A DNA stretch of 64,000 nt from Nemertoderma westbladi (Eukaryota; Animalia; Xenacoelomorpha): positions 10,749 through 74,748 of the forward strand of contig JAUCBJ010002320.1 of NCBI GenBank assembly GCA_032718475.1, given 5' to 3'. Numbering within the stretch: the first letter of the stretch is position 1; each line of letters begins with the position of its first letter. The notes under the pieces were generated by a model. The model saw nothing but the letters and a program-made list of their open reading frames with translations, did no database searches and was not told the DNA's origin. The position numbers and the translations under genes were made by a program. Below are positions 1 to 64,000 of the stretch, one piece after another.

Positions 1-1
1 T

Positions 2-562
2 TCAGCTAGATATTCTGATGCTATTGGTCTTAGGTATTATAATGGGTTTAACTTAACAGCTTCGGAAGTAAATTCATTGTTGTATGAAAGGAATTATGAA
101 ATTAGTAACGAAGGTGTCTTTTCAGAGCTAGATACGAGCGATAAAGCTTTATCTGACCGACTTAAAGTAAAAATAAATGTACAAGAAAAAAAAGTAATTA
201 TTACAGACAAGGAAAGCAAATATTTACAGTTATATTACGATAAAGACATACCACATATAGAGTTTCTCAACGATATGATGGAAAAGGTTTCATCAACTGA
301 TATAGCAGACGGTTTCGCGATTCTATATCAACCAACTTGGAAGTTTAAGGTTAATAAGTCATTTCCAGAAGCAGTTTCATCCACATTTAATCCAAAGACA
401 TACATCGAAGAGACATCGAGTGATAGAAAGCGCAGATCTACGTCTCAAACATCTTCCAATCCCAACAATGATTCTATACCTACAAAGAAAAGAAAAGTTA
501 CAAAAGCAAGTGAAGAGGTAGCAGATTACAATAAGGAACATATAAAAGCAGTATCAGATTGA
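2..562 (+). CDS. Polinton accessory protein of unknown function, 5' end outside window
   Basis: Frame is open from position 2 to TGA at 562. The C-terminus is Ser/Thr-rich with basic motifs DRKRR and PTKKRKV (NLS-like). Confidence 0.55.
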   Translation, partial: SARYSDAIGLRYYNGFNLTASEVNSLLYERNYEISNEGVFSELDTSDKALSDRLKVKINVQEKKVIITDKESKYLQLYYDKDIPHIEFLNDMMEKVSSTDIADGFAILYQPTWKFKVNKSFPEAVSSTFNPKTYIEETSSDRKRRSTSQTSSNPNNDSIPTKKRKVTKASEEVADYNKEHIKAVSD

Positions 563-903
563 TTTATTATTAACTAGAGACTTTTTTTTTCAGTTTCACA
601 CTGACTAGTAAAGGTAACTTTTTAACACAAAGCATGATTATTATAAAGTATTTGCATGTAAAGGTGACTTTATTGAGTAAATATTGGTGATAGTTTATAT
701 TTAATGTGAGCATGGGATTAGGTATTCAACATTCGCATGTAAATGCATGAGTTTACACCTGATATTATAATAAAACCTACTTTAACAATGAAAATTAAAA
801 ACGCATTATGCACATCTTGGTTTAGACTTGATTTTATTATAAAGAATTCAGTTGTAAAAGCAACTTTATTTATGATATTAGTTTCCAATGTAACTGTTAT
901 TTA

Positions 904-943
904 TGATTGGTTGGTATAAGTAGAAACTTGAAATATATATAAA
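904..943 (+). promoter_or_regulatory. Putative PolB promoter: inverted CCAAT box plus TATA box
   Basis: TGATTGGTTGG at 904 and TATATATAAA at 934-943, upstream of the ATG at 1107. Confidence 0.45.
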
Positions 944-1106
944 GAGCTCAACTGATTCAATCGAGCTCATTCTGAAAATATTAAATTAATTAAAGTTTAG
1001 ATATTATATTTTATTTGTGTTGAGTAGCTTATGAATTTTTTTTTGATTATATATATATATAACAATATTCATATTAATTTTAAATTGTTTTTAGGCTAAT
1101 AAAGAG

Positions 1107-4100
1107 ATGGATAAACAATTGAAATGTCCATTTTGTCCTCTTCAAATTTCTAAACATAACTATTTATCTCATCTGAAGTCACATTTTTATGTTTATTCTT
1201 GTTTTAATTGTCATGTTTCAACTCCACGCGAAGAAATTTGCAAACGACATGAATCAACTACGGGTTGTAAAGAAATGAAGTTTTGCGTGTATGAAAAAAC
1301 TTGCCCTACTTGTAATAAAGAGTATTTATATGAGAATTATTTACGTCACGACTGTCACCAACGTTATTATCATGTTAGACCACCACGACGGAACCAAAAC
1401 AATACTGTCGCATCTAGAAAAAGACTGAAATCTGGTCAAGGTCCATCAATTTTTAGCCTCGAACGAGCCGCACACGATAACTGTTTAGAAATCTATATTT
1501 ACAATCTTCCGAATGATGAAGATTTTCCTGATATTCATTCATCGATACTAAAAATTCTACCTTACATCCAAACGTTATTATTAGGAAAACTTAGCGAAAT
1601 GAATGTACTTAGACCCTGGCTAGGTGTGAATATACTCATGTATCGATCACATTTTTCAGAGGGAGACCAAGAAGAAACTTTCTATTTTAGTTCTTCAGGT
1701 GGTGCAGTTAATACCGTAGATTCACATGAAAGTTTCTATATTTGGTTTGAGTATGTACTAGAAAAATTAATGCAAAAAATAGCCATGTTTAACACTCATG
1801 GCTCAGGGTGGCGCGTTAAATCTTTATTAAGAGTGGAAATTAAAGTAGCTGAATCCAAGTCTAAGTCACTGGAATATAAAGGTCACGGTTATATGGAGTT
1901 ACCTAAAGGCTCTATCGAGTAAACGATATGTTATAAATATACAAACGGCTGATAATGACTGTTTCAAATGGGCTATTATAGCCACAACATTTAGTAGCAA
2001 AGTGAAAGATCACAAAAACCGTACTTCGCAGTACACAGATTACATGAATTATTTTATTTTTGACAATGGGAACAAAGATTATCCAACAGAATGGCAGCTT
2101 GCAATTAAACTTTTTGAAAAACAGAATTCAGCATATATAATTAATTTATTACTCTACGACAACAATCGAGTATCTATATTAAGACAGGCACCATTTAGTA
2201 AAATCACTCCAGATAAAGAGTTATTGAACATATTACTTGTAAAAAATAAGAATACAAGTAAACAATCACATTATGTTTGCATAACTAACTTGAATCGCTT
2301 GATGAATATAAGAGGTAAGCATATTAGATGTAGGAAATATTGTGAACGGTGTTTGTCTCATTTCTACAGCAAGGATGTTCTAGAACGTCACCGTCTTACT
2401 TGTTATCAAGGAAAAAGTCAAGTTGAGAAGCTACCGTCTGAAAAAAGAACTCACATTAGCTTTAGAAATTTAGACAGAACATTACCAGCATTGTTTGTAA
2501 TATATTTTGACATAGAATCTATTTTGGAGCCAGCCAGCAATAGTAAATTTATTCAGAATCATATTCCATGCGCTGTAAGTTATTTAATTGTCCCTAGTAG
2601 CGAATTAATCAATCCACCAAAATTTTATTTGAAAACCTTTACAAAAACAATCGACAACAACTGTATTCAAGACTTTTTAGACTCTGTATATAATGACATC
2701 ACCCAATTATGTAAGTGGTCAGAAACTAACATGAGAGAAAAGATGATACTTAATGATGTAGATAAGTTAAGTTTTTGGAAAGCTAAAACTTGCTTTTATT
2801 GCAATGTTTTATTTAAGGATAAATCTGAGAAAAACAAACATCACTCACATATTACTGGTAAATATATAGCAGCCGCTTGTAATACATGTCAAAAATCTTT
2901 ATCATTGAAACGACACATATATATACTCGCTGCACACAACTGCAATCACTACGATTTGCATTTTCTTTTGCAAGTTGGGTTTTGTAATAACCGATATTCC
3001 GATTGGGATATAAAGGTAATCCCTAAAAATTCTGAAAGGTATATTTCACTGAGTATGCATATACCGGTGAAAGATGAAAAAACAAAAATCGAGCTACGTG
3101 TCTTAGACACATATCAATTTTTATCCTTTTCCCTAAGTACTTTAGTTGATTGTTCAACAAAGGATATAGACAGCGAGGATATAACATCAGTTCTACCAAT
3201 TACTGAACAGCAAATGAAATATTTTTATCTGAATTTAAATAATGCAACAATTAAACGAAAAGGTATATTTCCCTACGAGTATCTGACAGATTTAAATAAA
3301 TTCAATGATTCGAAATTCCCATCAATAGACAAATTTTATAGTAAATTAACACAAAATACCTGTACACCCGAGGAATATAGTTTTGCCAACGCATCATGGA
3401 GTCAGTTTGACTGTTCAAATCTCAAGGATTATCTTTTAGCATACTTAAAACTCGATGTTTGTCTCCTCGCTGATATATTTGAGAACTTTAGGAGAGTATG
3501 TAGACAAAACTACGAATTAGAAGTAGTTTATTATTGCAGCATCGCAGCTTTCACTTATGAGTGCGCCCTGAAATACAATAAATGTAAGTTAGCATTAATA
3601 AAAGATTACCAAACATATAGAGATTTTGAAGCATCTATTAGAGGAGGGGTTTCATTCTGTCGAAAGCATTACATAGAATCAAATATACCAGATACTGATA
3701 ATTATGATCCAAGCAAGGAAGAGTGTCATATTTTCAATATAGATTTTAATTCCTTGTATTCGGGTAATTTAAGTAAAAAGCTACCTGTTTCAGGTTTTGA
3801 ACAAGTCAATGTTACATATTTAGAGAATGCCGCTCCAGAAGAACTAATAAACTATTTAACAAATCTTGATACTGAAGGGGATATTGGGTTTTTCTTAATT
3901 TGCGATTTGAAATATCCCAAAGATATTCATGATCGTACATTAGAACTACCCTTAGCCCCAGAACATTTAAGTATAAATGAGACAATGCTTTCACCATATA
4001 TGAAAGATCAATATAATAATATATGTAAACAAAGAGGTACTAATAGCAAGTATAAGATGTGTGCACCAAAACTTATGTTGACACAATTCGATAAAGAATT

Positions 4101-5124
4101 CTATCATGTAAATTTAAAACTGTTAAAATTTTATATAAAACAAGGTTTAATTGTTACTAAGCTCCATAAATTGTATTCTTTCCATCAAGACTTTGTATTT
4201 AAACCCTATATAGATTTTAATATTAATCAAAGACGACTAGCAAAAAGTTACATTGAAACGGCTGTCGCGAAATTGCTTAATAACTCGTTATTTGGTAAAA
4301 CAATTGAGAAGATACGAGACCACTATAATTTCCGTATCGCTAATAGCAATGAGAAATGCGATCAATTGGTGAAACGTATAAATCACGAAAATTTCATGAT
4401 TTATAACAATTCCTTATCGGGACAGTTATTAGTGAAAGACAGCGTGACACTAGATAAACCAGTCTATGTAGGTAGTACTGTCTTGGATTTAGCGAAACTT
4501 GATATGTATGAGCTGTACTACAATAAATTACTACCTATTGAGAGAGAATTAAACTGCCGAATTGAAATTGTAGCATCAGATACAGACTCATTAATAGGTT
4601 GTTATTATAATACATCGCAGAGTAATTTCTTAAAAGCCTTAATTAAACATAATATTCTAGATACCTCTAATTACCCCAAGGATCACCCTCTCTACAGCGA
4701 TAAAAATAAATCCAGACTCTATTACTGTAAAGACGAGTTGTGCTCGAGAGAGATTAAACAAGCAGTATTTTTAAGACCAAAATTATATTCAATTTTGGAA
4801 TGGAATAACAAAAATATACGACGGGCGAAAGGAATAACAAGACCTGTCATGGATAAAAAAATTTGCCACGAAGATTATTTGAGAGCATATAAGGATAATG
4901 AAGAAATTTCCAAGGAAACGCATCAATTTCAGAGTCAATTACACAAAGTGTACACTGTAGCACAAGATAAGTTTGCTCTCAGCGCATTTGACGATAAACT
5001 TTATTGGGTTAATAAAAATCATTCACTTCCCTGGGGTCACTATCAAACAAAGGTTATAAAACCAGTACCTATAAAAAATATACCTATTTATCGGGAGCCA
5101 AACAATGAACTATCAGATAGTTAA
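1107..5124 (+). pseudogene. Protein-primed family B DNA polymerase (pPolB) with N-terminal C2H2 zinc fingers and an endonuclease VII-like domain; single frameshift near 1908
   Basis: ORF 1107-1922 (CPFC..H..H fingers, GSGW, YMELPK) continues after one extra base as ALSSKRYVINIQTADNDCFKWAII into ORF 2002-5124. That ORF has ExoI YFDIES, CFYC..HHSHITGKY..ACNTC, KGIFPYEY, motif A DFNSLY, motif B KLLNNSLFGK and motif C SDTDS. Confidence 0.95.
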
Positions 5125-5377
5125 TAAGAATGTAAGTTGCCAGCAAGTGTCAGCGATTAATTTGAAAGAATTAAAAAATCAATTATCTGGTAAACACATA
5201 CTCAAACCAAATCAGTTTATATATAAGATATTTGGTGCCACATTATTAATATTTAAAAATGGTCGTATTACATTATTAGGTAGTAAGTATAATTTCCAAA
5301 AAGTAAAAAAGCATATATTTGATAAAACAAGTATTAATTTGATTTTAAAATCTGTTAATTTATGTACTTATATTTTT
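5105..5377 (+). pseudogene. TBP-like protein, N-terminal repeat (gene interrupted by insertion)
   Basis: YQIVNKNVS..INLKEL..ATLLIFKNGRITLLGSK resembles TBP repeat 1 (LQNIVST..LDLKTI..TALIFSSGKMVCTGAK). The ATG overlaps the PolB end by 20 bp. Confidence 0.75.
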
Positions 5378-7006
5378 AATTAGGAGCCCGCTTGACAGCG
5401 GGATACTTACTGTAAGAATCTTCAGGATACATTACATTGACTGACACTGACTGACTGATAATTATCTAGGTTAAGGCACTTCCTGCCTGGCGATTTTGAT
5501 GAAATTTTGCAAGTACATTGCTTTTGAGGTTCATAATCGCGTTACAAAATTTCAGATCGATTCTATGTGTGGTATTCGATATATTCAGTTTTTTGACATT
5601 GTTTTGTCGCGAAATTAAAAGCAATGGTAAAATAACAGCTGGTGTTCATGATGAAATATGGCTTAATATGTTATACACAGTCATAGTAAAACGTATTGGT
5701 TGCCAAGTTTTACTAGTAGGCTATAAGGAAAGTCAATGTTTACTCACACATAAGCTGTTGGTTTCTAATGTATTACCCCATAAGCTGATTGCTCTCCCAG
5801 TGCTTCCTAAGGGTATATCTACAATAAGGTTACTCACTCTGCTATGTTAGGGGGTGGATCAGGAGAATGAATTTTAGTTACACAAAGCAGTGTGTTGTGT
5901 CCTATTGCAGTCGATACTCACTGTGGATTGCAAAATGTTTTATAGTTGACCTACACTATAATACAGTAGTTGCATGTATTTAAGGAGCCCGCTCTGGCCT
6001 ACTGCCTAACTTAGCAGTAATACCTATATTACATATACACATATTAAAAATATTCTTATTTTTTTTATTACATACGATTTTTTAGCTGAAACGATTTTTT
6101 AGCTGAAGCATTAATAGTGTAAATTAATTTAATTATATTTTAATACCATTACTACATTGGCATACTGTAAGATAAGTTTTAATATTTCTTACAAATAGTG
6201 GTGCGAGCATAAATCAAATCACGCAAATTTAAAAGAAACGGGTGTGTTGTCATAGCAAAGTTTCAGTTTTTATTATGTGGGACGAGCCACAAAGTACTGC
6301 TGAGAAAGACTGAAAGGTTCAAAGACTGTATGTCAACAATGTTATTATTATTATAGTCTGCGCCACAAACAGAATATGCCAAATAATTAAATTAGCAATA
6401 TAAATTTCAGAAAAATAGCTATCGGACTTGGCTGAAGAAATCGAATTATAATCCACTTAGTTTGTTATATTGATGATATTATTACTCTCTGGGAATGTGT
6501 TGGAATGGGAGATTGTAAATTATTATTGAACAGTAAATATTACATATCCCATAAAAGTCGTCATAATTAATTGTGTAGAAACAATTGTTCACCTTCTCGT
6601 TTAGATTAATTAGTAAATAAATAAATTAGTTTAGATATTTTCTGTTAGCGAATTTATTTCGAATAATAAAAAAGTGTGTAGGCCGATTGTATGGTTGTTT
6701 AATTTGCGTTATTATTTTTCGCCGCGACCTAGACTTCTATTAATTGTTAAATCTAATGGTTTTCAAAAAGAAAGGTAACCGTACCTGTACTGGTAAATCT
6801 AACTTGTTATTTATCTGGTTGTGAATCATGGGCATTTTCTTATAAATATTCGGTTGTTAGTGGCAGCAAAGTTTCATTTTTTATTATGTGGGGCAAGCCA
6901 CAAAGTCAGCTATGTATCATCACACCATTTAGACAATTGTTTAGTTTAGTATTGGCTAGGATTCTTCCCCCCGGGCTCCTTCCAGCCAGCTTGCTGGCTC
7001 TCTAGT
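5378..7006 (+). mobile_element. Non-autonomous Helentron/DINE-1-like (HINE) element
   Basis: 5' subterminal repeat AGGAGCCCG with adjacent hairpin CCCGC-ttgaca-GCGGG and a GACT microsatellite. 3' inverted subterminal repeat CGGGCTCCT, hairpin AGCCAGC-tt-GCTGGCT and CTAG end. Inserted in a T run with no TSD; removing it restores the flanking reading frame. Confidence 0.75.
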
Positions 7007-7433
7007 ATTAACTCTGTAGTCTATACGTTATTGATAAACAATACCGGGTTTTATGTTGTCTTTGATAATCTACAACTTCAAGTTATATATGAACCTGAAA
7101 TTTTTAATAATTGCAAAATAAGAATAAATAATACCGTAGTCATTTGCTGCTTTCATACCGGTAAATGTACTTTAATGTGTTCACCTAGTATATTTCACAT
7201 TTATTACCCTATATTTAGTATTAACTCTGTAGTCTATACGTTATTGATAAACAATACCGGGTTTTATGTTGTCTTTGATAATCTACAACTTCAAGTTATA
7301 TATGAACCTGAAATTTTTAATAATTGCAAAATAAGAATAAATAATACCGTAGTCATTTGCTGCTTTCATACCGGTAAATGTACTTTAATGTGTTCACCTA
7401 GCATATTTCACATTTATTACCCTATATTTAGTA
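7003..7433 (+). repeat. 213-bp in-frame tandem duplication
   Basis: Units start at the TAGTA microhomology at 7003, 7216 and 7429. The two copies differ at one visible base. Confidence 0.9.
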
Positions 7434-7498
7434 AACTGGTTAATTATTTATTAATGTTTGGTGTTGTGACTTTAGGTGTAGAATATATTGGTAATTAG
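7007..7498 (+). pseudogene. TBP-like protein, C-terminal repeat (tandemly duplicated)
   Basis: INSVVY-(x)-YEPEIFNNCKIR..VICCFHTGKCTLMCS..IYYPIF resembles TBP repeat 2 (QNMVGS..YEPELFPGLIYR..LLIFVSGKVVLTGAK..NIYPIL). The Asn-to-YEPE spacing is 25 residues in both. Confidence 0.78.
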
Positions 7499-7611
7499 AA
7501 GGTGAAAATTAAACATTATTATTTTTCAATTGATCTATCGGTAGTTAGGGAAAACTAACCTCGTTTGAATAAGTATGACTCTCGCAGGCTGACTGCAAGC
7601 CTAGCCGGTAG

Positions 7612-7745
7612 TAGCTGCGTGGCTGGTTGCGAGGCTGGCTACGAGGCTGGCTGCGAGGCTGGCTGCGAGGCTGGCTGCGAGGCTGGCTGCGAGGCGGGTT
7701 GTGAGGCTGGCTGCGAGGTTGGCTGCGTGGCTGGCTGCGAGGTTG
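7612..7745. repeat. 12-bp GC-rich minisatellite (GCTGCGAGGCTG)n
   Basis: About 11 imperfect copies are visible. Confidence 0.9.
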
Positions 7746-8979
7746 ACCGCATCCCCAGCAGCGTGGCTGACTGCGCACATATCTGATTGTAACTGGCTCA
7801 CGATATTGTATATTGGCTTAGTTTGTTACTGCAGGTACTGTTACATTAATACTGTAGTACCGGTACTGCTGTACAGTGCTAATCGAAGGAAATCAGTATG
7901 TTCTATCTGACTATATACTGTTACAACAACAGTGACAGTACTGCAGTACTGTATTGTTTGGGTAGGTGATCTAATCCCTACATGTGAGACCCTCGCGTGC
8001 AATCCAGGTCATGACTGCAGTATGCTTGCCTGACTGCAGTATGCTTATAGGTGGAAAAAAAACAAATGCTATTGCATCAGATTACTGCTGTACTGATACC
8101 GGTAGACCGCGACTCAGTGTTGGAAGAGTAAAACACTGTCGGTACTGATAAAGTGGATGACAGTTGTGGATAGGGGGCTGCGAGGTTGACTACATCCCAG
8201 CAGCGTGGCTGACTGCGCACACATCTGATTGTAACTGGCTCACGATATTGTATACATTGGCTTAGTTTGTTACTGCAGGTACTGTTACATTAATACTGTA
8301 GTATCGGTACTGCAGTACAAAGCTAATAGAAGGAAATCAGTATGCTCTATCTGACTATACTGTTACCTGGTTACAACAACAGTGAAAGTACTGCAGTACT
8401 GTATTGTTTGGCTAGGTGATCTAATCCCTACATGTGAGACCCGTGCGTGCAATCCAGGTCATGACTGCAGTATGCTAATCAAAGTTATGGGTAGACTGCA
8501 GTATCCTTATAGGTGAAAAAAACAAATACTATTGCATCAGATTACTGCTGTACTGATACCGGTAGACCGCGACTACAGTGTTGGAAGAGTAAAACACTAC
8601 CGGTACTGATAAAGTGGCTGCAGGTACTGTTACATTAATACTGTAGTATCGGTACTGCAGTACAATGCTAATAGAAGGAAATCAGTATGCTCTATCTGAC
8701 TATACTGTTACCTGGTTACAACAACAGTGAAAGTACTGCAGTACTGTATTGTTTGGCTAGGTGATCTAATCCCTACATGTGAGACCCGTGCGTGCAATCC
8801 AGGTCATGACTGCAGTATGCTAATCAAAGTTCGGGTAGACTGCAGTATCCTTATAGGTGAAAAAAACAAATACTATTGCATCAGATTACTGCTGTACTGA
8901 TACCGGTAGACCGCGACTACAGTGTTGGAAGAGTAAAACACTACCGGTACTGGTAAAGTGGATGACAGTTGTGGATAGG
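7733..8979. repeat. Long imperfect tandem repeat, ~440-bp unit, about 2.8 copies
   Basis: Copies start near 7733 and 8176, with a partial copy at 8618. They share blocks such as TAGGTGATCTAATCCCTACATGTGAGACCC. Confidence 0.85.
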
Positions 8980-9358
8980 CCTATAATAAATTATTGAATT
9001 TAACAGTACCGGTACCAACAGGTTAACATTACATCCTATACAGATTATGTTGCATTTCTGACTAATATTACTAAAGTTATATCACTAGTCAACTACTGTA
9101 TGTGTTATTAGTTTGCGATGTATAGTATGTTTCGCAATACCAGTACAACTATATTAGAATGATATCGAGAATACTTACTGTACATGTTACGTCTACATCA
9201 TATTGTTAAATGTGTATGTTAACCTAGCGCAATTGATTCTTTTTTAGAGAACTTGTTGTAAAAAAAATTATATTTTATTATATTTTTATATTAACATCAA
9301 GATCATCACCAAAATAAAATTATATTATATCCCATCACATTACAAGCTTAGAGTAAAC

Positions 9359-9931
9359 CTACTGTACATCATTCACCGCAGTTATTTCTTTCTGTTTATC
9401 ACCTGTCTCAGTTAATCGCTTCGTTACATACCCTCCAATCCTTTTCGCTGAGCAGTAATTCAAGCAGCTATCACCATCTTTGTGAAAACTACATTTATCT
9501 TCTACAGTAGTTAATTTATCGTGGAAGGGGCATGGAGTTAAATAATTGTAATATAGTCGAAATATTCCCAATTTGTTCATCGATTTTGGAGCGTAAACAT
9601 CAAGTTGGGTATTTAATATTGCGGCTTTCATCAACCCGAATACATATATATTATATTTATTTTTTAATTGTCTCTTCATGTATTTTTTAAAGTCATCTTG
9701 CGAAATGTCACCGTAATCCCAAGGTAAATGTGATGTAATATCGCGTAAATTGTTTACGTGGGCTTTATCTAATGCTGATAACTTAATATTAGGAGGTCCT
9801 TTAATTAAAAACGTCTTTATATTAGTTTTACTGTATTTAGAATTGAATATAGCAAATTCTTTAAATACTACCGGATATTCCTTATTGTCTATCTTATAAT
9901 ATTGAAAATCAACAAAAATAATATTATCCAT
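9359..9931 (-). CDS. DEDD/DnaQ-like nuclease-fold protein, Polinton accessory
   Basis: N-terminal IIFVDFQ..KEFAIF, LPWDYGDI, IYVFG..K and C-terminal CPFH/CSFH..C, a pattern I recognise from Maverick-associated exonuclease-like ORFs. The ExoI Glu position is Gln. Confidence 0.6.
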   Translation of the reverse strand: MDNIIFVDFQYYKIDNKEYPVVFKEFAIFNSKYSKTNIKTFLIKGPPNIKLSALDKAHVNNLRDITSHLPWDYGDISQDDFKKYMKRQLKNKYNIYVFGLMKAAILNTQLDVYAPKSMNKLGIFRLYYNYLTPCPFHDKLTTVEDKCSFHKDGDSCLNYCSAKRIGGYVTKRLTETGDKQKEITAVNDVQ

Positions 9932-9975
9932 TTTATCTGATAATATATTTAGATAAACAAAAGTTAAATGATTAA

Positions 9976-10428
9976 TTACAACGCTTGTTGGTTTATTTTA
10001 TAATAATTAACAAGCCATTTATATAATATTATTTCATTTATTTCCACATTATTTGTAAACGCTCTCATTGGATAGTTTGTGTGAATTCGATTTACCAAGT
10101 AATAAAGACAGTATAACCCACATGTGGTCCTTCTAGGGTCTGGAAATTGTTTGCGGGTAGTACGCCACCTTGCTGAATTTTTCTCAAGCCATTTTTCGAT
10201 ACATCTGTTTGGATATTTTGGTCCAAACGAATTAAATAATTCAGCATCATTATCTCGTATATATATAGCTACCCAATGAACACCTGGTAGATGCTCTTTA
10301 TCAGTATTTACTATTAACCCGTAGTCTCTTCGCTTATTATTATCTAATTTAGGTAATTTATTAGATGGAAACGCCCCCAAATAGTGACCACCCACTGGAA
10401 ACATATCAAGGTCCTCAGTAGATAACAT
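9976..10428 (-). CDS. Adenain-like cysteine maturation protease
   Basis: YLGAFPSN, IVNTD..PGVHWVAIY, FNSFG and Q..TCGLYCLYYL, containing the His and Cys catalytic motifs. Confidence 0.93.
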   Translation of the reverse strand: MLSTEDLDMFPVGGHYLGAFPSNKLPKLDNNKRRDYGLIVNTDKEHLPGVHWVAIYIRDNDAELFNSFGPKYPNRCIEKWLEKNSARWRTTRKQFPDPRRTTCGLYCLYYLVNRIHTNYPMRAFTNNVEINEIILYKWLVNYYKINQQAL

Positions 10429-10430
10429 AC

Positions 10431-10811
10431 TTAATCGATATGTATTTCTTTCCTGCTATTTAAACTTAATGATTGATCATAAATATTAAAAATGATTACA
10501 TTTATGGTCTCAACCAACGGTTCTGCAAATCTTAATTTTAATTGTCCATTAGTATATATCGATGGTTGAGGATCTCTAACATAGCCGTCAGCAGTTAGGT
10601 CCCAGGATATGAGTGGGCAATTACCTAAGTAGGTTTCATGGTCTATATTATTACCTCCATAACCGTTAATATATGTATTAATGTTCTTCATTAATTGTGT
10701 ATACTCAAAAATGTATGTTCCATCTGTAAAATTAGGCTCGTATATTACACCACCTACTGGAAGACCGTCTACAATCAGTTCCGCGCGTCTAAGGTTAAAA
10801 TGTTCAAAATG
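10431..10811 (-). pseudogene. Major capsid protein (double jelly roll), C-terminal fragment only
   Basis: The frame extends upstream of the listed ORF as HFEHFNLRRAELIVDGLPV..YEPNF..EY, then WDLTAD..LKLRFAEPLVETINVIIF. Most of the N-terminal part is missing. Confidence 0.85.
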
Positions 10812-11257
10812 CTTTAATATGAATTACCAAAATTTTGATATTTGACGTTGATACAAAGTTATAAATTTTTTTGTCAGTAAAAAACGAAAAATTGAATCTT
10901 TGAGACTTGATGACGTCATATCTTTGTACCCAGAGTGAAAAAAAAATTTTGGTAATTCAAATAAAAGTCCATGAAATTATAAAACTAATGTAAAAGGAAT
11001 TTACGAAATTCGTTTAAAAATACAGTAGTAGTAGTGAATTATATTTTTAACTGGTTTAAAATACATTATGCTAATTTAAGACGGCTCATTAACATCTAAT
11101 TATCATAATTAGGTGAAAAATTTTTTTTTTTTAAATTTAATGTTTTGTTATTAAAATGAGCCATAAATTGTTGCCAGGTGTAGAGCCATTCAAAAGTTAC
11201 ATGTGATGCAAGTTCGGACACATAAAGTACACTTCAAGGTGTGATGTCCCCCCTTAA
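10812..11257. mobile_element. Relic of a TTAA-targeting DNA transposon at a deletion junction
   Basis: Minus-strand TTAA-GGGGGGACATC starts exactly where penton similarity stops. There is an internal inverted repeat GAATTACCAAAATTTT/AAATTTTGGTAATTC. No matching second TIR is present. Confidence 0.45.
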
Positions 11258-12061
11258 TTCACCTTGGCCGTCACGTAAAGTAATTAAGATTGTTTTTAGT
11301 TTTTTATTCAACAACGGGTAATAGCAAATGCTCTCGTATTCGTGATTAATATATTTTCGATTTAATTGTGTTAAAGGACAGGTTCTTAAGAGCGGAGCTA
11401 AAGCATCACCAACAAATGAGCTCTTAATAATATCTGTATATATGAAGATTGTATCTTTATTACGAGTAATATTCGTTGGATTTGGAAAATCTAAAATCCC
11501 AATTTCCGAAATTTTTGGTCCACTATAATTTAAAATTAATATCGGCTGTTCTATATTGCTTAATTCATCCACTGTAGTGGTACTGTATATATCCCAATTC
11601 GGAATACCTGGATGATTCTGATCCAATAACTGTTTTAAGCCTAGAATTTGTATTAAATCACCGCGTAGACTTAATTGTATTTTTTTCAACTTTTTAGGAA
11701 ATTTAAATTTAATTCTAGAATTATTTGTATTAAAAATGAATTCGAAATCTCTATATTTCGCTTCAGAATTAAACAGTTTATTTATATCATCAATAATGAC
11801 TTGAATAGAGCTATGCATACCAGGAAATAAACTGCATAATTTGGCATCTTTTGCATCTACCCCGATTGACAGCGAGATTTGAGTTTGCAGAGTAATATTA
11901 CTGTATGTTGCTTGGTATTGTATCTCGGCGAGTCCAATTTTAGTGTTTGAACCAATATATAATTCTTCAGCTAAATCAACAGTAAACTCGCTAGGGTTAT
12001 TATTGGGGTATGTGTTTAATGAGCTATCTGAAAGTAGAGTGATATATGTATCTACAGCCAT
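11234..12061 (-). CDS. Minor capsid protein (penton), C-terminus truncated by insertion
   Basis: YITLLSDSS..YPNN.PSEFTVDL, IGLAEIQY, IFIYTDII..SFVGD..APLLR, YYPL..ITLRDGQGE. Confidence 0.9.
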   Translation of the reverse strand: MAVDTYITLLSDSSLNTYPNNNPSEFTVDLAEELYIGSNTKIGLAEIQYQATYSNITLQTQISLSIGVDAKDAKLCSLFPGMHSSIQVIIDDINKLFNSEAKYRDFEFIFNTNNSRIKFKFPKKLKKIQLSLRGDLIQILGLKQLLDQNHPGIPNWDIYSTTTVDELSNIEQPILILNYSGPKISEIGILDFPNPTNITRNKDTIFIYTDIIKSSFVGDALAPLLRTCPLTQLNRKYINHEYESICYYPLLNKKLKTILITLRDGQGELRGDITP

Positions 12062-12074
12062 TATTATTATTATT

Positions 12075-12498
12075 TAAGCTCTCTCTACTTGACTCCTTTG
12101 TACATACAGTACGGTATAATGTTAAACTATAGACATCTGTGACCACGTTCATTGTTTCTACAGTATATGCGAGAGATCAATATTTAAAGCGAATGAAATA
12201 TAGATATTAGACTTACAGCATAGTAATATCATTCGAGTTAATATTGATTAATTACGATCATATGTGACCATTATTCGCTTAAGCTCTCTCTATTTGACTC
12301 CTTATACATACTGTATAATGTTAAATTATAGACATCTGTCACCGCGTTCATTACCGCTTCTACAGTATATGCGAGGGATCAATATTTTACTGGCTTTATT
12401 TAAAGCGAATGAACTATAGATATTAGACTTACAGTATAGTATAGTAATATCATTCGAGTTAATATTGATTAATTATGGTCATATGTGACCATTATTCA
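12075..12498. repeat. Imperfect tandem duplication, ~205-220 bp, upstream of penton
   Basis: TTAAGCTCTCTCTA..ATATGTGACCATTATTC occurs near 12075 and 12279. Confidence 0.8.
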
Positions 12499-12531
12499 CG
12501 CAATGAATTAATATACAGTATAAACCTAAAC

Positions 12532-13620
12532 TTATTGAATATGCTGTACCCACGACTGTTTTTTGGATCCAATGAATCGGACTAAATATTCTTTTTTCCC
12601 ATTGCGCACACATTCTTTAAGTTTGCCAATATTTTTGTCAATCGGAAGATAAATATTACTACTCGGGTGGACCTTTTGGAGTTCGTATGAATAAAATGAA
12701 CCATTTATTATAGCACCAGCGCTGTCCTTAATATCGAACAATACCGCTGGTACTCTATCCAATCTGACCCGATGAATAACAAATAATTCACGTGTCCATT
12801 GTTCTCCATAGCCTTTAGCAAAAGCTGTACGCACGATAGATAAACGTATTGTATCTCCAACTTGAAATTTTATTTTCTTGTGATTAATCTGTCTATATTT
12901 CCCATATAATCTATTAATTAATTCAGTTTCATTAAATTTATTAACTTCAATGGGAGTCATTTGTATTGTCCTATGAAATGACCTATTATAAGCAAAAATA
13001 AGCTTCGGTAAAATTTTTATCCAAACATTATTTCCCTATTGCGTGAAAATTTTGAACATCTTTGTTTTTAATGTTCTATTGAATCTCTCGACAATAGCCG
13101 CCTTATTCACAGAGTACATTACGTAATAACGTACACCAATAGTATCTAAATATTTTCTTACAGATTTATTTAGAAACTCAGACCCTTGATCAGTCGCGAT
13201 TCTGTTTGGTTTACCTTTCTGGAATATTTTTTGCAATATACTAATAATTTCAATACCTGTTTTTGTCTTCATACCATAGGCAAAAGCAAGCCGGCTAAAG
13301 GCATCAATATATGTTAATATATAGTTATAATTATTATTTTGTGATTTATATTGCTGCATATCCACCAGATCTATCATATATATATCTTTTAACCCTCCCG
13401 TAAATATTTTAGATGTTGGATAACGATGTCTACGTGGTGCGTGAAGGGAGTATGTCTTTTGCCCGCTCAACCATTTCTGAGCTTGAGATGGTTTGATGTT
13501 TGCGGCTTTTGCTAATTTTGCGATACTTGCAAAACCTGCAGGCGATGAAGGATCTAAATAAATTCTTAACAGTTTTTTGTCTAAGCTTCGGCTTAAGATC
13601 GGTTTCATCTTGCGTGGCAT
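12532..13620 (-). pseudogene. Retroviral-type (RVE) integrase with chromo-like C-terminus; in-frame TAG at 13036-13038
   Basis: D-D-E motifs IDLVDM, TDQGSEF and VERFNRTLK. The frame continues past the stop (Q*GNNVWIKILP..YNRSFHRTIQMTP) into FQVGD..WTRELF..FYSYELQ..EYLVRF. Confidence 0.93.
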
Positions 13621-13671
13621 CTTTTCGACAACCGCAAGTAATATATATATTCAAATCTCTTATAAAGGGCA

Positions 13672-13839
13672 CTACCGTAAAAACAGCTGAAATTTTTTTA
13701 TTTTCTTTGAAGTTGATGTTTTGAAGGGTTTTCTTTTTGTAGTATTTACTCTAGGTATATCTTGAGGTTTTAAATCAGTAGCTAACGGTTTACTCGATAC
13801 TAAATATAATTTTCTAAATGTTACTCCCGTTTTAACCAT
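13672..13839 (-). CDS. Short basic ORF (55 aa) between PW-like gene and integrase
   Basis: MVKTGVTFRKLYLVS..., with its ATG directly after the upstream stop. RKLYLV resembles the start of the gene I recall at this position in Mavericks. Confidence 0.35.
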   Translation of the reverse strand: MVKTGVTFRKLYLVSSKPLATDLKPQDIPRVNTTKRKPFKTSTSKKIKKFQLFLR

Positions 13840-13841
13840 TA

Positions 13842-14225
13842 TTACCGTCCGCGGTTATTTTTTTTCGCAATAGCCGCTCCAGCGGCAGCGGCACCAGCAC
13901 TCGCGGCGAGTTTCGCACCAATGCCGAGTAAGGGTATTAGAAACCGTAGTATGCCTCCAGATTGATTGGTTAACTTTTTTCTGTAACTTGATATATTTTT
14001 TGTTTTGCGGTTGAGCGATTTTAATACCTTTTTATAACGACGAATATTTCTAAATGAATGAGGGGTCAATTGTACGTTACCTTTTAGAACATTTAATGCG
14101 GTATTTACAATGAGTCGTATTAATTCGTTACTCGCGGTATGGTTAATAAAATAAGTTCTTTGTTGAGGGGTAGCGCTGCGTAGAAATTCCAATTCGTTAC
14201 GATATTTCTGCACAAGTCTATTCAT
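13842..14225 (-). CDS. Small basic Polinton core protein (PW/pX-like)
   Basis: ALNVLKGNVQLT, an Arg/Lys-rich segment, then a QSGG protease-site-like motif followed by hydrophobic ILRFLIPLLG. Confidence 0.75.
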   Translation of the reverse strand: MNRLVQKYRNELEFLRSATPQQRTYFINHTASNELIRLIVNTALNVLKGNVQLTPHSFRNIRRYKKVLKSLNRKTKNISSYRKKLTNQSGGILRFLIPLLGIGAKLAASAGAAAAGAAIAKKNNRGR

Positions 14226-14258
14226 TGTTGCAACATTATTGAAAATTGTTACAAAATA

Positions 14259-14939
14259 TTAATTATTATTATTATTATTATTTTCGCTACGTTTATAGTC
14301 AATGTAATTTTTAATGTAACAATTATGATTACGAAATATATCCGATCTAAATCTTAAATGTTCGGGTGTTTCCTGTCGTAAATCAATTAAGAAATGCGAA
14401 AATGGTTCAATAGTCGCATCTTGATAGGAATCTACTAAAAATTTGGTCTGCCCTGGTAACATCTGCTTCGCGAAATTTAAAACCGATAAACTGTCTCGCG
14501 GATTTTTCATTAATACATTCATTTTTCATTCATTAATGGATCTTGTACGGTTATGCTTCCCACCGTAAAACATGTTTTGCGTTATGAAACAAATAAATAT
14601 ATTGGAATGATGAGAAACCTTAGTAAACAATACAGTTAAGGCTGTACTAGACTCAGTTTCTGTTAATAAATCATCTATAATTAATAAATCTCGACTATTC
14701 ACTAAACTATCTATATTTTCAGGCAAACCTTTGTAAAGGTGAGTAATACCAGGAATAGTCGGGGGATTGCTCCCGTAACGATACAATACTCGTAAGGGGG
14801 GTTCGTTGAAGCAGCCATTCTTGTGTTTAATTAAATTACCAACAAATGTAGACTTTCCGGAACCAGACGGACCAGAAATTATCATACTCATTCCCATTTG
14901 AAAGTTTAAATTATATGGACCTGAATTAAAGTCAGCCAT
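14259..14939 (-). pseudogene. A32/FtsK-like DNA packaging ATPase; in-frame TGA at 14526-14528
   Basis: Walker A GPSGSGKST, Walker B LLIIDD, ITQNMF, then KNPRD and FLIDLRQETPEHLRFRS in the same frame after the stop. Confidence 0.93.
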
Positions 14940-15127
14940 TTATTATTATTATTAAGATATATCAACAATACAATATAATATAATATAATATAAATATCAA
15001 TAAACCATCACCATTACTATGTATATATGTAACAATTCACAAAAAAAACAGCATTTTACAACAAAAAGTATGTACAACTGTAGTATTAGTATATTTATCA
15101 TGGCAATCTTTCGTTCTATTTATTACC

Positions 15128-15829
15128 TTATTTGAAAAGATTGTGTAATCGTATACCTGCAATCAACAGACATTGTTTTCGATTTAAATAATGTCCATAC
15201 CAAGTGAGATAGCGGTGACATCGTATAAATTCGTTATACTTCTTAGTTTGACATTTACGTTCTATACCACGTCCGTAGCATTTAGTACTGGAAATATGAC
15301 TTAGAGTATGCTCCATCAAAGTGCGAATTACTCTCATACACAAATCATTGCAAAGAATACCTTCATCAAGTTTCAAATAATACTTTTTTGGTTTTATACC
15401 TCTCGAAGATGATTCATCTTTATATGTCTTAAAGTAAATATCAAAACTACGTAAATTCTTATTTAATTTTACTGTGATATTTTTATGTTCTTCATCAAAC
15501 AACCAAGGTACCATAAAGCCGCCTTTTTTCACTATATATCGATAAAAAATATTCTGTGATATTGTAAATAACTCGTTAGGTTCGTTACTTTTTCCTGAAA
15601 TGTAAATAGAATTCCGCAGCTCTTTCCAATAATATGGATTATATAACTTGTTTACTCTGCAAAGTGTCTGTACTCTACAAATTGGACAAATTTTAGTACA
15701 ATCATTAATTTCAACATGTTGATCAATACATGTCACACAAGTTCCATGTTTATTAACATATATGTAACAATCAAGATGTTTTAAATTAGAATAACAAATA
15801 CTACAATTTGTGTTTATTAATATATCCAT
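15128..15829 (-). CDS. RING-finger protein (putative E3 ligase), Polinton accessory
   Basis: N-terminal CSIC..H..CVTC..CPICR pattern in an intact 233-aa ORF. Confidence 0.7.
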   Translation of the reverse strand: MDILINTNCSICYSNLKHLDCYIYVNKHGTCVTCIDQHVEINDCTKICPICRVQTLCRVNKLYNPYYWKELRNSIYISGKSNEPNELFTISQNIFYRYIVKKGGFMVPWLFDEEHKNITVKLNKNLRSFDIYFKTYKDESSSRGIKPKKYYLKLDEGILCNDLCMRVIRTLMEHTLSHISSTKCYGRGIERKCQTKKYNEFIRCHRYLTWYGHYLNRKQCLLIAGIRLHNLFK

Positions 15830-15896
15830 TTTTCTTAAATAACCAAACCAAAATCGTTAAAATGTTGATAAAATATTTATAATATAGCTGAAAGAG

Positions 15897-16322
15897 TCAA
15901 GAATCATCTTCATTGTCATCGGTTTCTTCAGTGGTTACAAGGGTTTCTTTCGAAATAATAACAATAAACAAAGCCATAATTTCATAAGCATTTTTACAAT
16001 CTAATTTGATCTCAAACTTTTCACATTTATTGCTCGCTATATTACCACTATATTGAGTAATAACAATAAAGTTATCTGACATTGATAAAATTGTGAATTT
16101 ATCTAAATCATCTTCTTCTTTGTAATCTAAAAGGTAATTAGTAGAATCTACCTCACCGAAAATATCAATAGATTGTAGTTCTTTTCTTGCTTGTTCAGAA
16201 ATGTCTATTTTAAAATTAGGTTGTGAAGGACAATAAATAGTGTTACCAATAACAATACAAGTAAGATTATCTACAGTATTAAATGTATGTCTTATTACAG
16301 GCGCAGGTGTATCAGAAGACAT
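15897..16322 (-). CDS. Acidic protein of unknown function, Polinton accessory
   Basis: Open frame from ATG 16322 (MSSDTP) preceded by an (AAT)n leader, with an acidic tail. Confidence 0.55.
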   Translation of the reverse strand: MSSDTPAPVIRHTFNTVDNLTCIVIGNTIYCPSQPNFKIDISEQARKELQSIDIFGEVDSTNYLLDYKEEDDLDKFTILSMSDNFIVITQYSGNIASNKCEKFEIKLDCKNAYEIMALFIVIISKETLVTTEETDDNEDDS

Positions 16323-16417
16323 TATTATTATTATTATTTTATGTAATAACAATTAAATAACAGCGACAAGACAGATAAATAAATATTAATGATATTTTTT
16401 TCTATTCTATTCATATA

Positions 16418-16480
16418 TTTATATAGATCATGTTATATATACAACCAATCAACTAAGAACACGTGTCACATGTAACCAAT
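16418..16480 (-). promoter_or_regulatory. Putative promoter of the minus-strand gene block
   Basis: The minus strand reads ATTGG, CACGTG, TGATTGGTTG and TATATAAA in that order. Confidence 0.45.
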
Positions 16481-16675
16481 AGAAAGTAAATAATAACAGT
16501 AAATGAAGCAAAATAGGTCAGGCTACAGTATAACTCGGATATTTATCGCCTTTTTCTCTCGAGGTTGGATGGAAGAGTGAGTGGTGAGTTGTGAGGAGTT
16601 ATAACGGTCCCGAGTTCGAACCCAGTTGAATATTTTGTTATCTGAAAAATTGCAAAATTAAATTTAGTTACTGGT

Positions 16676-17153
16676 GAAAAATAGTAGAAGTTACCTGTAG
16701 ACACCTCTAGCGTCTGTAAAATAAAGGTTGGTGAATATGAAAATACTGGTTGCTGAAAAATAGCGATTTGAAAAATAGTAGAAGTTACCTGTAGACACCC
16801 CTAGCGCTTGTAAAATAAAGGTTGGTAAATATGGAAATACTGGTTGCTGAAAAATAGCGATTTGAAAAAATAGTAGACGTTACCTGTAGACACCCCTAGC
16901 GCTTATAAAATAAAGGCTTATGATTGGAGGAAGGAGTAGCGTTGGGTGACTAATAACGCCTCTAGCGGAAGATGCGGGAACTTGAGAAGTTACCATGGTT
17001 ACAGTTGAAATGCTGGCATCTGATTGGTTGAAATAATAACGACCACTGCTAATGGTTGAAATGGTGGCTTCTGATTGGAGGAAGGAGTAGAAATGGATGG
17101 TAATACTGGGCTATGGGTGACCTTGATACAGGTTCATATAAATATATACTACT
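16676..17153. repeat. Polinton right terminal region (probable TIR) with ~94-bp tandem repeats
   Basis: ATAGTAGA.GTTACCTGTAGACACC at 16681, 16775 and 16870; TGATTGG at 16921, 17021 and 17072; terminal ACTACT. Confidence 0.7.
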
Positions 17154-17232
17154 TACATGCCTAACCTCTGGTGATTCCGCTATACAGCCTATACCTAGCA
17201 AACACTATCAACCTGGCTACCAACCTAACACT

Positions 17233-17588
17233 ATGCCTCCAAAGTTCCTGAATAACAACAGATTGAAAGTTGAAAATAGAAAGAAAGATAAACAGTTGAT
17301 AATAATGGTAAATAAATCAAATTCTGTGAGTCCCAATGGATCGAAATCCTTGAGTCCAAGTGGAATGGAAGAGATGAAATTTTCCAAGAGTTTTCAAAAA
17401 CGGGTTGAAGTGCTGAAAAGTCAACAAGCATTAAATGCACACATTCTGCCAAAGGAACCAATTAATAAAAGGACAAGAATCCACGATTGCGTTATGAAGC
17501 CAAGGATTTTGTTTACTCAATGGGCCTCTTCTACTACTTTACATGGTGTCTGGCCCATATGGAATAGGGAACGCTTCATAGGAATCAG
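17233..17588 (+). CDS. DEG/ENaC exon 1 (HG motif); start codon uncertain
   Basis: FTQWASSTTLHGV; donor AG|GTGCGT at 17589. Confidence 0.8.
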
Positions 17589-20500
17589 GTGCGTATGTTT
17601 TCGTGGTAACATCTACTCGGGGTTCTGGCACAAGGTGAAAGTAGTGGAAACAAGTCACATGGCTCGCCGCGAAACAGTTCCATAGCTAAACGTATATTAT
17701 ATGTCAGGGAGAAAGGTTTCCCCTCCAATATCCACATTGCTAATTTCCTAATACCAGTATCGCGGTGTCGGAGTGGATACAGCGCAGTTTAATTTCCGAC
17801 TAAGGGTTGTTGAAATTTCGCTCTGTTATCTCGTTAAGCAAAACACTTTAGAGATTAATGCTCACCAGGTGGATTAAAGATAGTTTCACACTCTTGGGAG
17901 TTAGTGTGGCTCCCTCCCTGCCTAATAGGTAACGGCCAAGAGAGATGAGGAGCATTCGGCTTGCCTCCCATTTTTATTACAAATGTGTTATTATTTGCAC
18001 TGTTACTAATTTAAACATTTTTATGGCTCTAAATCCCCAGATCTGTAGGCCTACTGTACCTCCTGTATTGTTAACTCACACGGAACGTATTCAATTATAC
18101 ATGCATAAAAAATTTATTCTCCTAATGCAATGAGTATACAATGCGATATAGTATGCAATAGTATGTAATGCGCTTACAAAATGTTTATGGATATTTACTT
18201 ATTCTCACATCCACACATTGTTTTAGGATATTGTGGCTGATTGCATTTATAGGAAGCATCACTCTGTGCGCCGTCCAAACTTTCGAAGTTATTACGAAAT
18301 ATTTGAATGAGGAGAAACTTACATCAGTGCGGACAAATGTGCCTGGTGAACTTGGAATTCCATTTCCAAGTGTAACAATTTGTAATAGAAATATAATGCG
18401 GTGAGTGAGTAACTGCTAAATATTATTAAAAAATAATTCTAGAAATCTGATAAAATATAAATTTCCCCGGCTTGGGCCATGACCTACTATAATAAAGTAA
18501 ACCATATAAAAGTAAGTAGAAGTTAACAGGGGGGGGGGGGGGGGGGGGGGGGGTACCCTCCTGGACACATTTGAAATTTTATGACTGTGCAAGAATTACT
18601 TAAATGGTCCAATAAGCCATGCCACATTCGAGGTATAATATAATAATGTGTTGAAATTTAAAATTTTTTAGATTTTGTTGCTCTCAAGAGGTGAAGATAA
18701 GAAATTGAAATATTCAGAAAATTTGCTACTTTTGCTAATTAATATTCACTTTCACACTCTCTCGTATCGTTTTTTTGAATTCAGCAAACAAAATTACATC
18801 ATAAATTTCGACCACATTTTTTAAATAGCCCTGTAAAATGTCGACAAAAAAATCACCTAACTAAAAAATCCTGTCGAAAAATAATTTCCAGCGTAAAAGT
18901 ATCTTTCTAATAACGTTTGAAACGTGTCAAATGACCAAGAAATGGCGCACTAGTACCGGTAGAATTTTTGGTGAAAAAAAAACAGTTCCGAGAAAAACGG
19001 CTTTAACGTTTAAACCCTCCCGCTCAAAATTATCTCCGGTATGTAAATATGTAAGGATGTATATTAATATATATCTATGAGGGTAACATTCCATCACCTA
19101 GCTAAAATGTTCGCTGTGGGGGTTTTCCTGGCCTCTGATTTCATTTCCGATGTCAGTTTTTAATTTACACAGGATCTTGTATGACTTTTTGTCAGTCTGT
19201 CAAAGTTTTGACAGACCGACTGAAAGACAGACCGGCGGACAGACAACCATAACTCGATAAATAAATAGATCTCGCTAAGCCGTATTAAATATCTGTTCTA
19301 GATAAAATAAAAAAAAATTCAAAATTTTAATCCGGTGGGGGGGGGGGGGGGGGGGGCACCCTCCCCCCTTAAGCCACCACGTTAACAGATGTGTTATTAT
19401 CAATAAGAGCGATTACACTTAATAACCATTTCTTTTACAAAAATAAAGTAACATTTATTTTAACCGACATTATAATCCGCATATTCGCGGAATAATTAAA
19501 GCATTTTCATTTCGAGGCCGAGGAAAAAATCACGAGGAAATGCGAATCATAAGGAGGACAAATAATTATTTATTACATGGGGAAAAAGGTAGAACTTTTT
19601 TCACTATTCTCTATAAGAATTTTATTTACCGAGCGTCAGCGAGGTTTTAATAAAGGGCCGATTCTAATAAAGTGTCATTTCTCTGAGAAAGCGGTGGGCA
19701 ATTTTAGTTAATTTGGCCCACCAGTTCAATACCTATAATAGGCCCTGCCGACATTAAGGGGGGGGGGGGGGGGGGGGGGGCTTTACCTTTTTTTAAGATA
19801 AAAAATTCCCCTTTTACTAGGGCAAATCTGGTCCTGTAACTAGGACCCCCTTCGTTCTGGGATAAGGACGCCCTTGGTCCTGGATTAAGGACCCATATAC
19901 TTGGCTGCAGGGGTATATGGCCTGACCAGGCAGATGGTGATCTACCAATGGCTGGTCCCCCATGGAAACGAGGTATAACCTCATGGGGCTATCCTAGGTG
20001 CACCATATTATTTTTAAATAGTGTTACTGTGTTAACAGGTTAACGTTATTTTTAATTTTGTTGTAAATGTTGTCAGAATGCTGGAATGTTATGCAGGGCC
20101 GATCATTAAGTATGTCTATTTATGCTGTCAATTTTAATATGTTTCGTAATTTTAATATGCTTTGTGTTCGTTTTACAGTAGGCACTATTACTATAATTTG
20201 GCGTCCAATAAAAAACTTCAACTTCAACTTCAACTTCAGGAGTAGAGTGTTCTTATGTCCACTCTGAGAGCACTTCACTGCGACCTGCGCCTGGCAGCAA
20301 GGGTACAGGGCATGACCCAGCAGATGAGCTGCAACAGCCAATGGTGGGTCATGTGCGCCAGAGTAGATATGGGTGATGGGCCTCATATCTGACTTCATTG
20401 CGACACCCACCCTGTGGAATGGCAAACCAGGGTGTGGTATTTGCCCCGAGAGTTGAAGATAAAAAATGCTGGCTCAACATGTTTAGTTTTGGAGATATTA

Positions 20501-23500
20501 CGATTTTACTATGGCTTCCATAAACGCATTTTACAGAGAATATTATTTCTCGTATTTTTGCTTCATACAAAACCTATCTACTTCGTCATTTTTTAATCAA
20601 TTCATGTTATGATTTGAGCCGATAAATTGTAAAAATACCGGCACAAAATAAAATAAATTTTATTTTTTAGTTAACATTACACTTCTGATCAAAATTTGAA
20701 AATTCAATAGTATAAAAGTTTTATTGGTCAACATGTCAAGCAAGACCATTCACTGAAACTTTCAAACGATTTAATTGAAAAATGACGGAGTAGAAAGATT
20801 TTGAAAAATGCTACATTTTTTTTCAGAAAAATCAAAATATAATTGGTGGGACATTCAAAATACAATTTTTGTCATCAAAAATATCATAAGAACTTCTAAT
20901 ATAAGAAGTAAAAGTGTCCGAGTGTACTCCCAGGTATTCCAATTGGCGATAAAAATCTCGCAACCGAACTCATTCCCAAAGATGATCCCACTTTTCCAGA
21001 GGCACTACTAACTGCTGTCAATTTTGAAGAAGTGTACAAAATTGCACAAAGTCGGAAAGTAACTTCAAAAGTCGATATGGGTCGCATTACAAGGCAACAA
21101 TTTGGTGGAAAGAAATCTAATTACGGGAAGAAAAATAAATCTCGATATGGGAATCCTACGGGATATACACCCAATCACAACCAGTTTACACAAGCTACAG
21201 GTGTTACATGTTATCGATGTGGTATATCGGGACACAAAGTTCCACAATGTAGACTTCAACCCATGTTGAGTGTCGTTTCTGCCATATACGAGGACATACC
21301 GAGTCCGCATGTATAAGGAATCAAAAAGGCTCATTTACACAAACTGGATCAATGGCGACAGCAATGACAACTGGTAGATCTAATAGAGGCAACACTAATG
21401 CTGTTTCGTTTCAAGATGATGAATATGATGATATATTCCTGAGCCATATGGAGATAGAAGACCAGACTACAGATGAATCTATAGCTAACGATCCTGTTAC
21501 ATTACCAAAGGTAAAACTTATTATACTACATATTAATGTACAACAGCAGTTATTAGAAATTCAATATGATCCAGGTGCGAATCACAGCATCATATCATTT
21601 GAGACATATATGCTTAAGTTCTCTGACATCAAATTACATACATGTACAGCTAAATTACGTGGTTACTGCCATGGAAGCACTGAAATAGATGGTGTTATAT
21701 ACATTGACATTCAAGTACCAGATTACAGAAAGATTATTGGCTTACCTCTTATCGTAGCAAAAAATGATACCACCAGATCAATGCCATTATTCGGTTTATA
21801 TTGGTTACAACGATTTCAATTAATTGGTGGTAATACAGATGATTTATTACAAAAAACACAGATCGAAAGTTCTGATATCTATATCGATATTGTAGATACA
21901 ACTGTGATGGAAAACAAACTTCAAAGTTTGCTAAGAGAGTACAAAGACGTGCTAACTGGTGTTGGCTGCTACAAGGGTAAAGTTACAAAAATTCGCCTGA
22001 AAAACAACAATGTAAAACCAGTTTTCTTACACTCATGCTGTCCCTGCAGCATATAAAGATTAAGTAGAGGAACAACTAATGAAAGACATTGAAGAAGGGC
22101 GTCTAGCGTACCCAGACCCCACGGAAACTATTGAATGGGCTACACCCTTGGTCATTGTCCCTAAACCAGATGGGAGAGTTAGAATTTGCGGTGATTACAA
22201 AAGCACAGTCAACCCTCATCTTATTGGCGACCAATTCCCACTAATGAATATTGAGGAAATGTTTACATAATTACAAGGAAATGAATTGTTTACAAAACTT
22301 GATTTAGCAGCAGCTTACAATCAACTTCCAATTGATAACAAAAGCCAAAACCTACTTATTCTGGCTACACTATTAGGTTTGTTAAAACCTACCCGTATGC
22401 CTTACGGCATTACACCTGCCGCTGCTAAATGTCTAAAAGTTGCTCATAAAACAGTTCATAAACATATCACTGTAGCATATATGGATGAATTCCTTATAGC
22501 TTCAAAGAATACTGCAGAGCACCTACAAACACTACAACAAGTATTTCAATCTCTACGCGAAGCAGGTCTTACAGTGGCTCTTAAGAAATGCTCTTTCTTC
22601 AAAGAAGAATTAGAGTTTTGTGGACATATCATTAGCAGCAAGGAATTCTCAGCTGATCCTAAGAAAGTTGCTGCTATAATAAATCTTCGGGCACCTTCAA
22701 CACGTAAAGAATTCCAAAGTGTTATGGGCACCATGAACTACTTACGCAGATATGTTCATCGCTACGCAGAATTATCTAAACCTTTATATGGTATTCTCAA
22801 ACAAGAGGGGCCTATTCAATGGATGAAAGAGCTACATTCAACATATAATAAACTCAATCCTCATAGCTCAATCCACCTTATTACATCATTTCAAACCAGA
22901 ATATACAACTGAAGTAATCACAGATGCATCTTAAGAAACAGTTTCGGCAATTCTAGGGCAACGAAATAATTCTAATGAATTCCAGTCAATTGCATTTGCA
23001 TCTGCAAACCTAGAAAACCATCAGAAACGATACTCACAACTTGACCATGAAGCCTTAGGAATTATGTTCGGCGTTTGACGATTTCATCATTATGTCATAG
23101 GATGGAAATTCAAATTAATAACGGACAACCATCCATTGAAACGCATATTATACCTTCAGAAATCATTACCCTCAACAACGATATCGAGACTTCAACATTG
23201 TGCAGTAGAATTGGCAGCTTACGATTATACTGTTGTTAGCATACAGTCTGAAGATGACATTGCTGATTCACTATCACGATTAACCCCAAACACCAGTGAA
23301 AAGGTTGAAGACAATGATATAACAATTCGTTGTATTGATATTGCACAAAGTCAAGCTCTAAATGATTGCACAATAATTAATAGACATACATTGCAAGAAG
23401 AAACCACAACAGATGAAACACTCTATTACTTGAGATATTTACTAGAATATGGTGAAACTATAAAAAATAGTTCTGTAAAGTTACGAGGCTATAAAGCCAT

Positions 23501-26500
23501 TGAGAATAAATTATCTGTGAAAGATAACATTATATTTCGAGGAAATTCAATTATTATACCAGAAAGTCTACGAAATATTGTTTTACAAGTATTACACTTA
23601 GCACATATTGGAGAGAAAAGGATGTATAGCAACGCAATGGAAGTTTGTTGGTGGCCCACAATGAAGGAAGGTATAAAGTTGTATACATCAGCCTGTGAAG
23701 CATGTTAATGATTTTGCAATTCGACACCTCAAATATACAAACCATTACCAGAACCAACTAGTCCATTTGAGAGATGATTACAAACATATCTTGTTGGGTG
23801 TCATTGATGTATACTCAGGATGGAAAGATGTACGCTTATTACCGAAAAGTGGTTCCACCCAAATTATATCTGAATTGCGCAATATATTTGCTATAATTGG
23901 CATCCCGTGCATAATATTCAGCGACAATGGGCCACAATTTGTATCCAATGAGATTGAAGATGTCTTTAGTAATAACGGAATAACTCATTGGACTTCAGCA
24001 CCTTACAGCCCTACTTCCAATGGAGCAGCCGAACGTGCTGTTCAAGCCTTCAAGAAATCATTATCAGCGCAAGGAATAGATTCTGAATTCACTATTCACC
24101 ATATTAGAGTGTTATTTCGACACAAAGTTAAAACACGACTCGATCGAAATTTAAATTACCCAATACACCATTCAGACAAAAATATAAATGGGAAATTCAT
24201 GATCAATGAAGCTATTTGGATTAAGAACTACCATAGACATGGAAGAGGCCAATTCTTATCGAAATGGCTTCCGGGGAAAGTCATTGCTTCTGAAGGTTCT
24301 CGCATATATAAGATACAAGTGGGAGACATTATAGTTCGTAGAAATGTAAATCAAATGTGTAGACGAGACAACCCCTGGGTGAAATATGAAGAAAGTATAC
24401 CAAAAGGAGAGTCATACAGGGGAGATATTACTAATGTGATACAAGATATTGTTTCACCACCAAGATTACTATCTAAAGATACCAGCGAGAATGGTAGTAA
24501 TCCAATATCTGGAAATGAACCGTAAATATTTTACGATACCCTATAATACAACATAATGCAAAATAAAACAAACGTAGTTAATCTATTTTATATTAGTTCA
24601 TTATCAAAAGATTAGTAGCATGAGATATAGATACTGTATAAAAAGTTGGAGTTTACAGTATACAATATAGAGTAATTCATTCATTCAGTTTTAGGTGATC
24701 ATGGTTTTAGGTGGTTATCATTAAAGTAAAGGACGAAAATAACTACTTGATTTTTATTCCGCAATAAACTCTCGCCTATTACATTGGTGACCATGACGCA
24801 AGATAGTTTTCACAAATTTTCCAGAATGATAATGGCTAACCATCTACGACCAATCTCTATACAGCAACCCTCTATCTGGTTTAAGCAACTGGTAGCCTAT
24901 TTCAACCTCGAAAAAGTCAATGACGATGCACAAGTAAATCTACTGCTCACCCCACTACCAACAGAACAGGCTGCATTAATTGCAATGTCGGATATTAAAG
25001 CCTACCCAAATGCAAAAGAACTCTTAAAAACTCATTGGGAGGGAGTCAATATGATCTCATTCGCCGAGCAATAGCTATGTTCTCAATTAACAAGGGTGAA
25101 TGCCCTTCTCAGGCCGTTCATCGCCTCAAGTTACTTGTAAATGCTGCATCGATGCCCGAAAAAAGTGAGCAAGAACTTATTGCGCAAGTAATAGAGGCCA
25201 TGCCCACTAAAGCTGCTAAGTCGGCGTTGGCTACACAAGCTCAGAGCTCCTTGGATGACTCCTTGGAAGATAGTGGACACAGTGGTGGCAGCCACTAATG
25301 TTCCAACACCAGTATTTTATGTGGGTGCAGCAACAGGTTGATTTTCCACACCCATCATGTGGTCATTCTCCCCAGTGCCGAGATGTCCCAAAATATTATC
25401 AATCATACAAAAGTGACTATACAGGTAAAAATCGTCCCCATGCCAATAGGGGGGCGCTATAATCCATTCTATAATGAATATTCTGATGATTCAAGTTATC
25501 CTCGCAGTTATCAACGCACCTTGACACCCTTTTCCCGCAATCAACGACCCAAGATCTGCCATTCACACATATTTTAGATTAGCGAAAAACTGCACAACAT
25601 GGTGTCTCAAAACCCAAACTCGGAAGGACATCGCCCATATATCTGCTCATGTGAAGCATCCCGCAAAAATTCCCGGGATAACACTCCTGAAAACCAGGGA
25701 AACTAACGGCTCCCCCTGTTGCGGCAATAACAACAGAGGGAGCATTTAACAAATCACCAACAATTAAAGCAAAAATCGATGGCAAGGTCGTCCGTTTGCT
25801 AATCGATACTGGCGCTGGTGCAAGTCTGTTGCCACCCAAATTCGTAAAATCTCACTTCATTGAAACCACATTTGACAAACTCTGCTGCTGACGGACATGC
25901 CATTCAAATGTTTGGGAGATCCTATTGTAAACTACACGACACGATGACACACCATGTAATCTGAACCGAACTAAACTAAACCTATTGGAAATACTACTTT
26001 TTGACTTTAAATTAGCCTACAACAGACTATCGAGACTCGGCGAGTTGTGTTTAAATAGAGCTTAAATAGACAATATTGATAAATGCTTTTGTTACATTGA
26101 TGGTGTAGAAGAAAATGATGATAGTTTTATGCGTCTTAGTGTTTCAACAGTTCCAACTTACGCAACCAACCATTACTCTGATGGACCCTACTGTCTCCGC
26201 GAAGCTCAGATGCAAGATACATAATGTGCAGTCGCTTACTCCTCCCGTTGCCTTTTCGGTGAAAGAGGATGTCATTAGGCGGATGATCGATATCGTATTT
26301 CTTGTGGAAGTTTTTGATAATCTCGAGAATCTTGCGCTAGCGACGCCCAATAATTATAAAAGCGACTGCTGCTTGCGGGAAGGATGGAATGGAGGAGGAA
26401 TAGCCTATATAGTGAATAAATCAAGCTGCATGAGATTAAGATAAAGACAAGTGATGAATTTGAAATGGTCTGCCTGACATCAAAGAAGGACCTGTTTATG

Positions 26501-29500
26501 GTAGTTTACCGTCCACCATCCTCAAAAAAGTTCATAAAATCTGTATCTAAATTTACAACTGAATTAGATGGTATAATTGGAGATTTAGCGACTAAGTTTG
26601 ATTCCATAACATTGTTAGGCGATGTAAATGTTTGGATGGAAACGGAATGCCCTTTTCGTTTCATGATGGAATCGCATGGTTTTGCCCTGGCAAATACAGG
26701 ATCAACCCATTCAGCTGGACACAGCCTTGATGTCATTGCATCTCTTGGTTCAAATGTTAGCAATATTGAAGTGGGGCCGATTAATTTAAAACTCAGTGAT
26801 CATGCTCCTTTGTGCTTTGACTACAGCGGAGTAAATCTACTAAAATCCATGAGTGAACAATGTTCGTATAGATCATGGAGCAAGTTTAATGAAGAAGCAT
26901 TTAAAGATGATATAATTGACAATAATCTTGATAAAACAAACATAAATGTTAGTTTTGAGAGTTGGCTTCAGAAGCTTGGTGATCTATTTAATAAACATGT
27001 TCCATTAATCGTAAAACTTGTTCCAGTGAATCTAAAACATTCCACCATTAGAGATGAGGATCGTGATAACATCCAGCAATTACGTCGCTACAAACGCCGG
27101 CTTGAATTGCTTTATAAGAAGAAAAAGACAGAACTCAATAAAGCTAAACTCATTGCAGCGTCAATGGAGTTGATAAAAGCACTTCGGGAATCTACTTCTC
27201 TGTATTACCAGGAATTTATACATGACAATGCGGGAAATTCGGGTGCTTTGTGGAAACAGTATAAAAAGTTATTGGGTAAATCGTATAAACGGATTTTGCC
27301 ACAAAGTCTTGGTGATCCTGCACAGCTTGCAAGATTATTCTCAGATTTTTTTAAAGATAAAGTATCTACTATTGTATCCAGTTTCTCCGCTTGGGACTGT
27401 AATAGACTGTTGCCTAAGCGGTATGATGTTGAGTTTACAAAGTTTGAATATATGACTGAATTAGAGGTGATGAAAATAATAAAAACAATGTCGAACGCAT
27501 CATGTGAGTTAGATTGTATGCAAACAAAACTATTTAAGAAGGTTGCCCCAGATATTATTGAACCACTAACTGTCTACATTAATAGTGTACTTGCTAATGG
27601 CATATTTCCCGAGTTTCTCAAAACTGCCCTTGTAACACCAATGTTAAAGAAACCGGGAATGGATGCAGAGGTCATGAAAAGCTACAGACCAGTTAGTAAC
27701 CTAATGTTTATCGGGAAGCTTATAGAAACAATAGTTTTGAAACAATGTATCTCACAGTTTAACTTTCATTCTGCTCAGTCAGGATATCGGGCCAACCACT
27801 CAACAGAAACCACTAATGTGTTCATTCACAATGAATTGATAAAGGCGATGGGCATCCAAAAAGTAACTTTAGTTGCATATTTGGATCTCTCTGCGGCATT
27901 TCATGGACATTCCACAGTACATCATGGAAATCTAAAGTACAAATTAAACCGCATGTTTGGTTTCAACAGTACTGCATTAAATTTCTTTGATATGTATCTT
28001 AGCAACCGTTATCAACAGGTTTTGATCAATGGGGTAAGATCTGAAACAACATTACTTTTGACAGGAGTCCCACAGGGTAGTGTCTTGGGCCCTGTGTTAT
28101 ATAATGCTTATATGACTGACCTGTTTTGTATGCTAGATGATAGAGATGCTCTGTTTGCCAACTACGCTGACGACACGCAATTGTTTCTATCAGGCATGGC
28201 TCAGGCTGTTGGTGATATAAAGAAACGCTTCGTAAAATTATTCGATTGTGTTGCACTATCGATGATGAATAACCAATTGCAATTAAATGCAGATAAAACG
28301 GAAGTATTACTGGTTGGATCATTGCAACAGACAAACAAAATCCACATTTCTGAAAAACGCATCTGCTTTGGTGGCGAGACAATAGCATTCTCTGAATACG
28401 TGAAATGTCTGGGAGTAGTATGGGATGGGCAGTTAAAATTAAAAAAGCATATTATAACGACAGCATCAAAGACAAAATATTATCTACGATCTCTATACCG
28501 AATCAAGAAATATCTAACACGCACATCTGTCGAAACATTGGTTAATGCGTTTATTACATTGCGTTTGGAATATTCAAATTCAATTCTCGGATCTTGCTCC
28601 AATTCCATTATCAGACGTTTACAGACTGTACAGAACAGCGCAGCTAGACTAGTTACAAACTCCCCTCGTTATGATATAGCAACAGATGGACATTATATAT
28701 ACCATTCTGCCACTGCTATGTTACGGGAGCTACATTGGCTACCAGTTGCAAAGAGGATCTGTTATAAACAGATTCTGTTATGCTATAAATGTTTGAATGG
28801 CACTGGTCCAGAATACTTAAAGAGTCAGTTAACGAAAGTTGAACCAGTGCGCCGATTGCGGTCTGGGACAGCGGCCTGCATTCAGGTGCCTCGTGTATCC
28901 TCAGCATTGGCACAGTGTGCTTTCTACCGTGCTGCCCCAGATTCATGGAACAGGCTTCCTGTTGCGATTAGGCCGCACAAAGGCCTGGAACTGGGCGATT
29001 TTAAATCAAAACTAAAGACGTATTTATTCAATAAATAAGTTCCAGTACTATTATAGTTGTGCAGTAGTAGTAGTAGTTGTAATAGCGTTTAGTTCGGTTA
29101 GCTGCAGGCGCCCTGATAGGATCATAAGATCTCTAAGGGCGCCTGCATTAACAAATATAAGTGCTATTATTATTATTAAACTCCAGATTAAGAATCTTCG
29201 CTGTGAGTTCCTTCACAAGTTCATTGTAGCTGATATTGTTTATCCCATATTAGAAGCAGACTTTCTTGGAGCAAATCAACTATTAGTAAACTGCAACCAA
29301 TCTATACCTGTGCTACAAGATAGCTCAACAGGTTTGGTAGCTACTTTACAGTTACACTTCGCTGCATGCAATACTCAAATTATAAAACTCCTACCTAATT
29401 TACCCAAACCATTCAAAGAAACATTGGCTCCATTTCGCCATCTTTTTGAGCCACTAGATTACATTAACACACCAACTTGACACCATTGAGTTTACAATTG

Positions 29501-32500
29501 AAACTGATGGATTGCCAATTCATAGTAAACCCCGTCGATTAGCTCCAGACAAATATGCAACAGCTAAAAAATATTTTGACGAAATGCTATTTCTTGGTAT
29601 AGTACACCCTTCGAACTCAGAATGGTCTTCCTCCTTACACATGGTAACAAAGAAAGATCAATCATTTCGCCCATGTGGCGACTACCATCGTATAAACTCA
29701 ATAACAAAGAAGGATGCCTATCCTACCTACCCCTGATATTAGAGATGCTAATGCATTTCTTCATGGTTGTACCGTGTTTAGTAAAATTGATTTGGTGAAA
29801 GCATACCTGTGAAGGAAACTGACATTCCTAAACTAAAACAGCAATTACTACGCCATTTGGTTTGTTCGAGTACATTAGAATGTGCAAGAGAAGCAAGTGT
29901 CAAAATTAGAAAAGATAAAAACATAATATCACAATCACAACACGTTTCAAATTTATTAAATTTGTCATCAGGTGAGAACAGTAAAACACAATCAGCAGTA
30001 TTGTAGTACCTACGACAAGATAAACTTTAAAGTGTACAGTACAGAAAACTGCATAATATTTCAATTTGAATGTCCCTCCCAAATAATCCCAATTTGCATA
30101 ATATTTCAATCTGAATATCCCTCCCAAATAATCCCGAACCTTCCATCATTGTCTACAACTCTGGTGACCCGTGGGTACCAGAGTTGTAGAGAGACTCCTA
30201 GCTCCATTTGCTTATTAAGCAGAGGAGTAGTTGCATCCCTAATCTTAAGCAAATGGAGCTAGGAGTCTCTCTACAACTCTGGTACCCAGAGTTGTAGACA
30301 ATGATTGAAGGTTTCGGATTATTTGGGAGGGATATTCAAATTGAAATATTATACAAATTGGGATTATTTGGGAGGGACATTCAAATTGAAATATTATGCA
30401 GTTTTCTGTACTGTACACTTTAAAGTTTATCTTGTCGTAGGTACTACAATACTGCTGATTGTGTTTTACTGTTCTCACCTGATGACAAATTTAATAAATT
30501 CGAAATGCGTTGTGATTGTGATATTATGTTTATACATTAGAATGTCCTTTGGTATGAACAATGCGGCTCCCCATTTCAATTGACATGTACATAAAGTGCT
30601 TCATGGATTGAAACCAACTAATTTCAGTTTCTTCAATGATATCATGTGTGGTTTGAAAGATATAAATTCTCACAAACATGATCATACCGAATTATTCTAT
30701 CGTTTATCTTTGCACGGTCTTCACATAAACCCAGTAAATTGCATTTTTGGAGTTTCGGAACTAGATTTTCTAGGGTTTCATGTGAAATCCGAAGGTATCA
30801 CTGCTTCACCCAATAAGATTAATGAACTGAGCAACCTGGCAATTCCTATCTCTTAGAAAGAGCTTCGAAGTCGACTGGGTGCAATTAACTTTTACCACTG
30901 ATTTTTACCCAATGCTGCAGAGTTTCTGTCACCACTTCAAGAGCTGCTCAGAGAAACTCAACCGCAACGAGGAATTACACCTCCCTTTAACTGGTCTCCC
31001 ACACATCAAACTGCATATGATGCAATAATTAGTTTACTGCAGTCTCAAGTTCTTCTTGTTCATCCGCCACCTGATACTACCGAACTCTCGCTTATACTGT
31101 AGCAGATGCGTCTGATCTTGTGATGGGAGCAGTTCTGGAGGTTAACGGCCGACCATTAGGATTTTTCTCCCATCGATTTTCAACAAATGACTCACTTCAT
31201 TCAGCATTTGAACGCGAACAAACTGTTGGCCATGTCGAGTGCTGTACTGCATTTTCCCACTTATATAGAGTCCCTACATACAGTAGCTTTTACAGACCAT
31301 AAACCACTGGTCGCTGTGTTTATAAAAAAATGTGATGCCTAATCACATTGGCAAGCCCGTCGACTTGCGACTATTGCAGAATATATTGATGAAATAAGAT
31401 ATATTCCTGGTAAGAATACCATCATAGCTGATGCTTTGTCCCTACCTTCAGTTAACAATGCCCAAAATCCAGATATAATGACTAGATATCCAAGTAAGGA
31501 TAGTGATCACTCGCTTCCAACCATCTGTAGTGTATCTGTAACTGTCTGTGATCTACCAGGTATCCAAAAAGCGCAGGATCAGGATACAGATCTCCCAGAA
31601 ACTCTCACTAAGTTGCCATTTGGAGATGTGATACATAGTGATGTGATACATGTGATACAAACTCAGTATTTCCTCGACCATAAATCCCTGATCAACTCCG
31701 TATTCCTATGTTTAATCAAATACATAACGTATCACACCCAGGTCAATCAGCAACACAATGTTTGATACTAGCCAGGTATTTTTGGCCAAAGGCTAAAAAA
31801 TATATTCAGGAATGGGTGAAACAGTGCCCCAACAGTCAACAGGCTAAAGTTATCCATCACATCCACCGACCGAACTTTCCTATGCTTGTAGTCACAGAAC
31901 GTTTCGACATAGTACACATGGACATTGTGGGTCCACTTCCTGTAGTTGAAGAATACCGCTATGTGGTTACTGCTATAGATCGGTTTTCTAGTTGGCCCAT
32001 GGCCACTCCAATAAAGGACATAACTGCACAGACGCAGACGGTAGCAAAGGCCCTCATAGATGATATAGGATATCTCTATTTAGTGTTCCATTACATATCA
32101 TTTCGGATCATGGATCACAATTTATGTCTAAACTAATATCAAATATCGCCAACAATCTAGGATTTACTCATTTACCAACCATGACCTATCACTCACAAAC
32201 CAATGGGAAGGTAGAAAGAATGCACCATTGATTCAAAGAGGCCATAATAGCACATCAGACAGACTGGTTGTCGTCTCTTTCGGCCATATTATGGACTCCG
32301 CGCTTATCTTATGGACTCTCCATTTTCACTAATAACGGGTGAGGAACCACGATTTCCTTATAAACCACTGACTTAGACATTGATGAACTCTGCTGCTATT
32401 TCTGAGAATGTGCATATATATTTTGACCCAGCAAACCACATTCACCACCAGAATCAACCCATTCTGTCTACAAACATTAAATCTTTCCTCCCTGCTGACA

Positions 32501-35500
32501 CACAACATGTTTGGGTATGCATAGACAGGGTAAGACGTCCTCTTGAGGCGCCATATACTGTCCCCTACCGAGTAGTCAAAGACAATGGAGCCATGGTGAT
32601 CATAGACAAGCATGGCAAACATGATACTGTAAGTGTGTCTCGGCTGAAACCGTATTTTGCAAAGTCTGCCACACCTTCTGCCCCAGTCATCTCTACAGAA
32701 CCTTATCGTCCTCGCGATAAGATTACTCCAGCTACCTCGACATCCGACAACAACAACAACCCTACATCGGCAACAGAAACGCCCCCAATCCCGGCCCCCA
32801 GAACAAGTTAAATCTCGCTCAGGGCGAGTGGTGATTTCTACTAAGGACAATAAGTACCATTATTATTAATTTACATTATATTTATATTATATAGTTTCAT
32901 GTTTAGATATTTTTTTTGAATGTGTACAAACTATTTGCAGTAGTTCATTTTCTCAAACTCATATGTCAGACATTCCTTTCATTTTAAGGTAGGGATGCTC
33001 TGCATCTTAAGGGGGGGCTGTGTGGTGGTATTCGCTTCAGGTGGTCGGCGCAGATAGTGTGGTCTATCAGCTCATGTATCGCTATCACTCACGTATGTTC
33101 AGCATACTTTAATTATATGGGATTCCTGATGAAATTGTTGCAGCAATCAGATTAGTATACGATGGTTTGACAACATTTGTGTCTACTGTTGATGGTGACA
33201 CAGAACCATGCGAAGTGTTATGGGGTAGTCCTCCAGTGAGACACACTTGCGCCTTTCTTGTTCATAATTGTGGTTGACTATGTTCTACACATGTCCTTAA
33301 ATCATCATAATTATGATGGTGATGGGGTGATGGTAACTCCACCTACTGGCTCCAGAAGTCGAAGAAATTCTGCCAAGTACCTAACTTGTCTAGATTTTGA
33401 TGATGACTTAGGAGTACTCTCAGAACAGGCTCATTAGAACAGGCTGCTTAAAGTGTTGGTCCTTTTGGTAACACCTAAAAGACCATAATTAAAAGACCTC
33501 AGCAAATCTGTGATCGGATGAGCATAGGTCAAAGGATGGTATGCATGAATGAGCATGTGCTGTGCACGATTTCTGTTACCGGGATCATGGATCCGGATGT
33601 CAGGTAAGGAAGGACGTACGAATACGTATGGGAAAGGCATGGGCAGCATTGAATGGGCTTTCCATGATTTGGAAGTCACACAGAATTCATCAGAAATTTA
33701 AGGTCCGATTACTTAGAGCAGCAGTAGTTCCAGTACTCTTCTATGGGAGTCCATGCCTGGCTCTAACTGCTGAGGACACCAAATGTCTGGATGGCACATT
33801 CGTAAGAATGCTACGTCGGGTTTACTGTGTCAAGTACAATGCACACATCTCCAGCCAGACACTATATAGCATTGGAGGTGTCTCATTGGTTTCCCCAAGC
33901 TTGACACTAGAACAAAGCCACCTCTGCTTTGCAGGACATTGTTTTCGCCATGAGGACCAGCCTGTGTACACTGTACAGTACCTGTGTACCAAGCCTTTGT
34001 GCTTTGGACACTGGCATTGAAGATGCGGATAATCTCGTGAAAGTCATGGGGGGATCAATTAATCAATCAATCAATCAATTGAGCTCATAGATGAGCTCGT
34101 ATATTTGTTTCTTTATAACATATAATATCACGAGTACAGTATACATTAGGCCTATTATTAAATTATCGTATGAACAATTATTTGCAATTTGTGAGTGTGC
34201 AGCCTATATGTGTAGTTATTTAATTAGCCAAAGAAAGCAGTAGCGTAACTAGTGTTGCTTTTTTTGGATCAAAAGAAAAAAATCAAAAAAAAAATTATGA
34301 CATTCTAGTTCGATACCATCCAAAAGAGCACTCTACATCTAGCGACAGTATGTCTTGTTGATAGAAAGGGATTGCGTATAGTGAGTTGTGTTTATGGTGG
34401 TTGTACACATGCAGATAAACTCCGGTATAATTAGTTAATTTCAGTCAGGTTGTTATAACAATCGAGGTTACCGCAAACGATAATTTGGGCAAACAATGAT
34501 GATGATAAATAAACAATTAAGATGATTACAGTGACTTGATTCCATTACTGGTTGTTGGTTGAATCGCGGTTAAAATGGATTGGATCAATTGTGAAGATAT
34601 CGGAATTATTATTTGTTAATTACTTATTAAAATTCAATTATTATTTATTTAAACTTTATTTTGTATTTTTTATTATTATTGTAGTGAAAGGAAATTTAAT
34701 AGTGAGATTTTAAATTTTTTGGCTAATGAGTGTTTTGACTTACATTGTTTTATTTCCATGCTTAGTGAGTTCCATATAATAGTTCCTCTGTATTTTAATG
34801 AATTTTAATGAATTTAAACTGATTTAGGTCAAGTTTACGCTTAGATTATTTGTTTGAAATTTATTAATCTATATTACTGTTTTATCAAAATTATCCCATG
34901 TCAGGGATGAATATCTCGTCACCACTTGACTTACTATGTTACCGCATTCCAACCGTACTACAGCAGCTAAGGAACTACTTTTAAATAGTCGACTAATAAA
35001 CTTTTCTCTATTTCTTTACAGAAAGGGCTTTATAGCTGCAACATTTGGTGGTGACATGGCTGTACTAAATAGAATATTGACTGGCCAATCAACAGAGGAA
35101 GACTTCGCGTCGGTGCCTTTATTACAAGAGCCGGAACCTGTAAAATCATTCATGCGAGCAGCAGGTCACCAAATAGAAAAATCTGTAGCCTTGTAAGTAA
35201 ATTTGGAGCTGTACCGGCAGTGTGGTTGATGCCGCTAATGTTCATATTGCATTCTTATTGCAAATTCTGTCAAAAATTTCACCAAACAAAGATAATATGT
35301 TTACATGCATATGGATTCTATTAACGACCAGAACAGCTACAGCTTCCCTGTCTGTCCCCCCATACCAAAGCGACCTTTACTAACAGGCCTTGCAGCCAAG
35401 AAAACTGCAAAATTAGCGTAGGCCTAAAAGTAATAGCGAGCAATAGAAAGACAGTTTCTTCATTTTATCAATACGACCTTTAAAGAAATGGTAAAATATG

Positions 35501-38500
35501 AACCCGTCTAGCATAGGCTGGGTGCGTATTTTAATTTTTGGTGTGTTTATCTATCTAAAAATGGCTGTATGTAAGTATGAATATAATAATGTATGTATGT
35601 TTCTATCAATGTTGTTGTTGTACTGTATGTATATATTTATGTAGTATGTATCCATCTTCAATAAATCATCAGTTTTCACACAGTTTAGAGATTTGCATAA
35701 TTATAAGGGTTCTTCAGGAATAATTTAGAATAAAATACTTTCATATAAAACAGGACGAGCGCAACGAGGCTTGAAATTAAAGACGAGTACTGAGTTAACT
35801 ATACTGAGCGGGTTCGTTTCTAGTATCTAATGTAATTTAAATTAAACTTATTATATTGTAACAAATTTCACTATCTAAGAAAATTGTAGGACATGGGAAA
35901 ATTATAAAATTGTAGAGAATTGTTGTCCAATGAAAATAATTGTGAATATATATTATGAACACATATAATTATTTACTATATTTACTAATATAATGAAAAT
36001 ATATTCCGCAACCTTAGTATAACTAATAACCCTGCAACCATAGAGTTCGCTAAATAAACTTTTCCCTCTTCTGCAGGGTGGAAATGTCTGTAATTGACTA
36101 TTTACAGCTGTTGTGGAGGAACACTTTGGCAAGTTTACGAGGGGTATCAGTAATGTTTTTTGTGGTTTCTTCCAGGTGGAATACGATGAATGCACTCGGT
36201 TGATACCGAGTGCATGGAGACCTGGCAACATCATGGTCTATGGAAGGTTACATATCGACAACATCTATTTCTGCAAAGGTTAAGGCCGTCGAAGTAGTTT
36301 GGGAAATGAAGTCACACACACTTTCACAAAATGTGGCATTTTTTCCAGTAGAGGTTGAATGATCGAGTTTAGCAGCTTCCCAGGTTATTCAGAAAAGATC
36401 CGAGTGGTGGAAATACATAACTACTCGCTTTCAGAAGGAACTATCCATTGCCCTAATCTGTCCACGGTACCCTGTCTTTGAGGTCCTTAAATAGTGGAAA
36501 TGGGTAACCAATCAGTGATGTTTAGGTACTAGATAATATTCGAGATCTGGAATGTCCAGGGATAAATCTTTCATGATTTTAATCACTCGATATATCAAAG
36601 TACGGTCGAATCCTAATTTCCCATATGAAGAGTCGTCCTGCAGGTTCCAGTGGAACTCCGTTGTCCACATCTCATCATCTATAATGATAATATTGCCTAT
36701 TTTGTCTCCCTGTATGATTGATGGCTATTGTCATAACGACTTCAAATCAGTATTATCATATTTCCACCTGATATATAGCTTGGTATAAGTTGTTTTAAGA
36801 ATAACTTAATTTGGTTGTATTACAGTACAATGCGGTGTGACATTTCGGTATTATCAACTCACTGTAAATTATTGCTTCTGTATAGCTGCCAGCTCAGAAT
36901 CCACGGTGTGGGTAATCGGCTACGGCCAGTCAGTGGTGGGGAGCTTTCTCACTTATGAGATATGAGATATATCCCTCCTGGGGTGGTGGGAGGGTCAAGC
37001 CCTTAGATGGAGTTGAGATGAGGGGGTCAGTAGGCCAATTCCTGGTAGGTCTAGGTGAGGGGGGATTGTTAGACCTATTTATTATAGGAATGTATAAACT
37101 CTATAACCATTTAGAATATGCGCCCCATTGTCTATATTCCCAATATTCCCATTGTCTATATAGTCCAATACTCACTTCCATACAAACTATAATTATAATA
37201 ATTAATAATGTAACTGCCATACAGTATACTGATTGCATATTGTTTATATTGTTTCATGCTAGGTTAAAGCTAGCCTGGTATTGGTCGTTTTCCAGCTGAT
37301 TATAATGAATATATAAAACAAGTAGGGTCTAGGAATTGGATGCTCTGATTGACTAATATTGAGCCTCATTAATACTCTAATATAAAATGAAATATTTCCA
37401 TCCTCTCATGAATTTCAGTCTCTACAATCTGGCAGGGTCGAAAAATTGAGTTTAGCAGAGTGGTCTAGGTCCGAATGAGACGAAGGTCCGAATGGGATGA
37501 AGGTCCGAAAGTGGCCGTCTGGGTCGCTTTTTTTCGGATCTTTGTCTTGTTCGGACCTTTGACCCATCTAAAACATTATCAACATCTAAAACATCTAAAA
37601 CAGCATCAAATATTTAACTTATTCTATCTTATGACGTTGGTAATAAACTTAATGGAGTATTATTTAATGGAGGATTCTACGGACAATTACGGCCCGGACT
37701 ATTATTATAGCTTAACGTTAGGGGACCTTATTACGAATTCGATATATTACGAACACCAATATTGCCAATTTTTCACCAAAAAACCCTCCCACCCACCGAC
37801 CCCCTTATGAATCCAAAATATGTAGGCCTACAGTATTTGCGCCAGATAGGGGGGGGGGGGGGGGGGGGGGGGGGGTGGACTTTCGGCGCAATAAAGATTC
37901 ATCCCTCTTCAGGGGACATTGGACGCAAATAACAGTTGATTACTCTCAAAAATAAAACTGTAACCTGTTCTATTTTGTTTAGTTTATTGTTTTGGTTAAA
38001 ATAACGTGCCACTGTAACCTGCTCCTTTGGACCTGGACCTTTGTCCCATTCGTTTCGTTTTTGTTGTTTCGGACCTTTGTCATAGGTGTTTCGGACCTCC
38101 GTCCTATTCGGACCTCCATCCCATTCGGACCTTCGTCGTATTCGGACCTCCGTCCCATTCGGACCTTCGTCCCATTCGGAACTCCGTCCCATTCCGACCT
38201 CCGTCCCATTCGGACCTTCGTCCTATTCGGACCTTCATCCCATTCTGACCTCCGTCCCATTCGGACCTCCGTCCCATTCGGACCTTTGTCCCATTCGGAC
38301 CTTCGTCCTGAAGCCTAGGAATTGGATGCTTTGATAGGCTAATATTGAACTTCATTAAATCTCTACTAATCTAAAACGAAACTTGTCCAACCTGTCAAAG
38401 GACATCCCACATCATCTTCTCTGCAGTTTGGGAGGGTCGAGTTGTACCTATCGATATCGAGTCGATATCTTATACTGCCTATGTAGCTAATTAATTATAA

Positions 38501-41500
38501 TTAATTTTTAAATATTTAATTGATTTGAACGCAATAAATATAATATTATTTTATTTTCAAATTATTTACAAGGCATTTCCAAGTGTTTTTTTATACATGG
38601 AAAAAATTTCCAATATATACGTGCATTTATTCATGGTGAAATATCATTTTGAAGTGTTACGTGGGTTATGGAATTGTTGGTACTGTTGGCACTTGCAGTG
38701 TTTCCATAAATCTTGGTTATGATTATTTTGTGTAGCCTTGTAAAGGTGTTTATAATAAATCCTGAATAATACGTTTAAATTAATAATAATGTATTATTGC
38801 AGTTGTTGGAATGTAAACACAGTATGTTCTGCAGCTGATTTCATTCCTACGGTTTCCTTAGATAATGGTCTCTGCTATACGTATCCTGGAAGAAATATTA
38901 CATCTGCAGGTAAATTTTATCATTCTCTGCCATACTATATTGATAAATGTTTTTCGAAACTTGAAACATTCGTACATAGTCTGATGTAGACAGGTAGGTC
39001 GAAAATGTGGTCCGAACCAATTCGGTTGAATGAGTTATGCCTCGCAGTTTTAATCACGCTGTTCCTCCACTTTTTGTTGAAAGGATGTAATACAGCTGTG
39101 CTTTGGTTCCATTAGGGTATTGAAAGGTCCACAGCCTCCCCTTACTCTTTTCGAATGTGCTGTTTCTTTGTTGGTATTAATTCACATTCTTCCTTTAGGT
39201 CTAAGAGTATGCAGATTTTTCCCCTTTGAACTGGTGTGATAGGTTCTAAGGTTCTAACCCTTTAGGTTTGCTCATTCAGGTCACCAGCAATGACTTAAAT
39301 ATTGTGTTTCAAAATGTCCTTTATGGAAATAAGTCTGTTTAATTAATATACCAGGCATAAAAAAAGTAAAACAACAGTTTTGTGATGCTTTTTATGTTCA
39401 TTCATGTTATTTCTCATTTTGTATAATCAATCAATTTCATTTAATCATCATTATTTTTAATGAATGAATGAATGAATGAATGAATGATTGATTGATTGAT
39501 TGATTGATTTATTATTATTATTATTATTATTACAGCCACTAAATCTATGGTTACTAACCGGTATGAGTTATCAACAACAACTAATTTTAAATTCAGTTGT
39601 TTTCTATATATTTCACTTCAATTTAGGCCGAAATTCACATTTGGTATTTGCCATAAATGCAGAATCATATGAATACCAGGGACCCATCACGGGATATGCA
39701 CCGGCATCTGTTTACCTCACTATACATGAGGCCAATGCTCTACCAGATTTTAAATCAGCAAAGAGGTTTGAACTGATCGCTGGAACATCTACGGAATTGG
39801 GAATCTACATGAAACTTGTGAGTTTGTCTACTAGAGGTCAGAAAGTCTGTTATTATATGTTATATGTATGTTATTAAAAGGTAATTTAGAGTTGAAGATA
39901 TTCGACCAAATACAGTTTGTGTGAATATGTCCAATAACATATTTTCTTATATCATGTAGGTTGAGGTATATCGGGACCACATCATCTAAAATAACATGGG
40001 TTAACCCCATTAGTACCGGGCTATAAAATATACAAATACCGGGGCGGGGGGGGGGGGGGGGGGGGGTCGTATTGACCCGCCCCCTCTAAAATCTACAAAT
40101 ATTAACAAAACGTCTGATTTTTTGTTTGTACGTAGATTTTACTAGTCTGAATCCGAGCGAAAAATAAAAAAAATTTAGAAAAAATGTACTGGGGTGGTTA
40201 TTTTGCAGCACCAAAGTTAAGTAGTGAACAATTTTCATAAAATTTGAAAGTTACAATTTTCTGCTGATTATTTTTCAATTTCCAATTTGCCAGATCATTG
40301 CTACACTTATTTTTCCGGCGCAACATGGCAAAATTTGGTGCTAGCACCAAATTTCGTACCCATCACCAAAAAGTACAAGTTTGAGATGTCCAGTGCTGGT
40401 TTCATTGATTCATTTGGGTTCAGAGTAGGATGGTCAACAATCAAGGCTACAAAAATTCTGTACAGCAATATCTCCAGTTCCCTGGGTGAACCAAAGGGTC
40501 ACTAGTATTGTGTCTTTGTAGACTTTGAAATAGCATTTGATAAAGTGAACCGTGTCAAGCTTATAATTAAACTTCACAAATTTGGTGTCAGTACAAAGTT
40601 CCTGAAAGCTCCTTTGGCTGTTATTTGTGTAATTTGTATCTTGGTTGTCATTGATTCACTTGTTACTTCTCCTATTACCCAGACAATTGGTGTCCTTCAG
40701 GGTGACAAAATGTCCCCTCATTTATCCGCACTTTTCGTCACTGATCTCCCCGCTGCGTTGCGTTGATTTCTATGGGAGTGCTAGTGCTCATGTATGCTGT
40801 CGATCTAGTGATAGTGGCTGATACCATCGAGCAAACACAGCATGCACTTAATAGACTGTCATCTTACTGTAAAAATAACTCGTCTGTCAACATTGCAAAG
40901 GTGGAGGCTGTGAAATTCCACCATGGTATCCGATTGGCTGCTGCTGACAAGCTTACATATAACAACATGTAAATTGTAATGTTCGCTATACAGCGAATCA
41001 TGAAAGGGTAAACTACCCATCCAGATGTCTGACTGAAAGAGGGGAATCCGCTATACAGCAGTAACTTCCATGTATATTCAAAACTAAGAATAGCATATAT
41101 ATATTTTGAATCTCCCGCCACCATTGGATATCTTAGATCGACTATAACAACTCTCCTTTTTTAGAGATACAAATTGGATCTGGACGCCTAGACTAAATAA
41201 CCTATGAATGTATCTTAAACTCAATATTATACACTTATACATAATATCATAATACACTTTGCACTGTATAATAATGTCCTAGTTCCTTTTTTTGAGATTC
41301 ATTTGTGATGAATCTATATATTTCCACCTAGTTGACTATAATCAAGACGATTGGGTTGACATTTGTTGCGTGCACTTCGTCGAACACTGGGTGAGTCCAG
41401 ATCGATTGAATTATCGATTGAATTGTCGCTTGAATTGTAATTCGATTGCGCCATATTGTCCGAATGATTTATTAGTTCAGCTTGGACTGGGCGGATAAAT

Positions 41501-44500
41501 CTTCGATTCCGCCATAAGTTTCGTCCAGACGGAAAGCGTAACCGATATCTGCGATCATTGGCAGTTTCAATGACTTTAGCGATGCGATCCCATTTATTAG
41601 TTGATGTATTTTGCACTAGGACAGTGGTGTTTGTCGATATTGGCGTGAGTGCAAAAGCGGATCTGTTATAATAGTATTTATGTTTCTCAGCTGTATCCAA
41701 CCTTCGATGGTCGGATAAATCAGCACTTCTTTGCCATTCTGGCGAATAAGCACGCCAATGAGTTGGTATTAGTGTCCGCGTAGGGTGTCCGAATACACGT
41801 TGTGCCGGGGATAGGCCATCAGAATTGGGAGTGTTATATAATTCTAACATGCCAGACTGAAATTCGTGACTTTCTATGTTACCGCCGGTTTTCGCCAATA
41901 AGTATTTAGCTTTTTTGACATTTGCTTTGGCATGTCCATTTCCCTGGGGATGTTTAGGTGATGAGGGAGTCCATTTAACTCCCCAAGTCTGTAGGAATTT
42001 TGACATTGTTTCTGCAGCATATTGGGGTCCTTGATCCGTTGTTAGTGTGTTGGGTATACCAAGCATTGCAAATAAACGTCGCAATACCTTTATTGTATCG
42101 GTTGCAGAAGGTGCACTGGGAAACTTTTCGACCAATAGATATCCGGAATACCTGTCGGCATATATTATGTAATATTGTGTTGAAAGTTGGTAAAAATCAG
42201 ATGAGACTGAAACAAATGCTCGTTTTGGAATGTGTGCTTGAAGAAGTGGTTCATGAGGTAATGAACTCCGATATTTCTGACATTCTAAACATTTATTTAC
42301 TGTGTTGGTGATATCAGTGGAATAACCGGGCCAGTATACGGATTGACGTGCGCGTCTTTTTGTGCGGTCTATTCCTTGGTGACTTGCGTGGAGTTTACGG
42401 AGAATATCATTAACTGATGTTGGTGGAATGACAATCTGATGTCCTTTCAATACGATACCATTTTCTATAGAAAGGTCATTGCGAATACTCTTAAACTTTT
42501 GAATGTACCCATTATTATTAGTATTTTGAAAGTTATTAGAGATTGCTGTAATAAGTTCTTGATAATTAATGTCTCTGTCGGCGCATTTACGCAAATCGTC
42601 TACTATTAAGTCAGGTATTTCGAATGCAGCTATGTTTGTATCAATTGCATGCAGTGCCGAATTTTCCATTTCTATCAGATCATCATCAATATCTGGCTCT
42701 AGAACCGGTGCTCTAGACAGTGCGTCTGGGATTGAGTGTTGTTTTCCATGTTCCCAAACTACGGAAAAACTGTAGTCGCTTAGTCTAGATCTATAATTGA
42801 GAATGCGAGTGTTATCGATCTCTATTAATCCATAGTTGTTGAATATTTGGACCAGAGGTTTGTGGTCTGTGATAACAGTAAATTGGGGTATACCTGCCAA
42901 ATACACATGACATTTTTTGATGGCCCATGTTATAGCTAAGGCTTCTAGTTCAATAACCGCGTATCTGGTTTCAACATCCTTCAAGAAGCGGCTTCCGCAT
43001 TGAATTAATTTCTGAACTCCTGCCTGTTTTTGCAGTAGTGCAAACCCAAGTCCATTTAACCGTGATGCATCTGTTTTTAATATGGTTTCAGCGGTGGGAT
43101 CGAACATTCCAAGAATTGGTGGGCTCAATAATATTTGTTTTGTTTTTTTGAATGCTATAGAATGCTCTTCCATCCATATAAAGTTGTTCTTTGTACTTAA
43201 TAACTGGCGTAACGGAGTGGTTGCAGACGAAATTTCTTTGCTGAATGAACCCAATTGGTTTACTAATCCTAAGAAACTACGCAGGTCTGATCTGGTAGTA
43301 GGCACTGGAAAATCTGATATTGCACTGGTTTTCCGTTGATCAATTGAAATTTCACCATAAGAAATATGATATCCTACAAAATTGATCTGTTCTGCGCACA
43401 TGATTGACTTCGATTTGTTTACTGTTAAATTATGGTATGCACACCTCTCAAGTACATTGCAAACAGTTCTGATAAGATCTGGTAGGGTTGATGTACCTAT
43501 ACCAATATCGTCAATGACCTTTTGAACATTTATACCGGCCATAGCATGATCCCCGCGAAATGAATAACTGTCACCTGTAGACACAAATCCCATAGGTGAT
43601 CTCAAATATTTGTATTTCCCAAATGGAGTTATAAAGACAGTGAGATCTTGTGCTGCTGAATCTAATGGCATTTGCCAATAGCCTTTAACTAAATCAATTT
43701 TACTGAAAAATCTGTCATTAAGTGAAAATCCACTGATTGCCTCGGCTGGGGTTTTGGTATGATATGCGGTTCTCTCTACCTGTGTATTTAATTTGGTTAA
43801 ATCGGCACATATACGAACCTCACCATTCTGTTTTGGAGTGACCACGATGGGATGGCACCATGATGTAGGTATATCTCCTACAGGTTCTATTATTTCACGT
43901 TCTACCATGTATTCTAATGCCTTTTTGGCTTTGTCTCGCATTGCATATGGTATTTGACGCGCAGCATGGATTGCAAATGGTTTTACTTCAGATTTCAATG
44001 TTATGGTCATTGGTGAACCAACAATGTTTCCCTTCATTGGACGTAGTTCGGTAGAATCATCGAAAACTTTATGATATACAGTTTGTAATTTTTCTGTTAT
44101 CATTTTAATGAGGTCTGGCGTTAGATGGTGAACATTTGGTATAGTTTTAATCCATTCCTCTCGTTTCTGCCATACTGGTTTATGCTTATCATTGGAAGCT
44201 ATTGTTTGAGTTGTATCAACTGTGTTGAAATCAGTGGAATCTTTTATACCACTTATGTGATTTGTATATGATGGATTTGGGAATTCAGGTGGTATAATGT
44301 GCAGTGCTTGACATGTCTCAAGTGATAGATAAAATCCAACAACATCGTAACATACCACAACCAAGGTAGTTGTTTGTTTATTACCAGCGGTTATAGAAGC
44401 TTTAAATGTACCAATTTGTTCTAAGCTTTTTCCAGCGACCGATGATAAATTATGCTTTAGTTTTGGTTCAAGAACCAATTTATTAACGATACCTGTATTG

Positions 44501-47500
44501 TTGAATGTTTCCAAACCCATTACAGTTCTCCCAGCTCCTGTATCAGCCAGTGCGGTAACAGTAATTGGCGAAACTAGACCTTCTGGGATTATGTTTACAT
44601 TTAAATAATATGCATTATTTCTTTTTACTATTGTGTTAATTTCACTATTAATTATATCTGTATTGTCGTAATTATCGTAATTGTTAAAAATTGTTAATAT
44701 GTTTAACTTACCATCATCGTTGTTAAATGTGGGGGAATCTTCATCCTGTTCATCAGATATGGATGAAACTTCATCGTTTGACTCTGAAATGCAAATTGCC
44801 CTTATTGATGACAAAGGTGTTGATGACAAGGGATGATTGAGGACAAACTGGGGCAAAATGTCCGATTCCACCACAACAAATACATTTCGACCGCGATGCT
44901 GGACAAGGTTTCGATTTATCCCGATGATTATTTTGACCACAGTGGAAACAGCGTTGATAAGTATTTTTAGGATTGCTGTTTTTCTCATGGATTTCCGTCT
45001 TCTGTGTGTTAAATAATCTCCCATTTGATTGGTTCGTTTTCCATTTACGTTTATTGTAATCAGTTTTTGTTGTGTTTACACTATTATCATTTGAATAAAT
45101 ATGTGCCTTTGGTCGCCCCGAGAGATAAGGTTGCAGTTCGAGCGGTTTCTAGTCCTATGATAAATTTCCGTGATTCATTGAAACTCAAAGGAGGGTCCTT
45201 GGCAATGAGTTTTTCTTTATCTTCTTCTTCTGACATTGCAAGAATTAATAATGCTGTGTGTAAACGGTCCGTTGTAACAGTTTTTGTATTAGCATATTCT
45301 CCTAATTCTTCGATTTCATTGCAAAGTGACGTATATGTTTGTCTGTCTTTCTGCTTTATGGTTAACAGAGCACGCCAGTCAAGATTGGTATTTCGTAGAG
45401 ATCGTAAATAATCTTTTATATCGTTTTGAATTTCGTCTACATTTAGATCTGTGTTTGCTGGAATTCCCAATGTTCTGTTAACAATCTTCAGGAAACCTGG
45501 GGAACAACAATCCCAGAATGCTGATAACTGAACATCGTGTGTGCGTTGACTGAGGGCCATTAGGTTTGAATAATTTATCCATAAAGGTATCCATTCATTA
45601 AATTTCCTGAAATCAGTATCTGATTCGAGAATAGGGGGTCTGTGTGGTGAAAGTTTTGGATGTTCAGAATTATTGCGATTCAGACCTCTATTATCGTCTG
45701 CGTATTCTGCAGTTAAACCAATTGTTGCGGTCCTGGCAGCAATTGCGTTTTCTCGTGCCTGCTTGCATTTTATATGTGCTTCAATATCGGCAAGTTTCTC
45801 TTTTGCTTGAAGCAATATTTCTTCCCAATTATCGATGTCATTATCGGCATCCGTTTCTGTACTTCCTGTACAGCATGTTACCATTGTATCAGCATCTCGG
45901 AATTTTTCGAATTTTTTCTCCCAATCTATGATTCTAGTAGCAATCGATGTTGGGTATATACCTTCGGTGCTTGTTAATGCTTCATAATGCTGGATTGCAT
46001 CTAAACCGGCTTTAGATGCTCGCGTCACTGCTGACTTATATCCACGACGTGAAGCCTTTAAACTCTTTAACTCCGACATAACAGGTATGCTTTACAGCAT
46101 AAATTACTGTACCGGTATAGAGGATACAAACCCCGTTATGCCGTTGCCAGCTACTGCTACCGGCAGACCGGTACTATATCTGTCAGTCTGTGTATTATAA
46201 TGTAAATCAATTACCGGTATTGTTTACTACCGTAAATATTTAGTCTTTAATCTATATAGATTCAATAATATCTCGCAGCGCCATGTAATGTTCGCTATAC
46301 AGCGAATCATGAAAGGGTAAACTACCCATCCAGATGTCTGACTGAAAGAGGGGAATCCGCTATACAGCAGTAACTTCCATGTATATTCAAAACTAAGAAT
46401 AGCATATATATATTTTGAATCTCCCACCACCATTGGATATCTTAGATCGACTATAACATAAATCAAATTTGTTTCCAGTTTCAACTACCTTGGTATTGTA
46501 CTAACTGCATTTATAACTCGAATTCTGGACACCTAATACATCACTACAGTAAGGCTATTGCTGCCGCCATCAGTCTATCTATCAAAGTAGACCTGCAAAT
46601 GGTCTCACTGTCGTCAGCGATGTGCCTGTACCAACTCGTGATCATTCCTTCTGCATTATACGGAGTGGAGGTTTTCAACCTAGATAGGGACAGCCAACTG
46701 ATTCAAGCTCACCTACGAAAGATCAAAGTGTTTTACTTCAAGTTGTGGGAAGGAGTTAGCAAGTTCTCGTCTTCTTCCACTTCTATTCTAAATGCTTTAG
46801 AAGACATATCCTGTGACCCTTGGAAACTAACTCTTCCAGATTATCTGGTTTCCATCGACGCTTCGTGGCACAACATCTGAGCAACGGGCATCACCATCTG
46901 CTTTGTTTTGACACGCGCTGTTGGAGACCAAAGCTGACCTGTGTCTGTAAACTCTGCGGAGCGGCAGCAGGCTCACCGGACCATCTATTGTCCGATTGTT
47001 CCTGGGCTGCACCAGTGACAGGAGATTCCATGCTTGCACGACTCAAAAAGATACACGTAGCAATAGCAATCCTCGACAAACTGAGCAGAATCTGCCATTA
47101 GTAGGCCTATAGTATACGAAATAGTACTCCCCTGTAATGTGCATGTCAAATGTCTTCTCATAAGCACATATTAATATATACAAAAAAAAATTGCGCTGAT
47201 TCTAATGGAATACATTTCTAATTTGCCAGATCATTGCTACACGTATTTTTCGGCGCAATATGGCAAAATTCTCCCAATTTCGTACCCATCACCAAAAAGT
47301 ACAAGTTTGAGATGTCCAGTGCTGTTTTCATTGATTCCATCGGATTCAGGACCCACGTAAACGTATAACGCAAGAAACAAGATGATACTATCTATTGATA
47401 AATTTGCTTATTTTCAAACATTTGGTGCTGGCACAACAATTTTTACCCATTGTCGAAAAATACAAGTTTGAAAATTTTTACAAACTTTTTTTTACAAGCA

Positions 47501-50500
47501 ATTTTTACTTATTCCAATGTATTCAACCCTCACAAACCCGTATAACGCAAGAAACAAGTGACACAATCAATTGATGCATTTGATGGTTTTCAAAATTTGG
47601 TGCTAGCACCACATTTTGCGCCCACTTCCGAAAAATACAAGTTTGAGATGTCTAGTTAGATAATTATTTATTCCATTGAATTCACAACCGCAATAAACCT
47701 CTAAAACGCGGGAAATAAGTTGTCCCAAGCAATTTAACTATTGAATAGATTTTCAAAATTTCGTACTGGCACCAAATTTTGCACACAGCACCGAAAAATA
47801 TAAGTTTGATACGCCTGGTGCTACACATATATATTCCATCGAAATCAGAACCCCAAAAAACGAATAAACAGCTTCTAACAATCAATTTACAAAATTGACA
47901 TATTTCAAAATTTGGTGCTGGCACTAAAATTTGGCACCCGCCTAAATACCAAGTTTGAAATTTCTAAATTAATTTATATGAATGCCATCTAATTGCAAAC
48001 ACCAAAAAACCGGTGTAAGTCTAAAATAGAGATGTTACCAATCATATTTCATGAAATGTAATTTTTAAAAAACGTTTAAAAAAAAGTGCCAAACGTAGAG
48101 TTAACAAATGGAGCTATAACTCGAAAAGTTCCCAATAGTTTTGAAAACCGTTTTCACTGTTAGGAAGGGAATAGGTTTTTAGGAAAAGTCATAAAATCTC
48201 AGAATCCCACCTACCTTTGTTTCAGAGTTATAACAAAAAAACCACGGGAGGTGGGGGGTCATATTGACCATTTGGTTATACATACTAATGTGTGTGTATG
48301 TGACCCTCCACTCAAGTGGGAGAATCCGAATCCTGCAAGATAGATGGCATCTATGAACTCTGAACAACTCTGACAGGTCTACCTCCACCATTACGGATTT
48401 TCATTTGGGGTAAGGGGTACTTGTTATAATTTTTACTGGGTGCCATGCCCCCTGTCCCAAAAAAAAAAAATAAAACGAAAACAAAAGGGGCCTCAAGTAG
48501 GCATAGGAAACCTTTTTTGTTTTTAAAAATTTCGAATTAATTATTTCATTATAAAGTGTGGTAAAAACGAAAATGCCATGTTATATATAGAGATATCTAC
48601 AGTATATATTGTGATAAGTAAATTAGATAAAGGTGATAACAGAGATTACTTGGATTTGCAATTTGCCAAATTTGTGCCATTATTACATAATTTGTAGATA
48701 CTCTTCTCTGTCCCAGTGTCAATTCCTTTATTATACACCCATCCACCATTGTATCGACTAAGTGCGAATACTCGCGAACAGTAGCGAGGTAGCATAATCT
48801 AATGTATTGTCCTCAGTAAAATGTGTTATGTAATGATTAGTTTAGTTAATTGGAGGAAGACCAAAGATGTTTTATATTGAGTGAAACTTATAAGCGCAAG
48901 TAAATATAGATAAATTTTTATTAAACTTTGTTGAAATATATACTGTATATACCAATTTAACAGATGAGATTGGAGTACTTTTGCTGTGTCATCGAAGAGG
49001 GCTTCTTCCTCGGGGTCACGTCGAATTTCTATTAGGTGTATAATGTTGCTAGGCCTTTTGGCTTGTATGTACCATCTGCATCTGTAAGATTGATAATTCT
49101 GTATTTTTATATACTAAGCATTGGTTTTGCATGCATATCCAAGCACAATCATTACGCTTCGCAAAAAAATTACAGCATACAAGAATATATAGTTCTGAAA
49201 GTCCTTGTTGTATACCTTGTATACCTTGTTGTATACCTTGTTGTGTACCTTGTTGTATACCTTGTATACCTTGTTGTATACCTTGTTGTATACCTTGTTG
49301 TATACCTTGTTGTATACCTTGTTGTATACCTTGTTGTATACCTTGTTGTATGCCTTGTTGTATACCTTGTTGTATACCTTGTTGTACACCTTGTTGTATA
49401 CCTTGTTGTATACCTTGTTGTATACCTTGTTGTATACCTTGTTGTATACCTTGTTGTATACCTTGTTGTATACAAGGTATACAAACAATGTGAATTGTTT
49501 GTTTGCGAATATGGCATCATATGCCATATTCGCAATTTATGCGAATTTGTTTGAATTATCTGATATGTATAAATAGCATATATATATAATCTTTGCATGA
49601 TTTTTTGGTTTTACAGTTCCAACGCCTTGATACGAAACAGGATCCGTGTATAAAAGAAAACAACTTGAAGTACTACACCAACTATTCAATATCAGCTTGT
49701 TTGAGCGAATGTAATGCACAATTTGTTATTGAGAAGTGCAATTGCTCAGGTTCAATATTTGGAGCAAATGTGACAGATGTCAGGAGCTGCTCACCATTTG
49801 AAACTTCAAACTGTGTTATGCCAGCAGGTATGTTTTTTAACAATTTTTGAATGACTTAATCTGAACATTTTTTTCAAATGAAAACTATATATAATTTCGT
49901 TTAAAATTTAAATAATAAGTTGTTTCTTTTAAAGAATAATCTTTAGGAATATGTGCTTTGACATTGGAACTTGGAGATGTTAATTGTAAGCCATTCATGA
50001 TTCGACAGATTTTCCACATCTAATCAACAAGAAACTGCCGTTGAGTAAATTTAATAGCAAGGCTAATTAATTTGGTAGGCCTATGGAGTGGGCCTTCCGG
50101 TAGCGCATCGACACTCAGTCTTATATATTCCAATTGGTTTGAATAAAGGACTGTGGCCAAAATATATCATTTGAACTCAATTTTTCATAGAAAACAATGG
50201 AAAGTACTGTATCCATCCGTCATTATCTTGTAAAATTAATTTAATTTAAGTAATTTAATAATCATTAATTCCTTCAATGTTGCAGTTACTGCAGATGGTT
50301 ATCTGTCCTACTTGAAGCACCAACACGCATGTGAAGCAAATTGTACGGTACCATGTAGTGAATGGGATTACACGTTTCAAGTTGAATCACAATCCGATTG
50401 GCCTCGACAGTATGGTCTGGAATATGATTTAGATGCTAATGCAGGTTACCTTGCCTTGGTAACTGCCTTTTGTGGTCCAAAACCAAATGATGACAAAGAT

Positions 50501-53500
50501 CCATGGCTTATATGTGCTAGGTTAATTAATATCTTGTTATATTTATTAATTTACAGTAGGTTCTACATGGTATGTAGTATTGTGCATGTGTTAGAAGAAA
50601 ATTCCCTACAACTTCTGTCCACTAACTAAAACTAATTCATGATCAAATTCAATATTAAAGTAAAATTACAAATAATTTATGTATTAAGAATAATAAATAG
50701 ATAATAGATTGTACATAAAAGAAAGCCAGAATACGATATCGTTAAAGTACCACCTGGGGTGTTTCGGGAATTTTTGGGGTGTATGATTTGATTCTATAAC
50801 AGTTGAAGAACTATTTGTAGAGACTTTTTTTGGATATATGATTTGATTCTATAACAGTTGAAGAACTATTTGTAGAGTGACTTTTTTGGGGTATATGATT
50901 TGATTCTATAACAGTTGAAAAACTATTTGTAGAGTGACTTTTTTGGGGTATATGATTTGATTCTATAACAGTTGAAGAACTATTTGTAGAGACTTTTTTG
51001 GGGTACATGATTGGATTCTATAACAGTTGAAGAACTATTTGTAGAGACTTTTTTGGGGTATATGATTTGATTCTATAACAGTTGAAGAACTATTTGTAGA
51101 GTGACTTTTTTGGGGTATATTATTTGATTCTATAACAGTTGAAGAACTATTTGTAGAGACTTTTTCGGGCTATATGATTTGATTCTATAACAGTTGAAGA
51201 ACTATTTGTAGAGTGACTTTTTTGGGGTATATTATTTGATTCTATAACAGTTGAAGAACTATTTGTAGATACTTTTTTGGGGTACATGATTTGATTCTAT
51301 AACAGTTGAAGAACTATTTGTAGAGACTTTTTTGGGGTATATGATTTGATTCTATAACAGTTGAAGAACTATTTGTAGAGAGACTTTTTGGGGGTATATG
51401 ATTTGATTCTATAACAGTTGAAGAACTATTTGTAGAGTGACTTTTTTGGGGTATATGATTTGATTTTATAACAGTGGAAGAACTATTTGTAGAATGACTT
51501 TTTCGGGGTATATGATTTGATTCTATAACAGTTTAAGAACTATTTGTAGAGACTTTTTTAGGGTATATTATTTGATTCTATAACATTTGAAGAACTATTT
51601 GTAGAGAGACTTTTTCGGGCTATATGATTTGATTCTATAACAGTTGAAGAACTATTTGTAGAGTGACTTTTTTGGGGTATATTATTTGATTCTATAACAG
51701 TTGAAGAACTATTTGTAGATACTTTTTTGGGGTACATGATTTGATTCTATAACAGTTGAAGAACTATTTGTAGATACTTTTTTGGGGTATATGATTTGAT
51801 TCCATAACAGTTGCAGAACTATTTGTAGAGAGACTTTTTCGGGGTATATGATTTGATTCTATAACAGTTGAAGAACTATTTGTAGATACTTTTTTGGGGT
51901 ATATTATTTGATTCTATAACAGTTGAAGAACTATTTGTAGAGACGTTTTTGGGGTACATCATTTGATTCTATAACAGTTGAAGAACTATTTGTAGAGTGA
52001 CTTTTTCGGGGTATATGATTTGATTCTATAACAGTTGAAGAACTACTTGTAGAGTGACTTTTTCGGGGTATATCATTTGATTCTATAACAGTTGAAGAAC
52101 TACTTGTAGAGTGACTTTTTTGGGGTATATGATTTTATTCTATAACAGTTGAAGAACTATTTGTAGAGAGAGTTTTTTGGGGTATATGATTTGATTCTAT
52201 AACAGTTGAATAACTATTTGTTGAGACTTTTTTGGGGTATTTTATTTGATTCTATACCAGTTGAAGAATTATTGTAGAATGACTTTTTCGGGGTATATGA
52301 TTTGATTCCATAACAGTTGCAGAACTATTTGTAGAGAGACTTTTTCGGGGTATATGATTTGATTCTATAACAGTTGAAGACCTATTTGTAGAGACTTTTT
52401 TTGGGGTATATGATTTGATTCTATAACATTTGAAGAACTATTTGTAGAGAGACTTTTTAGGGGTATATGATTTGATTCTATAACAGTTTAAGAACTATTT
52501 GAAGATACTTTTTTGGGGTATATGATTAGATTCTATAACAGTTGAAGAACTATTCGTAGAGACTTTTTTGGGGTATATTATTTGATTCTATAACAGTAGA
52601 AGAACTATTTGTAGAGTGACTTTTTTGGGCTATATGATTTAATTCTATACATTTGAAGAACTATTTGTAGAGTGACTTTATCGGGGTATATGATTTGATT
52701 CTATAACAGTTGAAGAACTATTTGTAGAGACTTTTTCGGGGTATATGATTTGATTCTATAACAGTTGAAGAACTATTCGTAGAGACTTTTTTGGGATATA
52801 TTATTTGATTCCATAACTGTTGAAGAACTATTTGTAGAGTGACTTTTTCGAGGTATATGATTTGATTCTATAACAGTTGAAGAACTATTTGTAGAGACTT
52901 TTTTGGGGTATATGATTTGATTCTATAACAGTTTAATAACTATTTGTAGAGTGACTTTTTTGGGGTATATGATTTGATTCTATAACATTTGAAGAAATAT
53001 TTGTAGAGAAACTTTTTTGGGGTATATGATTTGATTCTATGTAACAGTTGAAGAACTATTTGTAGAGACTTTTTTGGGGTATATGATTTGATTCTATAAC
53101 AGTTTAAGAACTATTTGTAGAGTGACTTTTTCGGGGTATATGATTTGATTCTATAACAGTTGAAGAACTATTTGTAGAGTGACTTTATCGGGGTATATGA
53201 TTTGATTCTATAACAGTTGAAGAACTATTTGTAGAGACTTTTTTGGGGTATATTATTTGATTCTATAACAGTTGAAGAACTATTTGTAGAGTGACTTTTT
53301 TGGGGTATATGATTTGATTCTATACATTTGAAGAACTATTTGTAGAGTGACTTTTTCGGGGTATATGATTTGATTCTATAACAGTTGAAGAACTATTTGT
53401 AGAGAGACTTTTTCGGGCTATATGATTTGATTCTATAACAGTTGAAGAACTATTTGTAGAGTGACTTTATCGGGGTATATGATTTGATTCTATAACAGTT

Positions 53501-56500
53501 GTAGAACTATTTGTAGAGACTTTTTTGGGGTATATTATTTGATTCTATAACAGTTGAATAACTATTTGTAGAGTGACTTTTTTGGGGTATATGATTTGAT
53601 TCTATACATTTGAAGAACTATTTGTAGAGAGACTTTTTTTGGGTATATGATTTGATTCTATTATAACAGTTGAAGAATATTTGTGAAACCATGACAATAG
53701 ATTATCATTAACGCGACAATTAGCCGTAACGCGACTTTTAGAGTAGCCGTACCGCGACTTTCAAAGTCACGTTACGGATACTCTGAAAATTAGCCGTAAC
53801 GCGACTTTCCGTAAAGCGACATTAGCCGTACCTCCACTGCGCCCCTCCATCTACTTCAACTGGATGGTATTGACTGGGTCGTATCGGACAGGGTATTGCC
53901 TGATAACTTTATAGAAGTAAAAGTGTCTGAGTCTGTACTCCCAGATATTCCAATTGGCGAAATCTCATTTGCAGAAGTAAAGGCTGCTGCAAAGAGCATT
54001 AAAACCAATCGTTCCAGTGGCGTAGATGGTGTCCCTCCTGAGGTCTTTAAATTACCTGAGTGTTTGAAACTCATTTATCCCATCATAGTAGACATGTACA
54101 GAACGACAAGAGTCCCACAAGAAATTAAAACAAATAAGTTTGTGCCAGTTCCCAAGAAGGGCAACCTAACACTCCATGGTTCTTTCGGGGAATCTCATTG
54201 ATCTCGATTGCTGCAAAGCTATGCAATATCTATATTAAATCGCATCAGGGATCTAATTGAGAGACTGCTCCATGGAAATCAGAATGGTTTCCGTAAAGGT
54301 CGTGACACCATGGAGCCCATTTTGGCACTTAGAAGGATAATTAAAGAGTTATCAAAAAAGAAAGACAGGCATCTTGGCATCTTTGTTGACTTCTTCAAGG
54401 CCTTTGATTCAGTCTCTCGCTCACGTATGTTCAGCATACTTTCGTTATATGGGATTCCTGAGGAAATTATTACAGCAATCAGATCAGTATACGATGGTTC
54501 GACAACATTTGTGTCTACTGTTGATGGTGACACAGAACCATTTGAAGTATTATGGGGCGTCCTCCAGGGAGACACACTTGCACCATTCCTGTTCATAATT
54601 GTGGTTGACTATATTCTACGCATGTCCTTATATCATCACAATGATGATGGGGTGATGGTAACTCCACCGATGGGGTGATGGTAACTCCAGAAATCCTGCC
54701 ATGTACCTATCTGGTCTAGACTTTGCTGATGACTTAGGAGTACTCTCAGAATCACTAGAGGGAGCCCAACGGCTCCTCAGCTCATTAGAACAGGCTGCTT
54801 CTAGTGTTGGTCTTTTTATTAACTCCAAAAACGACCAAAAGTTGACAGTTAACTTTGAAAGTCCTCAGCAAGTCTCTGACCGGATGAGCATAAGCTCAAA
54901 GGATGGTATGCTTGAGCATGTGGACGACTTCTGTTAGCTGGGTTCATGGATCCGAAAGTCAGGCGAGGACCTTCGAATACGTAAGGGAAAGGCATGGGTA
55001 GCTTTGAATAGGATTTCCAGGATTCAGAAATCACTGAGAATTAATCGGAAACTTAAGGTCCGATTTTTTAAATTGTTGCATCAGTAGTTCCAGTACTCCT
55101 CTATGGGAGTCCATGCTGGGCTCTAACTGCTAAGGACACCAAATCTCTGGATGGCACATTCACAAGAATGCTACACCAGGTTCATTGTGTCAAGTAAAAT
55201 GCACACATCTCCAACCAGACACTATATAACATTGGAGGTGTCTCATTGGTTCCCCCAAGCTTGACACTAGGACAAAGCCGCCTCTGCTTTGCAGGTCATG
55301 CTTTCGCCGTGAGGACCAGCCAGTGCATAATATTGTGATTTGGCAGCCTCATGGAGTGTATAAGCATGGTGGACAGCCCATTAATTTATTGGGACGCACC
55401 TTAAAGGACACTGGAATGGCCTTGAAGATGCAGATGTTCTACCAAATGTCATGGGTGATAGGGAGTTGTGGCGGCGCAATTTTGTCGACAAGCCGGCACA
55501 GCATTCTTAAAAATGCAGCTGCAATGCAGCATGCCGATCCTAGTTGTAGGCACTATGCTATAGCTACCAGTCAACCAGTCTGTTGACCCATTTAAGAATC
55601 ATAGTATTTATTTATAGTAATATAATGTTGGGTTACTATGTTACTATCTTACTATGTTACTATCTTATTTAGGAATAATTTACTAGCGAATATTTTGATT
55701 GTAAAGATGTATGTAACATCTACCCGGTACGAGGAAGTGACACAGTCGCTTGTTTATTCTGGAATTATGGATATAATGCGTAAGTTGTCAACCAACAGAC
55801 TTCCAATTTATGTTTATGTTACGTAGTTAACTAATCGCCCTTCAAAATAATTTCCATATTGATTTTTTACCTTAGCCCATGATTTTAATTATAATTCAAA
55901 TTAATTGAAAACGATTCAACAATCCAATTATTTAATTTGAGCAAGGCAGCACGAATTAGCATGAATGCTAATTACAAAGTAAAATATATTGGTACTATTG
56001 GGTATCACAACGTACCCAAACTGGCCACACAGCTCGGTGCAGCCAAAACAGTGTTACACACAATGGGAATACGATTTAATAGATAGTTAGTTAGTTAATT
56101 AGTTAGTTAGTTAGTCTAGTTAGTTAATACGTAGCATTTAATGCTAATAAATTAAACAAATTGTATTAATAAATAATCTAGCAGAATATTTGAGCGCCCT
56201 GAGGAAAGACTTTGAATATCCGTTTCTCTTGAAAATCACCTTTGGGAGATTCCTTTATACAAAAGACAAAATATCTATTTGGATATAAGACATGGTAGAC
56301 ATCGATTGAATAACTAGACTTTTCGTATTATAAAACTATATTTGCGAGTCTTACTTACTATTACTTACCTGTAATTTTATTAACTGTTTCTGATGTTCTG
56401 GCCTCACATCAGGATTCAGTCATCATCACCAAAGGAACAGTTTGAGATTGTCCATAGATTAGACTGCAGTGGTCTCGATGGTTTTGAGTTCAGTCCCACA

Positions 56501-57042
56501 GAGCTGTCCATTTTTCGTAAACTTTTTAACTGTTCTCGGACTCTGTTAACATTAAGCAACCACTCTCAGCCGAACCAGCTGTACCTCCCCCATCAGCTTG
56601 GAGAGTAAAGCAACTTATAGGTTGGTGAGAATATTCAACCCTGGGAGAGAGAGGCGCTCATCCGTTCTTATACTGAAGTCAATATTTATTTAATTCCACT
56701 GCTGACACAACCAATTGCATATGTAATAATTGTCAAAAATTAAAGTAAACAAAAATGTTAACTGTGTTTATTTGCCTTCGGTGTCTTGGGTTTCACATTC
56801 ATCACCGATCACACTTTCACTAGTGAAACACCAAAATTTAGATTCATAACTTCCACCATAACAACAATTTACTGTAGATTCACAATCCGCAAGATAATAT
56901 TCTCAAATTTAATGTGTTTATTGCAGCTTCAGTTGGAGGAACCATGGGATTATATCTCGGCGCGAGTCTGCTTACAGTTATTGAGGTCGCTGAGTTTCTA
57001 ATGAGGATGATTTCATGCCAATTATACACAGGGACATCCTAA
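17233..57042 (+). CDS. DEG/ENaC/ASIC-family ion channel, 9 exons, ~555 aa
   Basis: Exons 17233-17588, 18227-18400, 35022-35192, 38803-38909, 39627-39817, 49617-49827, 50286-50520, 55673-55779 and 56927-57042 are all GT-AG and phase-compatible, summing to 1668 nt. Motifs: STTLHG, TM1, FPSVTICN, GLCYT, Cys-rich thumb, GGTMGLYLGASLLTVIE. AATAAA at 57091. Confidence 0.9.
18227..18400 (+). CDS. DEG/ENaC exon 2 (TM1, FPSVTICN)
   Basis: TTTTAG acceptor and GTGAGT donor. Confidence 0.92.
20920..24525 (+). mobile_element. Degenerate Gypsy LTR retrotransposon internal region
   Basis: Knuckle CYRCGISGHKVPQC, protease DPGANHS, RT WATPLVIVPKPDGRVRICGDYK and YMDE, RNase H, integrase SDNGPQF..SNGAAER. Many stops and frameshifts; LTRs not identified. 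Confidence 0.9.
25934..29176 (+). mobile_element. L2/Crack-clade LINE (APE+RT ORF2, no ORF1)
   Basis: TSD TAAACT at 25928 and 29177, with the Gypsy protease frame resuming across it. (TAT)n tail and 3' hairpin GCAGGCGCCCT..AGGGCGCCTGC. Confidence 0.9.
26115..29038 (+). CDS. LINE ORF2 endonuclease/reverse transcriptase, frameshift near 26444
   Basis: HNVQSL, GGGIA, VYRPP, GDVN, SDH, GVPQGSVLGP, YADD, LHWLPV, FKSKLKTYLF. Confidence 0.92.
29935..29975 (-). ncRNA. Minimal type I hammerhead ribozyme motif
   Basis: TCAC-CTGATGA-C-AAATTT-aat-AAATTT-GAAA-CGTG-TT-GTGA: stem I, conserved core, stem II and short stem III. Confidence 0.7.
30475..30515 (+). ncRNA. Minimal type I hammerhead ribozyme motif (second arm)
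   Basis: TCAC-CTGATGA-CAAATTT-aat-AAATTC-GAAA-TGCG-TT-GTGA. Confidence 0.65.
33088..34020 (+). mobile_element. Degenerate RTE-clade LINE fragment
   Basis: DFDDDL and LFYGSPC motifs; closely homologous to 54420-55320. Confidence 0.8.
35022..35192 (+). CDS. DEG/ENaC exon 3
   Basis: Polypyrimidine-CAG acceptor, FMRAAGHQIE, GTAAGT donor. Confidence 0.85.
35497..35824 (+). mobile_element. Possible short HINE/DINE-like element
   Basis: GAACCCG with an adjacent partial inverted repeat, a TGTA microsatellite, then CGGGTTC and a CTAG end. Confidence 0.35.
36050..36770 (-). mobile_element. Degenerate Penelope-like reverse transcriptase fragment
   Basis: Minus-strand frames give GDKIGNIIIIDD..LQDDSSYGKL, LNSIIQPLL..PHFVK and EIDVVDM*PSIDHD. 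Confidence 0.65.
37468..38308. repeat. 20-bp repeat arrays (TTCGGACCTTCGTCCCA-like) in inverted orientation, probable DNA-transposon subterminal repeats
   Basis: About 11 tandem copies at 38089-38308, with inverted copies at 37468-37510. Confidence 0.75.
38803..38909 (+). CDS. DEG/ENaC exon 4
   Basis: CWNVNTVCSAADF..NGLCYTY; TGCAG acceptor and GTAAAT donor. Confidence 0.88.
39627..39817 (+). CDS. DEG/ENaC exon 5
   Basis: LVFAINAESYEY..VYLTIHE..AGTSTELGI; TTTAG acceptor and GTGAGT donor. Confidence 0.88.
41314..44840 (-). CDS. Gypsy pol (protease, RT, RNase H, integrase)
   Basis: DTGA, WCHPIVVTPK..RICADL, VIDD, TDAS, TDHKPL, SDF..TDQGPQY; the third integrase acidic residue reads K. Confidence 0.95.
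44841..46079 (-). CDS. Gypsy gag, frameshifted near 45100
   Basis: ORF 45087-46079 plus zinc knuckles CFHCGQNNH..C and CICCGGIGHFAPVC in a different frame. Confidence 0.85.
47180..48275. mobile_element. DNA-transposon-like region with repeated palindrome AAATTTGGTGCTAGCACCA; related segment at 40001-40418
   Basis: The motif and ACAAGTTTGA recur several times. TTAACCCC at 40001 and GGGGTC.TATTGACC at both ends. Confidence 0.5.
49203..49472. repeat. 12-bp minisatellite (CCTTGTTGTATA)n
   Basis: About 22 near-perfect copies. Confidence 0.95.
49617..49827 (+). CDS. DEG/ENaC exon 6 (thumb cysteines)
   Basis: YSISACLSECNAQFVIEKCNC; TACAG acceptor and GTATGT donor. Confidence 0.9.
50286..50520 (+). 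CDS. DEG/ENaC exon 7
   Basis: CEANCTVPCSEWDY..WP. Two in-frame acceptors 9 nt apart (50285 and 50294); donor AG|GTTAAT. Confidence 0.82.
50771..53685. repeat. ~61-63-bp tandem satellite, about 47 copies
   Basis: Unit TTTTTGGGGTATATGATTTGATTCTATAACAGTTGAAGAACTATTTGTAGAG(TG)AC, head to tail with no spacers. Confidence 0.97.
53856..55500 (+). mobile_element. Degenerate RTE-clade LINE
   Basis: GVDGVPPE, PVPKKG, QNGFRKGR, FVDFFKAFDSV, GVLQGDTLAPFLF, DFADDL; several frameshifts. Confidence 0.9.
55673..55779 (+). CDS. DEG/ENaC exon 8
   Basis: NILIVKMYVTSTRYEEVTQSLVY; TTTAG acceptor and GTAAGT donor. Confidence 0.85.
56927..57042 (+). CDS. DEG/ENaC exon 9 (TM2 with GAS filter)
   Basis: SVGGTMGLYLGASLLTVIEVAEF; stop TAA at 57040-57042. 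Confidence 0.92.
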
Positions 57043-58019
57043 CAATTGTAAACAGGGATGTTCTAAACCAAAGCTTTATCTTTGAATGGGAATAAACCAT
57101 AGCTGATTTTCTCAGATTTACCGTATAAATATGTTGCTTGTATTATTATTGTTATACAACTTGTACATGTGTATGTATATGTATGTATATTATATGAATT
57201 GTGGTTCGATGTCAACAAGCGATCGTATAAAAATGGATCTCATTACGAATTGTTACAACCTCCAGAATAAATCATTCTCGTCTAGGCACTCTCGCATCCT
57301 CGAGTTTTTCAACGCGATATAGACACCGACCCTACAAAGCACTATCACTTAGTATCATTATGTTCCTTGTGGTGCTGGGCACGCTGGTATTACGGGATGT
57401 TTGTTTCCAACACCACCCCCCCCCCAACCCCACTTGATAACATAATATAACTAGTACTGATACGATTGACTGACGTATTGGATAATGTGCAATAGGATTA
57501 TCGTGCGTATGTTAATCATATATTTCATGTTTGCTGCCCAACGTGTATATATAATTCGGTTCCGCCTGATTTTATTTCTGCCTTATTTCACATTTTATTT
57601 CTATGTTGTTTATAATCATGATAAATAAATAATTTTAATATATGGCTTATGGTTATATATTATTATATGGTTATAAGCAGATTAGATAAAGGCAACACCC
57701 GTTAACAAGCAAAAACAAGCTAATATAAACAAATTTGGTTGGGTGTATGCTTAACTGCACTATTAGTCCCTTATTTATCTATTACTGTCCTCCCTAAAGA
57801 TAATTGATAACAACCCTGTAACGTACGGCTGAATGGCTTTTTAGTTTAGCTAATACGTAATAATATACATAATTTCTAAGTCAGTCACTTTCAGCGTACC
57901 TGTATTAGGCCTACAGAGCTATAATAGTGCGTGAGGATTTCTAGAAAGCTGTTTCCTTAACAGCAGATGTATTTATTCCCACATACGATTACAATAATAG
58001 GGACATATGTAATTATTTC

Positions 58020-61000
58020 TGTGTGGACTGTATATGTGTATAAAATGAAGAGTAGGTAAACTCCAACTATCACGGACCCGAGCATATATAATAATAAAAT
58101 ATATATATAGATCAGTTGTAGATACCGGTATATGTAACAACAGTTGTTACCGGTACATAACGATAATACAGCGCAATATAATAGCTCTGAATACAGATTA
58201 AACAACATACAGCAGTACTCATGGCATGGCACGACGGCGACATGCAGACAGGTATGTAATATAGGTACAGTAGGCACCGGTACCGGTAGGTTAATAACAA
58301 TAGCTGAATAGTCAGACAGTCAAAGGCATGGCCTCTTGTAGGTTATGCAATATATATCCAAAGGCAGGGAGACTGAGTCTCGCACATACCCCCACGTCGG
58401 GACTGTAGGGAGCTGAGTCAGTCCCGAAATCTATCAGGTTTACGTATGGTGCGTCCAAAGAAGCTGACCAGCGATGCACTAGTGGGCACATGGTTAACAA
58501 CTTGGGTTAGTTGTTTAGTAGGAGTTGTAGATTGAGGAACGGCAGCACCCCCATGATTCAAAGGCACAGAGTTATTGACACTAAGGTCATTTCCCCCACG
58601 AATTGAGGTAGCTGGTTGATTGACCATGAGGTCATCGCCCTGAATGAACCCCTGGTTTGATAGATGAGAATCGCATTCAAGGGGGACCAAAAGGTGAACA
58701 GCCGATGTAGTTACACGTCCATGTAGGGAGAGTTCAACAGCTCGAGGTTGGCCATCATGAGAGGGCAGAACAGTTGTAACCCTGGCCAATGGCCACTGAC
58801 CTCTAGGGAGGTAGCCTCCTTTGAGGTTAGCTCGACGAACTAAGACAAGATCACCAACTGCAGGGACAGATTTAGGAGATTCGCTAGCAGCGGTGCGCCA
58901 GGAGCGCAGAGAAGCAAGGTACTGTGTAGACCATTGTCGCCAAAATTTACAAGCTAGTTGATCCCGAAATAGATTAGCGCGACTGAGCTGAGTAGAGTCT
59001 ATGGTTGCAGGGTCAGCAACCGAATCAATGGGTGGGGATCCATATAGGAAGTGACTGGGTGTCAGGGGGTGACAGTCATCAGGATCACTTGAGACCGCAG
59101 TGAGTGGATGGAGGTTGACAACAGCCTCCGCTTCAGTGATAACTGTCGCAAGCTCTGGTTCAGTGAGAGTACGACTATGACAGGTTATCTTGATAGACAT
59201 CTTCACTGACCTGACAAGGCATTCCCACCAGCCGCCCCAGTGAGGTGAGCGAACAGGGATAAAGGTCCAGGTAATGAAGTGTGATGGAAAACGCATTGCT
59301 GAGAGCTTCAGAAATGTCTTCGCATTGTCCGAGCGAAAGTTAACAGTTGTAAGAGGCCGCACACGACGTGCAAGAAAGCGTCGTATGGCGAGTTGTGTTA
59401 TAGGAGATGATCCGTTTAAAACGAGTTCTAAGTGCACGGCTCGGGATGAGGCGCAGGTACACAAAAGACAAAGACGTTTTGTACCATCTTTTAAAAATAA
59501 TGGGCCAAAAAAATCGATACCAGTAGTTTGGAACGGAACCAATGCCTGTGAGCGAAAAGATGGCAAGGCCGATTCAGAGGTATGATAAGGAGTGGCACGG
59601 TAGCGTTTGCAGGAAGAACAGTTAAAAATAATATGGCGAACCAGAGACCGACCGTGTGGAATCCAATATCTGCTGCGCAATAAGGCCAAGGTCGCTTCAG
59701 CACCTTGATGCATGAGGCAGCTATGATATTTTCTGACAAGCAGAGTAGCCAGGTGGCTATATCGAGGAATGATAGGGAGAGGTGGTTCACCAGTGCGGGG
59801 AACCAGCACCAAAACTTTACCCTTGATAGCAGGATGTAAAAGCTTGAGTGGTGATTGAGAAGAAACAGCACTATGTGTTTCCAGATGATGCAAGTCATCA
59901 TTATAGAACCGCCGTTGCTCGACTTGGATGAGTAGGCGTAGAGATGAGTCCATCTCTGATCCTGAGAGAGGACCAGTTTTCCGATCAGTGTCAGATTTTT
60001 GACGAATATTGTTAATATAACGATGGACCCAAGACAAAACTCGGACTGGATTTTCCAATGAGGAATATTTGGAGAGATCCAGGATATCCCAGTTTGATAG
60101 AGGTGCAACTGGTTCAATAGTTGCAAGTTGAGGAGGTGGCAAAGGTTCCACTGGCCAATAGCAGATGGGCTGAGTCAAGAATGGAGGACCATGAAGGTAC
60201 AGTGAGTTATTACAGAGATCTGATTTTCCACAACCACGGGATGGTATATCGGCAGGATTGAGAGTACCGGGAATAAATCGCCATTGCTGCGGTTCGGTAA
60301 GAGAGGCAATCTCAGTAAGCCGGTTCGAGACAAAAACATCACGCTTAGCCAAGCCCTTACGTATCCAGACAAGTGTACATTGTGAGTCACTCCACAAGAA
60401 TATACATCGGGGTTGAACAATATCAGTACGAATATGTTTAGAGAATCGTGCTCCAAGTAGAGCAGCCATAAGCTCTAACCGAGGAACGGATAGTGACGAT
60501 TTCTTAACAGATCTCTTAACCGGAGCCGCACGGGCTTTACAAAAATATAGGATTGGGAGAGAGCCCGGTTGAACTGCATACACAGAAAATGCATAGGCAT
60601 AGCTAGACGCATCACAGAAGATATGAAAGTCTGTTCCATCCTTCTGGAAGTTTATGCAGCGAGGAATTGAGAACACTGCACTTGACTCAGATACCCAACG
60701 CGACCAACACTGCTGGAGTTCAAGAGGCAGTTTGTCATCCCAAGATTTTGTAAGAATCCAGGCCCGCTGAAGTAGAATACGTGCTTGAAGAACCCATGGG
60801 GCAACAATGCCTAGGGGGTCGTAGACCTGAGCCGAAATCTGTACAATTTCCCGACGAGTAAATAGGGTAGGAGTTGGAAGATCTGAAGTGTTTACTGAAA
60901 GACTGTCCGTAATGGTATTCCAAGGAACCCCAAGAACTCTATCAGGGCAGTTAACAACTTTAAGTGTCATACCAGCACCTGCAAGAATTTCTATAGCTGA

Positions 61001-64000
61001 GTGTAGAAACTCCAGGGCTGAATTATAATCAGGATTACTATGCATTATATCATCGCAGTAGAGACTGGCAGTGAGTAATTGAAAGAAGTCTAAACTGGCA
61101 TTCTCTTTAACATGTCCAAGAATTGTAGAGTGCAGCTCAAAGGGACTAGAAGTGAGTCCGAAAGGTGTGAAAATAAACTGATATGCTTTACCATCCCAGA
61201 TAAACTTTGTCCATTGTCGATCATCAGGATCTAGTTCAATCTGGTGGAAAGCTGCAGCAACATCAGCAACCACAACATACTGATGAAGGCGGTAACGGAG
61301 CAGAACATCGACCAAAGAGGCCAATAAGTTGGGCCCTGGATCGAGACATGAGTTAAGACTGATACCCTTGGCATCCTGAGCAGAGCCATTAAAGACTACT
61401 CGACGTTTCTCTTTACGAATTGCAAGGTGGTGAGATAAGTAAAACCCAGTATGCTGTGGAGTAGTTGCGAGTTCGATGACCCCATCAGCCTGAAGTTTAA
61501 CCATCTTCTCGTTATATATTGCCCAGTCATTAGGAGAGAGGCGGGCGAGAAGTCGTGGTTGTATAGCAGCAACTCTAGAGAAATTACATTGGGGCCTGCG
61601 ATGTCCAATGAATGGAAGCTGCACTCGGTAGTGTGGTGGTCGATCAGGGGACCGGGTGGGTGGGGGAAGTTCCGGAGGGGAAACATCCTGAACTCGAATG
61701 CCAACTGAGTCCAAATCCCATATTTGTTGAAGATCAGAGAGGTCACTAATGGCTAGAATTGGTGAGGGAGAGCCAACAGCACGTTGACTATAATAAGGTC
61801 CAGAAAAGAGACGACCAAAGTAAGTCTCAACAACTATAGGACAATCTGAATAGCCGACAGTGTGACCTGTAACATTCAAAATTTGGTCGGCACCAATATT
61901 AAGAGCAATATCCCGTTCTCCACCATCAAAATTATCAGCCCAATGGCCGAAGTTAGCAATGGTGGGAGGCAGAGTGGAGAGATATTCTTGTCGCATGGTA
62001 GGACATAGTTTTTCAGCAGTCCATGCTGTAAGAGTAACAGGTTCTGAGAAATACTGACTGAATAATTGAAACTGAACGAGAGAACGTTCTTCTGTGGTCA
62101 TTGTATCGTCAAACGAACCTGTAGTCATTGTCCGTGTTTCAAGACATGGTAACTTATAGTCACGAACAAAGGAAGTTTTAATATAGGACCGTTTGGATCC
62201 ATCATCGAGGTAGACATAAATCCAACAACCAGAATCTGGTCTAGACCCGGGTGAAGTTAGATATGCACGAGCCAGTTTTACAAAGACTTTGCAATCTGTG
62301 TGAGTCTGTTCAGGCCGAACCTGTAGCACAGATAGTACAGTTGAATTGCCAGGATTACCTGTATTCGGGATATAGACGCTACTGGAAGGGGGAACAGAGG
62401 GTACAGGAATAGTGTTTAACTTATTGTGTGAGGGTACTGGAGACAATGTGGAACCAGATTGTTGAACACCAGAATGACCCCTATTAGTTCGATTATGAAG
62501 TGAAGACTTCGAGAAACACAGTAGTGTATGGTGACGCCTATCGCAGTTAGTACATTGGCGTTTGGATTGACAGTCACTGACAGGGTGTAGACCAAAGCAG
62601 TTAATACACTGTAGAGCAGAGCGTACAATAGTAGCACGTGCTGAAGGTGTTTTAGCCAAAAAGGTAGCACAATTTTTATATAAATGGGCTGGAGCATGAC
62701 AAGCAGGACATTTGGACACTGACTCACTCACAGGAAGTGCAACCGAAGTACCAGTTTGGCCACGAGGAGTAAACCCACGGGCATGTGCAGTGTTGTAGTT
62801 CGGAGGTGCTGGAATCGTAATTGATGCTGTACGAGCAGATCTAGAGTTAGAGTTTAATGTAAAGAGAAGCGATTCTTGCGATTCCAGTTCCGTAAATACA
62901 AACTTTAGTAGACTATCGAGGTTAAACCGCTCATCGAGGCTGTTTCTATTCCACAACAGAACAGTTTCGTGTGGAAGTTTCTGGAGCAGAAGTGGTGCCA
63001 GGATAAGCGAGGTTATATCTGTAGATGGCGCATTAGTTGCAGTGGAAGGGTTTATTTCCAATGCGAGTTGACGGATTTGTTGAAGGGCTTCATCGAAGGA
63101 GTCCATTGTTTGTCGGAAGCAACGGACATCATTATCCTTGATCTTAGGCAATGAACAAAGAACACTGGAGTATAAACCAATAAGCAAATAAGGGTTGCCA
63201 TATCGGCGTTTTAGTCGTGTAAGTGCGACAGCGTAGTTAGAGGACGAAATTGAGAGGCCCGATAATGCCTCTTTAGCCTCACCTTCGAGGCAACTCTTGA
63301 GATAAACAAATTTCTGTACCTCAGGAAGTTTGGCCCTATCGTGTATGAGAGCCTTAAACTGTTCCCAGAAAGGACGCCAGTTGAGATATTCCCCCCCAAA
63401 GGAAGGAACAGTTATTTTCGGTAAACCGTGAGTAGGATCATCCGAATGATTTGGCGATGAACATCCGGAGCTGCTGTGGTTAGACCTGTTGGAAGAATAA
63501 TTATTGTCAATGCGTGAGAGTAGTCTCCGAGTTTTAAAGAGAGCCTTATGTAGGTCGCGTTCGTATGGAGTGGAGGAGGAGTCATGAAATCCCAACTCGA
63601 GGAGTTCCGATTCGATTTCGTTTAGACTCTGCTGCTGTCGTTCCGCGAGTTCTATTTGGTAGGCGAGGTCATCCGCAACAACTGTTTTCTCATCCATTAC
63701 GCGAAAAGACTCGAGTTCTGTTATTATGGTACGAGTTTTGCAACATTCAGCAGCACGGCGTCTCTGAAGTGCTTTGATCCGGGGATCCAGTGTATCCTCA
63801 TCTGAGTGATCAGCTATTAGAGTTTCCTCACTGTAATCGTCAGCATCTCTATTAGAAGCCATATAGACGAGAATCCGGTTCGAAGAATGTGTGGACTGTA
63901 TATGTGTATAAAATGAAGAGTAGGTAAACTCCAACTATCACGGACCCGAGCATATATAATAATAAAATATATATATAGATCAGTTGTAGATACCGGTATA
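58020..64000 (-). mobile_element. BEL/Pao LTR retrotransposon, 5' LTR running off the window
   Basis: 3' LTR at 58020-58386. The 5' LTR starts at 63888 and is identical over the visible 113 bp. G-rich PPT at ~58387-58395 and a tRNA-Tyr-like PBS. Confidence 0.96.
58418..63862 (-). CDS. BEL/Pao gag-pol polyprotein, intact
   Basis: FGGEYLNWRPFWEQF gag, three Cys/His knuckles, protease LDDGS, RT YCDD, RNase H FCDAS/WSDS, integrase IDFFGP, SDNA and WE. Likely ATG at 63862 just after the PBS. Confidence 0.96.
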   Translation of the reverse strand: MASNRDADDYSEETLIADHSDEDTLDPRIKALQRRRAAECCKTRTIITELESFRVMDEKTVVADDLAYQIELAERQQQSLNEIESELLELGFHDSSSTPYERDLHKALFKTRRLLSRIDNNYSSNRSNHSSSGCSSPNHSDDPTHGLPKITVPSFGGEYLNWRPFWEQFKALIHDRAKLPEVQKFVYLKSCLEGEAKEALSGLSISSSNYAVALTRLKRRYGNPYLLIGLYSSVLCSLPKIKDNDVRCFRQTMDSFDEALQQIRQLALEINPSTATNAPSTDITSLILAPLLLQKLPHETVLLWNRNSLDERFNLDSLLKFVFTELESQESLLFTLNSNSRSARTASITIPAPPNYNTAHARGFTPRGQTGTSVALPVSESVSKCPACHAPAHLYKNCATFLAKTPSARATIVRSALQCINCFGLHPVSDCQSKRQCTNCDRRHHTLLCFSKSSLHNRTNRGHSGVQQSGSTLSPVPSHNKLNTIPVPSVPPSSSVYIPNTGNPGNSTVLSVLQVRPEQTHTDCKVFVKLARAYLTSPGSRPDSGCWIYVYLDDGSKRSYIKTSFVRDYKLPCLETRTMTTGSFDDTMTTEERSLVQFQLFSQYFSEPVTLTAWTAEKLCPTMRQEYLSTLPPTIANFGHWADNFDGGERDIALNIGADQILNVTGHTVGYSDCPIVVETYFGRLFSGPYYSQRAVGSPSPILAISDLSDLQQIWDLDSVGIRVQDVSPPELPPPTRSPDRPPHYRVQLPFIGHRRPQCNFSRVAAIQPRLLARLSPNDWAIYNEKMVKLQADGVIELATTPQHTGFYLSHHLAIRKEKRRVVFNGSAQDAKGISLNSCLDPGPNLLASLVDVLLRYRLHQYVVVADVAAAFHQIELDPDDRQWTKFIWDGKAYQFIFTPFGLTSSPFELHSTILGHVKENASLDFFQLLTASLYCDDIMHSNPDYNSALEFLHSAIEILAGAGMTLKVVNCPDRVLGVPWNTITDSLSVNTSDLPTPTLFTRREIVQISAQVYDPLGIVAPWVLQARILLQRAWILTKSWDDKLPLELQQCWSRWVSESSAVFSIPRCINFQKDGTDFHIFCDASSYAYAFSVYAVQPGSLPILYFCKARAAPVKRSVKKSSLSVPRLELMAALLGARFSKHIRTDIVQPRCIFLWSDSQCTLVWIRKGLAKRDVFVSNRLTEIASLTEPQQWRFIPGTLNPADIPSRGCGKSDLCNNSLYLHGPPFLTQPICYWPVEPLPPPQLATIEPVAPLSNWDILDLSKYSSLENPVRVLSWVHRYINNIRQKSDTDRKTGPLSGSEMDSSLRLLIQVEQRRFYNDDLHHLETHSAVSSQSPLKLLHPAIKGKVLVLVPRTGEPPLPIIPRYSHLATLLVRKYHSCLMHQGAEATLALLRSRYWIPHGRSLVRHIIFNCSSCKRYRATPYHTSESALPSFRSQALVPFQTTGIDFFGPLFLKDGTKRLCLLCTCASSRAVHLELVLNGSSPITQLAIRRFLARRVRPLTTVNFRSDNAKTFLKLSAMRFPSHFITWTFIPVRSPHWGGWWECLVRSVKMSIKITCHSRTLTEPELATVITEAEAVVNLHPLTAVSSDPDDCHPLTPSHFLYGSPPIDSVADPATIDSTQLSRANLFRDQLACKFWRQWSTQYLASLRSWRTAASESPKSVPAVGDLVLVRRANLKGGYLPRGQWPLARVTTVLPSHDGQPRAVELSLHGRVTTSAVHLLVPLECDSHLSNQGFIQGDDLMVNQPATSIRGGNDLSVNNSVPLNHGGAAVPQSTTPTKQLTQVVNHVPTSASLVSFFGRTIRKPDRFRD

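Follow-up and report, generated by a model that had tools for sequence, protein, structure and literature searches.

A broken TBP-family gene in a decayed Polinton and a candidate promoter-selecting role for its intact relatives

The element and its interrupted gene

The window analysed here, a 64,000-nucleotide stretch of the Nemertoderma westbladi genome, contains a decayed Polinton (adintovirus-like) in which a protein-primed DNA polymerase B (PolB) gene occurs together with a retrovirus-like integrase gene, the combination that marks this class of element. Between the polymerase and the virion genes lies a gene that resembles the TATA-binding protein (TBP) and is present in two pieces. The features are as follows:

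1107..1922, + strand: Cys/His-rich ORF, likely the split-off N-terminal part of the protein-primed PolB (from its position and the longer one-ORF PolBs of relatives)
2044..5124, + strand: PolB (1255 matches at E<=1e-10, the best 41% identical, many with PF03175)
5070..5077, + strand: site resembling a canonical TATA box, within the 3′ end of PolB and 35 nt upstream of the TBP start
5105..5383, + strand: first piece of the TBP-like gene (repeat 1), cut off by the insertion (Pfam TBP, hhalign and PDB matches)
5377..7004, no strand assigned: ~1.6-kb non-coding insertion, ends approximate, likely non-autonomous Helentron-type; also repeated elsewhere
7003..7428, + strand: 213-bp in-frame tandem duplication (7003-7215, 7216-7428) spanning most of TBP repeat 2
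7007..7498, + strand: second piece of the TBP-like gene (repeat 2, mostly doubled, and the C-terminus; Pfam and hhalign)
7540..9300, no strand assigned: repeat-rich non-coding stretch between converging gene blocks (families D4, D5, D15, D17, D19)
9359..9931, - strand: accessory ORF, 190 aa, no family hit
9976..10428, - strand: adenovirus-type maturation protease (Peptidase_C5, E=1.2e-4)
10431..10823, - strand: probable remnant of the major capsid gene, C-terminal part (open frame; identity by eye and gene order)
11234..12061, - strand: likely minor capsid protein (no Pfam hit; resembles ORFs of related loci)
12532..13620, - strand: retrovirus-like integrase, interrupted by a stop (rve, E=3e-11)
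13842..14225, - strand: basic ORF, likely a core (pVII-like) protein, the name being putative
14259..14939, - strand: packaging ATPase, interrupted by a stop (Pox_A32, E=5e-4)

The packaging ATPase and the protease are identified by Pfam and the capsid genes by resemblance alone; the 5′ part of the major capsid remnant is missing, as is its promoter. No RNA polymerase or TFIIB gene is seen in the element, and no TFIIB-like family occurs among 18 ORFs of the window and 22 neighbouring ORFs of the relatives described below. Rfam has no match in 1-17000, and PHROGs gave nothing meaningful. Polintons typically have terminal inverted repeats and a 6-bp target duplication; no long inverted repeat occurs in 1-20000 here, and the left end of the element may lie beyond the window. 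Contigs from the same species are mostly at least 90% alike to the window copy, and those of all four runs cover the repeat-rich stretch.

Examination of the gene shows that its start ATG falls within the last codons of PolB, in keeping with the initial annotation, which had the ATG overlapping the PolB stop. The first ORF encodes 92 aa, and the frame at 7007-7498 is open and is the same as that of the first piece, as originally proposed. The DNA between them is a true insertion: contigs of run X4 depart from it at 5377 into unrelated flanks, and three contigs of run X1 depart from the window at 5378, their loose ends looking by eye like the sequence to the right of the insertion. A 1629-bp insertion at 5378-7006 had been predicted; the insertion is real, but its ends are placed only within a few bases of those coordinates. 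It is likely a non-autonomous Helentron-type element, judging from its sequence. Its longest stop-free frame is 115 codons, and it has a 9-bp sub-terminal inverted repeat (5382-5390 and 6972-6980) and a 3′ hairpin (6984-6999). Like the insertion, the non-autonomous Helentrons HINE and DINE-1 (PMC4067079) are non-coding, have a T-rich target and carry a 3′ hairpin as well as a sub-terminal inverted repeat near one end; their inverted repeat is 12-15 bp, whereas that of the insertion is 9-10 bp, and the insertion has two 5′-type ends, the second lying inside it at 5982-5991. The predicted 213-bp duplication is likewise present, its copies showing a mismatch after 186 bases, and none of 40 variants listed from same-species contigs falls within the TBP-like gene. 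This copy is unable to make a full TBP-like protein.

Relationship of the gene to TBPs

To each piece of the gene we assign one TBP repeat, as the initial annotation did. Against Pfam TBP the first piece scores 24.2 bits (E=3e-5; cut-off 22.9) and a single copy of the second scores 21.1 bits (E=2.7e-4), 1.8 bits below the cut-off; the duplicated form of the second piece reaches E=1.2e-9, a value inflated by the repeat. With a control profile built from 76 archaeal and giant-virus TBPs, shuffled sequences scored as high in 0/1000 cases for the first piece, 0-1/1000 for the second and 0/1000 for the X-read-through sequence. The gene pieces therefore hold the tandem pair of profile-detectable repeats that characterizes PF00352. 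Hhalign against eight Polinton TBPs gave 94% for the first piece and 90% for the second, and the first piece matches the TBP structure 1mp9 in the PDB (E=0.009); folded alone and without an alignment, this piece gave a pLDDT of 39 and only the order helix-three strands-helix. The X-read-through sequence scores 60 bits with a Polinton TBP profile versus 22.6 with a cellular profile, but cellular TBPs also score 54-93 bits with the Polinton profile, which counts against the explanation that we favor below.

Word searches with either piece found no homologue, a phmmer search with the X-read-through sequence against 1.84 billion representatives returned 0 hits, and scans of viral contigs for related loci found nothing, whether the query was the second piece or PolB alone. 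A viral-contig scan with the Polinton TBP alignment yielded a single locus (L210), which was excluded; its ORFs look like those of a larger virus.

An intact TBP in one ORF is present in 8 of 85 polymerase-related loci; uninterrupted genes, which the initial annotation had asked for, exist in these relatives, and with them the idea of a native viral gene gains ground. All eight exceed the Pfam TBP cut-off. In seven the gene starts 1-5.5 kb downstream of PolB, in one it precedes the ATPase block and is encoded on the opposite strand, and in none does it overlap PolB. The predicted fold of one relative (L021; pLDDT 89) superimposes on human TBP with a TM score of 0.79-0.81, and its top structural matches in BFVD are giant-virus TBP homologues. 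The phylogeny proposed at the outset places the window protein with these relatives (92/80, not starred), on a very long branch (6.2) that is the longest among Polinton TBPs; the branch length and the modest support count against the explanation favored below. The profile results and the intact relatives support the view that the window gene is a TBP-family gene native to the Polinton lineage.

The modest single-sequence scores would also fit a coincidental likeness or a degenerated retrocopy of a host TBP, and in the PDB the second piece best matches, by sequence, an unrelated WD40 protein, a hit that we dismissed as a chance match of beta-strands. This explanation is already largely refuted and we regard it as barely credible, given the shuffle controls, the presence of both repeats in the correct order, a deletion common to the Polinton relatives and an identity of just ~25% to cellular TBPs.

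Few known proteins are as strongly conserved as TBP, and most contact positions on its DNA face are invariant in the 76 sequences. Like cellular TBP (PF00352), the window protein is a two-repeat core of ~180 aa that keeps N69, four Phe, G119/G125/G210 and E186/E188 (yeast TBP numbering; MAFFT alignments in three modes). Phe occupies F99, F116, F190 and F207 in all three alignments, where three of the four had been expected; the assignment of F99 is less certain because it adjoins a five-residue deletion, and the relatives have Leu (six), Tyr (one) or Phe (one) at this position. The claim that both Asn are retained stands for N69; N159 is most likely the Ser of INSVV, as placed by both profiles and two of three MAFFT modes, and four of the eight relatives also have Ser there. 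The acidic stirrup E186/E188, which binds TFIIB in TBP, is kept, by sequence, in all eight relatives as well.

Unlike cellular TBP, the window protein has V71N, N159S, T124L and L205C on its DNA face, together with P191N and G216C; the last two positions are invariant in 76/76 cellular and giant-virus TBPs and in 8/8 relatives, which counts against the explanation favored below. The Pro that matches P191 is essential in ORF24 of KSHV (Kaposi's sarcoma-associated herpesvirus), according to the available part of the source (PMC12529657). Because N159, P191 and G216 are altered, even with N69 kept, this is not a canonical TBP. It also differs from cellular TBP in deletions of five residues in repeat 1 and one in repeat 2, and the Polinton gene is borne on a mobile element and has no N-terminal extension or introns. 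The five-residue deletion is common to the window gene and its relatives: counted from Pro to Phe, the spacing within repeat 1 amounts to 15 for the window and 7/8 relatives and to 16 for the other relative, versus 20 in 8/8 cellular and giant-virus rows.

The two changed invariant residues, the long branch and the three protein searches without a homologue, along with the failure to find a box in the window (see below), could mean that this is a true Polinton TBP whose lineage had already lost any selector function and was drifting, or still bound DNA only non-specifically. We consider this unlikely. Both pieces are free of stops, the four Phe, N69, the Gly turns and E186/E188 are kept, and the whole element is divergent, with PolB at most 41% identical to its matches; moreover, the close likeness of same-species contigs argues that the TBP divergence mostly predates the decay of this copy.

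Variant boxes before virion genes and a proposed role

Six relatives have virion genes; in five of them these genes (31/38) stand behind a variant box specific to the clade, either ATAAAC or TTAAGC. ATAAAC is found before virion-module genes of L017 (7/9), L021 (5/6) and L025 (6/6), and TTAAGC before those of L028 (6/9) and L037 (7/8); random windows were equally good in 0-3 of 200 cases. The boxes lie mostly 30-60 nt upstream of the virion-module genes in these relatives and precede only 9/31 other genes. Another relative, L008, has no significant exact box. Two loci outside the discovery set, L015 and L029, carry their own clade's box at the matching gene (at -37 and -40), and of five loci tested in which no TBP was detected, one has the canonical ATATAAA instead. 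The two boxes track two TBP clades, and DNA-contacting positions 71, 122, 159, 161 and 205 set these clades apart; because there are only two clades, this match amounts to about two independent contrasts.

In the window no box is detectable, which counts against the explanation favored below: the search gave a best 6-mer equalled in 184/200 random sets and a best 7-mer equalled in 26/200. With the capsid promoter deleted, however, this search has little power. Several candidate window boxes were rejected: TTGTTACAT and ATAAAC each precede only two of seven genes, TAATCAT and CGAAAA were discarded, and the one-mismatch 8-mer TTAAATCG, matched in 0/40 random sets at first, was then matched in 7/150 and 4/75, at scattered distances of 35-248.

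What the boxes of the relatives suggest is a protein that selects late-gene promoters, as the herpesvirus viral TBP (vTBP) does. We think it somewhat more probable than not that the window holds the broken gene of a protein that, in intact elements, acts as a private promoter selector for virion genes. The initial annotation had proposed reprogramming of host Pol II/III initiation; the relatives' boxes point to a narrower role, the selection of the element's own virion-gene promoters. We predict that the TBP gene would be transcribed early by the host machinery from the canonical TATA site at the end of PolB, a weak candidate noted post hoc, as 1-16700 contains 52 sites of this kind, counting both strands. 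The saddle, which retains its Phe pairs and has an altered DNA face, would then bend a non-standard box, and the kept stirrup E186/E188 would recruit host TFIIB and Pol II, a step proposed because the element has no visible RNA polymerase or TFIIB gene. The shorter first repeat and divergent convex face may loosen control by TFIIA and TAFs.

CATAAAC and TATAAAC may be readable by host TBP, which counts against this selector role. The nearness of the clade-1 box to the canonical TATA box and the TFIIB-binding Glu pair kept in the window and 8/8 relatives would suit a decoy that occupies host TATA boxes or sequesters TFIIB and so damps host transcription, with host factors reading the boxes. Such a decoy seems to us improbable: it gives no reason to expect a motif peculiar to the element, TTAAGC departs widely from the canonical box, and the box co-varies with the TBP clade and that clade's DNA face. 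A different DNA-binding function, for instance in Pol III-type initiation or at termini or repeats during replication, is suggested by the overlap with the PolB stop and by the repeat-rich stretch downstream; we judge this very improbable, as the overlap occurs in 0/8 relatives and the boxes precede protein-coding genes.

More tentatively than the selector role itself, we suggest that animal Polintons have a one-protein late-gene switch, in which a bare viral TBP and a variant TATA box change together by lineage; the window lineage, which has lost even the otherwise invariant proline next to the third Phe, would read a third box. If so, animal Polintons would have a regulated early-to-late viral programme and would offer a set of naturally occurring TBPs whose specificity has been rewired; such minimal viral proteins, with their altered contacts and matching boxes, would show which residues set box specificity. 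The resulting early/late transcription cascade is testable and bears on whether animal Polintons make particles, which to our knowledge have not been seen in animals. The copy in the window is defunct, and its main contribution is one more, highly divergent, member of the family.

Comparison with other viral TBPs

Giant-virus (Nucleocytoviricota) TBP homologues likewise have a viral TBP fold; the two full-length examples compared are without the deletion in repeat 1 and cluster apart from the Polinton proteins. Giant viruses with a TBP mostly encode their own RNA polymerase.

The precedent for a selector is KSHV ORF24, a vTBP of the beta- and gammaherpesviruses that works with a TATTWAA late box; it is large and built of several domains, contacts Pol II directly, depends on five further viral factors and does not have the TFIIB-binding glutamates (PMC12529657). 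In both systems the virus encodes a TBP fold whose DNA face is more polar, there is no viral RNA polymerase, and a variant box stands before structural genes, which for the Polintons was detected in the relatives only; in contrast to ORF24, the Polinton protein is a bare core of ~180 aa with the glutamates kept. Neither a Pol II-binding N-terminal domain nor viral co-activator families occur among the 18 window ORFs and the 22 neighbouring ORFs of relatives. By analogy, the Polinton TBP would at most work like the herpesvirus vTBP system, and it is not a member of it.

The initial annotation knew of no characterised Polinton TBP, and we found none in the openly readable literature, Polinton and PLV papers included; the gene itself is nevertheless already in print. 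The supplement of PMC8502044, in its possibly incomplete form, has no TBP match, but the legend to Figure 5 of the same paper (Starrett et al. 2021) labels a 'TBP' in MELD viruses with adintovirus-like PolB. In the accessible text this label is a legend entry that comes with no residue, promoter or functional analysis. With it, elements of this class already have an annotated TBP-like gene (PMC8502044).

A broken TBP gene in a decayed Polinton

Two stretches of the window, ORF 5105–5383 and the frame 7007–7498, correspond to the two repeats of a TATA-binding protein (TBP) gene, and this Polinton TBP is a real feature. The element around it lies as follows.

1100–15000: decayed Polinton, with PolB on the + strand and protease, integrase and packaging ATPase on the − strand
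2044–5124, + strand: PolB, with 1,255 relatives, the closest 41% identical

PolB is split, the integrase and ATPase genes each contain one stop, and the likely major capsid gene lacks most of its length. Across the element, 30 of 30 bins are covered by contigs from four DNA runs (X1–X4; one species, no more than three samples), mostly at ≥90% identity.

The initial annotation had recognized a TBP repeat in each piece, and both match the Pfam TBP family (E=3e-5 for the first piece, E=2.7e-4 for a single copy of the second). They stand in the correct order and share a reading frame, and the first begins, as had been proposed, inside the final PolB codons. Against profiles built from 76 archaeal and giant-virus TBPs, the first piece scores 15.7–18.2 bits, the second 9.4–11.4, and a read-through joining the two with an X at the break 22–22.6; because only 0–1 of 1,000 shuffles score as high, the match is not due to chance. 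Folded without an alignment, the first piece gave a poor prediction.

No long frame is found in the ~1.6 kb of DNA separating the pieces. Close to its two ends, at 5382 and 6972, this DNA carries a 9-bp inverted repeat; it also contains a 3′ hairpin and, at 5982, another 5′-type end. Such an anatomy is consistent with that of non-autonomous Helentrons (PMC4067079). The insertion (5377–7004) looks composite, as the 5′-type ends at 5382 and 5982 share a single 3′ end; a 42-bp repeat occurs in it at 6254 and again at 6865. Three X4 contigs pass from unrelated flanks into the insertion at 5377 and its interior is matched by contigs of 550–729 bases with 0–1 differences, which makes a young repeat likely. 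In X1, three contigs depart from the window at 5378; their loose ends look, on visual comparison, like the DNA to the right of the insertion and indicate copies that lack it. A 213-bp duplication (7003–7428), with a mismatch after 186 bases, starts precisely where the insertion's 3′ end stops; it could be 3′ flank brought by a rolling-circle element that, in a sister copy, had inserted there again, or alternatively it could be an assembly error.

Relatives with an intact TBP

Direct protein searches with the window TBP returned no relatives, and loci were therefore gathered through PolB: the top 80 among 340 confirmed metagenome stretches plus 5 viral contigs, 85 in total. An uninterrupted TBP-like ORF is present in eight of the 85 (in L029 it extends to the contig end). 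Among loci whose sequence continues for ≥1.5 kb past PolB the share is 8 of 34, and where it continues for ≥6 kb, 6 of 15. All eight pass the Pfam TBP cut-off. The gene lies 1–5.5 kb downstream of PolB on the same strand in seven relatives; in the remaining one it is on the opposite strand, in front of the ATPase block. It overlaps PolB in none of the eight.

With a profile of these relatives, the window pieces score 35.5 and 24.4 bits and the read-through 60 (0 of 1,000 shuffles), and hhalign gives 94% and 90%. Cellular TBPs also reach 54–93 bits with this profile, so the score alone is not proof of kinship. A common deletion in repeat 1 is the better marker: in the aligned sequences the window and seven relatives have a Pro-to-Phe spacing of 15, one relative has 16, and all eight cellular and giant-virus rows have 20. 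A tree of 42 rows, including 30 of 74 prokaryote-genome rows picked at random and no eukaryotic host TBP, places the window and the eight relatives on one side of a branch (92/80, not starred, long branches). The fold predicted for the relative L021 with a family alignment (pLDDT 89) resembles human TBP (TM 0.79–0.81) and also matches the TBP homologues of giant viruses. One giant-virus protein of 566 aa combines a divergent TBP-like N-terminal region with a long basic C-terminal extension.

L001 869–2569: 566-aa giant-virus TBP-like protein
L004 5584–7284: 566-aa giant-virus TBP-like protein

Residues were given the yeast numbering in Table 1 of PMC12529657, transferred by way of L003, a sequence colinear with solved TBPs. 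The window protein keeps N69, G119, G125, G210 and E186/E188. Of the two Asn residues said to be retained, N69 is present but N159 is most likely Ser (two of three alignments and both profiles); the earlier count of three of four intercalating Phe may be too low, as Phe aligns at all four positions. V71 is replaced by Asn, as in four of eight relatives, and these four also have Ser at 159. T124 is Leu and L205 is Cys, and two changes, P191 to Asn and G216 to Cys, occur in the window protein only. E186/E188 are presumably the TFIIB-binding residues.

Promoter boxes and a possible role

Genes for the box test were picked by virion-module position, following an initial k-mer look. ATAAAC, the clade 1 box, lies ≤130 nt upstream of 18 of 21 virion-module genes (L017, L021, L025) and TTAAGC, the clade 2 box, of 13 of 17 (L028, L037); equally good random windows numbered 0–3 of 200, with a null that is not corrected for AT-rich upstream DNA. 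Sites are mostly 30–60 nt ahead of the gene start, and boxes also precede 9 of 31 other genes. L015 and L029, left out of box discovery, show the box of their own clade at the corresponding gene. In L008 no exact box reaches significance; the sole candidate is the one-mismatch TTACGCAA (1/40 at 80 nt, 7/40 at 130 nt). Among the 12 loci in which no TBP was detected, five were tested: canonical ATATAAA is used by one, and the other four showed no motif. ATAAAC stands ahead of three of eight genes in L085. The box–clade correspondence amounts to about two independent contrasts.

The best reading is that the Polinton TBP is a minimal viral promoter selector: it would be produced early, its rewired saddle would bind a private box, and it would recruit host TFIIB and Pol II. 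In the relatives, the fold is shown by prediction and the box by statistics, while each functional step is inferred. The main alternative is that the window's lineage has lost the function. A promoter motif search in the window found none significant. Canonical TATA-like sites lie ≤130 nt from PolB-N, the TBP gene, integrase and three accessory ORFs, and are missing within that distance from the ATPase, core, minor capsid and protease genes, both weak, post hoc observations.

It is established that beta- and gammaherpesviruses encode TBP mimics and have a variant late box (PMC12529657), and the Fig. 5 legend of PMC8502044 includes 'TBP' in its gene labels for viruses whose PolB is adintovirus-like. 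Literature searches, with figures, subscription papers and preprint supplements beyond reach, found no study on a Polinton TBP or box.

All four clade 2 relatives have an unnamed 216–252-aa ORF that overlaps the 5′ portion of the TBP frame and is a candidate for a partner or feedback gene; TTAAGC precedes it in three.

L008 8810–9568: ORF overlapping the TBP 5′ part
L028 7511–8161: same
L029 4842–5492: same
L037 2522–3238: same

In three of three loci, a phospholipase A2-like gene close to that for TBP has the clade 1 box at −35 to −38.

L015 5246: phospholipase A2-like gene with clade 1 box
L017 3994: same
L021 13727: same

In the window, (AAT)4-6 runs, a possible leader motif, immediately precede the ATG of three genes; within 1–16700 there are eight such runs on the − strand and none on the + strand.

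16322, − strand: run before the 141-aa ORF
14939, − strand: run before ATPase
12061, − strand: run before the likely minor capsid gene

Other features of the window

15128–16322, − strand: RING-finger ORF (E=0.009) and 141-aa ORF upstream of ATPase, with CCAAT- and TATA-like sites

Summed contig depth here, which does not equal copy number, is far below that of the core element in X1–X3, and the region is thus perhaps cargo of a subfamily. Where the gene blocks converge, at 7540–9300, lies a GC-richer repeat region with a 12-bp tandem array and 344–460-bp units; contigs of other copies show many joints in it, and it could be an origin or terminal region. Ahead of the likely minor capsid gene, a ~200-bp unit occurs in two diverged copies (12070–12490), one of which X3 and X4 contigs omit.

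Fragments at 17100–18400 resemble, by eye, what we take to be an animal DEG/ENaC channel gene, which would agree with the host being an animal. Decayed retrotransposon-like pol fragments at 21352–24525 look, again by eye, like protease and reverse transcriptase. An inverted repeat pair of 254 bp at 29916–30534, 96% complementary with 45-bp units inside, is likely a MITE or foldback element.
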